A stretch of 62,460 nt of DNA, the filler included, from an uncultured bacterium (GTDB lineage: Bacteria; JAGOEH01), in NCBI GenBank assembly GCA_964632485.1. It is 10 parts of 10 records of this genome, joined end to end, with 100 filler letters (N's around TTAATTAATTAA, not from the genome) between each part and the next. Parts side by side here need not be neighbours in the genome. Positions count along the whole stretch, not along the records: positions 52,285 to 57,466 come from CAZWDO010000053.1; positions 57,567 to 62,460 come from CAZWDO010000054.1; 8 more parts are not named here. One strand, 5' to 3'. The notes under the pieces were generated by a model. It had not been told where the DNA came from, did not search any database, and was given only the letters and a program-made list of their open reading frames with translations. The position numbers and the translations under genes are program-made. Shown here piece by piece: positions 1-62,460 of this stretch. Positions within the stretch are counted from its first letter, which is position 1; every line of letters starts with the position of its first letter.

Positions 1-54
1 CTGGCCTATCCCACTCCTGATACTACGCTCTTTATATTTCCGTGAAAATCTATG
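1..54 (-). mobile_element. IS terminal inverted repeat (CATAGATTTTCACGGA...) truncating the TPR/CHAT gene; family uncertain
   Basis: 39-54 on the minus strand reads CATAGATTTTCACGGA, identical to 35723-35738 (+). Both are followed ~11 nt later by CGTAGTA, both interrupt an ORF and both lie at a sequence end. Confidence 0.7.
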
Positions 55-1636
55 TCAAATATTGACCGACCTGATTCAATACATGCTGGCTTTCAATTGC
101 CAGTTTTTTAAAAATAATCGTATCTCTGGTAATATTCCAGCAACCGATACAATCCTGGAAAACACAATATTCCAAAATCCGGGTATTCAGATTAATACGT
201 TGTTGCAATTTTTTAAAATCAATATTTTTAATAGTGGATTTACATTTAAGCGTATTTAACTGTTGTTCGGTATAGATCACCGACAATTCATTTTTTATTG
301 AATCGATCCGGTGTCGAATCTGTCTTTTACCATTTAGAGAAACTGAATCATTCAGTTCATATAGCAGACAGTATTTCTTTTCCAATTCAGTCAGCGTATA
401 TTGATAAGCGATCTGTTTATCGCGAAAGGGTGGCAGTTGATTCATTTTTTTATTAACAAACAATTCGGAGAATCGTTTATATTTACTTTTTTCAAAAAAA
501 AGCAATGCGTTTTCAAAGTCGGATCGATCGATTAGAAAGCGGACAAAATCGTTATAGACAAACAAATATTTTTTAAAAGAACTGATTTCCGATTCCGCGC
601 TGATGGAAAAAGTCTGCAGCGTATCGATGGTTCTGATGGAACTCCGGTAGTACAGTTCCGCGTCATTATTTTTTTTCATAGCCCGAAAAACGGATGCCAT
701 TCCATACGATGCATACCAGTTTAAATCATCGAGCCCCAAACTTTCGCCGATTTCCAAAGCGTGTTTGAACATCTCCCGGCTTTTATCATATTTATGAAGT
801 TGAAACTCCAGAAACCCGATCTGGCAGAGAATTTCCACCAATTGGACATAATTTCGTTTTTGCCTTGCAATCTCTTTAGCTTGTTCTAAGGAGGCCCGGG
901 CTTCAGGAAAGCGTTCCATGCGCATTAAAACCCGGCCCTCAATCAAATAAGCCAGTCCGGAAAGCAATGGATTATTTTCCTTTTCAGCCAGGCTCACTGC
1001 CTGTTTAACGTCATGAAAGGCGCCGAGCAAATTGCCGTCATTCAGTTTAATTTCAGCCCCGTTTAAGTAATCAGTGGCTTCCGGTTGCTTAATACAATCG
1101 GCAGTCTGCTTCAGATATTGTTCCGCTTCATTTTTTTTTCCGACATTATTAAGAATTGACGAGAGATTCTCCAGAATCGCGCAACGGATATCAGGGGTTA
1201 CTAAATCGACGGATTGCCGGGCGAGCCGCTGCGCTTCCAGCATATTTAAGAGCGCGAACTGGTAATCGGCGGTTTGATTGGAGATATCGGCGAGATTGAT
1301 TAATAATTGAATCAATTGCAATGTATCATGCTCGCTCAGAAAGGATTTAGCGGCGATGAATTTAAGTTTCGCCGCGTTATAATGACTCAGATTGCGATGA
1401 CAAAGTCCCTGATTAATCATAATCGCCGAACGAAGCGAATTCAAGTATTCCGAAGGCGGGGCTGAATCCGTACAGGAAAAAGCCGAATCGAAAGCCACCA
1501 GCGCTGATTGCCAGTTTTTCTCTTGAAAATAGCTCTGCCCNNNNNNNNNNGCAACCAAATCTATGTGTTGCGAACTCGATACACTATAAAGAGTTAATAC
1601 TATCAGCGAAATAAAAAAGAACCAGAGATATCTCAT
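50..1636 (-). pseudogene. Secreted TPR-repeat protein of the TPR-CHAT architecture; CHAT domain cut off by IS insertion
   Basis: Signal peptide, many TPR-like helical repeats, then FEKSK...LQQRINLNTRILEYCV..W, typical of the linker preceding a CHAT domain. The stop codon comes from the IS end. Contains a 10-N gap. Confidence 0.7.
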
Positions 1637-1648
1637 GGATTGTTCTTC

Positions 1649-4300
1649 CTACCTTGTTTTTATAAAATTGATGCGGAAAATTACATTACGGTTCATACAG
1701 CGGCCTTCAGGCTTGCGATTATCCCCCAAGATTTTTCCAACTTGCAGTTCATCGCCGTGAAGCTTAAAGGGGGAGGTTGCGCCGACGCCGCGACCGGAGA
1801 TGGTAATATGCATTCGCTTAAACCATTCATCTATGCTTTCTTTCTGGTTATGGTTCAACATTACATGCATATATTGGTAAAGGCGTTCCATTTGGTTTTG
1901 CGCCCGGGATTCCGACAGTTTTAAATTATACGCATCCGATCCGATATCATCCGTATTGCCGATAATCGTCAACTGAATACTGTCGCCATTTTCACCCGCC
2001 GTCTGAAACAATCTTTTCGCTACATATTCCCAGCGATTCTCAAAATAGGAAATATTCGTCAGATCAGTGGCAAAAGCGAACTGAACCATCATCATTTCTT
2101 CCTGACGCTTTTCGCTACCGGTGATTTTGATGATCATACTGGTATCCGAAGCGCAATGCCAGGTTTTATCTTCCGCATCGATAAATTCTAGATGCGCATA
2201 ATATTTCTTACGGTAATCGGCCAATCGATTATCTTCATCGGTCCAATGCCAACTAAGATTTCCGGGGATTTTATCTTTACCCACCGACAATTCCCTGACC
2301 AGGTTACCGTCCACGTCTTCGATAGTCACGCGATAGTATTTGACTGCCAGCGGGAGGCGGGCGTTAATCCGAATATCGACGGAATCGGTAATCGAGCCGA
2401 TATCAAGAGTGGTTCTGCCCAGGCGGGGACGATAAATAATACCATCCGGATCGATGATCACCCGGATTGAATCGGTGATCCTGGACGAAAGGAAAGAGCG
2501 TTTTTTAATATTTTCAGGCATCTGTTCAATATAGTTTTCCTTGATGCCATAAACCACGCGGAGGGATTTTAGCGAAGTGTCCGGCACGGTAAACACCAGA
2601 TTGTAATCCGGATTATTTTTTAAAAGTTCAACGATTTCATCTTTTTTATCGAGGGCCTCGTTATAGGCATATTCAATTGGTGAAATTCCGAAGATTTCCA
2701 CCCGGCGATTCTCTTCTTCCGCCCGCAACTGCTCGATCTCTTTTGAAAGTCGGCGCATCGATCCGGTGATGGTTTTATAGAGGGAATCGTCCGGAGCGTC
2801 CGAGATTGCGATTTTATCCTCCGGAGCGCCTTTAGCGATCAGAAATTCGCGCACCCGCCAGGCCCGCTTCCTGGCCAGTTCAGGCTGGCCCGCTTCCGTA
2901 AAATAGTCATTGTAACCCTTCAACGTAATGCGGGCGTCCCGGTTCGCCATCAAGCGTTGCGACAGCGCATCCAAAAACAGATTAAACCGATCCTCCGCCA
3001 CGCCGCTGCTGTCCTTATCAAAAAAAATATAGGGTATCTGGGGAATCTCCTGATAATAACTGTTGAGTTGTTCGACAATCAAGGTGGTATTCTTCAGATC
3101 AATACGGATTTCAGGTCGCGCTTTATTGCACTTGACTTGATCCCGGCTAAAGCTCAGCATAGTGTATAGACCGATATACTGATCCTTTTTTTCTTCGGGA
3201 ACCACGTAAAGGGCGGAGGCTTGTTCGATCGATGTGAGTTTTGATTTGACGATAGTGTCAATTACCGCGATATTGTTGACGCAATAGACGAATAGCAGCG
3301 TATCCCCGGCATCGGGAGGAAAGGGAATGGTAATCCCGCGCGTCAACCGGTCAATATCTTTTTTACTGATCGAATTATCGGATTTCGGGGGTTCTGCCGC
3401 GCGCTCGCGGGGCAGGGAAAACACGAAGGTGAAATAGTGGTTGCCGTACGATTCGCCGTTGATTTCCGAAAGCGGATAGAGCGCTGAATAGTCCAGTCCG
3501 ATATGGAGTTTGGGTATCTGAAAAAAAACGCTGAATTTGAAATTATCGCGGGAATGTCCGGCCATGAGATTGAGGGAGCTATCCAGCATGACCGCGGTGA
3601 TGCCGATACCGGGGGCGATGGATAGCGAGGCATCGCCGGTCTGAAATCCGTCCACTTCGGCAATTACCCCATAGTTTCGCCAGGCGGCCCAGGAAACGCC
3701 GCCGATAAGATGACGGTCTTCGAGAGCAGGCGTATCGCCCGAAAAGGACAGATCCGGACGCGTCAGATTGATAGTGCAGACCGACAGATTGAAGCGGTCG
3801 GACAGCCGGTAATTCGCGCCCAAATCGAATCCCAGGGCGCCATGGCTGTCCCCTCCCGCGAACACCGGGTCCTGGGGATTATCTCCATATACATATTTAA
3901 ATGATGATTTATCCACTGCATGGCGGTAATAGATTAGCGCAGCGCCAGCGCAAAGACGCCCGTTCAAAAACGGACGGGAAAAACCCAGACTGAATCGCTG
4001 CTTGCCAAAAAGACCAGTCTGGTAGCTCTGAAACTGAGTTTGAAGATTGCCGAACGGCAAGGCCAACACCCCGGCGATGGCGCCGCTGTATACCTTCCCG
4101 CCGGGGAAAGACGCTTGATACGCGCGGTAGTTGACAAAAAAAGTATGCTCGCTCAGCATTCCCGCCGCGCCGACACTCGTCAATACCGATTTGACGTCCG
4201 GAGTGAAGCTGATAAATTCCTGGTTGAAATCCTGGGCCTTCATCACCGAAAGCGCCAGACACAGAGCGATGATTGCTTTGAAATATCTCTTCATATTCAT
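1649..4300 (-). CDS. PorP/SprF-like beta-barrel fused to two OmpA-like peptidoglycan-binding domains
   Basis: Signal peptide; barrel motif GFDLGANY..NLTRPDLSF; OmpA motifs IFFDKDSS..KGYND..KRA..NRRVEI and GNTDDIGSDAYNLKLSESRA..NRNV. Confidence 0.75.
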   Translation of the reverse strand: MNMKRYFKAIIALCLALSVMKAQDFNQEFISFTPDVKSVLTSVGAAGMLSEHTFFVNYRAYQASFPGGKVYSGAIAGVLALPFGNLQTQFQSYQTGLFGKQRFSLGFSRPFLNGRLCAGAALIYYRHAVDKSSFKYVYGDNPQDPVFAGGDSHGALGFDLGANYRLSDRFNLSVCTINLTRPDLSFSGDTPALEDRHLIGGVSWAAWRNYGVIAEVDGFQTGDASLSIAPGIGITAVMLDSSLNLMAGHSRDNFKFSVFFQIPKLHIGLDYSALYPLSEINGESYGNHYFTFVFSLPRERAAEPPKSDNSISKKDIDRLTRGITIPFPPDAGDTLLFVYCVNNIAVIDTIVKSKLTSIEQASALYVVPEEKKDQYIGLYTMLSFSRDQVKCNKARPEIRIDLKNTTLIVEQLNSYYQEIPQIPYIFFDKDSSGVAEDRFNLFLDALSQRLMANRDARITLKGYNDYFTEAGQPELARKRAWRVREFLIAKGAPEDKIAISDAPDDSLYKTITGSMRRLSKEIEQLRAEEENRRVEIFGISPIEYAYNEALDKKDEIVELLKNNPDYNLVFTVPDTSLKSLRVVYGIKENYIEQMPENIKKRSFLSSRITDSIRVIIDPDGIIYRPRLGRTTLDIGSITDSVDIRINARLPLAVKYYRVTIEDVDGNLVRELSVGKDKIPGNLSWHWTDEDNRLADYRKKYYAHLEFIDAEDKTWHCASDTSMIIKITGSEKRQEEMMMVQFAFATDLTNISYFENRWEYVAKRLFQTAGENGDSIQLTIIGNTDDIGSDAYNLKLSESRAQNQMERLYQYMHVMLNHNQKESIDEWFKRMHITISGRGVGATSPFKLHGDELQVGKILGDNRKPEGRCMNRNVIFRINFIKTR

Positions 4301-4325
4301 ATTCCTTTCCCTATATCTGGTCTGT

Positions 4326-7300
4326 TCAGCGAATCAGATGGAGAGCGCCCTTACATACCGTTTTTCCATCCAGTTTCAGTATGTAAAAGTATATATTATT
4401 CGCCATTAATTTATCGTTTTCATCCCGGCCGTCCCAGGTATCCTGATCCGTGATGACGCGGACCTGGTGTCCCTGGATATCGAAGATCAGAATCTCAAGT
4501 TTGTCGGTTGCGGTTCGTTTATTCGGAAATTCGAATATCGCCACATCATTGATGCCGTCGCCATTGGGCGTGAAGGGGTCCGGATGCGCCAGGCACTCGT
4601 CGGGTATCCCTTCGCCGGCATAAATAAAGGAGAGGGAATCGAACGCCACCCGCGATTGACAATAATCGGGTGTGACCATTTCTCCCGCCCAGGCTTGCAA
4701 GGTGATGGGATCGTTCCGGTAAAGGCTGTCCAAACGGTAGTCATGCCCCGGCACTCTAATTGTCGTATCGGCGAAACTCACGATCAGGGTCTCGGCTACG
4801 GGGAAAATGCCATTGTCTTCGATCGTGAAGCTGACATCGAAGGGCAGTGGAAGAGCTACCGAACTTAAAGCGGGCGCGAACGCGAGGATTTGCGGCCCGG
4901 TCCGATCCAGAATGAACTCGACCAGGGAATCCCCGACCGCGATATTACCGGCCAGGTCGCGGATGCTGTCGATGCGGACGCGGTTGTCTCCTTCTTGCCA
5001 GACGCCACGGTATTCCACGTAGTAGTGGAAGCAATCGCCCCAGGTCGCAACTGACGACGAACCGCGTCGATAGCGCGTTCCATTGACCTGGAAACTGATA
5101 CCTGCGGTATCGATCGCGCCGTCGCTATCCGTAATTTCAAAGAGAACTACCGTATCGCAGGCTAATTGAATCGTATCGTTATCGGTGCGATCGACGGGAT
5201 GAAGCATAGTCAGCGCTGGCAGGGTCTGGTCGATATAAACGCTGTCGCACAGCGTATCGCCGCGATTGCAGACGCAATCCTCGGCATAATAGCGGTAGTA
5301 ATGCCAGCCGGGCGTAATAAGGCCAGGCATGGAATCGCGTTCGCTAATCGGCGGAGTGGCGCATTGCCACGAAGTATCAAGGAAGATGCGCACTCCTCCC
5401 GCGCCACTGTCAGCGGCATTGAGAATCCGCGCCCAATAGGGCGCGTTGGTACAATGTTCCGGCAAATCGGAATGATAGCCTTGCGGCGGCGTACCGTCGA
5501 TGCCGAAGGTATCGGTGATGGCAGCGTGATTGCCCGCGCAATCAATGCATTCGATCGAGAGCGTGTAAATACCATCGGCTTTGTTCCGGACAGGAATCTG
5601 TAGCCACATGGCCGATGTCGGTTCGGTTACGATCACACTGTCGGTCATCGCTCCGGCTCGGGATACCGTCACCCGCAGTGTGTCTGCATGCGCGTCTGTG
5701 AAATTGATCTGGCAGCTCAGACTATCCCGCAGATGGGGTTTGATCCAGTACGGCGCGCAATCGCATCCATCCGCATGGCCGATATGGAGCGAATCGCTCA
5801 GTTGCGGCGCCTGAGTATCAATGATAAAATGCCGGACATCGGGATTGGCGCAAAGCGAGGATTCGGATGTACTATCAAAATTCAGGTCCGGCGGATGCCA
5901 CGCCCAGACCCGCCAGTAATAGTCGCCATCACGCAAATCATAGGGTAAATGATATTGAATGGGGTCGCTGAAATCAGGGGGGATCGGCGCGTCTGGCGTA
6001 AAGGTTCCCGGTGTCACTACCTGATTGTCATGGATCAAAGGAGTGAAATNNNNNNNNNNTCGAGGACACTCTCGAAGACATTTTGTCCCCGATAACTTTT
6101 TTGATTTGGATATGGAAATAGAGGGAATCGCCGTCCGCGTCGGGAAGATTAGTCCAGCTAAAGACTGGATTGACGCTATTGACGCATTGCTCCTCCTCAG
6201 GATATGCCAATTCCGGACACGCGGGCGGGTGGTCGCAAACGCGCATCATCACCACCAGACTCGTCAACGAATCGTTCTGATCGCAGAAATAAAGCGTATC
6301 GCGATAGACGCCCGCGTCTTTTGCGTTGTATCGATTTGGATCGACAAGGTAACCGAATCGCAGGGTGCAACGATGCCGTTCGTTTCGCCCAGGGTCAGCC
6401 ACTCAGCCGGGGAATTTCCCGACGGCTGGCACAGGCGCCAATGCACAGTGTCCCCGGCATTGATTAAATAAATCGAATCCTCGATTATTCCGCAGGGAAA
6501 TATCAGGGAATCCTGGCTGATCAGCATGCGCGGCCCCTCATATTCGATAGAGAAACTGCGGATCGTATCCGTACAGCAACCCGCGCTGTCGCAGGCTGTC
6601 AGTTTCCACCAATAGGTCGTATTGTGCTCGAATGTAGCGAGAGAAAAAGAAAGCTCCATTAGCGGAGTGGAAGGTACCACGAGCTGAGTGAACGATGGAT
6701 CGGTGGCGATGGCAATGGTATAAGTCACAGGATCTCCATCGGGATCCTCCGCGACCCAGCTCATAGTAATAGCGCCCGTGGAATCGGGTTCGGTGCACGG
6801 ATGTCGGTCCGGCGGATACATGGCATTAATGAGAGGGCAATGATTGGGAATCGTCATACTCACGAAAACCGTATCCGTCGGTGCGGCATGATCGCGGGAC
6901 GCAATAACGATCTCATCCGTATAGACCCCGCGCGTCATGCCCGCGGAATCCACCGTTACCGACACCATTTCGTTCTCCCGGAAAGACAGCGAGCCATTAG
7001 CCGGTTCAATGCGCGTGATCCACGATTCCTGCCAGGTCGATTGCCAGTTCAGCGGATCGCAGCCGGCGTTGAAAATCCGAAAGACTTTCGAATTGGATTG
7101 GCGAGGCAGGGAGAAATTAAAATTCAGTGGGTCAATGAGCGTCAAATCCCGAAACGGCGCATTCGCTTCCCGTTCATACGGATCAGCGAAAAAATCAAGG
7201 TCCGGATACACAAAGAAAGAGTCAATGGAGCTGAATATCGCGCTTTTCCCGTCTGTGGCGGAGATTTTCCAGTAATAAGTCGTGTTGACGCTGAGATTGG

Positions 7301-10300
7301 CCGGTGGATTGACCGTCGGAGCGAAGGAAGTTTCGCTGGTCGCCGTAACAATTTTTTGCGTACAGGAGGGATTCGTATCGAGATACAGATCATACGTCAA
7401 GGCATCGCCGTCGCCGTCATGCGCTGTCCAGCTCAACTCGATACCGTCAGCGAGACAGATGCTGTCCGCGGAGGCGGTAATGCCATCGATCACCGGCGGT
7501 ATATTGTCAATATTAATCTCCAGCCAGACAGTATCCGGGGAGGCGCCGCTGTTACTCTCGATGATAATGAAATCCAGGTGCATCCCCGGTTCCAGACCGG
7601 CAATATCCTTATCAAAACAAATCGTTCCGATCTCTCCGCTTTCCAGACTTCCCGAAACCGGATCATAATTCCGGGTCCATTCGCGCCGGTTGGGGTCGAT
7701 CAAATTCGACAATTCCCAGTCCAGGGTCTGGCAGCCCGTATTACGGATTGCCCAACAATATCGGTCTTTGTCAGAAAGGATAATCGTCCGGTCATTTTTT
7801 AAATCCAAACTTTGCATAATCTCTAAATGCGCCAACGGCCGATAAACAAAGGAACAAACAGTGTCGCTGTTAATCGTGGCGATGCCGTCGGTGGCGATGA
7901 CATACCACCAATACGTTTCTCCCTCGTTCAACCCCGAAAGAGCGCAACTGGTATCGCTTAGCCATGAAACGGAAGCTTTATGCTGGGGTGGATTGACGGT
8001 ATCCAGATATATATCATAAACAACTGCATCGCTGTCGCAATCTCCGCTCGCATTCCAACTCAAAATAACAGGAGTATCCAAACAGATAACCGAATCCCCG
8101 CGCGGCGCAATCAAGCTGAATGCTTCAGGGGGATGGTTATTAACCGTGAGGCTGACTAATAAAGTATCCACAGCGCGGTTATTATCGCATTCGGCGATAT
8201 AAAGGGTGTCAAGATAAAATCCTTTGGCCAATTGACAGGAACTCAATATATTCGGTTTTAAGCTTATCGCGACGTACCGCGAACTATCCGCCGGAATTAT
8301 ACTTTGTTGTGGGGTAAAATTAAACCAGGGCTGAATCGGATTTTTAAAACCCGCCTGCAGACAATATTCGATCGATTGGCATTCCCCCTCCGCTTTTAAT
8401 TGAAATGTCTTTAAAGTAGTGGCTGCCGATAAAACAATCGGGTTTTCCTGAGCTATCAATTTCAATTTAGAAGGATAGACCGTAGTGAAGCTCCAAATCG
8501 GGCCTTCGCTTCGGTTCCCGGCGCTGTCAATGGCGATAATCTTCCAATAATAGGGGGTATGCTCTTTCAATGGCGCGCCAGGGACCGGGCAAAAACTGTT
8601 TGTCTGCCTGATTATAAAAGGCGGATCCTCCGATTCGCCAAAATATACCTCATATTCCAGGGAATCGTCTTCCGGGTCGGAACAAGTCCAGCGCAATATA
8701 GTATCCTGAGAAATACAATTCGCGCTGTCCAATGGATAAACAATAATCGGCGCAGCAGGCGGATTATTCACTATACAAAATTTAACAAAGATTTGTTCAC
8801 TTCCACAGGTCAATGAGGCAATATCAATCGTATCCTCGTAACATCCGGGCGCTCGCAGGCTATCATGGATCGATACAGAAAATTCATCATTACCGTAAGC
8901 GCCAAGAGCGCCCGATCTTTTGCTCAGGATCAGCCAATCGGCATGAGTAGAAGCTGTCCAGGCCAAACTGTCGCAACCGGTATTGGTAATAGTGGCTTGG
9001 CGGGAATTACGGGACGCGCCAAAATCAAGCGCGGATGGATCAACCGATAATGAACAGGGTTCATCAGTTTTAAACGACCAGACAGGACCTTCCACGCCTT
9101 CCGGACACGATTCGGAAAAAGCGACAATTTTCCAATAATATGTAGCGCTTTCCTCTAAATTATTAATGGTATAATTGGAATTACCTACATTATCGTCAAT
9201 TATTGGAGGAGGATTGCTGGCGCCAAAATAAACATCGTAGGTGATCTGCTCCCCTGTAGGCGAGGTTGAATTCCAGGATAAATTCAATGGGGAGGAGACA
9301 GGGATACAAACGGCGCCGATTCCCGGGAAAAATGAAACGGGAACCGACGGACATGACCCCAATTCTAAATGAATCGGGATATCTTCAGCGCCGCAAAGTG
9401 ATTCTATATGCAACACATCATTATAATCCCCGTACTCAGTCAAATCGCTGCGATCTACATCAACGGTGATCGTAACTGAACCCGAGGGAGGAATCGTGCG
9501 GCTATCCGGCGATACCGATGTGATCCACGACTCCCAGTCCCGGGTGATGGTGTAATCGCAACTTCCACATGGACTGCTGTTAGTAATCACAAAGCTCAGT
9601 TGTGTCAGTGTCTTTCTGAAATCCAGAGCGGTCGGCGAATAGCTCACCGCTCCAGGCTGCCAGGTCGTAAACGACCATGGATCGCCAAGCGTGCTGTCAG
9701 CGCAGGTTGCCGTTTTGGCGACAACCTGCCAATAATAAGTAGTCGGCGTGAGCGGCTGTTCAAATGAAAGGGTACAGGTAGTGGTTTTCAAGGCGGTTTC
9801 GATTCGGGTCATCGACGCGCTGGATGTTCCAAAATACACATCGTAGGAGATCGAATCGCCCCCGGCCACGGAACAACTCCAGCTCAATGTTGCCGGGGAG
9901 GTTACGCAATTTAGGGGACTGAGATTGGAGGGCGGATTGGGGCAGGCGGTCACTTCCAGATGCAGGGGAATACTTTTATCACCACACGGCGACGTTACAT
10001 GTAAGGTGTCGTAATAGTTCCCCTCTGCCAATCCATTGCGATCGACGGTCACGGTGATAGTTGCTAAATCCATTGTGTCAATTGTTCCACTTGTCGGTGT
10101 GACTGATGTTATCCAAGCGGACCCATTGTTCGTAATCGTATAGGCGCAACTGTCGCAATTCGTGTTGTTGCTGATAGTGAATTCGCGTTGGTTTTGGTTA
10201 TGCCCAAACTCCAGCGAATCCAGGGAAGCGCCTGGCTCATGCTTATAATAGATCAGCGCCCCTGGCTCAAATGTTGTGAACGACCACACAGGCCCTGCGG

Positions 10301-11419
10301 AAGTACTATCCCCGTCGGTGGCGATAATCTGCCAGTAGTAAGTTGTATTGGGAGAGTAACTGTTGAAATCATAGGTCGTACCGAGTTGAGCCGCGCTGAC
10401 TGTATTCGTTGGCGGATTGGTTGCGCCTACCTTGACGTCATATTTCACTGTATCCCCCGCATCCGGATCGGTCGAAGCGTTCCAACTCAGGACAATCGGC
10501 GGCGTCCCCGAATTTGGTACGCATGTCGCCGCGCTATCCGGCGAAATATACGTCGGCGCTGTCGGCGGAGTATTGGACTTGACACACCGGATAGCAAACC
10601 CATCTTGTTTCGTAGGTTGTATATCTTCAATATTACCTTTATTGTAATTTAACATCCAACCCCATGCTCCAACACCGGCATCTGTACTAGTCCAATAACG
10701 GGCCGATGAATCAATAAGTCTAAATTGCTTGGCTTGATAGGTAGCATGGTGTATACCATGACCCAAGCCTGTGAATCCACTTTGATTAGTTGCTCCAGTA
10801 TTCGGTGCATTCCAATGAACTGTATCAGTTTCTTTCATTTTACCGCCTGCTTCTGCTGCCCCACCTAAATAATCTACTAAAATTTCCCATTCACTATTAC
10901 TAGGTACATGCCAACCGTCAGGAGCTATATTCCTTGAGTATTGCGCGGCATAGAAATTGTATAACCGCCCATAAGTGCTAATATTATCATTATTATTATC
11001 ATAACAGCACCACGCACCTGTAGTTGTGTTAAGCCAGTTAACACTATCGGTTATATTAGGAATCGAATCACCATTCTGGTAGTGAGTTACCTTTAAATTT
11101 TCAGCCATCCACCATTGGTTGCCTATTTTAACTGTCTTGTATTGATTTCCATTTGTATCTGTAACAGTCCCAGTCCGTATAGCAGCTTTTGATAATATTG
11201 AATTTAAAGAAAATAAATTTGAATCACTACCTACTGTACTGGTTATCCGATTATCCGTCAGATTAAAAACCTGTTTGTTTTGCGAAAAATTTGTTTGATA
11301 TAAAATAAATATAATGCTAGTAGCAACTATTGTATCACGCCAAAATCGCCGCTCTACCTTGAAATACCTTGAAATACCTTGAAATACCTTGAAATACCTT
11401 GAAATACCTTGAAATACCT
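4326..11419 (-). CDS. Giant (~2300 aa) secreted protein: N-terminal FISUMP domain, alternating FN3/BACON-like repeats, C-terminal T9SS type B (gliding-motility) sorting domain; split by a frameshift near 6322 and an N gap at 6050-6059; 5' partial
   Basis: ORFs 6264-11108, 6028-6402 and 4326-6038 continue one repeat pattern (DPDGD..YDVYFG..TYYW..GPVWSF). The frame is open upstream of 11108 (DTNGNQYKTVKIGNQWWMAENL). C-terminus is PDPFTPNGDGIND...WDGRD...YFYIL...LHLIR. Confidence 0.8.
11355..11419. repeat. Perfect 10-bp tandem repeat (TACCTTGAAA) x6.5 running into the contig end
   Basis: Directly visible; lies in the 5' coding region of the giant gene. Confidence 0.95.
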
Positions 11420-11519
11420 NNNNNNNNNNNNNNNNNNNNNNNNNNNNNNNNNNNNNNNNNNNNTTAATTAATTAANNNNNNNNNNNNNNNNNNNNNNNNN
11501 NNNNNNNNNNNNNNNNNNN
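11420..11519. other. Artificial contig spacer (first of nine)
   Basis: 100-nt N run with central TTAATTAATTAA (stops in all six frames), repeated identically nine times. Confidence 0.99.
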
Positions 11520-11571
11520 TTTTGTTAAGTTGTTTTTAACCTCGTTCTCCATTTTCCGCTGAACCAATACA
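11520..11571 (-). mobile_element. IS end (TGTATTGGTTCAGCGGAAAATGGAGAACGAGG...), same as 30041-30092
   Basis: Exact reverse complement of 30041-30092; at a contig end; abuts a 5'-truncated ORF. Confidence 0.7.
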
Positions 11572-11576
11572 CCAGC

Positions 11577-11990
11577 ATGTTTGCCTGGCATTATAATCAA
11601 TCGATTGAAAAATTTATAAATCCGTTTTTAAACGAAATCAGTCAAATGGTTTCGATTGATACCCAGCGTATTCATCTGGTAGGTCTCGAATCCGGCAGTG
11701 TTGCATTGGATTATTTCCGTCGGAACCCATCTCGCCGTTTTGCCTCCTATACGTATATTACCCCCCTGGAGGGGATAAATAACTTGCAGATACCGATGGA
11801 TTCAACCCCCATTTATGTGATTGACGCCCAAGACAATCAGTTTTTTGGAAATACTATCAATTACACCCGTCAATTAACCGGCCTGGGTTTTTCAGTGGAT
11901 ACGCTATTCACGGACGAGGGAGAGACATTTATGATGTTAAGAGAGCGGGCTAAAATTTCCGCCTGGTTAATGAATCATTGGGCATTCTAA
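11577..11990 (+). pseudogene. C-terminal fragment of an alpha/beta-hydrolase-fold protein
   Basis: IDTQRIHLVGLESG resembles the D..RI.L.G.S.G nucleophile elbow region; begins immediately after the IS end. Confidence 0.5.
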
Positions 11991-12000
11991 GAGATTTTAT

Positions 12001-12678
12001 ATGATGTTGATAGCCCACTGGTTTTCAAAAATTAGTTCCACCCCTAAAAGCGCTATTTCCTTCAATTTGCCTCAACTCAATCGAATTATTGAACTTTTAG
12101 AGAGTAGCGAAGCAAACTTTTTCAAACAAGATAAATATATCCGGGACATTATGCTTTCATGGAATCAAATCTATGTGTATCGCTATGCGTTGATGGGTTC
12201 AATCCGGATCGTTTTCGGTAAATTACTGCATGAAATATTGATGCATTTTGATCCTAACGGCACGATACAAAAACAGAATCCTGAAGCCAAAAAGAAAAAC
12301 AAGATAAAGGACGTTGAAATTATTGAAGAATTATATAATGGGGGAAAAATTTTAGAAAATGATAAAGAATTATTGGATAGTATCCGAATTAAGCTCAATC
12401 TTGCCGTTCATTACGATCCTTACAATCCTCAGGGAATCCCAATCTCCAGCGAAAAGGTCAAAGTATGTTTTGACTCTTTGCTGGAAGGGTTTGGGTTTTA
12501 TCTACGTCTTAAAAATGTTATTCCGCCAGTTGAATTGAATGCAGGGACCTCACCTGGCGAGAAAAGAAAAAAAGAGAAAGATATTAAAGAAAAGCCGGGT
12601 AACAGAAAAGATATTTTTTACGGGATTATAATTGCGATTCTAATCATCGCATTACTATGGGTTCTGCTTAGTAAATAG
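12001..12678 (+). CDS. Hypothetical protein with DUF4145/HEPN-like motif and C-terminal membrane anchor
   Basis: LDSIRIKLNLAVH resembles the IR..GN.A.H motif; Lys-rich linker; terminal hydrophobic helix. Confidence 0.45.
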   Translation: MMLIAHWFSKISSTPKSAISFNLPQLNRIIELLESSEANFFKQDKYIRDIMLSWNQIYVYRYALMGSIRIVFGKLLHEILMHFDPNGTIQKQNPEAKKKNKIKDVEIIEELYNGGKILENDKELLDSIRIKLNLAVHYDPYNPQGIPISSEKVKVCFDSLLEGFGFYLRLKNVIPPVELNAGTSPGEKRKKEKDIKEKPGNRKDIFYGIIIAILIIALLWVLLSK

Positions 12679-13106
12679 AAACCAATTTAAAAACTAAATC
12701 CTTCGAGGTTTTGGAATGGTTTAATCTCTTGTATCGGATACAAAACAGTTACAACCCTGGCAATAATAATCAATGAGTTTTTAACCAATTCACGGACAAC
12801 AATCTCACCCAAATCGAAATATCCGGCTCAACATTCAGGGAAAGGCTGAGGGTAATGGTTAGCTCTATTGTAACTCATTTTACAAATTTATTAAAATTAA
12901 TTGATGAGGATTAGTTGACATTTATTGAAAAACAGCTATATTATATTGAGACGATGTCAATGTTGCCGAACCCAACTTTATAATATCCACAGATGTTGAA
13001 ATCAGGAGGATATCAGGAATGATTAAACGCAATCTGAACGAAAAAAACGAATCCATCATCGCCCCAAACAGGTATTCCCTTAAATACCGGGCATCTAAGC
13101 GGTATT

Positions 13107-16019
13107 ATGACTGATAAAAGAGTAGCCGACCTATCTTTTCCAATTGTCGGCATCGGAGCGTCCGCGGGCGGACTGGAAGCATTGAAACTTTTTTTTTCAA
13201 ATGTTGACGTTTCATCGGCGATGGCTTATATTGTCGTTATCCACATCCCTCCAGACAAACCGAGTATGATGGCCGAAATCATTCAAAAAGTGTCGCCAAT
13301 AACCGTCACTACCGCCCAGGATGGCGAGATCGTCAAGCCTGATCATGTGTATGTAGTTCCTCCGGGTAAAATTATCCATATATTTCAATCAACCTTTCAA
13401 TTACTGGATATAACTAAAACCCAGCCCACGATGGCTATTGATAATTTTTTTTGTTCATTGGCCCTTGATAAAAAAGCGTCAGCAGCGGGGATTATTCTTT
13501 CCGGTACGGGAACAGACGGAACAATCGGGATTCAGGAAATTAAACGGGTTGATGGATTGGTGCTGGTGCAGACCGAGAAATCGGCGGCTTATGACGGAAT
13601 GCCCGGAAGCGCGATTGCCAGTGGAATTGCAGATGCCGTATGCAAACCGGAAGATATGCCGAAACTACTTCACCACTATTTCAACTATTTAATCCAGCTT
13701 GAGCATATCGAACCCCATTCCTCTGAAAACATCGAACAAAATTGGCTGAAAAAAATATTTTCACTCATTCGCGCGCGAACTGGCCATGACTTTGCAACCT
13801 ATAAAAAGAATACCCTTAAAAGACGTATTAATCGCAGAATGGGAATGAATTTTATCAACAAAAATGAACAATATATCCATTTTCTACAAGAAAATCCGAA
13901 CGAAGTCGATAAGCTTTTCCAGGAATTTCTGATAGGAGTGACCTCTTTTTTCCGGGATATAAAAGCGTATGATGCCCTTAAAACCGACATTCTGCCGGAT
14001 ATACTTTCAAAAATGGAAGATAATTCAACTTTTCGGGTGTGGGTTCCGGGATGCTCAACGGGTGAAGAAGTATATTCGCTGGCCATTATCATCAAGGAAG
14101 TGATTGAACGAATGCCTCAAAAGATCAATCTGCAACTTTTTGGCACCGATATCAACGAGTTTTCGATAGAAAAAGCCCGGATGGGCCTTTATCCTGAAAG
14201 TATCGCCAGGGATGTCGGTGAAGAGCGCTTGAAGAAATATTTCACCCAGGAAGGACATTTTTTCCGAACCCACAAAGAAATTCGCGAGAGCGCAATATTT
14301 TCAACTCAAAATGTTCTGGGAGATCCGCCTTTTTCCCGCTTAAATATGCTTAGTTGCCGCAATTTACTGATTTATTTTGATTCAGACGCCCAAAAAAAAA
14401 TAATGCCATTGTTCCACTATACACTCCAAAAAGACGGAATTCTTTTTCTGGGTACATCTGAAACTATTGGCAATTTCACCCATCTTTTTCATCCCCTGGA
14501 CAACCCCTATAAGATATTTAAACGGAAGGAAGTACCGCCATCACTGATCGGCTCGATCAATTTCCCCACAGGCTCAAACATGTCACTGGTAAAAACCAGT
14601 AGTCCCAAAGAAATCCCCCCATTTAAAAAAGAAACCGTCACAACATTAGCGCAGAGGGCAATTTTGGAGCAATTTACGCCCACATCGGTTCTGGTCGATC
14701 CCAGGGGAAATATTCTTCATATCCACGGGCACACCGGCAAATACCTCGAACATACCAGCGGCCCCCCCAGCCATAACATTATTGATCTGGCGCGCGAGGG
14801 ATTGCGGACAGAAATTTCGTTCGCCATCCGGAAATCCGCCTTAACTAAAAATCGAATTAGCCGTTATGGAATTATAGTTAAAACCGATACCGGCAATCAA
14901 TCTGTCAACCTCCATGTGATTTCACTCACACAACCACGGGAACTGGCCGATAATCTCATGGTGGTTTTTACCGATGCTGAAATGGAATCTGATTCCATTG
15001 AACAATCAGATACCCAGAGTGGTTCCGTGAATAAAAAACGGGAATTCCGGATTACTGAATTGGAACAGGAACTGCAGAATCTTCGGGAAAACCAGCAAAC
15101 AATAGTCGAAGAACTGGAATCATCCAATGAAGAACTTAAATCAACCAATGAGGAATTGCAGTCTTCCAATGAAGAACTGCAAAGCGCAAATGAAGAAATG
15201 GAGTCTTCAAAAGAGGAATTGCAGTCCATGAATGAGGAAATGCAGACGATGAATGCCGAACTCCAAAGTAAACTTGAAGAACTTTACTCCATTAAGGATG
15301 ATATGCGTAATTTGTTAAACGGAATCGAAATAGCGACAATTTTTGTAGATAATCAAATGCGCATTAAACGCTACAATGAAACCGCCACCCAGATTATTAA
15401 TTTAATCAATTCCGATATTGGCCGACCCCTGAAGCATATAGCCAACAACCTGGATTATGATACCATGTACTCCGATCTGCAGTCGGTTATTGATAAACTT
15501 GTCCCCTTTGAAACAGAAATCATGACAAAAAATCATACCTGGTACATCATGCGAATAGTGCCCTACCGGACGATTGATAATCGAATTGATGGTGCCGTCC
15601 TTACGTTTTCCAATATCAGCAACCAGAAAATAATCCAATACGAACTCGAAGAAAAAGAATTGCTATTGCGCGCAATTTTTGACATGAGCTCTTATCCGAT
15701 TGTAATCCTTGACGATCAAAATTCAGTAATAATCGCCAATAATTTTTTTTATCAGCTATTTCATATAACCACCGAAAATATTTTAGCGAAAGATTTTTTT
15801 TTACTCCAAAACAATATCTTTAAACATAGTAATTTGAAAAAGAAATTGGAGGATGCCCTGGTCGGGAAAGAAGATTTTATTTCAAGCCATTTCCGGCTTA
15901 ATGACGGAACAAGTTGTCAGGCTCAGGGCAAGATTATTCATTTGGAGAAAAAAAATTCCTATCATATTTTGCTGCAGTTTTTAACCGGCCATTCAAACGA
16001 AGAAAAAAATAATAACTAA
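13107..16019 (+). CDS. cheBR: CheB methylesterase/CheR methyltransferase fusion with coiled coil and PAS domains
   Basis: VGIGASAGGLEAL, ILSGTGTDG, RVWVPGCSTGEEVYS, SCRNLLIY and ELESSNEELKSTNEELQSSNEEL motifs. Confidence 0.95.
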   Translation: MTDKRVADLSFPIVGIGASAGGLEALKLFFSNVDVSSAMAYIVVIHIPPDKPSMMAEIIQKVSPITVTTAQDGEIVKPDHVYVVPPGKIIHIFQSTFQLLDITKTQPTMAIDNFFCSLALDKKASAAGIILSGTGTDGTIGIQEIKRVDGLVLVQTEKSAAYDGMPGSAIASGIADAVCKPEDMPKLLHHYFNYLIQLEHIEPHSSENIEQNWLKKIFSLIRARTGHDFATYKKNTLKRRINRRMGMNFINKNEQYIHFLQENPNEVDKLFQEFLIGVTSFFRDIKAYDALKTDILPDILSKMEDNSTFRVWVPGCSTGEEVYSLAIIIKEVIERMPQKINLQLFGTDINEFSIEKARMGLYPESIARDVGEERLKKYFTQEGHFFRTHKEIRESAIFSTQNVLGDPPFSRLNMLSCRNLLIYFDSDAQKKIMPLFHYTLQKDGILFLGTSETIGNFTHLFHPLDNPYKIFKRKEVPPSLIGSINFPTGSNMSLVKTSSPKEIPPFKKETVTTLAQRAILEQFTPTSVLVDPRGNILHIHGHTGKYLEHTSGPPSHNIIDLAREGLRTEISFAIRKSALTKNRISRYGIIVKTDTGNQSVNLHVISLTQPRELADNLMVVFTDAEMESDSIEQSDTQSGSVNKKREFRITELEQELQNLRENQQTIVEELESSNEELKSTNEELQSSNEELQSANEEMESSKEELQSMNEEMQTMNAELQSKLEELYSIKDDMRNLLNGIEIATIFVDNQMRIKRYNETATQIINLINSDIGRPLKHIANNLDYDTMYSDLQSVIDKLVPFETEIMTKNHTWYIMRIVPYRTIDNRIDGAVLTFSNISNQKIIQYELEEKELLLRAIFDMSSYPIVILDDQNSVIIANNFFYQLFHITTENILAKDFFLLQNNIFKHSNLKKKLEDALVGKEDFISSHFRLNDGTSCQAQGKIIHLEKKNSYHILLQFLTGHSNEEKNNN

Positions 16020-16142
16020 AAATATGATGCCATTGATTTATAAATCCTCATGACGATATATGGTGATTATTGTCCCATGTCATTTGTGGATTTTAAATCA
16101 ACCGCTACCCAGGGCGATTATCGAAAGTATAGGACATAAAAA

Positions 16143-16170
16143 GCTGGGAGAAACAAGCGTTCCTCCCAGC
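16143..16170. terminator. Stem-loop between convergent cheBR and MCP genes
   Basis: GCTGGGAG...CTCCCAGC, flanked by an A run (T run on the minus strand). Confidence 0.6.
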
Positions 16171-16204
16171 GGAGACATATAAAACTATTTAGTTAAAGAT
16201 GCAA

Positions 16205-18136
16205 TTAATACTTGCCGAACTCATCATCATCTAATTGAATGATATCATTGGGTTTAACGACTTTACTCGATTTTTCGGAAATCATGCCGCGATTTTGTTC
16301 GCCGGATTTTAGGGATTTAACCTCAGATTGAGAGGCATTGAATCGTCCCTGGTTTCGGCCGGAATCAGCGGAACCGCTGATGCGGAACCGGTTGATCATG
16401 GCGCGCAACTGCACAGCCTGGCCGGTCAGCTCCTCTGACGCTGCGGCGCTTTCTTCGGCATTGGCGGTATTCTGCTGGGTTACCTGGGAAATCTGATTGA
16501 GACCCTGGTTGATTTGGGTGATCGCCTGGGCCTGTTCATTGGATGCGGCTGCGATTTCACTGACGACATCACCGGTTTTAGTCGAACCCGACACGATTTC
16601 CGCCAACACTTCATTGGTTTTGGAAGAGATTTGCTGGCCGTTCTCGGCGCGCTTTACCGCGCCCTCGATCATTTCGGCCGTTTCCTTGGCTGCCTTGGCG
16701 CTGCGGGCCGCCAAATTGCGCACTTCCTCGGCTACTACGGCAAAACCCTTGCCGTGCCGTCCCGCGCGAGCCGCTTCCACCGCTGCGTTCAAGGCCAGCA
16801 GATTGGTCTGGAACGCTATTTCGTCAATCACTTTAATAATCTTCGAAATATTCTTGCTCGACTCATTGATCTCGGTCATGGCCTTCATCAAATCCTTCAT
16901 CTGGGAATTGCCCTGGGTGGCTTGTTCCTTGGCTTTTTGCGCCAGAGTGTTGGCCATATTGGCATTTTCCGCATTGGTCTTGGTTTGCGCCGCCACTTCC
17001 TGCATGGAGCTGGAGGTTTCTTCCAACGACGCTGCCTGTTCGGTCGCGCCCTGGGACAAGGACTGGCTGGCGTTCGATACCTGTTGGGAGCCGGATGCTA
17101 CCTGGTCGATAGCCACTTGCACAGCCGCTAATATCTGATTGATGTTATCCAGCGAGTTATTGAGCGCGTTTTTAATCAGCGTATGGTCTCCGCGATATTC
17201 ACCGCGCACGCGGCCGGTTAAATCGCCCTGCTCCATCAACTGCAATACGTTCACCGCTTCCTTGATCGGTCCCAATACCGAATCGAGGGTCCCGTTAACG
17301 CCCTCCACCATCTTGCGATAATCGCCCTGGTGTNNNNNNNNNNTGGTGTTTCATGGCGTCAGCGCGCGTGTCCAGTTTGCCCTCTATCGCGGCTTTGCCG
17401 AGCATCAGCGCATCGGCGACCAACGCATTCACAGCGTCAATACACTGATTCAGGTTATTTTTAATTTCGTTGAAATCGCCTTTGTAGGTATCGGTGATCC
17501 GGGGCGGAATATCGCCTTTACTGATGCGGTCAACGTACTCGGCGGCCACGTTCAACGGCCCGATCACCGAATCAAGTGTCCCGTTGACGCCCTCTACGAT
17601 TTTGCGGAAATCGCCCTGATGTTTGGTTGCGTCGGCGCGCGTATCCAGCTTGCCATCTATCGCGGCTTTACTGAGCATCACCGCATCCATGATCAGAGCT
17701 TTCAGATTGGCGCGCACTTGTTCAATCGTATTGTTGATAAAGACTTTCTTTCCGGGGAATTTCTCCAGCGGCGCCTCGAAATTGCCTTCGCCGAATTCCT
17801 TGAGGCATGCCATCGCTTTTTTCTTGACTTCAATATGGCCAAATACCATCTTGTTGACGCCATCGGCCATCTGGCGATACGCGCCCTGGAATTTTTCGAC
17901 AGCAATCTTGACATCGATATCACCCGCGTCATGTTCTTTCGACATATTGTTCATTTCGCCGATCAAGCCGTTCAAGGAATCGATGCACCCATTCAGGTTA
18001 TTTTTAATTTCGTTGAAATCGCCTTTATAGTTATCCGTGATCCTGGGCGGGATATCGCCTTTACTGATGCGGTCAACGTACTCGGCGGCCACATTCAAGG
18101 GACCGATCACCGAATCGAGGGTACCGTTGACGCCTT
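16205..18136 (-). CDS. Methyl-accepting chemotaxis protein with repeated HAMP modules; 5' partial, split by an N gap
   Basis: [36 protein letters not shown] signalling hairpin; repeated [19 protein letters not shown] units; DDDEFGKY tail. Confidence 0.95.
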
Positions 18137-18241
18137 NNNNNNNNNNNNNNNNNNNNNNNNNNNNNNNNNNNNNNNNNNNNTTAATTAATTAANNNNNNNN
18201 NNNNNNNNNNNNNNNNNNNNNNNNNNNNNNNNNNNNAATTA

Positions 18242-18316
18242 CAATATTTTAAAAATCAAGTCTTTTTTTACCGCTTGACTGAAATAGCCATCAAAATGGA
18301 GGCTGCATCATCATTT
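18242..18316 (-). repeat. Copy of the upstream/promoter region of the Rpn-like gene (matches 52423-52498)
   Basis: CAATATTTTAAAAATCAAGTCTTTTTTT..TGACTGAAATA..CTGCATCATCATTT occurs near both contig starts. Confidence 0.8.
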
Positions 18317-18555
18317 CCTATATTACCGGGAGTTTCGTCACAAAGAGTTGAAGATATCAGTTAACTCATTAAACGCCAATGAAAAATTTAGTTTAACACT
18401 GGTGGGGGCAAATCAACTGGTATTGAACTGGCGTAAATGCAACTCCTCAATAAAACGTGTGTGAATTTTACCGGGTTCGGTAATCATGGTTCGGGTAGAT
18501 TCCGTCGAATAAACAATCACCGCTTCTTCTAAGCAACACTGCATAAATATCTATA

Positions 18556-18780
18556 TTAAATTTGCCCAGATCCAGATCCAGATCCCGCGATACCGACCTG
18601 CAATGGACTTACCCGGCGCCCTTCTCTCCAATGCCAGCATATAATACGAAATCGCTTCATTAATTCCTTCAATCCATTCTTCAGTGATCGAGTTCCATGC
18701 TCTCTGGGTTTAATCCACCGCCATATTTATTCAACCGGGTTGTATTCCGGGGAATATGCCGGTAAATGAATCACCTTGAG
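18556..18780 (-). pseudogene. IS630-family transposase C-terminal remnant
   Basis: Manual translation LKVIHLPAYSPEYNPVE*IWRWIK, the DDE_3 motif with an in-frame stop. Confidence 0.85.
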
Positions 18781-18796
18781 GAAAGAGAATTGCCCA

Positions 18797-18846
18797 TGGA
18801 TTCCGGATCGGGGTCCGAAATGTCGGCAAAGATAGCGCGGAATGAC
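18797..18846 (+). repeat. Degenerate REP/RS3-like palindromic element
   Basis: TGGATTCCGGATCGGGGTCCGAAATGTC...CGCGGAATGAC matches the GATTCC..GGAATGAC repeat style. Confidence 0.5.
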
Positions 18847-19158
18847 AATGCATGAGCCCAGGAAAACCTAATAGTCCGGACAAATAATTTTAACTGCCAG
18901 GCAATCCGCGTGTTCAATGTATATTACCATAAAACCGACAGGAAGAACACATGAAAAAAACAGGACTAATCATGCGAATGCTCGCAACTGGCATTCATGC
19001 CTAATGACAAACTGACGCAAGCGCCTAAAGGGAAAAGGAAGAAACTCGAAAGCAACCAATCTGATCAATTTATTCTTGACTTTACACTTATATTATATTA
19101 AGTTAGTGTTGGTTTTATTTTCCGTTTTCTAATGAATCAACACAAGGGAGCGCTCGGG

Positions 19159-19383
19159 ATGATTCCAATCATTTCTAATCCGACTTATAATTCTATTCCA
19201 TTTATTGGCAATAGTTGGTCAAATACAGATGGTGGGCGCTCAGGAACGGCATATAGCAATGGTACATGATATATTGCAAATGATTTTTTGGATTCTAACA
19301 ATCAATGCGTGATTCAACTTAGCGGATTTCTTATATCTCCTTGCGGGATATATTCAACCAATCCAGAAAGCAGCGCTAAATGA
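19159..19383 (+). pseudogene. Short disrupted ORF overlapping the glycosyltransferase start
   Basis: ATG at 19159, internal TGA at 19267, final TGA overlapping the next ATG (ATGA). Confidence 0.3.
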
Positions 19384-20417
19384 GCCGAACGATTAAAATT
19401 CTCTTACTCGCGGATGCAAACGCAGAAAGCATCCAGGCACAGGACCGCGATGCGGCATCTTGGGCGAAATACCTCAATCCCACGAAGTATGATATCACCT
19501 TTTTTCTTACCGGATCGCCCCGGGAAGACCTCGATTCACGGCACAACATCCATTTTCTTGGATTATCGTCAAACCATTTCATTTTGCGTTTTCTTAAACA
19601 GATATTCATTCTTCTTTTTTCAAGACGATACAATTATATCATTGCCGGTAAAATCGATGAAATCTCCATGAGTTATCTGCTCCTACGCCGGATGTTTCGC
19701 GACCCGAAGCGACTGATATTCTGCATTGTCAACCGTTTTCCCTACCCCGGCAGCCGCGTATCCCGGATGATCATGAACCAAAGCGATCTGCCCATCGCCA
19801 TCAGCCGCCAGATTCAAGCGGACGTTCGGCAATATTGCGGCCGGGAAATTCCTCTCATCCATTTATCTTATGATACGTCGATGTTCAAAAATATTGAGCG
19901 ATTGTTATCTGGTAAAATACGCGTCGTCAACGTTGGCTCCATGTTGGTTCACAAACATCCGTTTCTGTTCGCCAATCTTGCCCGGGAATTTCCCGCAGCG
20001 GATTTTTATTGGATCGGCCATCGCGGCTATTATGAACAGATTCTCCGGAAAAAACAAAAAGAGCATATCGAGAATCTTCATTTGCCGGGAGTGATGAAAC
20101 AATCCGACCTGGCCGAGTTCCTTCCGACCTGCCATATATTTGTATCGACCTCCGTCCATGAGGGGTTTCCAAATGTCATTGTGGAAGCCATGGCTTGCGG
20201 ATTGCCGGTTATAGCCTTTGATTATTACGACCCGGAGATGATCGTCGATGGGCAAACCGGTTTTGCGGTTACTTCGGAATTTGAGATGATGGAAAAACTG
20301 AAACAACTGATCGAGGATGAAAAGTTGCGCTCTCGACTCGCACGCAACGCGCGCAATCGAGCGCTACAGTATGACGGCAATGTCAATATTCACGAATTGG
20401 AATCAATATTAAGTTAA
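19380..20417 (+). CDS. Glycosyltransferase family 4 (GT-B)
   Basis: FVSTSVHEGFPNVIVEAMACGLPVIA motif. Confidence 0.93.
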   Translation: MSRTIKILLLADANAESIQAQDRDAASWAKYLNPTKYDITFFLTGSPREDLDSRHNIHFLGLSSNHFILRFLKQIFILLFSRRYNYIIAGKIDEISMSYLLLRRMFRDPKRLIFCIVNRFPYPGSRVSRMIMNQSDLPIAISRQIQADVRQYCGREIPLIHLSYDTSMFKNIERLLSGKIRVVNVGSMLVHKHPFLFANLAREFPAADFYWIGHRGYYEQILRKKQKEHIENLHLPGVMKQSDLAEFLPTCHIFVSTSVHEGFPNVIVEAMACGLPVIAFDYYDPEMIVDGQTGFAVTSEFEMMEKLKQLIEDEKLRSRLARNARNRALQYDGNVNIHELESILS

Positions 20418-20727
20418 AGTCGATATGCCATTCTCGATTCATTATCCACTGCAGCGCATAATATTAGAGGGTATATTCAATATTGAAGCCTCACTGCTGC
20501 CCAAGATAAACTTTAGATTTTCACTCACTGAATCAACCGCGGTAAAAAAGATATGGCCGCGAGACGACCGGGAACTGTGAATTGTAATCTATGTAGAGGC
20601 ACGGGGAGAATTCGCGGAGAGAGGGTTCGAGTCAGGTTTCCACCCAGGCGTGGCCGACGAGCACGGGAGCCAGCCGGCCTTCGGACTTGGGCGAACCGCG
20701 GAAACCGGGCGGATCAATCGCCTGACG

Positions 20728-20751
20728 CTCCCCTTTCCGGCGAAAGGGGAG
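20728..20751 (-). terminator. GC-rich hairpin downstream of the porin gene
   Basis: CTCCCCTTTC-CGGC-GAAAGGGGAG perfect 10-bp stem. Confidence 0.6.
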
Positions 20752-20781
20752 ACTTGTCTTGACGAAAACCCGAAATCGGGT

Positions 20782-21426
20782 TCAGCGGCGATAATAACCG
20801 AACATCACCTCAAAGCTGTTGTTGTAGATCTCGTCGTTCGCTTTCGCATTCACCTTTTTCAGGCCGCGAACATAGCGAAAATCGACTGACAGGGTGTTCC
20901 TGTCATCCAGCATAAACCCGATGCGCCCGCCGAACGTCAGACCATAATCCGTTTTCTCCAGCTCGAATTCATCCTTGAAATTTGGTTCATCCTTATGAGA
21001 GTATTCATAGTCATCAGTAAAACGATAGTTAAACGTCGGCCCTATGAATACCTTTGGAAAAAGCGTTTTCCATTGCGGAAGAACATAATTAAATAATATT
21101 GGTATCTCCAAATAATCCGCGCTAATGGTTCTGGTAACCATTAGTGCGTTCCCGGGGGTGGCATTTACATTCAGAAATTCCTCAAATATCGCCCCTTTGA
21201 AACAATAAATGAAATCGATTTCCATACCATAATTCCGGTAAAATTTCCTATTATAAAAACCACCAATTTCATATTTTGAAATACCATTGAGATATTTACT
21301 TGACTCGACACCTTTTCCCGTATAATTTGAAGCGGTCAATCCAACAAATCCACCTATCTCAGCATACAGAACAGAATAGGATAAAATCATCATCAATGCC
21401 CACTCGGCAATAAAAAGCTTGCTCAT
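20782..21426 (-). CDS. Outer-membrane beta-barrel (porin family, OMP_b-brl_2-like)
   Basis: Signal peptide; DYLEIPILF, FIGP, DYGLTFGG, DFRYVRGL and terminal aromatic strand. Confidence 0.85.
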   Translation of the reverse strand: MSKLFIAEWALMMILSYSVLYAEIGGFVGLTASNYTGKGVESSKYLNGISKYEIGGFYNRKFYRNYGMEIDFIYCFKGAIFEEFLNVNATPGNALMVTRTISADYLEIPILFNYVLPQWKTLFPKVFIGPTFNYRFTDDYEYSHKDEPNFKDEFELEKTDYGLTFGGRIGFMLDDRNTLSVDFRYVRGLKKVNAKANDEIYNNSFEVMFGYYRR

Positions 21427-21461
21427 TTCATTTTACCTTGTTAAAGATGTTGACATGTGAC

Positions 21462-22631
21462 TTAATTGTTCACTTGTGAAAAATAACGCACTTGCATATC
21501 CCAGCCGGTTTTTTCCGATTTGATGTCATAATATCCATCCCATTGGCCCACATTCGAAAAGGTTTTTAGACCCCCGAAAACCCATTCATCCCAACTTACT
21601 ACCGTATCGTCGCCATCCGGCCAATCATCATCTTCCCATATTTTCGCGCGAACTTCACTATTCATGATATTAGAATCCCAATAATTTGTTTCATAATGCC
21701 AGACATTCCACCAGCCATCATCCTCCTCAACTGCCCAATCCGCATCCGGTATCCTGTGATTCTGTTCAATGTTATTGATTTTTACTTTTATATAGATTTC
21801 TGCCTGACCTTTTCCAGCAGGTTCGTGATCATCTCTTAACCAGAAATAATCAACAATTAAATCCCATGAATAATGCTCCTTAGATTTATAAAGCATGGAT
21901 TCTTGATAATTATTGTTATCTATCATCAGCATCGACCCGCTTTCGGTAAAATGCAATGAACGTAAATTGCCATCTTTATCGGTTCGTTCATTGATTCCGA
22001 GTACAACTATCGGAATATCCGTAGTTAAGTCAACATCAAGAATATGGCAAACGCCTTCACTGTCAAATGCTCTGAGTTCTTTCACCTCACTATCATTGAT
22101 TCCACATGGCCAAAAAGTCACCCAAGGCAATTGATGCTCGGTATTCCATTGTTCACAATGGACCGGGACGGCAATATTTAGTTTTGGAATCATTTTTGTC
22201 GCTTGAGCAAGTTTTTCACGGCATACATTTTTCTTCGTTTGATTTCCTTTCCCATATTGATAAGTAAGATAACCTTCAGCAAGTATATCGAGTAAAGTTT
22301 TCTCTCTTTTGAAAATCTTATTTTTGATGTTAGAATAAAGCATTTCATAATCGCCATCAAATTTTTTCAGCGCTTCTTGTTTGATTTCACATCGAAGTTC
22401 CTGATCCTTCAGAGCGATTGCAAGAGCGACAGACAGATTTTCTAAAGCCTGATTTGCTTTCTCGATATCAAATCGAGTATCGTTATCAATAATTTGTTCG
22501 AATTCATTTTGATTGTAATTACTTTTCTGCATAGACTTATTTTGTGATAGATCATTTTCTTTTGAACAATTAATCAACAAGAAAGTTATCATGATTATAA
22601 AAAGTCCATATATGCATCTGTGTCGATTCAT
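21462..22631 (-). CDS. Lipoprotein, DUF3103-like; paralog of 61292-61984
   Basis: Lipobox LINC; FDGDYE..LNIAVPV...AFD...VVLGINER shared with the paralog; Trp/Asp-rich C-terminal domain. Confidence 0.7.
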   Translation of the reverse strand: MNRHRCIYGLFIIMITFLLINCSKENDLSQNKSMQKSNYNQNEFEQIIDNDTRFDIEKANQALENLSVALAIALKDQELRCEIKQEALKKFDGDYEMLYSNIKNKIFKREKTLLDILAEGYLTYQYGKGNQTKKNVCREKLAQATKMIPKLNIAVPVHCEQWNTEHQLPWVTFWPCGINDSEVKELRAFDSEGVCHILDVDLTTDIPIVVLGINERTDKDGNLRSLHFTESGSMLMIDNNNYQESMLYKSKEHYSWDLIVDYFWLRDDHEPAGKGQAEIYIKVKINNIEQNHRIPDADWAVEEDDGWWNVWHYETNYWDSNIMNSEVRAKIWEDDDWPDGDDTVVSWDEWVFGGLKTFSNVGQWDGYYDIKSEKTGWDMQVRYFSQVNN

Positions 22632-22940
22632 TAGGCTACATCCTTTTAATTAAGTGTTTTAAAATAGAGTTTTTCCTTGTTAAATTACAGGGCAGTTTAA
22701 AAGATTTAATGATAGCGGCAGAACTCGGCATACATGAAATTGGCGCGACGGTGTTCGAACAAATATGCGAGCGGACGCAGAGCTATGGACCGCGCCCGCG
22801 CCACCAGCGGATGAGTGAGACATTTCAGGTAATAACGGCAGATAATTGAGATGCAACCGAGCGGAGAATGATGCCCCTCCTCGCGGTATATGAGACTCCC
22901 TGACGCGTAATCCGGGCTTCCAATGCTGCAACCCGCCCAA

Positions 22941-23000
22941 AACCGGAATTGACTGAACCTGACCGGAATTGACCGGAATTGACTGCACGTGATTGAACCT
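22941..23000. repeat. Six degenerate 10-bp tandem units (GACCGGAATT/GACTGAACCT)
   Basis: aaccggaatt gactgaacct gaccggaatt gaccggaatt gactgcacgt gattgaacct. Confidence 0.85.
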
Positions 23001-23887
23001 GTAATTACTTAGATTGCTATATTTAAAATCCAAGTTTGACCAACATCGGGATAGCATTCTACCTGATGATGTCGCTATTCGAACAGTATCACGACAATCT
23101 CCATCCATGCGTTCGGAATCCTTTCGTTGCGTTTCAATTCCATTACCTTTTTCATATCACGGCTCCTTGCGTTTTTGATTCAATCTCCCGGTCCTTTTTC
23201 CCGGAGTTTTTTTTGCCTGCAATTCATTATAATCAATTTATCGGAATTGATGGATGCTCATCAGCCGACTTTAAACGCGAATGCGGCGAACCGGTCAAAT
23301 AGGTTCCAAGACTTGCGGTCAGCAACACGAGCGTCCCTCTTCCGGATCCCTCGCGGCGGCGGGTTCTCCAACCGCGCCCGCGCCGTTGATTCGACGCATC
23401 TGGGATCGCTCATTTTTGGAGTCATTGGCGCCAATAATATATATGCAGTTTTCATGCCAGAATTATACCATATCTTAATCCATTATCGGCCAACGAGTTG
23501 CGTTTTACGATTCTGTCAACTTTTTAAAAATCTGTTCAAAATGGGGAATTATTCTACGATAAATCGATTTTCTATCTAAAAAACAGGTAAATATTCTACA
23601 CAAATCGCATTTTTTGCCTCAAAAACAGGGAATTTTTTCCAAATCGTTTGTCTATGGCAACTATTTGACGGCTTCCCGCCAGCGCGCCGGTTGCGGGTTA
23701 TCTCCCTCTCTCCCGACATCTCAGGGGCCGTTCCGCAAGTTATCCCCCATCTATCCGCTACCTGCGCGCTTTCCCGAGTCTCACCGACGGCCCTCCGCCG
23801 CCAATAACCGAAACCGTTATTCAGTTGACCGATTCCATATCCCAAATAGATCCTTATAAACCGCAACGGCGGCGCTCAGATTCTCAC

Positions 23888-24216
23888 TTACAATTTTAAT
23901 TGTTGTATATCCTCCGTCGCCAATACCTGACGCGCGAGCGCTTCTATCTTCTCCACCTGCCGGATACGCTTCAATTTCAACATCGTTTCCGAAGGAACCT
24001 CCCCGTAACGCGCCTTCATCATACTGATCAATACATCCCGGGCGCCTTCCAACTTACCCTTTATTTCTCCTTCCAACTTACCTTCCAATTTCCCCTCCAA
24101 TTTCCCCTCCAATTTCCCCTCCAACTTACCCTCCTTCAATCCCTGCTCGTATTTCTCCTGTAAAATGATCTCGTCAAAACTTGTTAAATATGTCATGGGT
24201 TCTTCTCCTTCCTCGC
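23888..24216 (-). CDS. C-terminal part of an Rpn-family / DUF4351-like protein with EGKL repeats; 5' partial
   Basis: MTYLTSFDE...EGKLEGKLEGKLEG...RYGEVP; 12-bp DNA repeats; frame open to the contig end. Confidence 0.8.
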
Positions 24217-24327
24217 NNNNNNNNNNNNNNNNNNNNNNNNNNNNNNNNNNNNNNNNNNNNTTAATTAATTAANNNNNNNNNNNNNNNNNNNNNNNNNNNN
24301 NNNNNNNNNNNNNNNNATAAATTCTGT

Positions 24328-24672
24328 TTGTCAATTGAAAAAGGAAAATTTCAGAAAAAACTACTATCTGCGCGAAGCTTGAAATTATATTTACAAGATA
24401 AGGCAAATAATGTGGCGATTCGATCGGGCGGAATGCCATGCCCTGTTCTATTTGTATGGAGATGGCTGGATAATGATGGACGATTAGTACGCCAAACATT
24501 TCGCCCCAACCCTGCTGTCGAGATCGTGAAGGAGCTGATGGCGCCCGGTCAGGGAGTGCGTTTGCTCTTTAAACAGGATTGCGCCCGCGATGAGGATTGG
24601 GGTTACGAGATCGACACCCGCCATGAACCGGCAAAGGTTATAGAACTCAGACGGCTGTGGGTTGCGGCGTAG
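24328..24672 (+). CDS. Hypothetical protein or 3' gene fragment
   Basis: ORF only; the 3' half looks coding and the start is doubtful. Confidence 0.3.
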   Translation: MSIEKGKFQKKLLSARSLKLYLQDKANNVAIRSGGMPCPVLFVWRWLDNDGRLVRQTFRPNPAVEIVKELMAPGQGVRLLFKQDCARDEDWGYEIDTRHEPAKVIELRRLWVAA

Positions 24673-24905
24673 GACAAAGGGAATATGAATGAACGAGGCG
24701 GGGGCATATCAAAAGGTCTCTCTGACCAATTTTTTTAAGATATTGCTTTTTTCTTGCAAAAAAAAAATTCTTTTGTATATTTGATAAAACGGTAAATGTA
24801 ATAGAACCGAGTAATGAGTGCAGGTTAGATGTGAGAATTTTGAATAATCGTGTGCAGTAAGAGGGAAGGAACTAAACCGGAAGCCTCCAACAAAGGAGTG
24901 TACGA

Positions 24906-25589
24906 ATGAATTGGTTGAGGAAAATCTTCTCTTGTGGCAGCGCGCAACTTGGCGACCAATTCAATCAGCAGGTATCTAAGCAAGAAACTACTAATAAAAA
25001 TGAACCATCCTCCTCACTTCTATTCCCGGATGCTACTTTTGAAGAACTATTCAAGACAGTGCATATTGGGAATCAAATCTGGATGGCGAAAAATCTGGAT
25101 ATCGATCATTTCCGGAACAACACTAAAATTCCAGAAGTTCAGGACGGTAAAGAATGGAAAATGGCTAGCGAAGCGAAACGGCCCGCGTGGTGTTATTACG
25201 ACAATGACGCCGAGAACGGAAAGATATATGGCAAGCTGTACAACTGGTTTGCCGTGATCGACCCTCGTGGATTGGCGCCTGAAGGCTGGCATGTGCCCAG
25301 CCAGAAAGAGTTTGAGGAATTGCTGGATGCGGTCGGAACAGATGAGCATAAACAATATGACGCCCTGATAAATGGTGGATACTCAGGTTTCAACGCATTG
25401 CTGGGCGGGTGTCGTTTCAGTCACAATAATTTTCTCGATAAGGGTACCGACACTAGCTTCTGGTCTTCCTCGCAATGTGAAGACGGTATCGCATATAGTC
25501 TGCAAATTTGGGAACCAGGTAGAAGCGGGGCCTATTTGGTCAGCAGCTACTATCGGCTCGGGTTCTCTGTTCGTTGCGTCAAGGACTAA
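24906..25589 (+). CDS. FISUMP (Fib_succ_major) domain protein
   Basis: IGNQIWMAKNL, YGKLYNW, APEGWHVPS and GFSVRCVKD motifs; AAGGAG RBS. Confidence 0.92.
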   Translation: MNWLRKIFSCGSAQLGDQFNQQVSKQETTNKNEPSSSLLFPDATFEELFKTVHIGNQIWMAKNLDIDHFRNNTKIPEVQDGKEWKMASEAKRPAWCYYDNDAENGKIYGKLYNWFAVIDPRGLAPEGWHVPSQKEFEELLDAVGTDEHKQYDALINGGYSGFNALLGGCRFSHNNFLDKGTDTSFWSSSQCEDGIAYSLQIWEPGRSGAYLVSSYYRLGFSVRCVKD

Positions 25590-25777
25590 TCGCGCCCGGA
25601 GCGAATCCCAAGGAATTGTTACGGCCACATTATAATGTTGTTTATTGATTTCAACCCATTATCATTTTTTCCCATCTTCATCTGAAGCAAAACAATATAT
25701 CCTGAAATAAACTGTCTTAGAGTGCATTTATTGGAATAAACTAACAGTAAAAAAAATTTAGAACTGAAAAAAAAGAC

Positions 25778-25806
25778 TTGACAAATGAGCTTGGGCAATG
25801 TATAAT
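25778..25806 (+). promoter_or_regulatory. Perfect sigma70 consensus promoter
   Basis: TTGACA-17 nt-TATAAT. Confidence 0.8.
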
Positions 25807-25940
25807 AATTTAAATGAAATCATGGGAAGTTTATGGCAACCGTTACATTGAGGCGCGACAGCGTTGGAAAAGGTTAAATCTCAATTGAAAAGGATAAAAC
25901 CCGTAATATGTGTTCAGCTATAAAAGAAAAATATAAACAA

Positions 25941-26001
25941 TTGTTCTTATCCCTCCAATTTGGCTGTATAAGAACAACAATTATACACAAACGTTATGCG
26001 C
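25941..26001 (+). other. Putative attI/attC-like recombination site preceding the cassette
   Basis: Inverted repeat TTGTTCTTAT/ATAAGAACAA followed by GTTATGCGC at 25993. Confidence 0.5.
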
Positions 26002-26046
26002 AAGTAAGATACTGCTATATGAATCTGAAATTATTAAAATGAAAAA

Positions 26047-27144
26047 ATGAATAAAACGATAATACTAATTCTTATAAGTTTATTTGCATTATTGAAGTTA
26101 TCAGCACAATCTGCAAGTATTTTAAAAGTAGATAGCTTATTTACGCATCTCACAAATTCTGATTTATTCTCAGGAGCAGTATTAATTGCTGACAGTTCTG
26201 GAGTACTGTTATCAAAAGGGTATGGATTTTCAGACAGAGAAAATAAAATACAAAACACATCAGATACAAGATTTGATTTATCCTCAGGATCAAAAATTTT
26301 TACCAGCCTTGCTATAACAAAGCTCGCTGAGCAAGGAAAATTGAATTATACCGACACAATTGGTCAGTATATAAAAGGATTGCCCCAAGGGAATGTCATG
26401 ACGATACACCATCTTTTAACACATTCAGCAGGTGTTAAACAGTTTTATGCTGCAAAAGGATTTAAGTACGACGGTTCTATAAAAAACTGTACTGACCACA
26501 TTCCTTATATAAGAACTATGACTTTAGATTATAAACCAGGGGATAGTTGTTTATACTCCACTGGAGGATGTATGATTTTAGGAGCTGTAATTGAAAAAAT
26601 TACAGGATTAAATTTTCAACAATATATTACAGACTTTCTAATAAAACCTTTGGGCTTAGAAAATACTTGTTTTACCCCTTATTGGACATTGACTGACAAG
26701 CAAAGGGAATATGCAATTGGATACAGAAAAGATTCTACTGGATATAAACCGAATGCGTATAATTATGACTACGGTTTTGTACCTTTATCAGCGGGAGGCG
26801 CATGGAGCAGTGCAAATGATTTATACAAAATAGATAATGCAGTTTTTTCAAACAAAATTGTTAGCAGCGAATATGTGAAATTAATGACTACGAAATATAC
26901 AGAAATGGTAGCCGAAAACTATAAACTACAATTTGGATATATTTGGCTAATAGAAAACTCAAATACAGAATGCGTAGGTCATGCAGGTAATAGTAGTGGT
27001 TGGCATACTTGGAATTATTACTATCCTGAGAAACAAACAACGATAATTATACTTACAAATATGGGGTCCGTTGATATATTTGATTTAGCTACCCAAGTTG
27101 ATAAGATTTTATTTAAGGTGGAAAAGAATTGGCAACATAGATAA
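26047..27144 (+). CDS. Serine hydrolase (beta-lactamase class C-like family), secreted
   Basis: SGSK (SxxK), LLTHSAG, YST and GHAG motifs; signal peptide. Confidence 0.92.
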   Translation: MNKTIILILISLFALLKLSAQSASILKVDSLFTHLTNSDLFSGAVLIADSSGVLLSKGYGFSDRENKIQNTSDTRFDLSSGSKIFTSLAITKLAEQGKLNYTDTIGQYIKGLPQGNVMTIHHLLTHSAGVKQFYAAKGFKYDGSIKNCTDHIPYIRTMTLDYKPGDSCLYSTGGCMILGAVIEKITGLNFQQYITDFLIKPLGLENTCFTPYWTLTDKQREYAIGYRKDSTGYKPNAYNYDYGFVPLSAGGAWSSANDLYKIDNAVFSNKIVSSEYVKLMTTKYTEMVAENYKLQFGYIWLIENSNTECVGHAGNSSGWHTWNYYYPEKQTTIIILTNMGSVDIFDLATQVDKILFKVEKNWQHR

Positions 27145-27149
27145 TACCA

Positions 27150-27287
27150 GCGCATAACATGCGGTATAGTTAATAAGGGTATCAGTGGTTTGCGAGGCGC
27201 AGTAACCCGCTTCAAAATATACTGTAACTGGATAAGTAAGAACCCCGCAATCTCTTACTAACCATACCACCCGCGCGATATAGCCAA
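27150..27287 (+). other. attC-like imperfect palindrome
   Basis: GCGCATAAC start; arms GGTATAGTTAATAAGGG (27163) and CTCTTACTAACCATACC (27252); inner TTGCGAGG/CCCCGCAA; degenerate right end GATATAGCC. Confidence 0.7.
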
Positions 27288-27326
27288 TGGTAGTACGATA
27301 CAACCGAAAAGAAAGTATTTAAGTGA

Positions 27327-27806
27327 ATGAACAGCATGAAACTAAACGATATATTGCGACTTGACAATCTTAACAACGTGAAGATTCGATTCAATTTGAT
27401 GTTCGCTCAAAATTGGAACCCGATAGAACTTTATAAGAATGGCGACATATCAACAATGCTTGAAGGACAGTATTGGAATTACAATAATAACAAATCATAC
27501 AAAGAAGGACAAACAACCATTGGATTTGTTAAAATTACGCCAAAAGAAGATTTATGGTTGCTACTTCACATTGGACAAGTAACGAAGGACTTGAATATAC
27601 TCGACGGTGTTGGTTATGAATATCAAGACCTACCGGATTATGAGAAATATGTTGGACGCTTAATCGTAAAATTTAAGAATAAGGCACAGACAATGATTCG
27701 TAAAGCTAAATCAGTTATTGACGACTGTTATATATCTCAAATTTTGCCCGACAGTTTTGACAAAGTTAAATTGAGCATAATCAATTTGGGGTATATTTAT
27801 GGATAA
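27327..27806 (+). pseudogene. N-terminal part of a GIY-YIG nuclease-family protein, 3' truncated
   Basis: MKLNDIL..VKIRFN..WLL..Y..Y.GRLIVKF..QILP resembles the N-terminal half of that family; the nuclease domain is absent. Confidence 0.55.
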
Positions 27807-28998
27807 TAAAAACTTTAATCAAAAATCAAATACCATGTTACAAAATAATTATTCAATAACAACTAAGCCTAATGGCAATATCAAATTAGTGAACAAAAGT
27901 TCGGTTACATGGTTTTCGCATGCACTTTTTTTCAATATTTTTGTCTGGTTGCTTGCGCTACAATTTCTGATAATTTCCGATTACGATATTAGTACATTTA
28001 TCATTCGGTTGTCAATGTTAAGCCTTGTGGTTTTTTCTATTTTTTGGAGCGGAAGTCTCTTCTTGGCAAAAAGTGCAACATCGGGTTACGAAATCGACGT
28101 TCATAAGCGGAGTATTCAACAACAGGTTACGGGAGCGCCTGAACACGATATCATTATTATACCGAATAACGCTTTGTTGTTGCATTACAGCTACCGCTAC
28201 ACTACGCCTTCATCGGATAGTATTACAGGAGCAGACCGTTTTTTGAATATGTATGTTACTGCTTATGTTGTACCCGAAGAATCAGAAACAAATGAAGCAT
28301 TCATGCAGCGAATAACTGAAGCGTATAATACTGTAAGCCAAAAAGTGTACACCGATCCTGGGCAAACACCTTTACTGCCTAATGCCAAGCTTTTAAAAGA
28401 ACATCGTTTGCATGCTGTTCACCAAACTATTTTGTACAGTATCGTTATGTTTCTGGACAATCCTGTGCTCGATTTCACAAAATATCCTTATACTGTAACT
28501 GATAAATCGGATTTTGCCCAATCCCTAACAGAAAAAAATACGGACAAAAAAGGCACGAAAAATACGGTAAAAGAAAGGATCATACATTTTAAACGTATGC
28601 CGATGTGGTTACCGATAGCAATTTTTATTGTAATTTTATTACCGCTGTCAGCTTTTTATGGATTCTTTGCAACCCTCAAAAATCATGAGTTCATGCCGGC
28701 GTTTTTGTCCATGACCTTTTTTTGGCTAAGCCTATTGTCATTGCGCCAGCGCATTAAATTATCGGGGAGTGGAATAAGGCTTGACTTGTTGATGTGGTTT
28801 ATACCGCTTATACGAATTGAAAACATAAAATGGGAGGATGTCGGAATGCTGGATATACGAAACGAAAACGGTGCATATCTCGAATTTTTAGAAGCTTATA
28901 GCAACATCAGGTTGTTCGAAATACAACTCTATAACCTGAAAGAAGCAGAACGGATACAAAAAATAGTAGTGGATTATGCACGGACTGTGAATTTGTAA
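27799..28998 (+). CDS. Hypothetical membrane protein (two pairs of TM helices)
   Basis: 399-aa ORF with hydrophobic segments. Confidence 0.7.
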   Translation: MDNKNFNQKSNTMLQNNYSITTKPNGNIKLVNKSSVTWFSHALFFNIFVWLLALQFLIISDYDISTFIIRLSMLSLVVFSIFWSGSLFLAKSATSGYEIDVHKRSIQQQVTGAPEHDIIIIPNNALLLHYSYRYTTPSSDSITGADRFLNMYVTAYVVPEESETNEAFMQRITEAYNTVSQKVYTDPGQTPLLPNAKLLKEHRLHAVHQTILYSIVMFLDNPVLDFTKYPYTVTDKSDFAQSLTEKNTDKKGTKNTVKERIIHFKRMPMWLPIAIFIVILLPLSAFYGFFATLKNHEFMPAFLSMTFFWLSLLSLRQRIKLSGSGIRLDLLMWFIPLIRIENIKWEDVGMLDIRNENGAYLEFLEAYSNIRLFEIQLYNLKEAERIQKIVVDYARTVNL

Positions 28999-29028
28999 AA
29001 CACGCTTTTTATAACAAAAAATACAGCT

Positions 29029-29676
29029 ATGTCTAAAGAGTCAAAAACCATATATACTACTTGGCCATGGAGTGTTCCCGAGCCGTATAAAAGCATTTAC
29101 TGGTCTAAAGCACAACCACCCAAAGGTGTAACTGTTTTTTATCAGGAAACCCACGGTTTCTTGGGGCTGCTGTTTTACGGTTTTTTTCTTGCAATTGCAT
29201 TGTTGGTTGCTTACGTATTCGTTCCTGCTCCTTTTCAGGAATATGCGAAGATGTCCAATGAAACAAATGATGTAAGCATCGTATCTTTATTTTTTTTATC
29301 GATGCTTGCAATTATATCAACAAGCGCAGTTGTTTTGCTGATAGCTAAGTTTTTAATGGAGTTGGTTGTAGTAACTGCGAAAAATAAAATCCATTACGGA
29401 ATTTTCGACTTTGATGATTGTCTGGTCATTCGCCTTTCGATGTGGAATGCAATGGTACTGCCTTATGACCGAATTACGAATGTGGAAGTAGAGCGTGTCC
29501 AAACTGTTGAGATGAAATATCCGTCTTACAGGCTTGTTATTTCTTATAAAGACTACAATGATAACTACGAAAATAAGCATTATTCTCTTCCACAGGATTA
29601 CGAAGTGGCAGTATTGATAAATAAGAGAATAAAAACTGGAATCGCCGAAGCTGGAACCTATTTAGATAAGATGTAA
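29029..29676 (+). CDS. Hypothetical membrane protein (2 TM)
   Basis: 215-aa ORF, operonic spacing. Confidence 0.7.
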   Translation: MSKESKTIYTTWPWSVPEPYKSIYWSKAQPPKGVTVFYQETHGFLGLLFYGFFLAIALLVAYVFVPAPFQEYAKMSNETNDVSIVSLFFLSMLAIISTSAVVLLIAKFLMELVVVTAKNKIHYGIFDFDDCLVIRLSMWNAMVLPYDRITNVEVERVQTVEMKYPSYRLVISYKDYNDNYENKHYSLPQDYEVAVLINKRIKTGIAEAGTYLDKM

Positions 29677-29700
29677 CCAGTAGTAAGGTTTTCCTTATTC

Positions 29701-29979
29701 GGCTCTTTGGCAATTTAGGTGGGTAGATAGATTTTAAAACAGAATTGAGTTAGTAAAAAGGTCATTGAAAAATGATTATTAATTCACTATATTAAAGCTG
29801 TTTTTTTGTGAAATAATGGTGCATTATACCGTTGCATTCACCCTTTTGAAACTGAAAGGAACGACCCATGGAGATGACGAAGGAACAGCTTTTTGCATTA
29901 GCATTGCATATAGAGAAACCCTGGTATGTGGAATCGATTCAACTGAACGCAGAGAGCCAGCGGATCGATATAGAGATAA
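29701..29979 (+). mobile_element. ISL3-family left end with transposase start, truncated
   Basis: GGCTCTTTGG terminus; ORF from 29868 reads MEMTKEQLFALALHIEKPWYVESIQLNAESQRIDIEI, typical of an ISL3 transposase N-terminus. Confidence 0.8.
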
Positions 29980-30094
29980 TGTGTTGGTTCAGCGGGAAAT
30001 GGAAAACGAGGTTAAAAACAACTTAACAAAACACGGGTAGTGTATTGGTTCAGCGGAAAATGGAGAACGAGGTTAAAAACAACTTAACAAAACA
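29980..30094 (+). mobile_element. Two tandem/nested copies of one IS end (61-bp period)
   Basis: TGT(G/A)TTGGTTCAGCGG(G/A)AAATGGA(A/G)AACGAGGTTAAAAACAACTTAACAAAACA at 29980 and 30041. Confidence 0.75.
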
Positions 30095-30194
30095 NNNNNN
30101 NNNNNNNNNNNNNNNNNNNNNNNNNNNNNNNNNNNNNNTTAATTAATTAANNNNNNNNNNNNNNNNNNNNNNNNNNNNNNNNNNNNNNNNNNNN

Positions 30195-31184
30195 GATCGC
30201 GCGCCGTTCCCCCGTCGGCTCGAGAATCCGTTCCAGCTTCTTATGATCCGAAGCAATGTTGATGTCCAATACTTCCGCCGGGGCTTTATACCCATTCCGG
30301 TATTCACTCAAAAAATAGAGAACCATGTCGCTGTTGTAAACCCGTGTTTCCGCATCGGGCGAAAACAGATAGCCGTTGTAATAGTCCCGCATCTCCTGAA
30401 TATCGATGGGATAGCCCAGATCGTCGATCAGGTATTGAACCTCTTCTTCGGTGAAACCCTGCATCTCGTTGAAATCTCCGCGCAGGGTCAATGATTTGGC
30501 GATATTGAAGCCGCTGGTGAGGCTGTCGAGGGTGATGGGCGAGACCCCGGTGATGAAAATGCGCTCGACGATCGGACCCGACGCTTCTTTGATCACCTCA
30601 TAGAACTTGCGTATGAAACCGGTTTTCGAAACAACGTCCCGAAACAGGTCGTAATTGAAGCTGAAGAGTTCGTTGGCGAAATGGTCGTATTCGTCGATCA
30701 ACAGATAGATTTTCCGATCTCGCAGGTAGTGTTTACAATGCTCGACAAATTGGGTTAAAATCGATGCCGGCTCATCCGTAGGAGTAAATTGAAGGTCAGG
30801 AAGCTGATAAGCAGTGAGGAAATTGTTTAGCGGTCCAGTAATTTTTATGTTGAAACTGTGTTTCAGTGTCGCTTCGTCGCTGGTCTGGATACCACTGAAA
30901 TTGAAGCGCAGGATATAGTAGCTGTTACGCAAAGGCGTTGGGTTCCGCCCGATATAGAGATCGCCGAAAAGCCGATTGAAATCGTCCCGCCGCCGGATGT
31001 CATAATAGGTGGCCAATGTGTCGAGCCACAGCGATTTGCCGAATTTACGCGGCCGCAGGAAGACCAGATAGGGTTCGCCAAGGCTTTCCAGCTTTTCAAT
31101 ATACGGGGTTTTGTCGATGTAGTAATAATGCTGATCGCGAATTTGCGTGAAATACTGCAAACCGTACGGAATGCGTTTGGGCAT
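30195..31184 (-). CDS. AAA-ATPase-like family protein (usually fused to a PD-(D/E)XK nuclease); 3' partial
   Basis: YIDKT, FLRPRKFGKSL, LLIDEYDH and FITGVSP motifs; TTGACA-17-TATATT upstream. Confidence 0.9.
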
Positions 31185-31326
31185 GGCGACACTCCCGGTG
31201 AAAAGTGATGGCTTCCTATGCCAATATAATGCCGGTTCCGTCAGATGTCAAGCAAAAAAAATATGTCAGCCAATAGGCAGGGAGATGGCTTTCATCCCTC
31301 CGCCAGTTCATGGCGTTCTCTTTATC

Positions 31327-31547
31327 GGCTCTTTGGCGCTTCAGGTGTGTAGATAGTGGGGTGGGTGGATATTGGAAAAGAATTTGTCCGTCATAAAGTA
31401 AATAATTTGTGAAAAGCTTATTGAAACCAAAACAGTTTTTCCGGTTTCTGATTTACCTCTGGTTTACAAATTGGCTCTAAATTAATTTCCCGGACTTGCA
31501 CTAGTCTGAAATAATTTTAGCCCTCGTTCTACACTTTCTGCAGAACC
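31327..31547. mobile_element. Cluster of orphan IS ends
   Basis: 31327 GGCTCTTTGGC..AGGTG.GTAGATAG (like 29701); 31457-31490 matches 35877-35910 (30/34); 31522-31547 matches the 11540-11565 end (22/26). Confidence 0.6.
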
Positions 31548-31594
31548 TAAATGGCCGAATGGTCTATCAATAATATTTTCGTTTCCACTAATTT

Positions 31595-33391
31595 TTATTT
31601 TACGAAAACCATTTTTTTTACTTCGGTATAATTTCCTGCGCTGAGTACATAGAAATAGATACCGTTCGAAATTTGAGAGGCGTTGAACTCATATTCATAC
31701 GCGCCAGCCGGCTGAATTTTATTAACCGCTTCAAGAATTATTTCCCCAAGTATATTAATAATTTTCAATTTTACATGCGATTGATGCTTCAATTCATATT
31801 TTATGGTTGTTGTTGGATTAAAGGGATTGGGAAAATTTTGAAACAACCTATGTTTATTCGATAATCCTATGTTTTCTTTGATATCTGTTGCTGAGTCGTC
31901 TTTGATACATCGGACAGAAAATCCCATTTTTTTCTCATAATAACCGCCTCTATCAACGTTCACCGCATCATTGAAAATACCTCTTGCCCAACCTTCTGAG
32001 GCGCTGCTCGCCGTTGAAGTCCACCAACTGCCAATGCTGTTAAGACCGATATAAGCCTCAAAATTGGCGCGATAACCTCCGGGAAGCGCCGAAAAACCAA
32101 CTTCATTGGTTGCGCCGTTATTGGGATTTCCCCAATGAACAGTACCCGTTTCCTTTAATTTTCCGCCAGCAACACTTTCACCCCCTAATAAATCTGTTAA
32201 TACCGTCCAATCCGCATCAGTCGCAACGCGCCAACCGTCGGGAGCTAAACCCCTGCTGTCGTTAACTGCATACCAATTATATAATCTGCCATAATTCTCA
32301 GAATTACGGCTATCATTATTGTAATTGCAATAAGCTCCGGTTGTTGAATTTGCCCAAGCGCTATTTGATGAATCGTTCGGAATTAAATCACCGTTTCTAT
32401 ATTTTGTTGTTTTTAAATTTTCAACCATCCAAATCTGGGAACCAATTAGTATGGAATGATAAACATTGCCATCAACATCTATTATGGAAGAATCGCTAAT
32501 TATTTCATCAATGAAATTTGCTTCCATCCAATAAGGATTGCCGCCCGCCCCATCAGGCATCCAGGCTTCAAAGAAAAAATACTTTCCATCCCGAGAGATA
32601 ATAGGTGAAATTACATCACCGGAATTGATTGTTGAACCCAGGTTTATTGGAGTTGACCATGTCCCATCCAGTTTTTTTTTGCTTAAATACAAATCCGTAT
32701 TACCAAAACCGCCTGAGCGCCTTGATGCAAACATTATAAACCGTTCCGCCGGATCGATAAATGGCGTAAAATCCAATTGCGCGCTGCAAATTGCCATTAG
32801 TTTTTCCGGGGTTTGATATTGGCCATTAATAAAACGCCAAACGTAAATATCTTCTTCTCCGCTTTTACTTAGTTCAGCATAAACATTTCCATTATCTGCA
32901 ATCGAAAACTGCCAGCCAGTATAATAACCAGACGGAATATTTAAGTTCAACGGAACTGGTGATGACCATATTCCATTCGTTCTTGCCACTTTAAAAATAA
33001 AACCGTTGGAGCGGGGGGAAAGGAAATATAAAGTATCTTTGTGATTAGCAAAATACGGATTGTTATTTCCATAATTGTCATTGGAAAAAGGGGCTTTTTG
33101 GGGAGTAGTCCAATTTCCATTAATACATTCTGTACGCCATAATTCAACTCTTCCCGGATTATAGCGGTAGATTGAATAATACATTTCAGTTCCGTCCGGC
33201 GAGAATGCAGGCGTTCCATGATACTGCCATTGAGTATTTGCAACCATGTTATCAGGAACCAACCTTACCGGAGAGCTGCCGGGAAAAGCTTGACCCAGAT
33301 ATGGAAGAGATTGTGAAAAAATGGTGGTTGCTGAAATTATTATAATACTTATCATCACAATGAAAATTGGAAATAGTTTTTTAATTTTCAA
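31595..33391 (-). CDS. PD40/WD40-like propeller + FISUMP + T9SS type A sorting domain protein
   Basis: PAFSPDG, FASRRSGGFG..DLY, YGRLYNW, GFSVRCIKD and QNFPNPFNPTT...GIYFY motifs. Confidence 0.9.
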   Translation of the reverse strand: MKIKKLFPIFIVMISIIIISATTIFSQSLPYLGQAFPGSSPVRLVPDNMVANTQWQYHGTPAFSPDGTEMYYSIYRYNPGRVELWRTECINGNWTTPQKAPFSNDNYGNNNPYFANHKDTLYFLSPRSNGFIFKVARTNGIWSSPVPLNLNIPSGYYTGWQFSIADNGNVYAELSKSGEEDIYVWRFINGQYQTPEKLMAICSAQLDFTPFIDPAERFIMFASRRSGGFGNTDLYLSKKKLDGTWSTPINLGSTINSGDVISPIISRDGKYFFFEAWMPDGAGGNPYWMEANFIDEIISDSSIIDVDGNVYHSILIGSQIWMVENLKTTKYRNGDLIPNDSSNSAWANSTTGAYCNYNNDSRNSENYGRLYNWYAVNDSRGLAPDGWRVATDADWTVLTDLLGGESVAGGKLKETGTVHWGNPNNGATNEVGFSALPGGYRANFEAYIGLNSIGSWWTSTASSASEGWARGIFNDAVNVDRGGYYEKKMGFSVRCIKDDSATDIKENIGLSNKHRLFQNFPNPFNPTTTIKYELKHQSHVKLKIINILGEIILEAVNKIQPAGAYEYEFNASQISNGIYFYVLSAGNYTEVKKMVFVK

Positions 33392-33720
33392 AATAGTTCC
33401 TTCTTTAGTGTTTCGATTCAGCGCAAAATGGAGAACAAAGATAAAATAATGTAATACAAATCAAGTAAAAAGTCAAGAATAAATTAAGCTCCAAGATTGG
33501 TTCCACGGTTTTTATCCTTTCTTTTTTTAACCGCTTGATCAGGTTTGATCCAACGCCGCGCCAGATCGTCAATGGCCGATTCCTTGAACAAATGGGGTCA
33601 AAAAATCAATCTACTCTATAGGTATTCATCGGTGATTGAATATAAGAGGAGATATGGAAAAAAAAAATGTAGGAAATGATGTGTCAGGGGCCACATGAAG
33701 TATTGAGAAATAAAATTTAC

Positions 33721-33749
33721 TTGACAACTGGCTGTAAATGCGCTATATT
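33721..33749 (+). promoter_or_regulatory. Sigma70-type promoter
   Basis: TTGACA-17 nt-TATATT. Confidence 0.6.
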
Positions 33750-34142
33750 AAATATAAAGGCTGTATAAATGATTGTAAGGTTTGGATTTGTCTTAATGAT
33801 TATTAAGCAGGAGGAACCTTCAGGTATAATGTTACAACTATTTTAGGGAACTAAACGTTATAGGGCGTAAAACGTACTAAATTTAGAGTATATACGCGAT
33901 ATGGTGTATATACAAAGGTTGTAGGACATGCCGAGGAGGTTTTTTAAGAAACGATATATATGTGTCAAAGAAAAAAGCGAAAAGGTATTTTTTAATATAA
34001 TAAGATTTGCCCGTTTTAAGACACCTGCATGTCCTGTGCGGGAAAAAAAGAGGAGAATTTCGAATAAAATATAATCAATAAATGTAGCCGGTGATATTAG
34101 GGTTAAACCCAAGCATCAAAAAGATTATTGGATTAAATCCAG

Positions 34143-34231
34143 GAAAGGACATAACACTTGACCGGCTAAAAACAAATACCGCATTGCAGATGAAGGATGC
34201 GGGAATTGAATTTAAGGCGGTGTAGAACATG
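34143..34231 (+). repeat. 89-bp direct repeat copy 1 (type III Mod C-terminus-like) ending at the fic ATG
   Basis: 84/89 identical to 35465-35553; translates KDITLDRLKTNTALQMKDAGIEFKAV*. Confidence 0.9.
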
Positions 34232-35344
34232 AAACCTTTTATCCCCCATGAATTTCCGCCGGAAAATCTGGATTGGCAAAAGTTAGTGCCGCTTATCGGC
34301 AAGGCGAACGCCGCAATCTCCAGATATGATGGACTATTGCAAAGTTTAATTAATCCGGCTGTACTGCTTTCTCCAATTACAACCAATGAAGCGGTTTTAT
34401 CGTCACGGATTGAAGGAACACAAGCCTCATTGGGAGAAGTTCTTGAGTACGATGCTGGACTTGATACCGGGAAATCAGCCTCAAAAAATGAAGATATAAA
34501 AGAAATAAGTAACTATCGAAAAGTTTTGCGAATTGCCGAGGATGAGTTAAAAAAACGGCCAATTAGCCTTAATTTTATAAAATGCCTTCATGAGGTTCTG
34601 CTTGACAGCGTCCTCGGCAGAAATAAGGAACCTGGGCGATTCAGAAAAGACCAGAACTGGATAGGGAAAAAGGGTACACCCATTGAAAATGCCCGTTTTG
34701 TACCTCCAGACCCGTTTATTTTGCAGGAACATTTGGAAAAATGGGAAAAATTCTTACTGCAGGATGATTTCTCCGACCCTCTGGTACAGCTCGCCATTGT
34801 CCACGCCCAATTTGAGATACTGCACCCCTTTATGGACGGAAACGGCCGTATCGGCAGGCTTCTTATTCCACTGTTTCTTTATATGAAAAGATCTCTTAAT
34901 AGTCCCATGTTTTATTTGAGCGAGTATCTGGAAACGCACCGGGACGATTATTACGACGGGTTATTAGCGATTACCTCGGAAAACAACTGGCAGGAATGGA
35001 TAGAATATTTCTTGCAAGCCATTATAATACAATCAGGTACAAACATATCAAAAGCTAGAAATATCCTCGGCTTATATGAGAAACTGAAAGATGGATTTAT
35101 TAACACCACACATTCGCAATATGCTGTTCCTGCTCTGGATACCTTCTTTAAGGCTCCAATTATCAATACGGTTGATTTCATTAAATTGTCCGGTATTCCA
35201 AATAAAGTAACCGTTAATGATTTATTACGAAAACTGGCAAAAACTGATATTATCAAAACCTTGCGGAAAGGTCGGGGCAGAATGCCGTCGGTATATGCCT
35301 TGCCTGATTTGCTTAATATAGCTGAAGGGAAAAAAATTCTATGA
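34229..35344 (+). CDS. fic: Fic family protein with DUF4172-type N-terminus
   Basis: EAVLSSRIEGT and HPFMDGNGRIGR motifs. Confidence 0.95.
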   Translation: MKPFIPHEFPPENLDWQKLVPLIGKANAAISRYDGLLQSLINPAVLLSPITTNEAVLSSRIEGTQASLGEVLEYDAGLDTGKSASKNEDIKEISNYRKVLRIAEDELKKRPISLNFIKCLHEVLLDSVLGRNKEPGRFRKDQNWIGKKGTPIENARFVPPDPFILQEHLEKWEKFLLQDDFSDPLVQLAIVHAQFEILHPFMDGNGRIGRLLIPLFLYMKRSLNSPMFYLSEYLETHRDDYYDGLLAITSENNWQEWIEYFLQAIIIQSGTNISKARNILGLYEKLKDGFINTTHSQYAVPALDTFFKAPIINTVDFIKLSGIPNKVTVNDLLRKLAKTDIIKTLRKGRGRMPSVYALPDLLNIAEGKKIL

Positions 35345-35464
35345 TTTTGAGTAAAGCAAAATATCTACAAAGCAATTTGCGTAAATTATATAGCGTATTG
35401 TCTTACGCTAATATTTCTGCGGCTGATATACTTTACGAAAACTGAAAGAGATTATTCACTATCC

Positions 35465-35553
35465 GAAAGGACATTACGCTTGACCGGCTAAAAACAAATA
35501 CCGCATTGCAGATCAAGGATGCGGGAATTGAATTCAAGGCGGTGTAGAATATG
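35465..35553 (+). repeat. 89-bp direct repeat copy 2 ending at the AAA ATPase ATG
   Basis: See copy 1. Confidence 0.9.
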
Positions 35554-35722
35554 GCAAGAGCAGATATTTTAATAAGCTTAGTAAAATCAGCAAAAAAAAT
35601 GATGTGGTTTCTTTTCGTAAATCTGTTGAAAGTCTGATTGCCGATGAAAGAGCCAGGAAATATAATATTTTAGCTGACAGATTGACCGTTGCTATAAACG
35701 CTGAAAACGGAACTACCATAAT
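35551..35722 (+). pseudogene. N-terminus of an AAA+ ATPase of the type paired with S8 proteases (IetA-like); frameshifted and IS-truncated
   Basis: MARADILISLVKSAKK / DVVSFRKSVESLIADERARKYNILADRL, with a frameshift in an A8 tract. Confidence 0.65.
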
Positions 35723-35775
35723 CATAGATTTTCACGGACAGAAATACCCGTAGTAGAATTGTAATGCAAATTTGT
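35723..35775 (+). mobile_element. IS end CATAGATTTTCACGGA (counterpart of 1-54)
   Basis: 16-bp identity plus shared CGTAGTA; at the contig end. Confidence 0.7.
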
Positions 35776-35973
35776 NNNNNNNNNNNNNNNNNNNNNNNNN
35801 NNNNNNNNNNNNNNNNNNNTTAATTAATTAANNNNNNNNNNNNNNNNNNNNNNNNNNNNNNNNNNNNNNNNNNNNACTCTGGTTTACAAATTGGTGTCAA
35901 ATTAATTTCCAAGAGTTCAGGTTCTCTGAGGTTAAAAAAAATTACCGCCAGCAAAAAAATCACAAAATTCCCC

Positions 35974-36002
35974 TTGACAAAGCTTAGATATCTAATTATA
36001 TT
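35974..36002 (+). promoter_or_regulatory. marR promoter with overlapping palindromic operator TTAGATATCTAA
   Basis: TTGACA-17-TATATT with a perfect 12-bp palindrome in the spacer (35984-35995). Confidence 0.8.
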
Positions 36003-36008
36003 GGCGGC

Positions 36009-36434
36009 ATGAGACCCAGCAAAGCCGTATCCATGATCAGTCGCATTCGCGAACGGGCCTACAGCCTGATTGGCGCCGAACTCGAAAAGGCCGGCATCCG
36101 CGGCATCGTGCCTTCCCATGGCAGCATCCTGATCACCCTCTACCGCGAGGACCGGCCGCTGGCCATGAAGGAAATCGCTGAAAGGATCGGCAAAACCCAG
36201 CCCACGGTTACGGTGCTGGTGGAGAAACTGATCGAACATGGTTTCGTTACCCGAGAAAAAGACTCCCGCGACGCCCGGCGCCATTTCGTCCAGCTGACCG
36301 ACCGTGGCCGGGAGTTCAAGAATACGTTTTTTGAAATCTCCAATTGCGTCAACGAACGCCTGTTCGCGGGATTCAGCAACCTGGAACAGGAACTGCTGGA
36401 AAAACTACTGCAAAAAATGCTGGACAACCTGTGA
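36009..36434 (+). CDS. MarR family transcriptional regulator
   Basis: EIAERIGKTQPTVTVLVEKL..GFV.R..D.RDARR...LT..G winged-helix pattern. Confidence 0.95.
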   Translation: MRPSKAVSMISRIRERAYSLIGAELEKAGIRGIVPSHGSILITLYREDRPLAMKEIAERIGKTQPTVTVLVEKLIEHGFVTREKDSRDARRHFVQLTDRGREFKNTFFEISNCVNERLFAGFSNLEQELLEKLLQKMLDNL

Positions 36435-36450
36435 TTTTTTTGAGCAAAAA

Positions 36451-36466
36451 AATTAGATGTCTAATT
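36451..36466. promoter_or_regulatory. Second MarR operator AATTAGATGTCTAATT
   Basis: Near-palindrome matching the first operator, upstream of the flavoprotein gene. Confidence 0.75.
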
Positions 36467-36504
36467 ATTAATATGCCACACCTAACCTTATACTGGAGCC
36501 ATTC

Positions 36505-37071
36505 ATGAAAATCGTTGCCTTCTCCACCAGTCCCCGCAAGGACGCCAACACCGAAACCCTACTGCGCCATATTCTCGAAGGCGCCAAACAAGCCGGAGCT
36601 GAAACCCGTCTGTTCCGCCTCAATGAGTTATCCATCAAAGGATGCCAGGCTTGTATGTACTGCCGCGGCCACGAAGGCTGCGCCATCAAGGACGATATGC
36701 AGTCCCTCTACGCGGAAATTGACAGCGCTGATGCTATTGTCATCGGTTCGCCGATTTATATGTGGAACCTGAACGCCCAGGCCAAAACATTCATCGACCG
36801 CTTGTACCCCTATCTGAAACCCGACTATACTTCTAAAGTAAATATTCCAACGCTCCTGGCTATCACCCAGGGACAACCCGCGCCCGACACCTTCAAGACT
36901 TCCCTGGAGAATGCCGCCGGCGTGCTCAATTTCCTGGGCTTCAAAGTCAAAGACGTTATCGTCGAAGGCGGCTGCTATGCCAAGGATGATCTCGCTAAAC
37001 GAGATACTGCCATCCAAAAAGCGATCCTAACCGGCCAGGCATTGGTCACCCACGCCCAATCCTGGGCCTGA
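36505..37071 (+). CDS. Iron-sulfur flavoprotein / NADPH-dependent FMN reductase family
   Basis: SPRK..NT, CQACMYC..C..KDDM, GSPIY and KTFIDR motifs. Confidence 0.92.
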   Translation: MKIVAFSTSPRKDANTETLLRHILEGAKQAGAETRLFRLNELSIKGCQACMYCRGHEGCAIKDDMQSLYAEIDSADAIVIGSPIYMWNLNAQAKTFIDRLYPYLKPDYTSKVNIPTLLAITQGQPAPDTFKTSLENAAGVLNFLGFKVKDVIVEGGCYAKDDLAKRDTAIQKAILTGQALVTHAQSWA

Positions 37072-37104
37072 TCTTCCCCTCCAATAATTGGATAAACATT
37101 ATGC

Positions 37105-37142
37105 CGGTCGCCGGAAAACTTCAATACCGGCGACTGATTTTT
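37105..37142 (+). terminator. Intrinsic terminator
   Basis: GTCGCCGG...CCGGCGAC followed by a T run. Confidence 0.55.
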
Positions 37143-37513
37143 AAATTATCCTTCCTACTCATTAAAAATAATAAAATTTGACAAATACCCATTAATATAT
37201 TAAAATACGTATAGAATTTAGGCCAACTAATATATCAGCGAATAGTTATCCTAAATTTTGTTCAAAAACCCTTTTACTGGTTTGCCAGATTATGTTTTCG
37301 TCACTTTATTCAAACATGGAATCGATATAAAATTCCAACAGAAATGGTTAGAACATAGAACTCACATGTTAATTCCAGCCATGAAAAAACTGAAAATTGA
37401 ATGGAATATGTCTATTTGCTTACCATGTGTGATATCATAGCTGCTTTAAAAATGTATACCCGCTCCAGATTTGAGTTAAAATTTGGAAATTAACATTAGC
37501 CAAAGGAAATCCA

Positions 37514-40500
37514 ATGAAACACCTATTATTCTTTATTATGATCATACTTTTTTTCGGAAAATCCTATTCTCAGGAAATAATAATAGTTTTAGGGCCGTAT
37601 CAAGGAGAAACCGTATTAAAATACCACACGATAGACTTGACATGGCAAATCATTAACAATCCAATCGATTCATGTAGTCTCTGGTTTGGCCTTGATTCCA
37701 CAATCCTATCCGACTCCGTGCGGATCCCCTTTACAATTGATGAAGAGTATCAGAGTTACTCTATAAACTTTCATGACTTGGCAATTGTTGATTACCATCA
37801 AACCTGGTATTGGCAAGTCAGAACTGATGGAGCTGGCAGCCAGATTTTTCATTTCACGGTGGACTATGCAATATTTTATGCCTATCCTAATGACAACTAT
37901 AATATATATCCCTTCAGCGCAACTCTGGCCTGGTACATGAGAGATTATGAAATTCAATCGTGTGAGCTTTTTTTTGGTAGTGACCCCATTGTCTTGGATT
38001 TTTTAAGCGTAGTGGAAACAGTAAATAAAAATTCCGGAAACTTTAGTTATTCTCTCAGTGATAATATTTTCCTAAATTATGATCAGGATTATTATTGGCA
38101 AGTGCGAACAGAATTTGAAACCGGACCGATTTATCATTTCCGTACGGTACCCGATACCAGCGGAGGTCAAAATTTTGCTCCACAAAAACCTACGTTGCTC
38201 TATCCGCTGGACCAACAGACCAATGTTTCTATCTGGGATGGAATCAACCGCGATTTTTTGGATTTCTTATACTATTTCAGCGTAGATATCAATTTGGACA
38301 CTTTATCGTATGAAATATTTATCGATACAGTGGAACCGCCTCAAACCAAATATAATTCCTTACAAACGTATTCCCACCCGCCAGCCCCCCGGTTTCATAC
38401 TACTTATTACTGGTTTGTGAAAGCTTTTGACGGAGAGCTATACAGTCCTGCTTCCGACACACTCAGCTTTACCACTTCCAATTTCCAAACAGTAATGAAC
38501 GGTTTTCCGACTTTTTATTTAACTTCTTATGACAGCCTTTGGATCAATTTGAGCGACTTCGTAATAAATCTCGATAATGATTTACTAATTTTTCGGATAG
38601 GGGGCTATGAAAAAATTCAACTCTATACTCAAGATTCAATCAACTATCTATTTTATACCGGGCTGATTGCCGATTCCTCAATGGAAATGCTGGAATGCCA
38701 AGTAGAGGATGAGGTGAACGATATGAATTCCACCTATATAAACTTTATTCTAACACCCGCGAAGCAAACCGACACTTCAGCCCCCTCATTATTAATCACC
38801 CCTGAATATTTTTTGCAGGCATCCTTTACTACAGGCGCCCCTCAACTATCTGCCTATTTTTTGCTTAACGAACCGGGAAAAATCAATTTTACATTAATAC
38901 GGCAAAGCGATCAGCAACAAAATGCCTACAATTCCGCCCTTTATCAACGGCTTCACTGGCTTACCATCAACGATCTAAAATGGGATGAAACCTATTCGCT
39001 TTCCTATACACTGATTGATTATTATCAAAACCTCGCAGAAAACGCTGACCTATGGATTACCACATATCGGGAGAATAATCCATGGACTTTCAATCAGCTT
39101 CCGGGAATTGTCCGCTTGCGAGAAAACTCCGTTTCGGTTTACTGGACGACCAATCATTATGAATCAACCCATCGAGCGCGGATTAAATACGGAATTACTC
39201 CCATTCTGGAAAACAATACCCCCTGGACTAATTTTAGCAAAGGATACGGTATGATGATTTTATCCGACTTAATTCTTTATACTCCATATTATGCGATGGT
39301 GGAAATAGAACCTCCTTTAAGCGATTCGAGTCTACATTCAGATACGATCAGTTGGACCAACGTTAGCATTACCGATACGATTCCACCCTATCTACTCGAC
39401 GATCCCCGTATCGTAACCAACGATGTCAGCGCCTATTTTTATTTCCGCACCATCAAACCCGCATCATCTGATTTATACTATACCCTTCCGTCAGGAGAGG
39501 AACAGAAAACATCCAATACCCTTTTTCGGAAGGAGCACTATATCCGCCTATTTGACTTGATGCCTGCAACCACATATCCTTATCGCTTGGAATTAACCGA
39601 TCCCAACGGCAATCGTTTCAATTGGCCACAAACCCCGAGCCTTTTGGCGCGGATTCAACCAACCAACGGCTTGAACAACTCGTTCACCACCAACCGCCAG
39701 TCCGATACGCGCGCCCCGGTGTTCGTTTCCCCCCCGGCTGTCAGAATGAGTGGCGACCGTGGCGTTTTGATCGAATGGTCATTGGATGAGTCCGCGTTTT
39801 ACCAGATATTTCTCATCGACCACGATAAACCGATTCGCTTGCTTTCCAATACATTTCCCGAAGATAAAACGAATCTGCCCCTCACGCAGCTTACATCCTC
39901 CAATACCTATCAACTCCGTTTCAGTTTTAATGATATTTCACAAAACATTTTCAGCCCCAGTGAACTTTTCAGCTTTCAAACCTCGCCGGATAACCCATTG
40001 ATCAACGATACAATTCAAGTTTTAGAACCGGAGATACTCACCTTTAATCAAAATTTTACTCTTATTCGATACCAAACGGATACCTATTGCCAAAACATGA
40101 CACAATTGTTCAACCTCAATCGTGAAGTTGTTCAATACCAGGAAACCGCGCATTTTACTCTCAATCATCTGACTATTCTGCCAATCTACCCAAATTCCGA
40201 TATGATTACCTTATTTTTGACCAATCTTAATGGAATGACCCGTTATGATTCCTTACATTTAAATGCAACGATCCTGGAATCGGCAGCTCCCGTTTTTTTA
40301 CAACCCCCTCAGTTACTTTATGTAAGTGATCAGATCGCCATTTTTGATTATCGAGCGGATCAGCAAGTTAAACTTCTGGCGCAAATTACCGGGACCATTG
40401 ACACTCTCTATTTTAATCAAAACAATTTCTCATCGTCAGACCGCGTTTTTTGTAGCGGATTATCCGCCGGAGAGGTCTATGCGGCTATTTTTCATATCAC

Positions 40501-41143
40501 CAGCATTGGCGATTTATCAACTCAAACCGATGCAATTTTTTTTACAACATCCCAAGCCCCTGACATCACCCCCCCTGGCAATCTAAAAAATCTAACCATT
40601 CAAACTGATGGACATCTAATCCATGTTTCCTGGAACATCCCCGACGATCCCGACTATGCCGGATGCCGAATTGAACGTTCATGGAACGGCAGCATGAATA
40701 CCCTGGCTACTCTTTATCGGGATACCTGTTTCACGGATAGTTTAATGGTGGATTCGACGTGCCTCTATATTTTTACCCCGTCGGATTTAGCCGGCAATTC
40801 CGCTGTAGCAGATACATTGAACCTATTCAGCGCCATTCAAGAAACGATTAATACTCCGCGGAACGCGATTATTGTATCTCCACCCTATCCCAATCCCTTC
40901 AACGATCACATAATCTTCAATATCCGTGTGGGCGCAGATAAAATTGGAAAAACCAGTGAATTTAAAATTTATGATTTGATGGGACATACCGTTTACCAAA
41001 CTCAGATGAAACTAACATCCGATAACGAGTTATGTTTTCAAGCGATGGATATTCATGGAAGAAATTTGTCTTCCGGGATCTATTTCTATCAAATCAAACA
41101 GGGAAAGACAGTTGTTCAGGGCAAAATCATCCTGATCCGCTGA
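37514..41143 (+). CDS. Large secreted FN3/Ig-repeat protein with T9SS type A sorting domain
   Basis: Signal peptide; YYWQV and DT.PP repeats; PYPNPFN...GRNLSSGIYFY. Confidence 0.85.
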   Translation: MKHLLFFIMIILFFGKSYSQEIIIVLGPYQGETVLKYHTIDLTWQIINNPIDSCSLWFGLDSTILSDSVRIPFTIDEEYQSYSINFHDLAIVDYHQTWYWQVRTDGAGSQIFHFTVDYAIFYAYPNDNYNIYPFSATLAWYMRDYEIQSCELFFGSDPIVLDFLSVVETVNKNSGNFSYSLSDNIFLNYDQDYYWQVRTEFETGPIYHFRTVPDTSGGQNFAPQKPTLLYPLDQQTNVSIWDGINRDFLDFLYYFSVDINLDTLSYEIFIDTVEPPQTKYNSLQTYSHPPAPRFHTTYYWFVKAFDGELYSPASDTLSFTTSNFQTVMNGFPTFYLTSYDSLWINLSDFVINLDNDLLIFRIGGYEKIQLYTQDSINYLFYTGLIADSSMEMLECQVEDEVNDMNSTYINFILTPAKQTDTSAPSLLITPEYFLQASFTTGAPQLSAYFLLNEPGKINFTLIRQSDQQQNAYNSALYQRLHWLTINDLKWDETYSLSYTLIDYYQNLAENADLWITTYRENNPWTFNQLPGIVRLRENSVSVYWTTNHYESTHRARIKYGITPILENNTPWTNFSKGYGMMILSDLILYTPYYAMVEIEPPLSDSSLHSDTISWTNVSITDTIPPYLLDDPRIVTNDVSAYFYFRTIKPASSDLYYTLPSGEEQKTSNTLFRKEHYIRLFDLMPATTYPYRLELTDPNGNRFNWPQTPSLLARIQPTNGLNNSFTTNRQSDTRAPVFVSPPAVRMSGDRGVLIEWSLDESAFYQIFLIDHDKPIRLLSNTFPEDKTNLPLTQLTSSNTYQLRFSFNDISQNIFSPSELFSFQTSPDNPLINDTIQVLEPEILTFNQNFTLIRYQTDTYCQNMTQLFNLNREVVQYQETAHFTLNHLTILPIYPNSDMITLFLTNLNGMTRYDSLHLNATILESAAPVFLQPPQLLYVSDQIAIFDYRADQQVKLLAQITGTIDTLYFNQNNFSSSDRVFCSGLSAGEVYAAIFHITSIGDLSTQTDAIFFTTSQAPDITPPGNLKNLTIQTDGHLIHVSWNIPDDPDYAGCRIERSWNGSMNTLATLYRDTCFTDSLMVDSTCLYIFTPSDLAGNSAVADTLNLFSAIQETINTPRNAIIVSPPYPNPFNDHIIFNIRVGADKIGKTSEFKIYDLMGHTVYQTQMKLTSDNELCFQAMDIHGRNLSSGIYFYQIKQGKTVVQGKIILIR

Positions 41144-41405
41144 GATAAATTGCTAACAATGTAAACGGCTATTCCAAAAACAACCGGGACTGCAAAATTT
41201 GCAAATAGAAGAAAAACATCCAAGTTATCTGTTAAACCGTCTGCCCAATGTAAAAAATTATTCTCTATATGTATTAGAAAGCAATTTAAAAGTCGCTTTC
41301 TAATTTTAGCTTCGTTGATTGCGAATATTATCGTGATAGGTTAGGTATCTTGCACCTAAACAGATAGGGGACCAATGATTTGTTCCTATGCTATGAGGGG
41401 AGGTC

Positions 41406-41445
41406 AAAAAAAAAAGCCCATCGTGATATATAACGAATGGGCTTT
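41406..41445 (-). terminator. Intrinsic terminator on the minus strand
   Basis: AAAGCCCAT..ATGGGCTTT stem with a 10-nt T tail on the minus strand. Confidence 0.7.
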
Positions 41446-41555
41446 AAGGAGTAGCNNNNNNNNNNNNNNNNNNNNNNNNNNNNNNNNNNNNNNNNNNNNT
41501 TAATTAATTAANNNNNNNNNNNNNNNNNNNNNNNNNNNNNNNNNNNNNNNNNNNN

Positions 41556-42074
41556 TGTCGACACCCCAGATAATGATACCGGGACAGCAAGTCGCCAAAC
41601 AGCGCGGCTTGCGCCGGGTCTTCCACCCGCTCGATGCGCAGGGGCTGAAGTTCCGAAAGCGAACGTCGGATCGGCGGAGGGGTTGGCATCGCCTCCATCG
41701 TCTCGAAAAGGAGTTATGTTGAATCTGACGATGAGGTCCGACGACGCTGGCGGCCGATGCGCGCCAATGGCGGCAATCGCAGCAACCCCTTAGCCTCAAG
41801 CTTGCGCAACATCTCCCGGCAGGCCATATCTTTCCATTGACCTCGGGGCGTCTTCCAATCCCATGTCCGGCACAATTCTTTCGACAATCGGGTACGGTTC
41901 CAATTGGGATTACCGTCGATCAAATTCTGGATGAATTCGATGTCGGCGGGGCTTAAAGATCGGGTCTGGACAAGTATCGGTTCGTTCAAGTGGATAATAT
42001 AATCAATTATCCACATTGAGTCCAGATAAAAATGACTATCCACAAAAAAAATTACGCTACACCTGACCTGTTAC
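41556..42074 (-). mobile_element. IS66-like left end carrying a DUF4338-family gene with an in-frame stop
   Basis: GTAACAGGTCAG terminus at 42074; RTRLSKELC..WDW...KDMACREML..L..LPP-ST*LL-...YHYLG in a single frame. Confidence 0.7.
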
Positions 42075-42084
42075 ATTTTTCCTA

Positions 42085-42544
42085 TCAATTAATAACATAT
42101 CTATATTTATTATTACTTAATTTATTTTTCATTACATTTATATTTACATAATTAAACTTCTTAAAAATAACATTTTCATAATGTAATTTTGAATTAAAAC
42201 ACCCTTTAGTAAAACATTCTGCTAATTCTAATTCATTATAATTATTATTTATTATATGGTTACCTAAATTCTCACCATAAGAAGATATAACATTATTATT
42301 TGTATTATAATGTTTTTTTACATACAATAAAGTTTTTACACCTTCTAAACTTAAATGACTAAAATAATTATTAAATAAAAGATCAAAAGATTTATTATAA
42401 GTAATAAAATTAGATTCATAATCAAAGCTTAAAGTATCTAAATTTAATTTTTTTCTTTCTTTATTTATTAAATTCCACATTAATATTTCTATCTTTTTAC
42501 AAGACTCATCATAAATAATTTCATTTGATAACTTTTTATATTCT
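42085..42544 (-). pseudogene. CAP (SCP-like) domain gene fragment, ~16% GC
   Basis: INKERKK..NNYFSH..GENL..NS..HYEN motifs; hand count 73 G+C in 456 nt. Confidence 0.75.
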
Positions 42545-43099
42545 TTACAAGGTAAAAGACGCCGGCAGCAGTCCGGGATGATTGAAAAGCCGCCAATGCA
42601 GTTCCACCATCTGATTCGATGGGGCGTGGTAATAATTGACAGTATGGTAAATTCGGCGGAACCCTTTTTCCTGACTCTGAGTCAAGGTAAACGCCGGAAA
42701 GCGTCGTCGGTAGCCGAGCCGGGTCAGCTCCCGCTCCGCGTCGCGGATGCGGTCCGCGGGGACCAGAACGTCCAAATCCACGGATTCGCGAAAATGGTAG
42801 TCGCCGAAGATTTTCCGGCTGAGCAGCGGTCCTTTCAGGGAAATCCAATCCAGGCCGATGGCCTGGAATGCCCGTCCGATTCGGTTCAATTCCCCCAGTT
42901 GCGCCAGGTTGTTGTGGGCGATCGCCTGGAAATCCGAGAACAGACGCTTCAATATCGGTTTCGGTATTTGAGGGTTTTGCAGTTTATGCAAGCTGGTCCA
43001 GACGAGGGGCTGCACGCCATGGGACTTCGCCAGGCCGTAGAACCGGTTCCAGTCCATGTCCCCTTTCAGGCAATCTTGAATTGATTCGGCGCCGCGCAT
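42545..43099 (-). pseudogene. Nucleotidyltransferase (NTP_transf_5-like) fragment
   Basis: LKGPLLS...R.S.DLDVLV...VELHW motifs; ends abruptly at the AT-rich segment. Confidence 0.8.
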
Positions 43100-43325
43100 T
43101 CTATGGTGATGTTTCAGGCATGCCAGTATATAGATGAATTTCAGTTGAAAAGATATAAGACTCCTGGCTTATCCGGGGTTTTTATACGCTGGTTACATTT
43201 AGATCAAACTAATCTCGTCATTTAACCGTCTTCTAAGACACGTATTGAGCAATATAATTACGACAGGCAATAAAATCAAGCTGAAAGCAATCATGCGAAA
43301 TATTTTTTCCTGAAGAGTGCGTCCC

Positions 43326-46300
43326 CTATTTGATCAGAGTCATGCGTTTCACTGAAATAAACGATTTGGCGCGAAGTTGATAGAAATAGATGCCCGACGG
43401 GAGATTGGAGGCGTTCAGAAGAACTGAATGGCTGCCGGCGGGGTATTGCTTGTCGATCAGACGTCGAACTCGCTGGCCGGTGTCGTTGAACAGATCAAGG
43501 GTGACCGGTCCTGGATGTGATTGGCGCCATGAGATACAAGTCTGTTGATTAAAAGGATTGGGGTAGTTTTGGCTCAATATATTCCGGAAACCGGGTTTAT
43601 TTGTTTCGGAAAATCCGATTGCCGAAGTCGGGACGATCAGCCATTCAGCGGAAGCATTTTCCGTTCCGTCGCTGACTGTGACTGTCAGCCGGTTCGTCCC
43701 GTCGTCAAGGCTCGCGATGGGGACGGCGATGACGGTTCCCGTGTCGGCAAGGGTCATTCCATCCAACGACCAATGGTAATGAAGGCTATCGTGCTCCGAA
43801 TCCGATGCGAAAGCGATGAATTGTACCGTATCCTGAATATCAGCGTAAACAGTATCGGCGCAACTGGGTACTGTTCGGTAGATTTTGGGAGCATTGTTGC
43901 CGAAGTTGTAGCGGAACACCCCGCCCCCATATGTCGCTGCGAAAAGAATGCGTCCATCAGCGCTGATCGCCAGATCTTCAACCATGGTGACTTTTAGACC
44001 TTCACTCATCCTGTACCAGGTTCTACCCCCATTCGCCGATCGCATTACGCCCATGGTGTTGTCCCCGGCATAGATATTATTCGAATTGGTTGGATCGACG
44101 ACAATGTCTTTAATATCGGACCAAGGCCACCCAAAAAGATCGTAAACACGATTATATCCACCGAGCCGGGAATTTGGCGTCTGGTTTTTCTGAATCTGAA
44201 GCAAAAAATGTGGTTGTGGAGATTCAAGATCGAACGCATTTTGATATCCGCCAATTGGGCTGAGCCAGGCGGGACATTTGTTCGATAATCCTTGTGAACT
44301 TTTTATCCAAAGTTGTCCACCGTTAGTAGTTTTAAAAATCCCGCTGCCATCATAACTGCCTAAATAGATCACTCCAGGGTTATTGGGATCCATTTCCAAG
44401 GGGGCGACTCGCAACGAGCTTAGGCCATTGTTGCATGCCTCCCAGCTCAATCCTCCGTCAACTGTCCTGAACACGCCATTGTTTACGATCGAAATATAGA
44501 TTGTCCCGTTGTTTCTGGTGTCAATGGCAATGTCTGAATATTTACTGTTAGTGGCATACTCAGCCAGTTGGTCGACAGGCAGTGAAGCGGTGATGCTTTC
44601 CCAGCTAATTCCTCGATCAGGGGATTTGAAAATTGCTTTGAAATGGGTATTAGGAGGATTGATCGTGTTGCGCGAGACGCTGACATAGACACTGTTGATA
44701 TCATGAGGGTCCGGAGCGATGCAGGTAATTACATAGACAGTATTTGAATCATTGTGAACCATATCCGTCAGCCGTTGCCAGGTAGCGCCTTCATCGTCGC
44801 TGCGAAAAATTTCTTTTGTGAAATTTCCTGCCGCATAGACAATTCGGCGGTCTAATGGCGATGGAACAATCAAATCGTACGCCTCAAAGAAACGCCCTTG
44901 GTTTATGCCGATAAAATCGTCGCCTGCATTTAGACTTTTATTAGCGCCGCATTCCCCCATGGTATAAATAAAATAGGGATCCAATGGATCGACATATACA
45001 GAACTCAATCGTTCACCGGAGTAGCCCCTGCTTGCGCAAACCCAGGTAAGGCCTCCATCCTCGCTTTTAAAAACGCCCCCATTGTACGCATTCATAAATA
45101 CGATGTCCGGATTGAATGGATCAACGGCGCTGCCAATAGCGATACCGAAAAAGAAGCCTGGGCAATTGAATCCTAAATCGCACCAGCTTTGCCCGCGATC
45201 CGTTGATTTATGGACATTCCCGTTGTAATACGTGTAAAGAATGTTGGGATCGGAGGGCGCTACTGTTGTCACTCCTACATAACTGTTCAGTTCAACAAGC
45301 GGTTGCCAACTTTCCCCGCCATCGAGGCTTCGGAAAATTCCGCCCTTGTCATTGCCGCCGAAACCGACATCCCGGCCACAGCTAATATAAATCATATTAG
45401 TGTCAAGCGGATCGAACTCCATAAAATTCACGCACAAGCCCTCGGCAAGCGCCTCGAGTCCCTCGTTGATCGCTCTCCATGTTTCTCCGCCATCTTCGCT
45501 TTTATACATGCCGCCATGACCAAAACTATACCGATCGAAAATGCCGCTACCAGCATAGACGACTTGGGGATTCTGTGGATTGAATTCAATGGGACGGAAA
45601 AGATTTGGCGCTTCAAAGACTTTTCGCCATGCCTTTCCGCCATCTGTAGTTTTGTAAATCACGCCTAATGAGCGTATGCGATTGTCATCAGCTATCGTCT
45701 CCAATTCAGATGCCAGCAACACGATATCCGGGTTTTCTGGATGAATGGCAAAATCTCGGCAGGTAAACAAGACGGGGGCATCATCGCCAGCGAGTTCGGT
45801 AGCTGTGGATATGCCGTTGGACAACAAGCTCCAAGTTGCGCCTCCATTTTCCGATTTAAAGACGCCTTTTACTTGTTTTGTCCCCATCCATAATCGTTCC
45901 GGATTGTGTTTTACATCGATAGTCAGACAAAAAACCGGATACCCGCCTTCTCCACCAAAGGTTTGAATCGATTGATTCGATTCAAGCCAATTGTCTCCGC
46001 CATCGGTACTTTTGGCAACCCCTGCATACGCGTCGGTTACATAAACAATGTTGCTATTATTGGGGTGAATGCGGACGTCGTAGCCCAAGCCTCCATGAGG
46101 GCCACCTGTTTTTATCCAGTTATGTGGGCCTTTTGACCCGGTATAAACATTGATATCATCGATATTCACCCGGGCCGCCATTGCCGCTAAGGCAAATCCT
46201 CCAAAAGGGTAGTATTCGTCTGTGTCAGTAAATGTTAGGACGGAAACGCCATCAAGATATAGAACAATCGTTGAATCTTCTACCCGAATGTCAAATCGGT

Positions 46301-46757
46301 ATTGATGATTCAGAGTAATGGGACAAGGCTGGGTATGAATAATTTGTTGCCGACTGGAGCTTCCAATTAACTCAGATTTCCCCAAAAATAGGCTATCATC
46401 TTCAAAACGCAAGCTGTAGTACTGAAACTCAATGGCAGTTACCAGAAATGTACTGCGGAGGAGAATCTCGAACCGATTTTTATCCGAAAAGTTAATTGAC
46501 AATGTCAAAACAAAATTTTCTTGGCGGTTGATGATCGGTATTGCGCGGGAAACGTGGGCGCTATCATTGGAATTAAAATCAAGACAATATCCGCCTCCCT
46601 CTGCTGCGATTACCGACCACCCCTTGTCCAAAGTCCAATTCTCAGCTTCGCCGTCTTCGAAATCATCCAGAAAAATACTCAATGAGTCACTCGCCCATGC
46701 CTGATTCACTGAGAATAGTAGCATAAGGGACAATCCCCATCTTTTTAACGATTTCAT
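43326..46757 (-). CDS. BNR/Asp-box (VPS10-like) beta-propeller protein with T9SS type A sorting domain
   Basis: Many S.DGG.TW repeats; signal peptide; QNYPNPFN..SGIYFY. Confidence 0.9.
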   Translation of the reverse strand: MKSLKRWGLSLMLLFSVNQAWASDSLSIFLDDFEDGEAENWTLDKGWSVIAAEGGGYCLDFNSNDSAHVSRAIPIINRQENFVLTLSINFSDKNRFEILLRSTFLVTAIEFQYYSLRFEDDSLFLGKSELIGSSSRQQIIHTQPCPITLNHQYRFDIRVEDSTIVLYLDGVSVLTFTDTDEYYPFGGFALAAMAARVNIDDINVYTGSKGPHNWIKTGGPHGGLGYDVRIHPNNSNIVYVTDAYAGVAKSTDGGDNWLESNQSIQTFGGEGGYPVFCLTIDVKHNPERLWMGTKQVKGVFKSENGGATWSLLSNGISTATELAGDDAPVLFTCRDFAIHPENPDIVLLASELETIADDNRIRSLGVIYKTTDGGKAWRKVFEAPNLFRPIEFNPQNPQVVYAGSGIFDRYSFGHGGMYKSEDGGETWRAINEGLEALAEGLCVNFMEFDPLDTNMIYISCGRDVGFGGNDKGGIFRSLDGGESWQPLVELNSYVGVTTVAPSDPNILYTYYNGNVHKSTDRGQSWCDLGFNCPGFFFGIAIGSAVDPFNPDIVFMNAYNGGVFKSEDGGLTWVCASRGYSGERLSSVYVDPLDPYFIYTMGECGANKSLNAGDDFIGINQGRFFEAYDLIVPSPLDRRIVYAAGNFTKEIFRSDDEGATWQRLTDMVHNDSNTVYVITCIAPDPHDINSVYVSVSRNTINPPNTHFKAIFKSPDRGISWESITASLPVDQLAEYATNSKYSDIAIDTRNNGTIYISIVNNGVFRTVDGGLSWEACNNGLSSLRVAPLEMDPNNPGVIYLGSYDGSGIFKTTNGGQLWIKSSQGLSNKCPAWLSPIGGYQNAFDLESPQPHFLLQIQKNQTPNSRLGGYNRVYDLFGWPWSDIKDIVVDPTNSNNIYAGDNTMGVMRSANGGRTWYRMSEGLKVTMVEDLAISADGRILFAATYGGGVFRYNFGNNAPKIYRTVPSCADTVYADIQDTVQFIAFASDSEHDSLHYHWSLDGMTLADTGTVIAVPIASLDDGTNRLTVTVSDGTENASAEWLIVPTSAIGFSETNKPGFRNILSQNYPNPFNQQTCISWRQSHPGPVTLDLFNDTGQRVRRLIDKQYPAGSHSVLLNASNLPSGIYFYQLRAKSFISVKRMTLIK

Positions 46758-46941
46758 GGTTGTTGCTCCTTTTAAATGAATGAATGAATGAATGATAGGA
46801 AAATTGATAGATCATCTAAAACGTTTTTTGCCTTCATAAATNNNNNNNNNNNNNNNNNNNNNNNNNNNNNNNNNNNNNNNNNNNNTTAATTAATTAANNN
46901 NNNNNNNNNNNNNNNNNNNNNNNNNNNNNNNNNNNNNNNNN

Positions 46942-48495
46942 TCATTGTAAACTGTGTTTTTCCCAAATGAATTCCGCGATATTCCTCTCCTCGCTGCTGA
47001 ACAAAATTCCGATCAGATAGATTTCTTTCCCCTCAGATCGATATTTTTCGGCATACTTCTGCTCTTTAATTTGTCTGATCGGCGGTTCCGATGAATCGAC
47101 TTTGAACTCGAATATCATGATCGAGTTGGACGTTTTGAGCGTAATATCGATTCTGCCGCGGTTAGTGACCTCTTCGGCGATCAGCTCGAACCCGAGAGCG
47201 GCGAAAAAGGTGTACATCACGGACGCATAGTATCCCTCATAGCGGCTGATCGTGTTTTTAACATAGTTGTTGTAGGGAATCGACGCGAAAAATGAGGTTA
47301 ATGATTGGTTCAGAGCTTCAAATTCATGTTTGAGTATCTGGTTTTGTACCATCTGAATTCTGAGCTTGTTTTCATGTCTGGTATCAGTAAGAAAACTTTT
47401 AAACAGTGCATTCAAAGAAAGCTGAATTTCCAGGTTGGGGATGCGCATTTTATAGCTGAGCTCACCGGTGATTTGATTCTCTATTTTTTCTGCGAAAGTC
47501 AGATACCCGGTCTGCCAGAGCAGAGCGATCAGATCGATGTTCTCCACATCGATTGAATTAAGGGTCTCTTCTCCGACAATGCAATTTTCCAGGTTGGGGA
47601 TATAATAATCGCCTTCCTTGAGTTTATCGATCAGGAACTTGGGGCTGCCGGTCTCCCACCAGTAGTTTCGATATTGATTCTGATTGGAGATGAATAGTAA
47701 AATATCAAAAGGATTGTACAACGGCTCCCCAAAGTAATTGTAACCGTTGTACCATCGTTTCAGCATATCTACATTGACATCTTGTAAATGTTCCATGAAA
47801 TGAGCTTCTAAATCATTCTGCGTGTAGCCGGTAATCGCCGCGTAGTCCGAATTGATCGTAATATCCAACAGATTGTTCAACTGGCTGAACAGGTTGGTCT
47901 TGGAGAATTTGCTGACCCCGGTGATCAAGACGAATTTCAAATATGAATCCAGGTTTTTAATTATCCCGTAGAAATCCCGTAAGCTATCCCGAGCTTTGAG
48001 CGCCATTTCCGGGTCGGCGATATTATCTAAAATCGGTTTGTCGTACTCATCGATCAATATCGCGACCGGTTTTTGAAATTTGCTTGTCAACTCCTTGATC
48101 AGCTCATCGAAAAATAGAGGGTTAAAATCAGTATTTTCGCACTCAACTTCATATTGCCTCATGATTTCGGTCAACCGATAGCGGATATTTTTATCGATCC
48201 CAAATTCAGTTTGATAACCGCCACCGCTGAAATCGATTTTTATGACCGGATATGAGTCCTCCCAATCCCATTTATCCTCAATATAAAGGCCCTTGAACAG
48301 TGGCTTGTTCCCGTTGAAAATCTCGTGCAATGTATCGATAAACAGACTTTTTCCGAACCGTCGGGGACGGGAGAGGAAGTAATATTTACCCGTGGCGATG
48401 AGCTTATGCGCGAACCGGGTTTTATCAATATATACATAGTTTTCCTCAATGATTTCCCGTAGGTTTTGGATCCCGATCGGCAATTTTTTAAGCAT
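46942..48495 (-). CDS. AAA-ATPase-like + PD-(D/E)XK nuclease protein, copy 1
   Basis: FLSRPRRFGKSL, LIDEYDKP, EGYYAS and GRID...FEFK...QI..YA motifs. Confidence 0.92.
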   Translation of the reverse strand: MLKKLPIGIQNLREIIEENYVYIDKTRFAHKLIATGKYYFLSRPRRFGKSLFIDTLHEIFNGNKPLFKGLYIEDKWDWEDSYPVIKIDFSGGGYQTEFGIDKNIRYRLTEIMRQYEVECENTDFNPLFFDELIKELTSKFQKPVAILIDEYDKPILDNIADPEMALKARDSLRDFYGIIKNLDSYLKFVLITGVSKFSKTNLFSQLNNLLDITINSDYAAITGYTQNDLEAHFMEHLQDVNVDMLKRWYNGYNYFGEPLYNPFDILLFISNQNQYRNYWWETGSPKFLIDKLKEGDYYIPNLENCIVGEETLNSIDVENIDLIALLWQTGYLTFAEKIENQITGELSYKMRIPNLEIQLSLNALFKSFLTDTRHENKLRIQMVQNQILKHEFEALNQSLTSFFASIPYNNYVKNTISRYEGYYASVMYTFFAALGFELIAEEVTNRGRIDITLKTSNSIMIFEFKVDSSEPPIRQIKEQKYAEKYRSEGKEIYLIGILFSSEERNIAEFIWEKHSLQ

Positions 48496-48591
48496 CGGTT
48501 AATTCCTTGGTTATGGATCAGCGCGAATATATGTGTTACTCAATCAATCTCATTAAAATATAATCAGATAAATTCTGTTTGTCAATTGAAA
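46951..48591. repeat. 1641-bp direct repeat copy 1 (copy 2 at 50513-52153)
   Basis: Identical translations and identical DNA wherever compared; offset 3562. Confidence 0.95.
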
Positions 48592-48774
48592 TCTGTTTAC
48601 CAACTATTATAATCGAATTTCCCAAATTTGCAAGTCAATATTCAAGGAAATCGAGCTTTGTTTCCTATAACTTTTATCGACATGAAATTCTTTACCAAAT
48701 CTTAACTTGCTTTTATAGAGAGGTGGATTTATTTTAAATCATGTCTGAAAAAGCGGCGCGTCATATCCGCTACC

Positions 48775-50400
48775 ATGAAGAAAGGAAATGAAGTGTTTCA
48801 AAGCATTGGCAACACATTAGCCGGAATAGGACTGTTTTTGACCGGCATTCGCCTGATCACCAACAGTTTTAAAGGCATCACCAATCGCAGGCTGCGCCGG
48901 TTTTTTCTGAAATGGACGCAAAAGGGGCTGGTCAATGCCGCATGGGGAACGCTGATCGGGGCATTGACTCAAAGCAGCTCCAGCGCTACCTTCATCCTCG
49001 CGGGAATGCTTTCCGGCGGGTTGATTACCTTTATCAATGCCGCTATAACCCTGACCTGGGTGGAAATCGGCACGACTCTGCTGGTTTTTTTAGCATCCAT
49101 TAAAATGAAGCTGATCATTATCTACTTGCTGGCCGTGGCTGGTTTCTTTTTCAGTATGGATAAAAAGGGAAAAAATTCAACCCTGGTACACGCTCTTCTC
49201 GGGATCGGCCTGCTGCTTTTCGGCTTCGATCTGCTCAAAAGCGGCGCCATGCAGCTTACTGACACGCTGTGGATACGGCAATTAATCCAACGCGCGCAAT
49301 CTTCGTTTCTGCCTTTGTTTTTTTTAGGTGGCGCATTGCGCCTGACAAGCCAGTCATCTTCAGCCGTCACCATCCTGGTGATGCCATTGACGCTGGCGGG
49401 TATTTTCAACCTGGAGCAAAGTCTGTTGGTCGTTTTTGGCACCGCATTGGGTTCCGGAATATCAACTGCGCTTCTTTCCATGGATATCAGCGGCGCTCCA
49501 CGCAAACTCAGCATTTATAAAATGATCAGCGACCTGAGCGCGAGCGCGGCGCTAATGGGGCTCTTGATCATCGAAAAATTTAGCGGCCTGCCCCTGATCA
49601 AGGCGTTGATCCAGCGAGCCGCGACCCTCCCTGAACTGCAAATCTCCATTGCGTTTCTATTACTCAAGCTCGCGCCGATTGTCTTGCTGTTGCCCAATCT
49701 TGCGTGGATTGAAAAAATAATTGACCGCATAGCGCCCCGAATTGAACACGAAAGCCTTTCCCAACCGGAATATCTAAGCGAAACCGCGCTGGAAAATCCC
49801 GATACCGCCTTCTTCCTAATCGAAAAGGAACAAAACCGAATTATTGACCGGCTCCCCGAATACCCGGGAGAATTACGCGATGAGGCTCGTCTCGCCAATC
49901 CCGATATCATTACTGCCGAAACCTATCATTTAGCTGATCTCAAATTGCTGGAAGAAATTCGACATTACATATCCCAGCTTCACTATCAATCCCTTTCCTA
50001 CCAAGCCTCGGAGCAATTACTGATAATTCAAAACCGGAATTTATTCCTGTCATCGCTGGAGGCAACGGTCAATCAAATCGTTCAAACCTCATTGAATGAA
50101 TCAGTGTCGCCTTCATTGCTTCAATTGCGGGGAAATTTGATTGAATCTTTGCACATGCTCCTCGATTCCATGCGGGAAATATGCAGGAACAGAGACGCCG
50201 AGGAATTGGACATGTTATCGCGATTAACTGATAACCGCAATGGAATCATGGAAAATATTCGAAAAAAATATATATCGTTGGAGACGGAGATGGAAGCGGA
50301 ACACCGGATGTTTCTGCTGATTATGACTGATCTGTTCCAACGGGCGGTGTGGCTGATTCATGAAAACATTTATTTAATCAACATCGAAATCAATTCATAA
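48775..50400 (+). CDS. Na/Pi cotransporter family protein with PhoU-like C-terminus
   Basis: GIGLFLTG, two QSSS motifs, multiple TM helices. Confidence 0.9.
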   Translation: MKKGNEVFQSIGNTLAGIGLFLTGIRLITNSFKGITNRRLRRFFLKWTQKGLVNAAWGTLIGALTQSSSSATFILAGMLSGGLITFINAAITLTWVEIGTTLLVFLASIKMKLIIIYLLAVAGFFFSMDKKGKNSTLVHALLGIGLLLFGFDLLKSGAMQLTDTLWIRQLIQRAQSSFLPLFFLGGALRLTSQSSSAVTILVMPLTLAGIFNLEQSLLVVFGTALGSGISTALLSMDISGAPRKLSIYKMISDLSASAALMGLLIIEKFSGLPLIKALIQRAATLPELQISIAFLLLKLAPIVLLLPNLAWIEKIIDRIAPRIEHESLSQPEYLSETALENPDTAFFLIEKEQNRIIDRLPEYPGELRDEARLANPDIITAETYHLADLKLLEEIRHYISQLHYQSLSYQASEQLLIIQNRNLFLSSLEATVNQIVQTSLNESVSPSLLQLRGNLIESLHMLLDSMREICRNRDAEELDMLSRLTDNRNGIMENIRKKYISLETEMEAEHRMFLLIMTDLFQRAVWLIHENIYLINIEINS

Positions 50401-50476
50401 ACAATGCCGGAGTCGTCACTTATTGAACATCCGCAGATAGGCAACGATTTTCCGACGAAGGCGGTCTCGGCGCTTT

Positions 50477-52057
50477 TCAATTCCCGGACTTTTTAATCGC
50501 CAGCTTCAACTCACTGTGTTTTTCCCAAATGAATTCCGCGATATTCCTCTCCTCGCTGCTGAACAAAATTCCGATCAGATAGATTTCTTTCCCCTCAGAT
50601 CGATATTTTTCGGCATACTTCTGCTCTTTAATTTGTCTGATCGGCGGTTCCGATGAATCGACTTTGAACTCGAATATCATGATCGAGTTGGACGTTTTGA
50701 GCGTAATATCGATTCTGCCGCGGTTAGTGACCTCTTCGGCGATCAGCTCGAACCCGAGAGCGGCGAAAAAGGTGTACATCACGGACGCATAGTATCCCTC
50801 ATAGCGGCTGATCGTGTTTTTAACATAGTTGTTGTAGGGAATCGACGCGAAAAATGAGGTTAATGATTGGTTCAGAGCTTCAAATTCATGTTTGAGTATC
50901 TGGTTTTGTACCATCTGAATTCTGAGCTTGTTTTCATGTCTGGTATCAGTAAGAAAACTTTTAAACAGTGCATTCAAAGAAAGCTGAATTTCCAGGTTGG
51001 GGATGCGCATTTTATAGCTGAGCTCACCGGTGATTTGATTCTCTATTTTTTCTGCGAAAGTCAGATACCCGGTCTGCCAGAGCAGAGCGATCAGATCGAT
51101 GTTCTCCACATCGATTGAATTAAGGGTCTCTTCTCCGACAATGCAATTTTCCAGGTTGGGGATATAATAATCGCCTTCCTTGAGTTTATCGATCAGGAAC
51201 TTGGGGCTGCCGGTCTCCCACCAGTAGTTTCGATATTGATTCTGATTGGAGATGAATAGTAAAATATCAAAAGGATTGTACAACGGCTCCCCAAAGTAAT
51301 TGTAACCGTTGTACCATCGTTTCAGCATATCTACATTGACATCTTGTAAATGTTCCATGAAATGAGCTTCTAAATCATTCTGCGTGTAGCCGGTAATCGC
51401 CGCGTAGTCCGAATTGATCGTAATATCCAACAGATTGTTCAACTGGCTGAACAGGTTGGTCTTGGAGAATTTGCTGACCCCGGTGATCAAGACGAATTTC
51501 AAATATGAATCCAGGTTTTTAATTATCCCGTAGAAATCCCGTAAGCTATCCCGAGCTTTGAGCGCCATTTCCGGGTCGGCGATATTATCTAAAATCGGTT
51601 TGTCGTACTCATCGATCAATATCGCGACCGGTTTTTGAAATTTGCTTGTCAACTCCTTGATCAGCTCATCGAAAAATAGAGGGTTAAAATCAGTATTTTC
51701 GCACTCAACTTCATATTGCCTCATGATTTCGGTCAACCGATAGCGGATATTTTTATCGATCCCAAATTCAGTTTGATAACCGCCACCGCTGAAATCGATT
51801 TTTATGACCGGATATGAGTCCTCCCAATCCCATTTATCCTCAATATAAAGGCCCTTGAACAGTGGCTTGTTCCCGTTGAAAATCTCGTGCAATGTATCGA
51901 TAAACAGACTTTTTCCGAACCGTCGGGGACGGGAGAGGAAGTAATATTTACCCGTGGCGATGAGCTTATGCGCGAACCGGGTTTTATCAATATATACATA
52001 GTTTTCCTCAATGATTTCCCGTAGGTTTTGGATCCCGATCGGCAATTTTTTAAGCAT
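50477..52057 (-). CDS. AAA-ATPase-like + PD-(D/E)XK nuclease protein, copy 2
   Basis: Identical to copy 1 up to WEKHS, with a different tail. Confidence 0.92.
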   Translation of the reverse strand: MLKKLPIGIQNLREIIEENYVYIDKTRFAHKLIATGKYYFLSRPRRFGKSLFIDTLHEIFNGNKPLFKGLYIEDKWDWEDSYPVIKIDFSGGGYQTEFGIDKNIRYRLTEIMRQYEVECENTDFNPLFFDELIKELTSKFQKPVAILIDEYDKPILDNIADPEMALKARDSLRDFYGIIKNLDSYLKFVLITGVSKFSKTNLFSQLNNLLDITINSDYAAITGYTQNDLEAHFMEHLQDVNVDMLKRWYNGYNYFGEPLYNPFDILLFISNQNQYRNYWWETGSPKFLIDKLKEGDYYIPNLENCIVGEETLNSIDVENIDLIALLWQTGYLTFAEKIENQITGELSYKMRIPNLEIQLSLNALFKSFLTDTRHENKLRIQMVQNQILKHEFEALNQSLTSFFASIPYNNYVKNTISRYEGYYASVMYTFFAALGFELIAEEVTNRGRIDITLKTSNSIMIFEFKVDSSEPPIRQIKEQKYAEKYRSEGKEIYLIGILFSSEERNIAEFIWEKHSELKLAIKKSGN

Positions 52058-52153
52058 CGGTTAATTCCTTGGTTATGGATCAGCGCGAATATATGTGTTA
52101 CTCAATCAATCTCATTAAAATATAATCAGATAAATTCTGTTTGTCAATTGAAA
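50513..52153. repeat. 1641-bp direct repeat copy 2
   Basis: See copy 1. Confidence 0.95.
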
Positions 52154-52284
52154 AAGGAAAATTTCAGAAAAAACTACTATCTGCNNNNNNNNNNNNNNNN
52201 NNNNNNNNNNNNNNNNNNNNNNNNNNNNTTAATTAATTAANNNNNNNNNNNNNNNNNNNNNNNNNNNNNNNNNNNNNNNNNNNN

Positions 52285-52391
52285 TGGCTTAAATCAATCT
52301 GTTCGTATAGTTGCGGAAACAGCAACTGCAAAAATTCTGACATATTGGCATCAATCACCGATTTCCACAATTCATCAAACGGTATGCGCAT
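52285..52391 (-). CDS. N-terminus of an Rpn-like protein; 3' partial
   Basis: Manual translation MRIPFDELWKSVIDANMSEFLQLLFPQLYEQIDLS; GAGGAGG RBS; TTGATT-17-TATATT upstream. Confidence 0.7.
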
Positions 52392-52588
52392 ACTCGCCTC
52401 CTCGTTAATCAAAATATAATCCCAATATTTTAAAAATCAAGTCTTTTTTTTATCGCCTGACTGAAATAACCATCCAAATGGCGACTGCATCATCATTTAT
52501 CACATGAATTGATTAACGCCAAACTTCTCCCCCCTTCATTATTTTTCGCGCATCTATACGCAAAATACCCGTTTCGATATTAAATCAA

Positions 52589-52801
52589 TCATCTAATTTC
52601 AAAGTGTTGGGCAGATGTGAAAGTCAAGTGGAAATCCGTGTAGGTCACGCCTTCCCCGACAGTTTTGGTCGCGACCTCCAGCTCATTTTTTTGAAATTTC
52701 AGCGAATGTTCCAGTTACGCATGGCCCATGCCGTGAAACCCGAGCAGCAGCAGCCAGCCGAGCAGGACGGTTCTCAATCCTTTGCCGAGTGTATAAAACA
52801 T
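52589..52801 (-). pseudogene. Secreted protein remnant with a stop right after the signal peptide
   Basis: GAGGAG RBS; MFYTLGKGLRTVLLGWLLLLGFHGMGHA*LEHSLKF... Confidence 0.5.
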
Positions 52802-53013
52802 AATATTCTCCTCATAGCCGTTGGAGGACATGAAGGATGGCTGCGGCCGATGCGGCCCGCGCCGCTCGTCGCTTGACGCAGCATTGCACCGGCGCGCGTA
52901 TCGACAGGACAGTCAGCTTTCAGCCTTCGATCATCGGCATCCTTCCGTCTTACAGAGTTGTCTCGTTTCATGCGGCCAGATTGACCGGCTTGAGCATAGA
53001 ACGAGCTCTATTT

Positions 53014-54221
53014 CTATTTGATGATCATGATCTTCCCGCTGTGAGCATGATGCCGGTTCCATTTTACCTGATAGAGATATATTCCGGTTGAAATGGAATT
53101 TGATAACTTATTGCGGCCATCCCAACGCAATTCGAATTGGCCGGCATCGTTCACTGCCATGGATAACTCTTTTTGGCGCCTGCCGAGCAAATCATAGATC
53201 ACTATTTCCACCATGCCCGGTCGAGACGATGCGCATTGGAAACGGACATCCCCCAGGCAAATAAGTTATTTGTACTGGATGCCCAGCGAGCCAGCCACAA
53301 ATGTGATATCCAGATATCCCAGCCGTCGGGCGATGGTTCCAAATCAATACAGATAGGTATGTATTGAGTGGTGGATTGGACGTTTTGGCTGTTCAGTATA
53401 GTGGATTTTAATTTTCGCGGATGCCCCTTTCCTTCCCGAATTCTGCCAGATGTCTGCGACTCGTTTGCTATCCATGGATCAGGACCGATAAAAACCAATG
53501 TGTCTTCCCAATGATAGCCCGCGGCGATCAAATCATCAACAGTCAGCCAAATGGTGCTGTCTTTCGCTATTAATAGATCAGGCAACACATAACTATCTTC
53601 TAATGCATATTTATTTCCATTCAATATTAATGTATAATACGCACTGTCGAGCGCGATCCGGAGGGCAATCTTTTCGCGATCGCTATCCCGGATATGGACG
53701 AGACATTCAAAGGCATTATCGCTCAGATATGTTCCCTGGCCGATTGTATCGGGAATCATGGAGATATGCGTGTACCAGCCATTATCATTTCCGGCCGAAG
53801 CGCAAATTACGCGCCCCTGTCGGGCCTCAAGCAGATAGCGGAGGGCCCGTTCCTCGGGATTACTTCCCGAGCCGACGGGACCGGTAATCCCCAGCGGCAG
53901 ATTGACGACGCAGGGTTTGCCGAGACTGTCGGCGAGCGTAAACATATAATTCACAGCAATGAATGGCGTGCCTAGCCGTATCGATTTTACTCCGGGATGG
54001 CGAGAAAGCGCTTCCAGTCGATTGGCAGGTTTTATCTGAATCGTGATCAGTTCATGAAGCCGCGTATTGATCGCGCCTCCCAGCGAATAAACATAGTTTA
54101 TTACCTGTTCGATCCTGTCCGTTTCACATTCCACCAGCGCTTTTATTGTAGTGAACGAGTCCGTGGGCGGCACGGACATTCGTTTCTCCGATTTCATCAT
54201 TTGCGATTGTTGTTCAATCAT
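53014..54221 (-). pseudogene. S8 subtilase remnant with internal deletions and an out-of-frame T9SS sorting domain
   Basis: Propeptide-like region joined directly to VNY..PCVVNL.LG..SAGND; no catalytic D/H/GTSM regions; IYDLLGR..WDG..GIYLY lies in another frame. Confidence 0.7.
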
Positions 54222-54275
54222 TGACGCCTGACGTTGCTCCAGTGATATGCCCTGCTTTTTACAGTTTTAAAAAAA

Positions 54276-56579
54276 TTAAAAGTTATAATCCACGGTCACA
54301 TTGACGGTACGCTGCAGCAAATGATTATTCATGGGCAACATGAATTGACTGTTATCATAAACATATTCCCGGGTGGGAATGTTCTGGCGATCGTAAATAT
54401 TCAAAATCTGTAATGATAAAATCAATTGGCGATCATGGGAAAAAGTGAATTCCCGGAGAATGCCGACATCGAGGTTAAAATAAAAAGGCAATTCTCCCCA
54501 ATAAACACGCGAAGTCGAGTAGTATTTATCCGCTTTGTGATAATTCGGGAATCCGCTGCCGACCACAAATTTCAGCGAGGTTTTCCATTCGGGAAAATAT
54601 CTCATCTGGTCCTGGGCGAAAATCGTCAGGGTATGAGTTTGCGCCGTAGGACGCGGGATATAACCCTTGCCGTCCCCTTTTACATTCTCCCGGGAAATCA
54701 AATAACTGTAGGTGATCCATGAATAGAGATTAGCCACCAGATTGCCGCCCATGTAGCAATCCAGGCCGCAGCCATAACCCCGCGCGTCATTCCGGCCGCT
54801 GTAAACCAGTTGCAGATCGTCTATGTAGTAGGAAATCAGATGATATAAATCCTTGTAGTAAGCCTCGATCTTAAAGATGCGACGGGTCTTGTCGAGATGT
54901 TTGATTCCCGCCACATATTCGACCGATCTCTGCGATTTTAAGCGGCGCAGGTTGTCGAAAGCGAACGGCAAGCCCGCCTGCTTGTATTCCGGCGGCTGGG
55001 CGATCAGGCCGATGCCCGCGTAGGTGGCGGTTACCGGAGTCCATTGATAATGCAGTTTTACCCGGGGCATTACCAGCATTTCATCATTTACGCCAGAGTG
55101 ACAGGCGCGGATTCCGGCTTTAAACCAGCTAATCGGGCTGATATTCCAGCGGTAACTCGCGAAAGCCGCCGCTTTATGCCAGTCATAGCCTTTTCGTTCA
55201 TCCAGTTCATGGATCGTCTCTGAAAGTCCCTCATGCGTTATCGTTTTGAACTCGGCAAGGGTATCCCTGACCAGGAGCCATTCCCACTCGATCCCGACAT
55301 GGACGCGGTTGTCCGCCTCGAATTGAAGTTTGTAATTGTACAGATCCGCTTGATAATCATCATAAAGATATTCATAGGAATACATCAGAGTATCGTTATC
55401 ATGTTTCCAAATACCATAGTCAAATTGATAATATTCCTTGAATACAGCGGTTTTTATTTGGTTTTTATTACACTCAATCTGTCGATTGAAGGCGGTGAAT
55501 TGACGGACAAAAATATTTTCACCCAGTTTCAAGCTCGTCTTGAGGGCATAGAGATACGTGTTGAAATCGGCACGTTCCTGACCCATATAATCAAAATAAT
55601 AAGCTTGACACATTTTAGGTTTCAATCTTTTATACGAAGGCAATAGATCAAATTGCTTAACATTTTGAATCGTCAAACCCTGGAAAGTGAGTCGGGAATT
55701 TAAATGCCAGGTAAACGCGACCTGCGCGTCATAGAAACGCGGCGAATAATCGCCCTTCAGATCATGAGTCCGATAAAACCAGGAAAGTCCCGCATACCTC
55801 ATCCCCACGACCACTTGCAGCGTGGGAGTCAGTTGAGTATTGAAAGCCAGATTGAAATCAAGCAGACTGGCATGGATATCCAGTGAAAAGCGTTCACTAT
55901 TCTCCTGGAAATATTCCACCTCGTTGACCGAGGAAAGTTTGTCGTTATGATAAACTTCCAGTCCGCCGGTATAGAGCAGATAATCCTTGAGCATGGATGG
56001 ATTGGCCAGACCGACATTTTCATGCATGGCCTTGCGGATCGTAACGGGATGGAAAACCTCGATACCATTTATGTAAAACAGGTTTTCGTCGAAATTGCCG
56101 CCATGGACATTATAGCGGTTGCTCATTTCGTTATTGGAAGTGACGCCGGGCAGGATTTTGATTGTCTGGTAGATGGAGTTGAACATGAAGGGCATACGAT
56201 TTTGAATTTTCTTCTCAATCACGTAGTTGAACGGCTGGACCGACGCATTGACCTGGGCGATCACGGAGACTGTATCGAGAGAAATTGAGCGGGTGGATAA
56301 TAGTATTGTCATGGAAGTTGCCTTAACTTCGAGTATCGTATCCTGATATGCAATGTGGGATACGCGGAGTTTTGTATTCATTGGTATTTTTTCCAGGACA
56401 AAATTACCCGCGCTGTCCGTGGTAGTCCCCTTTAACTTATAAAGTGATAAAATATTGACCCGCGCGATAGGTTCGCCGCTGGACTGATCCCGGATCACCC
56501 CGGTAACTGTGCGGGCCAATAAGATCGTGGAAAATAAAAATATTATTATGATTACTTGCAGTTTACTTTGCATAAACAC
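54276..56579 (-). CDS. TonB-dependent receptor-like protein with N-terminal carboxypeptidase-regulatory-like domain (module A)
   Basis: VTGVIRD, ILPGVTSNNEMS.RYNVHGGNFDENLFYINGIEV plug region; terminal DYNF. Confidence 0.9.
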   Translation of the reverse strand: MFMQSKLQVIIIIFLFSTILLARTVTGVIRDQSSGEPIARVNILSLYKLKGTTTDSAGNFVLEKIPMNTKLRVSHIAYQDTILEVKATSMTILLSTRSISLDTVSVIAQVNASVQPFNYVIEKKIQNRMPFMFNSIYQTIKILPGVTSNNEMSNRYNVHGGNFDENLFYINGIEVFHPVTIRKAMHENVGLANPSMLKDYLLYTGGLEVYHNDKLSSVNEVEYFQENSERFSLDIHASLLDFNLAFNTQLTPTLQVVVGMRYAGLSWFYRTHDLKGDYSPRFYDAQVAFTWHLNSRLTFQGLTIQNVKQFDLLPSYKRLKPKMCQAYYFDYMGQERADFNTYLYALKTSLKLGENIFVRQFTAFNRQIECNKNQIKTAVFKEYYQFDYGIWKHDNDTLMYSYEYLYDDYQADLYNYKLQFEADNRVHVGIEWEWLLVRDTLAEFKTITHEGLSETIHELDERKGYDWHKAAAFASYRWNISPISWFKAGIRACHSGVNDEMLVMPRVKLHYQWTPVTATYAGIGLIAQPPEYKQAGLPFAFDNLRRLKSQRSVEYVAGIKHLDKTRRIFKIEAYYKDLYHLISYYIDDLQLVYSGRNDARGYGCGLDCYMGGNLVANLYSWITYSYLISRENVKGDGKGYIPRPTAQTHTLTIFAQDQMRYFPEWKTSLKFVVGSGFPNYHKADKYYSTSRVYWGELPFYFNLDVGILREFTFSHDRQLILSLQILNIYDRQNIPTREYVYDNSQFMLPMNNHLLQRTVNVTVDYNF

Positions 56580-56677
56580 CTTTATACGGGATTTATTTTG
56601 TTTGAATACTTAACAAAGTCAAACGAACAATCAAAGATACAATGATAGAAGATTGTATTCATAACTTAATGCCGGAA

Positions 56678-57103
56678 TCATTTAATTAACTTTGAACTAT
56701 CTTCAATCACTATAGTGATATTGCTAATTGACATATAATCTTCATAATCCTTGATTCGTAAAAGAATAGTATAGATGCCTGGATTATTATAAATATGTTT
56801 TACTTTGATAAAATTATTTTGAATTTGGTTAAAATTCGTCGAATCCCATTCAAATGTTGTATCAACAATATCAAGGCTTAACGATTTTATACCATTATAG
56901 GTTATGAATCCACCCAAAAATTCTATTTCCTGTCCAACAAACAAGGTATCATTATGTTGAGGATTGAATATATAGGTTCTAGGATATGAAACAAGAAATG
57001 TAATTTGTTTGTCGCATGTTTCTTTGCTGCAATAAAAGAATATTAAGATAGCAGGAATTAATAAATACAATCCAAAGTGTATTGTTTTAAGTAATTTTAG
57101 CAT
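56678..57103 (-). CDS. PKD/Ig-like lipoprotein (module A)
   Basis: GAAAGGA RBS; FFYC-SK lipobox-like site; KHIYNNPGIYTI PKD motif. Confidence 0.75.
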   Translation of the reverse strand: MLKLLKTIHFGLYLLIPAILIFFYCSKETCDKQITFLVSYPRTYIFNPQHNDTLFVGQEIEFLGGFITYNGIKSLSLDIVDTTFEWDSTNFNQIQNNFIKVKHIYNNPGIYTILLRIKDYEDYMSISNITIVIEDSSKLIK

Positions 57104-57129
57104 TGTTATTTCCTTTCTGTAATGTAAAA

Positions 57130-57165
57130 GACAGCATAATCTTGACGATTTAAGTTTATGCTGTC
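57130..57165 (-). promoter_or_regulatory. Intergenic stem-loop, module A
   Basis: GACAGCATAA...TTATGCTGTC. Confidence 0.7.
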
Positions 57166-57189
57166 CGCTATTCAAAGTAGTTTTAATAG

Positions 57190-57466
57190 TTAATTAATAA
57201 CTGTAAGATCATTCGTAAGCGCTTTTTTAATTTCAAAATATTCCATGTGTCCATTTTTTAAATATAATAAACCATAATCAACTCTAATAACATATAACCC
57301 ACTTGGTATAAGCGCTCCACTTGGATATCTACAATTCCACATTTCAAATTCAAAAACTTCATTAATCAGTTCGGGGAATTTATGAACAATAGTTTCTTTA
57401 ACTAATTGACTATTAACCCAACTTTCGTATTTTAGAAAAAATAGGATTGAATAGCAATTACTTACC
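57190..57466 (-). CDS. C-terminus of a FlgD-Ig-like protein (module A), 5' partial; absent from the ORF track
   Basis: Manual translation ...QLVKETIVHKFPELINEVFEFEMWNCRYPSGALIPSGLYVIRVDYG...LTVIN*. Confidence 0.65.
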
Positions 57467-57590
57467 NNNNNNNNNNNNNNNNNNNNNNNNNNNNNNNNNN
57501 NNNNNNNNNNTTAATTAATTAANNNNNNNNNNNNNNNNNNNNNNNNNNNNNNNNNNNNNNNNNNNNACTAAAAACATAAAGGATAGAAAG

Positions 57591-58364
57591 ATGAAGACGA
57601 TGATATATACTCTGATGATCGTGTTATGGGCTGGATTCAGCATGATTCAGGCGGCGCCTCCCGGAGGCGGCTACAACGGCTGGGGCCAACTATCCGCGGT
57701 TGTGATCGTTAAAGATTGCGATAACGATCCAATAGTTGGAATTCCGGTAACATTCCATGCCGAGATAAACGGAACAATCGATGGCAGTACGGTTCTATTG
57801 ACAGGCTATACCAATGACGATGGCTTTGTGATCTTTTCACAAACACTCAATTACTGGGGATGGGAAGAAGATCATTATATTCGAACAACAATTAACGATG
57901 AAGTCTTTACAATGTTAGCTGAGAATACTGAAAGCTCAACATCTTACAGTATTCAAGCTAAACATTGGGTAGTAAATACAAGTGTCAAAATTAAATGGGA
58001 TCAGACTCCATGGCCAAATCCTGTAACTTTATATGGACCTAAAGATATTTATGGAAGGTTCGAAGTATCACATTTGAGTGATTGGATGGTCGCGAGAGGA
58101 ACATGGAGATTCATTATCGTAAATGACCTAGGGCAACTTATCCGGACATCTTGGGTAAATTCAGGTACCATTTGCAATGGTATTTTCACTCTCAAAGTAT
58201 GGGATGGCTTGGATAGCAATGGTAATGTGCCGCCAAATGGTGTCTATCTAGTTTGCCCATCTTTAGGTTATTCGTATGACCCTGGATTTAATTGGGGCGA
58301 ACTTCCTCGGAACGGTGGATTTGCTACTCAGTATGAACAAGTAACAATATTTAGAGGTAGATAA
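57591..58364 (+). CDS. Secreted protein with Ig-like N-domain and FlgD-Ig-like C-domain (module B)
   Basis: Signal peptide; GQLIRT...WDGLDSNGNVPPNGVYLV. Confidence 0.8.
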   Translation: MKTMIYTLMIVLWAGFSMIQAAPPGGGYNGWGQLSAVVIVKDCDNDPIVGIPVTFHAEINGTIDGSTVLLTGYTNDDGFVIFSQTLNYWGWEEDHYIRTTINDEVFTMLAENTESSTSYSIQAKHWVVNTSVKIKWDQTPWPNPVTLYGPKDIYGRFEVSHLSDWMVARGTWRFIIVNDLGQLIRTSWVNSGTICNGIFTLKVWDGLDSNGNVPPNGVYLVCPSLGYSYDPGFNWGELPRNGGFATQYEQVTIFRGR

Positions 58365-58377
58365 GTAAGCTATGAAA

Positions 58378-58419
58378 GCTGCCGTTCATTCATCAATAGA
58401 ATGTTGAATGAACGGTGGC
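58378..58419 (+). promoter_or_regulatory. Intergenic stem-loop, module B
   Basis: GCTGCCGTTCATTCA...TGAATGAACGGTGGC with no T tail. Confidence 0.7.
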
Positions 58420-58434
58420 GGAAAGGAAACAAAC

Positions 58435-58854
58435 ATGTTTGTACAGCGAAAACGACGAATATTCATTGTCACTTTAATAATTTTTTATGGATCGTTTTGC
58501 TTTTATTGCAGCAAAGATGAGGATCAGGAAACAACTTTGATATTGCCGGGGTGCCATATTTTTCAACCTGCTAATAACGATACGGTTCAAGTCGGCGAAG
58601 CCGTGGATTTTTATTGCGGCTATACGATAGGGAGTTTTCCAATCACAGAAATCATATTGAACTTCGGCGATTCCACGGCAAGCTGGGATAGCGCCGCCAT
58701 TTCGCAATTTGATCCCCGAAATCCAATTATTAAACTAAAGCACGTGTATCAGGATACTGGCGCCTATATGATCCAACTTTATCTTTATGATAGGCGAAAT
58801 GGAGCGATGGCAGCCTCTACCGTCGTTGTCAGGAATTCGGCAAATTATGATTAG
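58435..58854 (+). CDS. PKD/Ig-like lipoprotein (module B)
   Basis: GAAAGGA RBS; FYC-SK; IFQPANNDT; NFGD; KHVYQDTGAY. Confidence 0.78.
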   Translation: MFVQRKRRIFIVTLIIFYGSFCFYCSKDEDQETTLILPGCHIFQPANNDTVQVGEAVDFYCGYTIGSFPITEIILNFGDSTASWDSAAISQFDPRNPIIKLKHVYQDTGAYMIQLYLYDRRNGAMAASTVVVRNSANYD

Positions 58855-61137
58855 ATTTTTCATTTTTATAGAGGTTTGCTCAATGGCTATTGGCGCCGGG
58901 TTTGCAGCCCTTCACGCGTCGACCATTACCGGCGTGATTCGGGACCTGAACAGCGGGGAAGCGATCGCCCGCGTCAACGTCCTCTCCCTCTANNNNNNNN
59001 NNCCGGGCGGTTCGCGCTCGAGGGAATTCCCCCGAACACCCGCATCCGCATCACCCATATCGCCTACCAGGACACAACCCTGGCGGCGGATGAGGATTTC
59101 ATGGACATCCAATTGATTCCCCGGGCGATTCCCATCGACACGGTCACCGTGATCGCCCGCGTGACTACCGCTCCCCAGCCGTTCCATTACGTCATCGAAC
59201 GCCAGATCCAAAACCGCATGCCCTTCATGTTCAACTCCATCTACCAGGCGCTCAAAATTCTGCCCGGCGTCACCTCCAACAATGAAATGAGCAACCGCTA
59301 CAATGTCCATGGCGGCAACTTCGATGAAAACCTCTTTTACATCAACGGCATCGAGGTTTTCCATCCCGTTACGGTCCGCAAGGCCATGCACGAAAACGTC
59401 GGTTTGGCCAACTCCTTCATGCTCGAGGATTATCTGCTCTATACCGGCGGCCTGGATGTCCATCACAACGACAAACTATCGTCGGTCAACGAAGTGGAAT
59501 ATTTCGACGAACATACGGAACGGATCACCCTGGACGTTCATGCCAGCCTGCTCGATTTCAATCTGGCCTGCAATGCGCCGCTATCGTCCAATCTGCAATT
59601 GCTGGCGGGACTCCGCTATGCGGGATTGTCCTATTTCTACCGCACGCATGATCTGAAAGGCAACTACTCGCCGCGCTTATACGACGCGCAGGCGCTGCTC
59701 ACCTGGAACCCACTCCCCGCTTTCACCCTGCAGGGTTTGGTGATCCAAAACCTGAAACAGTTTGACCTACTACCCACTTATAAACGGCTCAGGCCGCGAC
59801 CCGGCAGGGGTTACTATTTTGATTATGAAGGCAGGGATCAGGCGGATTTCAATACCAGTCTTTATTCCGTCAAGGCGAGTTGGAAACCGCGCGAAAATCT
59901 GATCGTCCGTCAATTCGCCGCTTTCAACCTTCAACATGAAGTCAACAAAAGCAACATCGAAACCGCTGTATTCAAGGATCATTATTATTTCGATTATGGG
60001 ATTTGGAAGCAGGACGACGATACGCTGATGTATTCGTATGAAACCCTTTACGATGATTATCGGGCGGACCTTTTCTGCTGGAAGCTTCAAATGGAAATCG
60101 GGAACAGCTTTCATGCCGGGGTTGAAGGGGAATGGTCCGATATTCGCGACACGCTCGCGGAATTCAAAACGATCCGCCACGACAGCCTGTCCGAAACCGT
60201 CAACGAACTGGACGAGCGCAAGGCCTACGATTGGCGTAAGGCCGCGGCCTTCGCGAGCTATCGCTGGCATGTCTCGCCGATCAGTTGGGTACAGGCTGGT
60301 ATCCGCGCCTACCATTGCGGGTTGAACGATGAAATCATGCTGATGCCGCGCATGAAGCTGCATTACCAGTTCAGCCCGGTAAGCTCTTTCTACGCGGGAA
60401 TCGGCCTGATCGCCCAGCCGCCGGAATACAAGCAGGCGGGCTTGCCGTTCGCCTATGACAACCTGCTCCGCTTAAAATCGCAGAGATCGGTCGAATATGT
60501 GGTGGGAATCAAACATCTCGACAATATCCGGCGCATTTTCAAGATCGAAGTCTATTATAAGGACTTGCATGACCTGATTTCGTACTATATCGACGATCTG
60601 CAACTGGTCTACAGCGGCCGCAACGATTCGCGAGGCTATGCCTGCGGCCTCGACGCCTATATGGGCGGCAATCTGGTGGCCAATCTCTATTCCTGGATCA
60701 CTTACAGCTTTCTGCTCTCCGAAGAGAACATCGAGGGGGACGGCAAGGGTTATATCCCGCGTCCTACGGCGCAAACTCATACCCTGACGTTTTTCGCCCA
60801 GGACCAGATGAGATATTTTCCCGAATGGAAAACCTCGCTGAAATTTGTAATCGGCAGCGGATTTCCTGATTATCATAGAGAAGACAAGTATTTTACGTTT
60901 TCGCGCGTCTATCGCGGCAGGCTGCCTTTCTATTTCAACCTGGATGTGGGCATTTCCCGCGAATTCAATTTCGCCCACGACCGGCAACTGGTCGTTTCGC
61001 TGCAAATTCTCAATATTTATGACCGACAGAATATTCCGACGCGGGAATATGTCTATGACAATTCGCAATTCCCGCTGCCCATGAACAACCATCTCCTGCA
61101 GCGAACGGCCAATCTGACGATTGACTACAATTTTTAA
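58847..61137 (+). CDS. TonB-dependent receptor-like protein (module B), split by an N gap
   Basis: Close paralog of 54276-56579; the N-terminus ITGVIRD..IARVNVLSL precedes the gap. Confidence 0.9.
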
Positions 61138-61291
61138 ATGCGCGGGGAGTCGGTTTTGACCAAGAGCTCGTGTCCTCTCCCGCGCCCATTACCTCCTTGC
61201 GGAGTTCTGCCGCTGGGTTTAGATTCATTTTTCGATCCTGTCAGGTTAAGCTATTGACAAAAAAACACCCAATTACCAAAAGGATAGTTAA

Positions 61292-61984
61292 ATGAAACGC
61301 TATTTGTTATTGATCCTGATGATGATCTTCAGCCTGCTGTTTTTTTGCAGCGATAAAGATTCTCAATCTTCATTGGTCGATGATACCAACAATTCAAGTG
61401 TAATGGAAAAAAAAGGCAAGAAAATTGAAATCACGACAAATGATTATGTTGTGATAGAAGAATTGAAGAACAAAAAAGACAAAAAACCAATGGAAAAAGC
61501 CAAACTGATTGAATTGGAATTGAAGTATTTCAGCATGGCCATGGCGTTGCTGGTTACGGAGGAAGATGTTTGCTCCCTGTTGAAAAACAATATCGCCAAG
61601 CAATTTGACGGGGATTATGATGTATTGTGGGGTACTTTAAAAGATGTGAAGCTCAATCGCGGTCAGTTTAAGAAAATGCTGGAGGCATGTTTTGATGAAT
61701 CGGCGAAAAAGTTGCTGAAAGCGGAGGATTTTGATGCGATTAAACTTCTCAATCTTGCAATACCCGTACAATTTGAGAACTGGGATGGCATATCACCATT
61801 GCTGGTTACGTATTGTCCGATAACGATCAATGATATTGATGTACAAACTCTGGAAGCTTTTGACGCTGAATTGAACGTTACGATACTCGATGCGCAAAAG
61901 GAACCCGATTTTCCGGTATTAGTGATCGGTATGAATGAGCGTGTCGATGAGAATATGATATGCCCCCCGAAAATTGGAAGTTGA
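61292..61984 (+). pseudogene. DUF3103-like lipoprotein truncated by an IS3 end
   Basis: FFC lipobox-like site; paralog of 21462-22631; similarity stops after NERVD at the IS end. Confidence 0.7.
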
Positions 61985-62073
61985 AAAGTGTGAGAAAAAG
62001 TGTTATAATAGGAAGAAGAACCTGAAAGGAGCAGATCATGAAATCATCCCGATTTTCGGTTGAGCAGGTCACG
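61956..62073 (+). mobile_element. IS3-family (IS407-like) left end with orfA start, truncated
   Basis: TGATATGCCCCCCGAAAATTGGA terminus; AAAGGAG RBS and MKSSRFSVEQV at 62038. Confidence 0.8.
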
Positions 62074-62123
62074 CCCAACATAATCGGACGTTTCGCTTCA
62101 ATGAAATACGGAAACCTAAATTT

Positions 62124-62408
62124 TTGATGTTAATCCTATCACGAAATAATTGCGTCAAATGCATCCGACATTTTGAGGAGAAACTGGCCAGCCAACTGGA
62201 GACGTATCCTGACTTGAAACTATACGTCATCGCCGGGGAATTGAATGTCGGTACTATTGGCCGTTTGATGAAAAAGTATGAATTTGATTATCAGGATATG
62301 TTGATCAATCGCGATTTTAATTTTATCCGGCGGACGGCGATGGATCGATTACCGGCTTTGTTATTGATTGACAGGGAATTGAACAAAATGAACTATTTTA
62401 AATTGTAA
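62124..62408 (+). pseudogene. Thioredoxin-fold (CxxC) protein, 5'-truncated fragment
   Basis: CVKC and PALLLID motifs. Confidence 0.5.
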
Positions 62409-62460
62409 CGGATATTCCAAGCGCATTGAATCGATAATCCATTGGGATTATGAAAGTTAG

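Follow-up and report, generated by a model that had tools for sequence, protein, structure and literature searches.

Apparently homogenised direct copies of a DUF1703 gene around a divergent Na/Pi-cotransporter-family gene in an uncultured bacterium

RecA-dependent duplication and amplification is known between long direct repeats, for example rrn operons or copies of insertion sequences (IS). IS26 encodes a DDE transposase, has 14-bp inverted ends and occurs in many copies; IS26-type units can give rise to tandem amplification and to a circle that holds the cargo and one copy, and no target duplication surrounds the whole. The IS6 family and amplification by IS26 are treated in PMC7986276, a review, and PMC7530762, respectively. 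Genes of the DUF1703 family also occur in many copies: Cardinium hertigii cCpun carries 25 DUF1703 paralogs with an average identity of 39% (Siozios et al. 2019, PMC6387759), and the passages of that report on this family present the paralogs as divergent and recombining. Here we describe a locus where one DUF1703 paralog probably stands in near-identical direct copies on either side of an unrelated transporter-like gene on the chromosome.

The locus is the complete 5243-bp contig C52, positions 46942-52184 of the window, that is, of the whole 62,460-nucleotide stretch that was analysed, in which ten contigs are strung together by 9 spacers (100-base N/TTAATTAATTAA). It belongs to a draft metagenome-assembled genome with 66 contigs (4.45 Mb, 97.95% complete). 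Sequence comparison bore out the claim of the earlier note that a 1641-bp unit is exactly duplicated here: positions 46951-48591 (repeat R, copy 1) equal positions 50513-52153 (copy 2) over 1641 bp in direct orientation with a spacing of 3562 bp. R consists of the DUF1703 gene minus its last 2 codons and 96 bp upstream including a promoter-like site. The complete genes lie on the minus strand at 46942-48495 (517 aa) and 50477-52057 (526 aa, the last 11 residues and the stop coming from the tail of the intervening segment), and the promoter-like TTGACA-17-TATATT sites, with 11/12 consensus matches, lie on the same strand at 48557-48585 and 52119-52147. As had been described, six R bases precede the -35 box in both copies, and the other boundary falls in the last codons, with the stop supplied by the flank (...WEKHSLQ* versus ...WEKHSELKLAIKKSGN*).

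The edges of R are sharp. The bases directly outside it differ (left a/c, right t/a), and its outer flanks (...TTGTAA and AAGGAA...) and inner flanks (TCTGTT... and ...CAACTC) form no target-site duplication. Local alignments of the ends and flanks gave no terminal inverted repeat, flank similarity or target duplication, with all scores within those of 100 shuffles (for instance, the first 60 bp of R against the reverse complement of the last 60 bp scored 7, the shuffle mean being 6.6 and the maximum 9), in agreement with the previous statement that neither inverted repeats nor a target duplication are evident. Neither microhomology nor filler was found at the R junctions, and a terminator scan returned nothing at the 3' end of either DUF1703 copy. 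No other match to R longer than 90 bp is present in the assembly, where further copies could lie in collapsed repeats.

An exact repeat around a cargo gene on such a tiny draft contig is what an assembler path through a repeat gives, so its evaluation needs the neighbouring contigs and reads. The first 55 bases of C52, consisting of a 9-bp left flank (46942-46950, which gives copy 1 the codons LQ and the stop) and the next 46 bp, are exactly the end of contig C43. The last 55 bases (52130-52184), consisting of 24 bp of R and a 31-bp right flank (52154-52184), are exactly the start of contig C48 (24317-24371), and the end sequences of C52 are common to no other contigs. R is thus a single segment of a k=55 graph that was passed through twice (C43-R-B-R-C48, in which B is the intervening segment): one path leads in from C43 and another from the end of B, and the paths out lead into B and into C48. 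The 100% identity of its copies is therefore partly by construction. The earlier remark that copy 1 has only 9 unique bp before the contig end is right as to C52 itself, but these overlaps make the outer flanks of both copies known. We guess that the 9 and 31 extra flank bases reflect path trimming to a k-base overlap. C48 (24317-30094, plus strand), which in the graph adjoins copy 2 on its right, has genes including those of a Fib_succ_major protein and a beta-lactamase-fold protein. The transposase-like ORFs of C43 are incomplete and come from two IS families (the N-terminal half of an IS630 and a C-terminal part of an IS1634 type); each is present as a single copy, and about 157 bp separate R from the edge of the repeat-marked region to which they belong. 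Their ends, bracketed only via small repeats in common with C53, C2, C37 and C16, showed no convincing inverted repeats.

If the contig were a pure assembly artefact or chimera, R would adjoin both sides of B in no molecule at all, as a short contig with a repeat at both ends and identity by construction would allow. Among the unitigs of X3, an independent sample, however, record 19 (48533-49076) bridges the 48591/48592 junction from R into B, and record 23 (50300-51121) bridges the 50512/50513 junction from B into R. These records enter B from the end of R and leave it into the start of R, indicating that R adjoins both ends of B in some molecule; the artefact is thereby largely refuted, and we regard it as most improbable. 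The junction between R and C48 is bridged in another sample by X2 record 16 (51432-52184 plus 111 further letters). The unitigs of sample X1 stop precisely at 46951 and 52153, and those of B extend k-1 = 30 letters into R. Among the unitig records listed, none bears on the junction between the left flank and R or on an 'empty' C43-R-C48 form, and no read or contig spans an entire R copy plus both its flanks.

The depth of the listed unitigs of R exceeded that of B in all three samples (X1: 11.6-13.4 in the outer thirds of R versus 3.2-5.7 in B, ratio about 2.8; X2: 6.1-10 versus 2.7-4.8, ratio about 2.0; X3: 4.1-7.45 versus 2.6-5.3, ratio about 1.4). In the coverage check proposed for the locus, R lay at about 1.4-2.8 times the depth of B, albeit with noise and with contig depths that are not a copy number. 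A run X4 contained only two short pieces of R.

The R|B and B|R junctions are as compatible with a circle of R and B as with R-B-R, and a fixed pair cannot be told, by graph or unitig depth, from a C43-R-C48 chromosome accompanied by an R+B circle in similar copy number. The chromosome could accordingly hold one R, with B on a 3562-bp R+B circle, or cells with and without B could be mixed, R-B-R being the assembler's default path through the loop. Both forms give the same four junctions, the two entries and two exits of R in the k=55 graph; the R:B ratio of X1 lies above the 2.0 expected from a fixed R-B-R, and X2 record 16 passes from R into C48 directly, with no branch. Absent branches are, however, expected in X2 and X3 at a depth of about 4, and a circle would need a copy number near that of the chromosome in two unrelated samples. 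Moreover, the only domains found on it are PF09820/PF08011 and PF02690, none of them from a recognisable replication protein, and it matches the genome in base composition (16% and 48% of random genome windows are at least as far from the genome in tetranucleotide distance as R and B, respectively). We consider a circle or such heterogeneity unlikely.

Sequence variation was informative about the age of the pair. The strain in X2 and X3 differs from the window at 13/600 and 14/609 positions of R and at only 6/1565 positions of B, and its R unitigs are still single with about twice the depth of B. Of the changed codons in R, 17/22 are synonymous, indicating that the DUF1703 gene is under constraint. 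In X1, the unitigs of the middle third of R are only about 7 deep, some with differences; one set has six variant sites in common with the X2 allele, whereas the B unitigs of X1 carry no differences. The real R copies, or co-occurring strains, probably differ in this middle third, and the pattern is a mosaic, as expected from partial conversion.

A one-off, recent illegitimate duplication would instead start from a native C43-R-B-C48 order, with the 1641-bp block pasted 112 bp downstream of the stop of the Na/Pi gene and still young enough to be alike with no ongoing conversion. The sharp edges with unrelated sequence directly outside would fit this. So would the left side of the locus, where the tail of copy 1 (HSLQ*) resembles that of P0002, the closest outside homolog (74% identical to the R protein, tail HSDQ*), and where the last 6 bp of copy 1 form a -35-like box before a perfect TATAAT upstream of the Na/Pi gene (TTGAAA-16-TATAAT, 48586-48613, plus strand, a consensus match only, the first hexamer being in R and the second in B). 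Both are hints that copy 1 with B is the native context and copy 2 is derived. P0002 itself lies on a 3556-bp contig, near the 3562-bp R+B period, and is missing from the loci of the metagenome scan. Against a recent event, the junctions are free of microhomology and filler, and the same junctions occur in the second strain, in which R differs by about 1-2% yet remains collapsed at double depth. This indicates that the pair predates the divergence of the strains and that its copies changed together, and a one-off recent duplication seems improbable to us.

The protein encoded by R matches PF09820 (AAA-ATPase_like) over residues 6-203 in both copies (E 1.7e-66, full profile 1-201) and PF08011 (PDDEXK_9) over residues 419-508 (E 8.5e-24). 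G48, K49, S50, D149, E150, D450, E463 and K465 are invariant across 31 aligned sequences, and we read these columns as Walker A, Walker B and D...E-x-K motifs. No transposase domain was found in R (PF09820 and PF08011 being its only domains, with no NCBIfam transposase model), the protein had no match in PADLOC-DB 2.0 (0 families at E <= 0.01), PHROGs or NCBIfam, and a sequence search of the PDB gave nothing meaningful. A predicted structure model (pLDDT 80) had its best PDB fold matches in Apaf-1, Cdc6/Orc1, NLRC4, PAB2304, CED-4 and Avs3 (Foldseek E 1e-4 to 6e-4 to 5juy, 2qby, 4kxf and 2qen), with low TM scores of 0.24-0.35. We regard the protein as a probable nuclease switched by ATP, perhaps in the manner of STAND/ORC-like proteins. 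The STAND/ORC-Cdc6-type NTPases (Apaf-1, NLRC4, CED-4, archaeal Cdc6/Orc1, Avs3 and RdrA) match the predicted fold of residues 1 to about 400 with E values of 1e-4 to 2e-3, and Avs proteins likewise have a nuclease domain fused to the NTPase. TM scores (0.18-0.35) and sequence identity (10-13%) to them are low, however, and the R protein has neither a repeat-type sensor domain nor a PADLOC match. A part in genetic conflict is our guess.

The description of the family as multi-copy and unclear in function agreed with what we found, and with PMC6387759 in its passages on these genes. There are 15 family loci in this genome (14 by tblastn and one fragment on C22) in three subfamilies, and 11/15 are found no more than 600 bp from where a contig ends, compared with 1.8% of the genome. 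Only the R pair is alike; the other 13 loci are at most 40% identical to the R protein, save a 55-aa fragment on C26 at 65%. A third, divergent member had been placed at 30195-31184; there is indeed a distant PF09820 paralog there (minus strand, N-terminal 330 aa, 27% identical to the R protein), but it is truncated by the start of another contig, C49, and lies outside the duplication. The paralogs on C37 and C56 are 83% identical overall with a 549-bp patch at 95%. In a pair found elsewhere, L019/L020, the gene bodies are near-identical between unrelated flanks and the edges of similarity lie inside the ORF, which is the signature of gene conversion and not of element ends. Tandem copies occur in 8/79 metagenome loci, and in other pairs (leaving aside three with continuing flank synteny) the near-identity edges are scattered, falling at -67 to +389 relative to the start and at -86 to +165 relative to the stop.

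The earlier note had further proposed a self-contained mobile or amplifiable unit that can bracket cargo. In its strongest form, the DUF1703 promoter and ORF would be an autonomous, gene-sized selfish unit moved by its own ATP-driven PD-(D/E)XK nuclease, needing neither inverted ends nor a target duplication, and the pair would be a fresh insertion that exposes the true ends, one lying 6 bp past the -35 box and the other 2 codons short of the stop, and that shows how the unit can bracket a neighbouring gene and thereby mobilise or amplify it. If true, self-mobility would explain the spread of a very large, unexplained family, and this locus would give the ends of the element. The copied block is almost exactly a promoter plus a conserved ORF, and other paralogs in this genome also have their own conserved promoter; relatives of R at 55-59% identity are spread across many phyla as solitary genes amid unrelated housekeeping neighbours (145/210 candidate neighbour ORFs scanned), and R is nearer to them than to the full-length paralogs of its own genome. 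Nevertheless, only two copies, 1.9 kb apart, are found in a 98%-complete genome; near-identity edges vary between pairs, with no conserved ends, and in L019/L020 fall inside the ORF. The family is rare on plasmids (68/72,556 records) and present in viral contigs only as distant homologs (114 stretches, at most 52% identical), the R protein matches nothing in PHROGs or PADLOC, and a literature search under the family identifiers found no report of mobility. With no inverted ends, target duplication, microhomology or transposase domain found either, the self-contained mobile unit is unsupported and, in our view, very unlikely.

We favour a chromosome that reads C43-R-B-R-C48, in which a real, near-identical pair is probably kept alike by gene conversion and has no transposition machinery of its own. 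A 1.9-kb segment with a divergent Na/Pi gene would lie between the members of this pair, both in the same orientation and both derived from a single DUF1703 paralog, homologous recombination between the copies would maintain their likeness, as is usual in the DUF1703 family, and RecA-type crossing-over between them could, as a by-product, yield a 3562-bp R+B circle and loss or amplification of the transporter gene. What stands of the earlier proposal is thus the bracket, backed by independent unitigs and about twofold depth, with amplification or deletion expected from ordinary recombination. Besides the limits of graph and depth, further observations weigh against this preferred reading. Diverged homology should be found outside the identical block of an old, homogenised pair, and none is detectable; the block stops at most 6 bp from the -35 box and 2 codons short of the stop, a tighter fit than expected from random segmental duplication; and conversion leaves the origin of the second R copy unexplained, since neither junction has microhomology.

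The segment that would be lost or amplified, B (48592-50512, 1921 bp), contains a Na/Pi-cotransporter-family gene (48775-50400, plus strand, 541 aa) whose product matches PF02690 in two stretches (E 1.5e-31) and NF037997 at 73.9 bits (cut-off 50); a PhoU domain, present in most of its distant relatives, was not reported. The protein is a near-orphan: its closest relative among 5.8 billion proteins is 37% identical, and no close relatives of the gene were found in species genomes. No Na/Pi gene lies beside R homologs in 79 metagenome loci or among the 145/210 neighbour ORFs scanned, which were the nearer ones. In two related genomes, one of the same family (G001) and one of the same order (G002), the Na/Pi gene has matches of 23-24% identity at best, the C43 glycosidase matches through its secretion tail only, and the C48 beta-lactamase-fold protein has 24-31% matches; in the absence of orthologs there, the ancestral gene order is not inferable. 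A DNA search of 40 'relatives' gave nothing outside G000. In the preferred arrangement, a near-orphan transporter-like gene would thus sit in a segment losable or amplifiable by recombination.

Compared with known systems, the locus resembles a composite transposon, the analogy drawn at the outset, in outline only. Such a transposon has flanking IS with a transposase, terminal inverted repeats, a target duplication and further copies elsewhere, none of which was found for R, and the analogy is unsupported. With the IS26-type pseudo-compound transposon or translocatable unit it shares two direct copies around cargo; R differs in lacking a transposase domain, inverted ends and a third copy, and looping-out would need host homologous recombination. 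It is also like the amplifiable segments between direct repeats, one gene lying between 1.6-kb repeats that are 1.9 kb apart, except that no amplification was seen: the R:B depth does not fall below 2 in X1 or X2. The DUF1703 expansion of cCpun, in the passages of PMC6387759 on it, has the same two-domain protein and many divergent paralogs per genome, as here, and its partial genes at scaffold borders are matched here by 11/15 loci near contig ends, its paralog recombination by the C37/C56 patch and the L019/L020 pair. Those passages stress an absence of homogenisation, whereas here one paralog is present as two near-identical copies, with an unrelated gene between them, and the pair looks homogenised. 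To a family known as multi-copy and recombining, this locus adds one case of apparently homogenised copies.

The 1641-bp block R at 46951–48591 recurred at 50513–52153, identical and in the same orientation, as the earlier note had reported. The bases bordering the two copies were unlike each other at both left and right ends, and local alignment of their flanks revealed no similarity (scores inside the range of 100 shuffles). The claimed lack of terminal inverted repeats and target duplication also held: the R ends were not inverted repeats, with all local-alignment scores within 100 shuffles, and no microhomology was visible at either junction when the surrounding bases were inspected. Both copies contained the promoter-like sequence TTGACA-17-TATATT (11 of 12 matches) with 6 bp of R upstream, and the two protein tails were those previously described. 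Repeats of 500 bp or more with identity of 95% or above numbered only three in the whole genome: the R pair, a patch common to contigs C37 and C56, and a tandem repeat on C21. The C21 repeat (locus L171, 1–9257 and 9438–18694, outside the window) was 9.3 kb long at the contig start (99.2% identity, period 9437), duplicated an ORF of 754 aa together with portions of very long ORFs (at least 2099 aa), and was unrelated to R.

The R protein (517 aa in copy 1, 526 aa in copy 2) matched PF09820 (AAA-ATPase_like) and PF08011 (PDDEXK_9), which by domain content is the DUF1703 architecture. In an alignment with 30 homologs, the GKS, DE and D...ExK columns were invariant. In the family, the conserved C-terminus stopped at ...F-x-W-E-K followed by 0–8 variable residues, indicating that R holds the complete conserved protein and that the flank-supplied tails are immaterial. 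More than 8000 relatives were found in many phyla (nearest outside homolog 74% identical, others at most 60%), and PADLOC, PHROGs and NCBIfam held no matching model. The predicted structure (pLDDT 80) matched the STAND/ORC-type NTPases Apaf-1, Cdc6/Orc1, NLRC4, PAB2304, CED-4 and Avs3 at E ~1e-4 and low TM.

The draft genome consisted of 66 contigs (4.45 Mb, 97.95% complete), ten small ones being joined in the window by nine N/TTAATTAATTAA spacers; besides these 100-base inter-contig spacers, 10-base N gaps (scaffold joins) lay inside C45, C46 and C54 (window 1–18136 and 57567–62460). Positions 46942–52184 were the entire contig C52 (5243 bp), whose first 55 bases were the last 55 of C43 and whose last 55 were the first 55 of C48 (window 24317–24371). 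Across all contigs just two more links of this kind occurred, joining C61 with C63 and with C66, again over exactly 55 bases, which points to assembly from a de Bruijn graph with k=55. R was a single segment of such a graph, entered by two paths and left by two, and appears twice in C52. Since one segment was written twice, minor differences between the real copies would be lost, and the exactness of the repeat is in part a product of assembly.

Junctions and depths were evaluated on contigs (unitigs), not raw reads, of public runs, of which X1 was the best carrier of the sequence and may be a source sample, and X2 and X3 represented one different sample. X1 unitigs began exactly at 46951 and stopped exactly at 52153, and those of the unique segment B (48592–50512) extended 30 letters (k−1) into R at both sides, one letter below the bridging criterion; such ends at the R borders are a graph-branch pattern. 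The R|B and B|R junctions were bridged in X3 (record 19, 48533–49076, and record 23, 50300–51121) and R|C48 in X2 (record 16, 51432–52184 plus 111 letters), while the junction of R with its outer left flank appeared in none of the records listed. Among the same records, depths of R and B were 11.6–13.4 (outer thirds up to 14) and 3.2–5.7 in X1, 6.1–10 and 2.7–4.8 in X2, and 4.1–7.45 and 2.6–5.3 in X3, so that R was roughly twice as deep as B, a noisy ratio of contig depths and not a copy number. Thus, neither the missing junction support nor the single-copy coverage that the earlier note had named as refuting its duplication was found. At least some molecule carries R at both ends of B, and a pure assembly artefact is hardly credible. 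A chromosome with one copy, accompanied by a 3562-bp circle, would use the same four junctions as the order C43-R-B-R-C48; we regard such a circle, or a mixed population, as unlikely. Probably, two DUF1703 copies really lie on the chromosome, one at each side of the Na/Pi-like gene of B; the chromosome order would then be C43-R-B-R-C48, recombination would keep the two copies alike, and as a side effect the gene between them could be looped out, lost or amplified.

In the X2/X3 strain, R differed from the window at 13/600, 14/609 and 5/535 positions, and B at only 6/1565. The R unitigs of these runs were single and deeper than B, indicating that the R copies are alike again in that strain, the two having changed in concert. 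Among the changed R codons, 17/22 were synonymous (25 sites listed; 23 further sites lay outside the count), which marks the DUF1703 gene as functional and constrained. In X1, the middle third of R was covered by two unitig sets ~7 deep (outer thirds 11.6–14), one of which carried variants, six being those of the X2 allele; the B unitigs were unbroken with zero differences. The simplest reading of these partial tables is that in X1 the two copies, or two co-occurring strains differing only in R, differ over one patch, which may be a mosaic of the kind made by gene conversion. A young, one-off duplication of R, as a different origin of the likeness, seems improbable to us.

The product of B is a PF02690 protein of 541 aa, and in a search of 5.8 billion proteins its best relative was 37% identical; another, distant Na/Pi gene lay on C8, and the composition of both R and B was that of the genome. 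At copy 1, a promoter-like site (48586–48613, plus strand, 11 of 12 matches) spanned the R|B junction and faced the Na/Pi gene. Its −35-like TTGAAA was the last 6 bp of R, back to back with R's own TTGACA, and its perfect TATAAT lay in B, 160 nt upstream of the start codon; no equivalent −10 box was present after copy 2. The copy 1 tail HSLQ* also resembled HSDQ* of the 74% homolog. On these two features, each a weak hint, the arrangement of copy 1 beside B may be the older one. The reported absence of a transposase was true of C52 and failed for its neighbourhood, where a C43 region with two transposase fragments had its edge ~157 bp left of copy 1. The fragments (locus L007, 11478–12726, minus strand) overlapped, one being the N-terminal half of an IS630-like transposase and the other a C-terminal part of an IS1634-like one, and each was single-copy; short repeats at their borders recurred at the C53 end (window ~57413–57465) and on C2, C37 and C16. 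These remnants stop short of R and cannot account for it. Separately, two inverted repeats, 1327 and 610 nt long (77–78%; window 54276–56316 versus 59097–61137), were two diverged paralogous genes on C53 and C54 (767-aa ORF, 54276–56579, minus strand).

The genome contained 15 DUF1703 loci (14 by tblastn, plus a fragment on C22 by blastn) in three DNA-level subfamilies, with R the sole member of its own. Full-length paralogs were at most 40% identical to the R protein and a 55-aa fragment at the C26 end was 65% identical; the paralogs on C37 and C56 had a common 549-bp patch at at least 95%, and were elsewhere 83% alike. Each paralog had its own strong promoter-like site. In one subfamily (C60, C56, C1, C34, C37 and C26, outside the window) a conserved TTGCAT-17/18-TATATTAC site ended only ~5–8 nt before the ATG, which suggests leaderless transcripts; a second (C13, C2, C6, C62 and C49, the last at window 30195–31300) had TTGACA-17-TATATTG followed by a leader of ~45 nt, likewise conserved. 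Of the 15 loci, 11 were no farther than 600 bp from the end of a contig, in positions making up 1.8% of the genome, indicating that the family breaks assembly of this genome.

We also compared 79 metagenome loci bearing homologs of the R subfamily. Two or three tandem copies occurred at 8/79, and a Na/Pi gene at 0/79. Among the 145 of 210 neighbour ORFs scanned, most were unrelated housekeeping genes, with a minority of IS genes and of 'conflict-type' genes for other nucleases or ATPases. On one contig (L024, 6665–10674), a WecG-type glycosyltransferase gene lay between two diverged DUF1703 genes of the same orientation, 56% and 32% identical to R, a bracket-like layout with old copies and a PDDEXK_2 gene upstream; on another (L075), a 2969-bp direct repeat with a DDE transposase gene (1–2969 and 3267–6235, 98.8%) adjoined a homolog of R with which the contig ended. 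Loci L019 and L020 shared a near-identical gene body between unrelated flanks, with identity borders within the ORF at both ends, a pattern that would be the outcome of gene conversion between paralogs rather than the ends of a mobile element. The self-contained mobile unit proposed earlier is therefore very unlikely, kept alive by the tight gene size of the duplicated block and its blunt junctions. In the published account, DUF1703 genes form many divergent, recombining paralogs with partial genes at scaffold borders and no assigned function (PMC6387759). The paralogs here and at the metagenome loci agree with that picture, in which the R pair is a fresh instance of behaviour already known for the family.

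Follow-up and report, generated by a model that had tools for sequence, protein, structure and literature searches.

The window analysed here, a 62,460-nt stretch of DNA from the assembly of an uncultured bacterium (GCA_964632485.1), is a chain of short contigs (~5 kb; GC 0.37–0.51) whose joints read N44 + TTAATTAATTAA + N44. Two of these contigs, A (52285–57466) and B (57567–62460), share one gene order: gene 1, encoding a secreted Ig-like protein; a hairpin; the motif GAAAGGAAA; gene 2, encoding a putative PKD-like lipoprotein of ~140 aa; and gene 3, with CarboxypepD_reg, plug and barrel domains. This order, described in an earlier note on the same DNA, was recovered on both contigs, including the hairpin and the RBS motif. 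Both contigs belong to a draft assembly and are putatively parts of one genome. The features are as follows.

54276–56579, minus strand: A3, barrel protein of 767 aa (765 from the ATG at 56573), with signal peptide, CarboxypepD_reg-like N-terminal domain, plug and barrel
56678–57103, minus strand: A2, putative lipoprotein of 141 aa (...IFFY-C-SKE...), with a single PKD/Ig-like domain
57109–57117, minus strand: GAAAGGAAA, Shine–Dalgarno-like, 5 nt 5′ of the A2 ATG
57129–57166, minus strand: hairpin A, between A1 and A2; outer stem of 11 pairs and inner 3-pair stem, then UCUUUUACAUU
57190–57466, minus strand: A1, 3′ part of gene 1 (last 91 codons and stop), with a C-terminal FlgD-Ig/T9SS-CTD-like domain
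57591–58364, plus strand: B1, complete gene 1 of 257 aa, with a Sec signal peptide (..MIQA/APPGGG) and two domains
58378–58419, plus strand: hairpin B, between B1 and B2; 15-pair stem, core an 11-bp perfect repeat at 58382–58415
58421–58429, plus strand: GAAAGGAAA, Shine–Dalgarno-like, 5 nt 5′ of the B2 ATG
58435–58854, plus strand: B2, putative lipoprotein of 139 aa (...CFY-C-SKDEDQE...), with a single PKD/Ig-like domain
58847–61137, plus strand: B3, barrel protein whose start overlaps the B2 stop (ATGATTAG); Plug at 19 bits, under the 23.9 cut-off

A1 is clipped by the end of contig A, leaving 91 known C-terminal residues, and contig B begins 24 nt 5′ of the B1 start codon; both copies lack the DNA 5′ of gene 1 and with it the module's upstream border. 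At the other end, DNA similarity between A and B stops exactly at both barrel stop codons. The flanks are unrelated, with a split T9SS cargo 3′ of module A and a DUF3103 lipoprotein 3′ of module B. Among the module proteins, CarbopepD_reg_2 is the only domain to pass its Pfam cut-off, every other domain label being sub-threshold.

In A3, CarbopepD_reg_2 scores 46.4 bits (cut-off 32.2) and Plug 14.6 bits (under its cut-off of 23.9); the protein carries the TonB-box-like motif DTVSVIA, which reads DTV(S/T)VIA across the gene 3 copies, and ends in Phe. B3 contains a scaffold gap of 10 N (58993–59002), where the frame changes and ~11 codons are replaced (A3 residues 47–57); the gap is an assembly artefact, and a reading of B3 as a broken gene was rejected. 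The two barrels align without gaps at 534/710 identities (75%), as expected of the close paralogs proposed earlier, and the N-terminal piece of B3 is 74% identical over 27 aa; the plug is the most conserved region (93–100%). A search with A3 returned 532 relatives at E ≤ 1e-3, and among the 120 listed, most of those other than the window's own two copies have PF07715 and/or PF00593 as precomputed domains. The barrel profile also reaches the N-terminal domains of XusA, RagA and SusC in the PDB. A tree places A3 and B3 as sisters (SH-aLRT 100), with locus L001 of Candidatus Delongbacteria as the next branch (100); the residue make-up of the B sequence (winB_barrel) differs from the rest of the alignment. 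TIGR04056 matched over its first 86 profile positions only (45 bits vs. a cut-off of 368) and Pfam and NCBIfam domain scans found no SusD-type neighbour, in agreement with the earlier statement that this is not a SusC/SusD layout.

The gene 2 products had been thought to share only scattered motifs. They are in fact clear homologs, with 41/118 identities (35%, E 3e-20). Sub-threshold Pfam matches were obtained for A2 (PKD_4, E 0.001, 19.5 bits against a cut-off of 27; PKD, E 0.037) and for B2 (PKD, E 0.002; PKD_4, E 0.0045). An A2/B2 profile matches the PKD-like domains of the ColH collagenase (E 8.7e-4), and the Atlas places B2 nearest to PKD clusters (0.93, 183 shared features). These three weak, concordant lines hint at a PKD fold. 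The AF2 model of A2 is all-beta (pLDDT 53.6), the Atlas's own B2 model (pLDDT 0.70) matches Ig-like Big_7 domains at TM ~0.6, and A2 shows a motif-level match (E 0.068) to a PKD protein adjoining the barrel of locus L055. A non-canonical Tyr occupies position −1, ahead of the Cys, and Cys-Ser-(K/D) is common to all four real candidate lipoproteins of the window. The mature N-terminus of B2, C-S-K-D-E, matches C-X-K-(D/E)2-X, defined as a surface-export signal in Capnocytophaga (PMC5080379). Among 5.8 billion proteins, the only relatives of gene 2 were A2, B2 and P0141, a 99% variant of A2.

B1 comprises an N-terminal beta-sandwich (~22–125) and a C-terminal FlgD-Ig/T9SS-CTD-like domain (~155–257), with Pfam matches below cut-off to Big_1 (E 0.0031) and FlgD_ig (E 0.02); A1 had no match in Pfam or NCBIfam at E ≤ 0.1. 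The two share 12/50 residues (24%, E 2e-4, B1 residues 181–229), a comparison confined to the C-terminal domain since A1 is clipped. An exhaustive search of 1.84 billion representatives with B1 gave 16 matches at E ≤ 1e-3, B1 itself among them, and its N-domain is common to P0126–P0129. In the Atlas, B1 lies nearest to clusters of small proteins with CarboxypepD_reg + FlgD_ig + Por_Secre_tail (score 0.90, 164 features), and its AF2 model has a pLDDT of 46.5 overall and 62–81 at residues 31–100. TIGR04183 matched neither A1 nor B1, and the CTDs found in the window, when aligned to both with hhalign, reached only E ~0.01 at a probability of 3–4%. Elsewhere in the window, Por_Secre_tail is above cut-off in three large ORFs and CHU_C in one, and a CTD fragment lies at 53017–53214; besides gene 1, at least five ORFs carry T9SS-type sorting domains. 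The domain labelled FlgD-Ig in the earlier note is most likely a T9SS-type sorting or Ig-like domain of a kind common in this genome.

Strong stem-loops between genes 1 and 2 were confirmed in both modules. The 89-nt intergenic RNA containing hairpin A folds at −17.4 kcal/mol (z −4.2) and hairpin B at −25.1 kcal/mol (z −6.0), with 0 of 200 shuffles as stable in either case. Hairpin A was not called by a simple terminator scan, hairpin B has no U-tract 3′ of it, and Rfam holds no family for either. Hairpin B is one of three perfect hairpins (stem ≥ 10 bp, loop 3–12 nt) in the window; other long window hairpins also lie 3′ of gene ends, one of them, like hairpin B, without a U-tract. GAAAGGAAA occurs six times in the window vs. 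1.2 expected, and two of the six precede the start codons of A2 and B2 by 5–6 nt, so that the RBS motif noted earlier stands in both modules.

The contrast in GC drawn in the earlier note is accurate for the barrels, whose GC3 is higher (A3 0.545, B3 0.68) than that of A1 (0.17), A2 (0.23), B1 (0.36) and B2 (0.41). However, the low GC3 of genes 1 and 2 is not special, as other signal-peptide and lipoprotein genes of the window are AT-rich too, and window genes span 0.24–0.70 even inside single contigs. Copy B is GC-richer than copy A in all three genes.

Identity between the copies falls from 75% for the barrel to 35% for the lipoprotein and ~24% for gene 1. The corresponding dN values are 0.16 for the barrel and 0.59–0.65 for the lipoprotein, so the proposed non-uniform divergence holds at the protein level. 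Synonymous sites are saturated everywhere measurable, i.e., in the lipoprotein gene, the N-terminal domain of gene 3 and some segments of the barrel. Where residues are identical, codon identity is 0.455 vs. 0.495 expected in the lipoprotein (z −0.6, n = 44 sites, some identical by chance), 0.35 vs. 0.34 at barrel residues 20–46 (n = 20), and 0.588 vs. 0.413 over the barrel (z 8.3, n = 515). Along the barrel, synonymous identity is a mosaic, ranging from 0.10 to 0.94 in 40-codon windows (212 runs vs. 250, block variance 0.037 vs. 0.009; each 0/5000 permutations), and A3 and B3 share exact DNA runs of 58, 54 and 53 nt. Two tracts stand out.

54549–54677, minus strand (A3 residues 635–677), and 60736–60864, plus strand: near-identical tract 1, exact runs of 54 and 58 nt
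54909–55028, minus strand (A3 residues 518–557), and 60385–60504, plus strand: near-identical tract 2, exact run of 53 nt

Tract 1 reaches 97% nucleotide and 95% third-position identity (window 638–677) and holds the longest run of identical synonymous codons, 34 (residues 635–671) vs. 10.6 expected (0/5000 permutations). Tract 2 is at 92% and 90%, respectively, and its flanks (438–497, 698–757), with amino acid identity of 78–93%, have a synonymous codon identity of 0.28–0.44, at or under the codon-usage expectation of 0.41. Gene conversion between the copies is the best reading of the tracts, although read correction or assembly could in principle inflate them. The barrel's extra similarity is best read as purifying selection plus these short tracts. 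Because silent sites in some segments of the barrel gene are as saturated as those of the lipoprotein gene, the whole unit looks like one old duplication, and against this saturated background genes 1 and 2 owe their low identity to the weaker constraint that acts on small exposed proteins. The exchangeable partners of the earlier note are therefore not needed, one old block duplication sufficing without cassette exchange. What is new here indicates a background divergence that is old and uniform, with gene-conversion-like tracts in the barrel.

The neighbourhoods of barrel relatives were compared at 80 loci (25–39% identity; 10 of them with <1.3 kb upstream). Relatives of gene 1 or gene 2 were found by tblastn at 0/80 loci, and a comparable upstream gene pair at 0/80. 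Upstream of the nearest relative, L001 (39%), lie a Usp gene and, in divergent orientation, an ORF recognised only by eye as a UvrD-type helicase. Another Por_Secre_tail protein is the upstream neighbour at three loci (L010, L031, L034) and a T9SS_plug_1st protein adjoins the barrel at one (L057), most loci having housekeeping neighbours and no cargo-like one. Thus, the consistent upstream lipoprotein and FlgD-Ig genes expected beside homologous receptors are absent from these loci, the outcome that the earlier note had named as counting against its proposal. As the 80 relatives are distant, this shows that the barrel family as such does not come with the trio; that the trio is functionless does not follow. 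Its co-occurrence rests on two copies, both from one duplication. Genes 1 and 2 are near-orphans, and since a housekeeping gene of the same bin is as orphan-like, the lineage is simply unsampled.

We favour, at a probability of roughly 55%, a lineage-specific lipoprotein-assisted TonB-dependent uptake operon that was block-duplicated long ago with a T9SS-type cargo gene attached. Gene 3 would encode a TonB-dependent-type transporter, as suggested by its CarboxypepD_reg N-domain, TonB-box-like motif, plug, barrel and terminal Phe. Gene 2 would provide a very small one-PKD/Ig-domain lipoprotein, whose Cys-Ser-Lys-acidic start suggests surface export; by analogy, it may serve the barrel at the surface in ligand capture or as an accessory partner. 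Gene 1 would yield a two-domain beta-sandwich protein that is exported by Sec and lacks a catalytic domain; the FlgD-Ig-like domain at its C-terminus is probably either a sorting domain for type IX secretion or an Ig domain of the cell surface. The hairpin, which parts gene 1 from genes 2 and 3, is most likely a transcription terminator or attenuator or protects the gene 1 message, and would set gene 1 expression at a level unlike that of genes 2 and 3. The contact between lipoprotein and barrel, the surface exposure, the dependence of gene 1 on the T9SS and the role of the hairpin are proposals.

A plain old duplication of neighbours, in which genes 2 and 3 may be one operon and gene 1 is an unrelated, co-copied T9SS-type cargo with its own terminator, is possible, if doubtful. 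The uniformly saturated synonymous background is what one old block duplication should leave, and the hairpin, directly 3′ of the gene 1 stop, could be the terminator of an independent gene, U-tract-less hairpins following other window genes as well. The high base rate of T9SS-type sorting domains means that gene 1 may be a bystander, a gene-1-like neighbour is kept at 0/80 loci, and the three loci with another Por_Secre_tail neighbour show that such adjacency arises readily. However, gene 1, a strong hairpin at the matching position and an identical RBS motif were retained past silent-site saturation, whereas everything beyond the barrel stop differs, and strong hairpins are rare by the scan used (three perfect ones in 62 kb); with two copies only, this retention is weak evidence. 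It is rather improbable that A and B are homologous loci of two related populations binned together, with a mosaic from inter-population recombination. Inter-strain recombination would also yield mosaic identity, and the short contigs of varied GC, the GC-richer copy B and its atypical barrel composition fit such a mixture, but the flanks differ from the first base past the stops, and orthologous loci at 75% protein identity usually keep some synteny. The GC3 spread is equally large within single contigs, the bin has other multi-copy genes on one contig (46945–48495 and 50480–52057), and a further window contig encodes a paralog of the contig B DUF3103 lipoprotein, with a Cys-Ser-Lys start like that of contig B's protein.

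The earlier proposal of a dedicated display, export or uptake unit survives in its uptake part, the plug and TonB-box-like motif being importer features; export or display is without support, and a dedicated system is not backed by the 80 loci. It is very improbable that the trio is a device for export or surface display, with the barrel as translocator or anchor of the gene 1 protein and the cognate lipoprotein as its helper. Gene 1 is secreted, lacks an enzyme domain and adjoins its would-be partners' genes in both copies, and the barrel subfamily is uncharacterised, with the one T9SS_plug_1st neighbour among its relatives. Yet the conservation of the plug together with the TonB-box-like motif points to energised import, most related barrels have housekeeping genes as neighbours, none of the other T9SS-type cargos in the window adjoins a barrel of this kind, and no computed result backs a protein–protein contact.

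The uptake operon favoured here has counterparts among known systems. XusAB is an established non-SusCD lipoprotein-assisted TonB-dependent transporter and, like gene 3, XusA has an N-terminal carboxypeptidase-like domain (bioRxiv 10.1101/2024.04.15.589501). BtuBG is another, with accessory PKD-bearing lipoproteins (PMC13616437). In contrast to SusD, BtuG and XusB, the mature gene 2 lipoprotein (~115 aa) is far too small for a lid role. The trio looks like one lineage's own version of the lipoprotein-assisted uptake systems already known, rather than a new type of machine.

The unit that the earlier note had described as present twice, with the same gene order on two contigs, is real. In both copies the order is a gene for a secreted Ig-like protein (gene 1), a hairpin, the motif GAAAGGAAA, a gene for a small, putative PKD-like lipoprotein (gene 2) and a gene for a TonB-dependent-type barrel (gene 3), at the following positions.

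52285-57466, contig A
54276-56579, minus strand, A3, barrel of copy A, about 100 nt after A2
56678-57103, minus strand, A2, lipoprotein of copy A
57190-57466, minus strand, A1, secreted Ig-like protein of copy A
57567-62460, contig B, 4,894 bases in the protein database
57591-58364, plus strand, B1, secreted Ig-like protein of copy B
58435-58854, plus strand, B2, lipoprotein of copy B
58847-61137, plus strand, B3, barrel of copy B, its start overlapping the B2 stop

Contigs A and B are the last two of the window, in which short contigs are joined by 44 N, TTAATTAATTAA and a further 44 N. A1 ends at the contig border, with 91 residues known, and B1 starts 24 nt inside contig B, so the upstream limit of the module lies outside the sequenced DNA in both copies. 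What looks like a frameshift in B3 is a 10-N scaffold gap inside contig B (58993-59002), standing for about 11 codons (A3 residues 47-57). A shared repeat as the cause of the contig break at gene 1 was considered and rejected, since the ends of contigs A and B have no 17-mer in common with any other window contig. Other contig ends (11520, 18237, 24317, 30094, 35876, 52184) do share 17-mers with other window contigs, e.g., the start of 18237-24216 with 46942-52184, which suggests neighbouring nodes of a single assembly graph, separated where repeats occur.

The strong stem-loops of unrelated sequence that had been noticed between genes 1 and 2 were recovered on folding, with −17.4 kcal/mol for hairpin A (z −4.2) and −25.1 kcal/mol for hairpin B (z −6.0), no shuffle of 200 being as stable in either case, and the two sequences are indeed unrelated to each other. 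The ribosome-binding motif reported ahead of gene 2 was likewise found in both copies: GAAAGGAAA occurs six times in the window against 1.2 expected, and two of these lie just ahead of A2 and B2. A scan of the whole window for perfect stems of at least 10 bp with loops of 3-12 nt gave three hairpins, including hairpin B; the 10-bp perfect arms of hairpin A are 19 nt apart and hence outside these limits. Rfam gave no match at gathering scores in the whole window, and two matches at chance level (E 0.077 and 0.62) in 56500-58950.

The two barrels align without gaps, with 534 of 710 residues identical (75%). The sole domain call above a curated cut-off is CarbopepD_reg_2 at the N-terminus of A3 (46.4 bits); Plug (PF07715) scores 14.6 bits in A3 and 19 bits in B3 against a cut-off of 23.9, and PF00593, present in many relatives, matches neither. 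Relatives with E ≤ 1e-3 number 532, with E values as low as 9e-90. Among the 120 listed, Plug and/or TonB_dep_Rec calls were precomputed for most entries beyond the two from the window (PF07715 in most), the names are TonB-dependent receptor or carboxypeptidase-like regulatory domain protein, and named relatives come, among the matches listed, from Calditrichia, Ignavibacteria and Flavobacteriaceae. Across an alignment of 33 sequences the plug block LPGVTSNNE...YNV(H/R)GGNFDENL does not vary. Ahead of the plug, after the N-terminal domain, lies DTVSVIA (A3) or DTVTVIA (B3), aligned with the xxEVxV block of the family, which by its likeness we take to be the TonB box. Both proteins end in ...DYNF, i.e., with a terminal aromatic residue (Phe). 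The best PDB match of the barrel profile is XusA (9gbc_A, E 5.5e-16), through the N-terminal domain only; RagA and SusC fragments are also matched, mainly through that domain, and the sole match in the barrel region, to the siderophore receptor 5fr8_A (E 5e-4), is weak. Structure 9gbc appears in the XusAB paper (bioRxiv 10.1101/2024.04.15.589501). The SusC/RagA model TIGR04056 reaches 45 bits against a cut-off of 368.25, over profile positions 1-86 alone, and no SusD-type Pfam family was found in any ORF of contigs A or B, in agreement with the earlier view that this is not a SusC/SusD layout. A complex prediction of A3 (108-767, 33 rows) with A2 (25-141, 2 rows) scored 0.00 in both runs, which gives no verdict on binding.

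A2 and B2 are 35% identical (41/118, E 3e-20). The gene 2 product has 139-141 aa and a hydrophobic leader ending ...FY-C-SK(E/D), in which the residue at −1 to Cys is the non-canonical Tyr in both copies. Cys-Ser-(K/D) is common to all four real candidate lipoproteins of the window, a fifth candidate being an out-of-frame artefact within barrel B. Putative lipoproteins of the DUF3103 family with the same Cys-Ser-(K/D) start are found on two contigs, at 61292-61981 (plus strand) and 21465-22631 (minus strand), one of them directly downstream of barrel B, past a GC-rich hairpin (about 61141-61174) without a U-tract. In Capnocytophaga, the optimal surface-export signal is given in the available text as C-X-K-(D/E)2-X (PMC5080379). 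B2 (C-S-K-D-E) fits this signal and A2 (C-S-K-E-T) partly does, the signal being that of Bacteroidota and perhaps not one used by this lineage.

A PKD fold for gene 2 is supported by three weak, concordant lines: sub-threshold Pfam scores in both proteins (PF00801 and PF18911 tested; PKD_4 in A2 at 19.5 bits against 27, PKD in B2 at 18.5 bits against 23.5), a match of the A2/B2 profile to the collagenase ColH in its PKD-like domains (E 8.7e-4), and PKD clusters as the neighbours in the Atlas (0.93, with 183 features in common). The shared lipoprotein motifs WDS and KH.Y..G.Y, the second of which had been singled out earlier, presumably are the signature of the PKD fold, not ligand residues. 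Among 5.8 billion proteins, the relatives found were A2, B2 and a 99% variant of A2. The AF2 model of the lipoprotein (pLDDT 53.6) is too poor for use. At about 115 aa and with a single PKD-like domain, the lipoprotein is much too small to form a lid in the manner of SusD, BtuG or XusB, which makes a role in ligand capture, or as an accessory, more likely.

A1 and B1 share 12 of 50 residues (24%, E 2e-4). In B1 (257 aa) a Sec signal peptide is followed by a beta-sandwich at the N-terminus (about 22-125) and an FlgD-Ig-like domain at the C-terminus. Among 1.84 billion representatives, searched exhaustively, 16 matched at E ≤ 1e-3, B1 itself included; the N-domain also occurs in four otherwise different secreted proteins (P0126-P0129), and the C-domain as repeats in very large proteins. 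The proteins headed by this N-domain are a small modular family. In B1 the domain opens with PPGGGYNGW directly after the signal peptide, and P0126-P0129 share a further segment that B1 does not have (..DLDQNG.HD.WE.PLAEKFCP.L.LHSQDQGV.P.PVEIMDRNGD..). The product of gene 1 is not identified as FlgD: FlgD_ig scores 15.3 bits against 27 and PRK12812 14.2 bits against 258, the Ig-like part alone scoring, and weakly, and contigs A and B hold no flagellar gene context. The AF2 model of B1 (pLDDT 46.5), likewise set aside as evidence, has no PDB match at E ≤ 0.001 in Foldseek, where generic beta-sandwiches were returned with FlgD (3c12) at rank 19.

The gene 1 product is likely, as a prediction, a cargo of type IX secretion (T9SS), to which language-model and structure neighbours alone point. 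The Atlas neighbours of B1 are small CarboxypepD_reg + FlgD_ig + Por_Secre_tail proteins (0.90, 164 features), with Por_Secre_tail in 65-98% of their members. Neither A1 nor B1 matched the TIGR04183 or PF18962 models of the C-terminal sorting domain (CTD) at E ≤ 0.1; hhalign of the window's own CTDs against A1/B1 gave E 0.011-0.013 (probability 3-4%). T9SS cargos are frequent in the window: above cut-off, three other large ORFs carry Por_Secre_tail and one carries CHU_C, and both FlgD_ig and T9SS models pick up a CTD fragment at 53017-53214.

The region next downstream of barrel A (53017-54221, minus strand), after a 54-nt spacer with no hairpin, holds a 339-aa ORF with no Pfam family and a faint subtilase-like stretch (..VVNLPLG..SAGNDNGW..). 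It overlaps a 66-aa T9SS/FlgD_ig CTD ORF by 13 nt in a different frame, and the two look like a single T9SS cargo gene broken by a frameshift, whether genuine or introduced in assembly. Fib_succ_major (Fibrobacter succinogenes major paralogous domain) proteins are encoded at 6267-11108 (minus), 24906-25586 (plus) and 31598-33391 (minus), one of them with 1614 aa and BACON_2, fn3 and Ig-like domains and one with Por_Secre_tail. Together with CheB-CheR-PAS at 13107-16016 and an MCP at 16208-17311, this gene content suggests an FCB-type bacterium that is motile or chemotactic and has type IX secretion.

The unequal divergence of the three genes, from which an exchange of partner cassettes had been read, holds at the protein level (dN 0.16 for the barrel, 0.59-0.65 for the lipoprotein); cassette exchange does not follow, as an old block duplication suffices. 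The dS of the barrel is 0.86-1.36 and that of the lipoprotein is saturated. At identical residues, codon identity in the barrel is 0.588 against 0.413 expected (z 8.3, n = 515), compared with 0.455 against 0.495 in the lipoprotein gene (n = 44) and 0.35 against 0.34 in barrel residues 20-46 (n = 20). Along the barrel, synonymous identity is uneven, ranging from 0.10 to 0.94 in 40-codon windows: residues 518-557 and 638-677 have 92% and 97% DNA identity, with exact DNA runs of 53, 54 and 58 nt in the near-identical tracts, and in residues 438-497 and 698-757, where 78-93% of the amino acids are conserved, synonymous identity is at or below expectation. This clustering is significant: the longest run of identical codons (34 vs. 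10.6 expected), the number of runs (212 vs. 250) and the block variance (0.037 vs. 0.009) were each reached in none of 5000 permutations. DNA similarity extends to the two stop codons and no further, the flanks being unrelated. The simplest history consistent with these sequences would be one old block duplication, with silent sites saturated throughout, then strong purifying selection on the barrel and a looser constraint on the two small exposed proteins, with short tracts of gene conversion arising later within the barrel gene.

GC3 is 0.17-0.41 in genes 1 and 2 and 0.545 and 0.68 in the barrels. The low values were rejected as the mark of a foreign cassette, being unspecific: GC3 of the window genes spans 0.24-0.70, and other secreted or lipoprotein genes are AT-rich as well. 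The lowest among the long ORFs surveyed (≥150 aa) is 0.24, in a secreted protein of the PF00144 Beta-lactamase family (26047-27141, plus strand), an example of AT-rich secreted-protein genes being general in this bin.

Relatives of the barrel (25-39% identity) were compared at the best 80 of at least 600 matched stretches, with one genome per species; at ten of the 80 loci the upstream DNA is shorter than 1.3 kb. In tblastn of A1, A2, B1 and B2 against the 80 loci no match had E < 0.01, and the four below E 1 are at chance level, one being A2 with a PKD protein downstream of the barrel of L055. A comparable upstream gene pair was found at none of the 80 loci, with a crude pattern as the lipoprotein flag, and Pfam on their 98 immediate same-strand neighbours gave no constant partner. 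Upstream neighbours included rpe (9), small CarbopepD_reg_2 proteins (12), Peptidase_M23 (7), L28 (2) and Por_Secre_tail (3), and downstream ones DUF5074/NHL (4), OstA_2 (4), LpoB (3) and a PKD protein (1), among others. The earlier note had expected consistent upstream partners beside homologous receptors, as befits a dedicated system; at the sampled depth, none of the 80 loci carries them, which refutes that expectation at this depth, so the comparison does not back a dedicated system. The trio was also not found described, among the matches listed, in the literature on TonB-dependent transporters, lipoproteins, PKD, FlgD, T9SS and Delongbacteria.

Other neighbours recur at these loci. At 12 of the 80 (L013, L015, L019, L029, L043, L047, L054, L055, L056, L059, L061, L078; Bacteroidia and Flavobacteriales MAGs) the ORF directly upstream of the barrel homolog encodes a conserved protein (about 210-243 aa) with a signal peptide, CarbopepD_reg_2 and a conserved C-terminal region (..PWPTKEQFRQAFL..NLLNP.AWAKFIKAWKNGDFK), making a recurrent and apparently unstudied gene pair. 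These proteins were rejected as distant gene 1 counterparts, with an hhalign probability of 0.5% and a C-terminal half that is a different conserved region with no FlgD-Ig-like domain. L006, the sole locus with a small lipoprotein (137 aa) directly upstream, was discarded too, this protein being unrelated to A2/B2 beyond the signal peptide. At four Bacteroidales-type loci (L011, L014, L027, L032) a putative DUF5074/NHL-repeat lipoprotein of about 357-363 aa lies directly downstream of the barrel homolog, as a different candidate partner for the same barrel family.

The nearest relative among the 80 loci is L001 (Candidatus Delongbacteria, 39%), with a Usp gene and a divergent UvrD-type helicase ORF (recognised by eye) upstream. 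A quick tree joins A3 with B3 (support 100) and places L001 on the next branch (100); the duplication is thus specific to the lineage of the window bacterium, and among sampled lineages the tree indicates Candidatus Delongbacteria as the nearest. The Na/Pi cotransporter of the bin has its best relative at 37% identity (Desulfonatronovibrio). With a lineage this sparsely sampled, the orphan status of genes 1 and 2 says little; the lesson is that it reflects an unsampled lineage, in which a Na/Pi transporter also has no relative above 37%. A Na/Pi cotransporter gene is flanked on one contig by two full copies, identical in their first 25 residues, of an AAA-ATPase_like + PDDEXK_9 gene (46945-48495 and 50480-52057, both minus), a multi-copy family in the bin with a third, partial copy at the start of another contig (30195-31184, minus).

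By analogy with XusAB and with BtuBG and its accessory lipoproteins, the lipoprotein would be surface-exposed and assist the barrel; the gene 1 protein may be exported, possibly by T9SS, and would act outside the cell because it has no catalytic domain, and the hairpin may uncouple gene 1 expression from that of genes 2 and 3. In its fullest form, to which we give a probability of roughly 15%, the trio would be a new lipoprotein-assisted TonB-dependent uptake unit, in which a mini PKD lipoprotein and an Ig-like protein delivered by T9SS, both small, exposed and freely diversifying, set ligand specificity, and recurrent gene conversion keeps the energised barrel interchangeable between the paralogous units. 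This would be a modular "constant engine, variable front end" design under concerted evolution, in an uncultured, deep-branching lineage close to Candidatus Delongbacteria. Gene 1 may instead be a bystander with its own terminator, a reading that is possible if doubtful. Hairpins without a U-tract also lie 3′ of other genes (20728-20751, and after B3), which makes a terminator role for the module hairpins plausible. It is improbable that contigs A and B come from two populations in one bin, their unrelated flanks and shared lineage-typical features standing against this. Least credible is an export or display device, which the earlier note had entertained as a dedicated unit; the importer hallmarks of the barrel conflict with it, and we regard it as highly improbable.

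If the lipoprotein and the gene 1 protein do serve the barrel, the uptake unit would bring a minimal single-PKD-domain partner and a secreted third component to the growing list of lipoprotein-assisted TonB-dependent transporters, and an example from outside Bacteroidota, the source of all studied cases. The barrel itself bears what appears to be an interesting signature of concerted evolution: near-identical tracts in paralogs saturated at silent sites would be a clean small case, in the membrane-embedded component only. The finding stands as one duplicated operon in one draft genome.

Several known systems resemble parts of this unit. SusC/SusD (RagA/RagB) receptors have a CarboxypepD_reg-type N-terminal extension, a TonB box, a plug and a barrel, and a partner lipoprotein with the Bacteroidota-type surface-export motif, an arrangement that is predicted for the window unit too; however, the window barrel is shorter (about 770 aa, against about 1000), a SusD-family protein is absent, and the gene order is reversed. 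In XusA-XusB (xenosiderophores) and BtuB-BtuG with BtuH/BtuK (cobamides), a barrel stands beside a non-SusD-like surface lipoprotein, as predicted here. In the available texts, XusA likewise has an N-terminal carboxypeptidase-like domain (bioRxiv 10.1101/2024.04.15.589501), and accessory cobamide lipoproteins use PKD/Ig-like domains as spacers (PMC13616437). In contrast to these systems, A2/B2 are unrelated in sequence to BtuG and to XusB (a DUF4374 propeller), the gene for the lipoprotein precedes that for the barrel, its product of one ~115-aa PKD-like domain is too small as a barrel cap, a gene for a secreted Ig-like protein is attached, and the barrel body is only remotely similar to solved structures (5fr8_A, E 5e-4). 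T9SS type A cargos (TIGR04183/PF18962) end, as gene 1 does, in an Ig-like domain with W.G....G..v.sGvY, and the bona fide CTDs of the window and of L010 also score with FlgD_ig; the last strand, however, is preceded in B1 by a 26-residue insertion and followed in A1 by a 10-residue tail, and domains of the gene 1 type are also internal repeats in large surface proteins (P0135, P0125), the listed example having no sorting tail. The bipartite receptors TbpB-TbpA and HpuA-HpuB of Neisseria and HmuY-HmuR of Porphyromonas have no detectable homology to the trio, for which haem, iron or host-protein ligands are not indicated. Yet there too a lipoprotein gene is followed by that of a TonB-dependent barrel, a variable exposed lipoprotein is combined with a conserved barrel, and HmuY is a small all-beta lipoprotein, as is predicted for the gene 2 product. 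Judged from its sequences, the unit fits best as a variant, specific to its lineage, of TonB-dependent uptake assisted by a lipoprotein.
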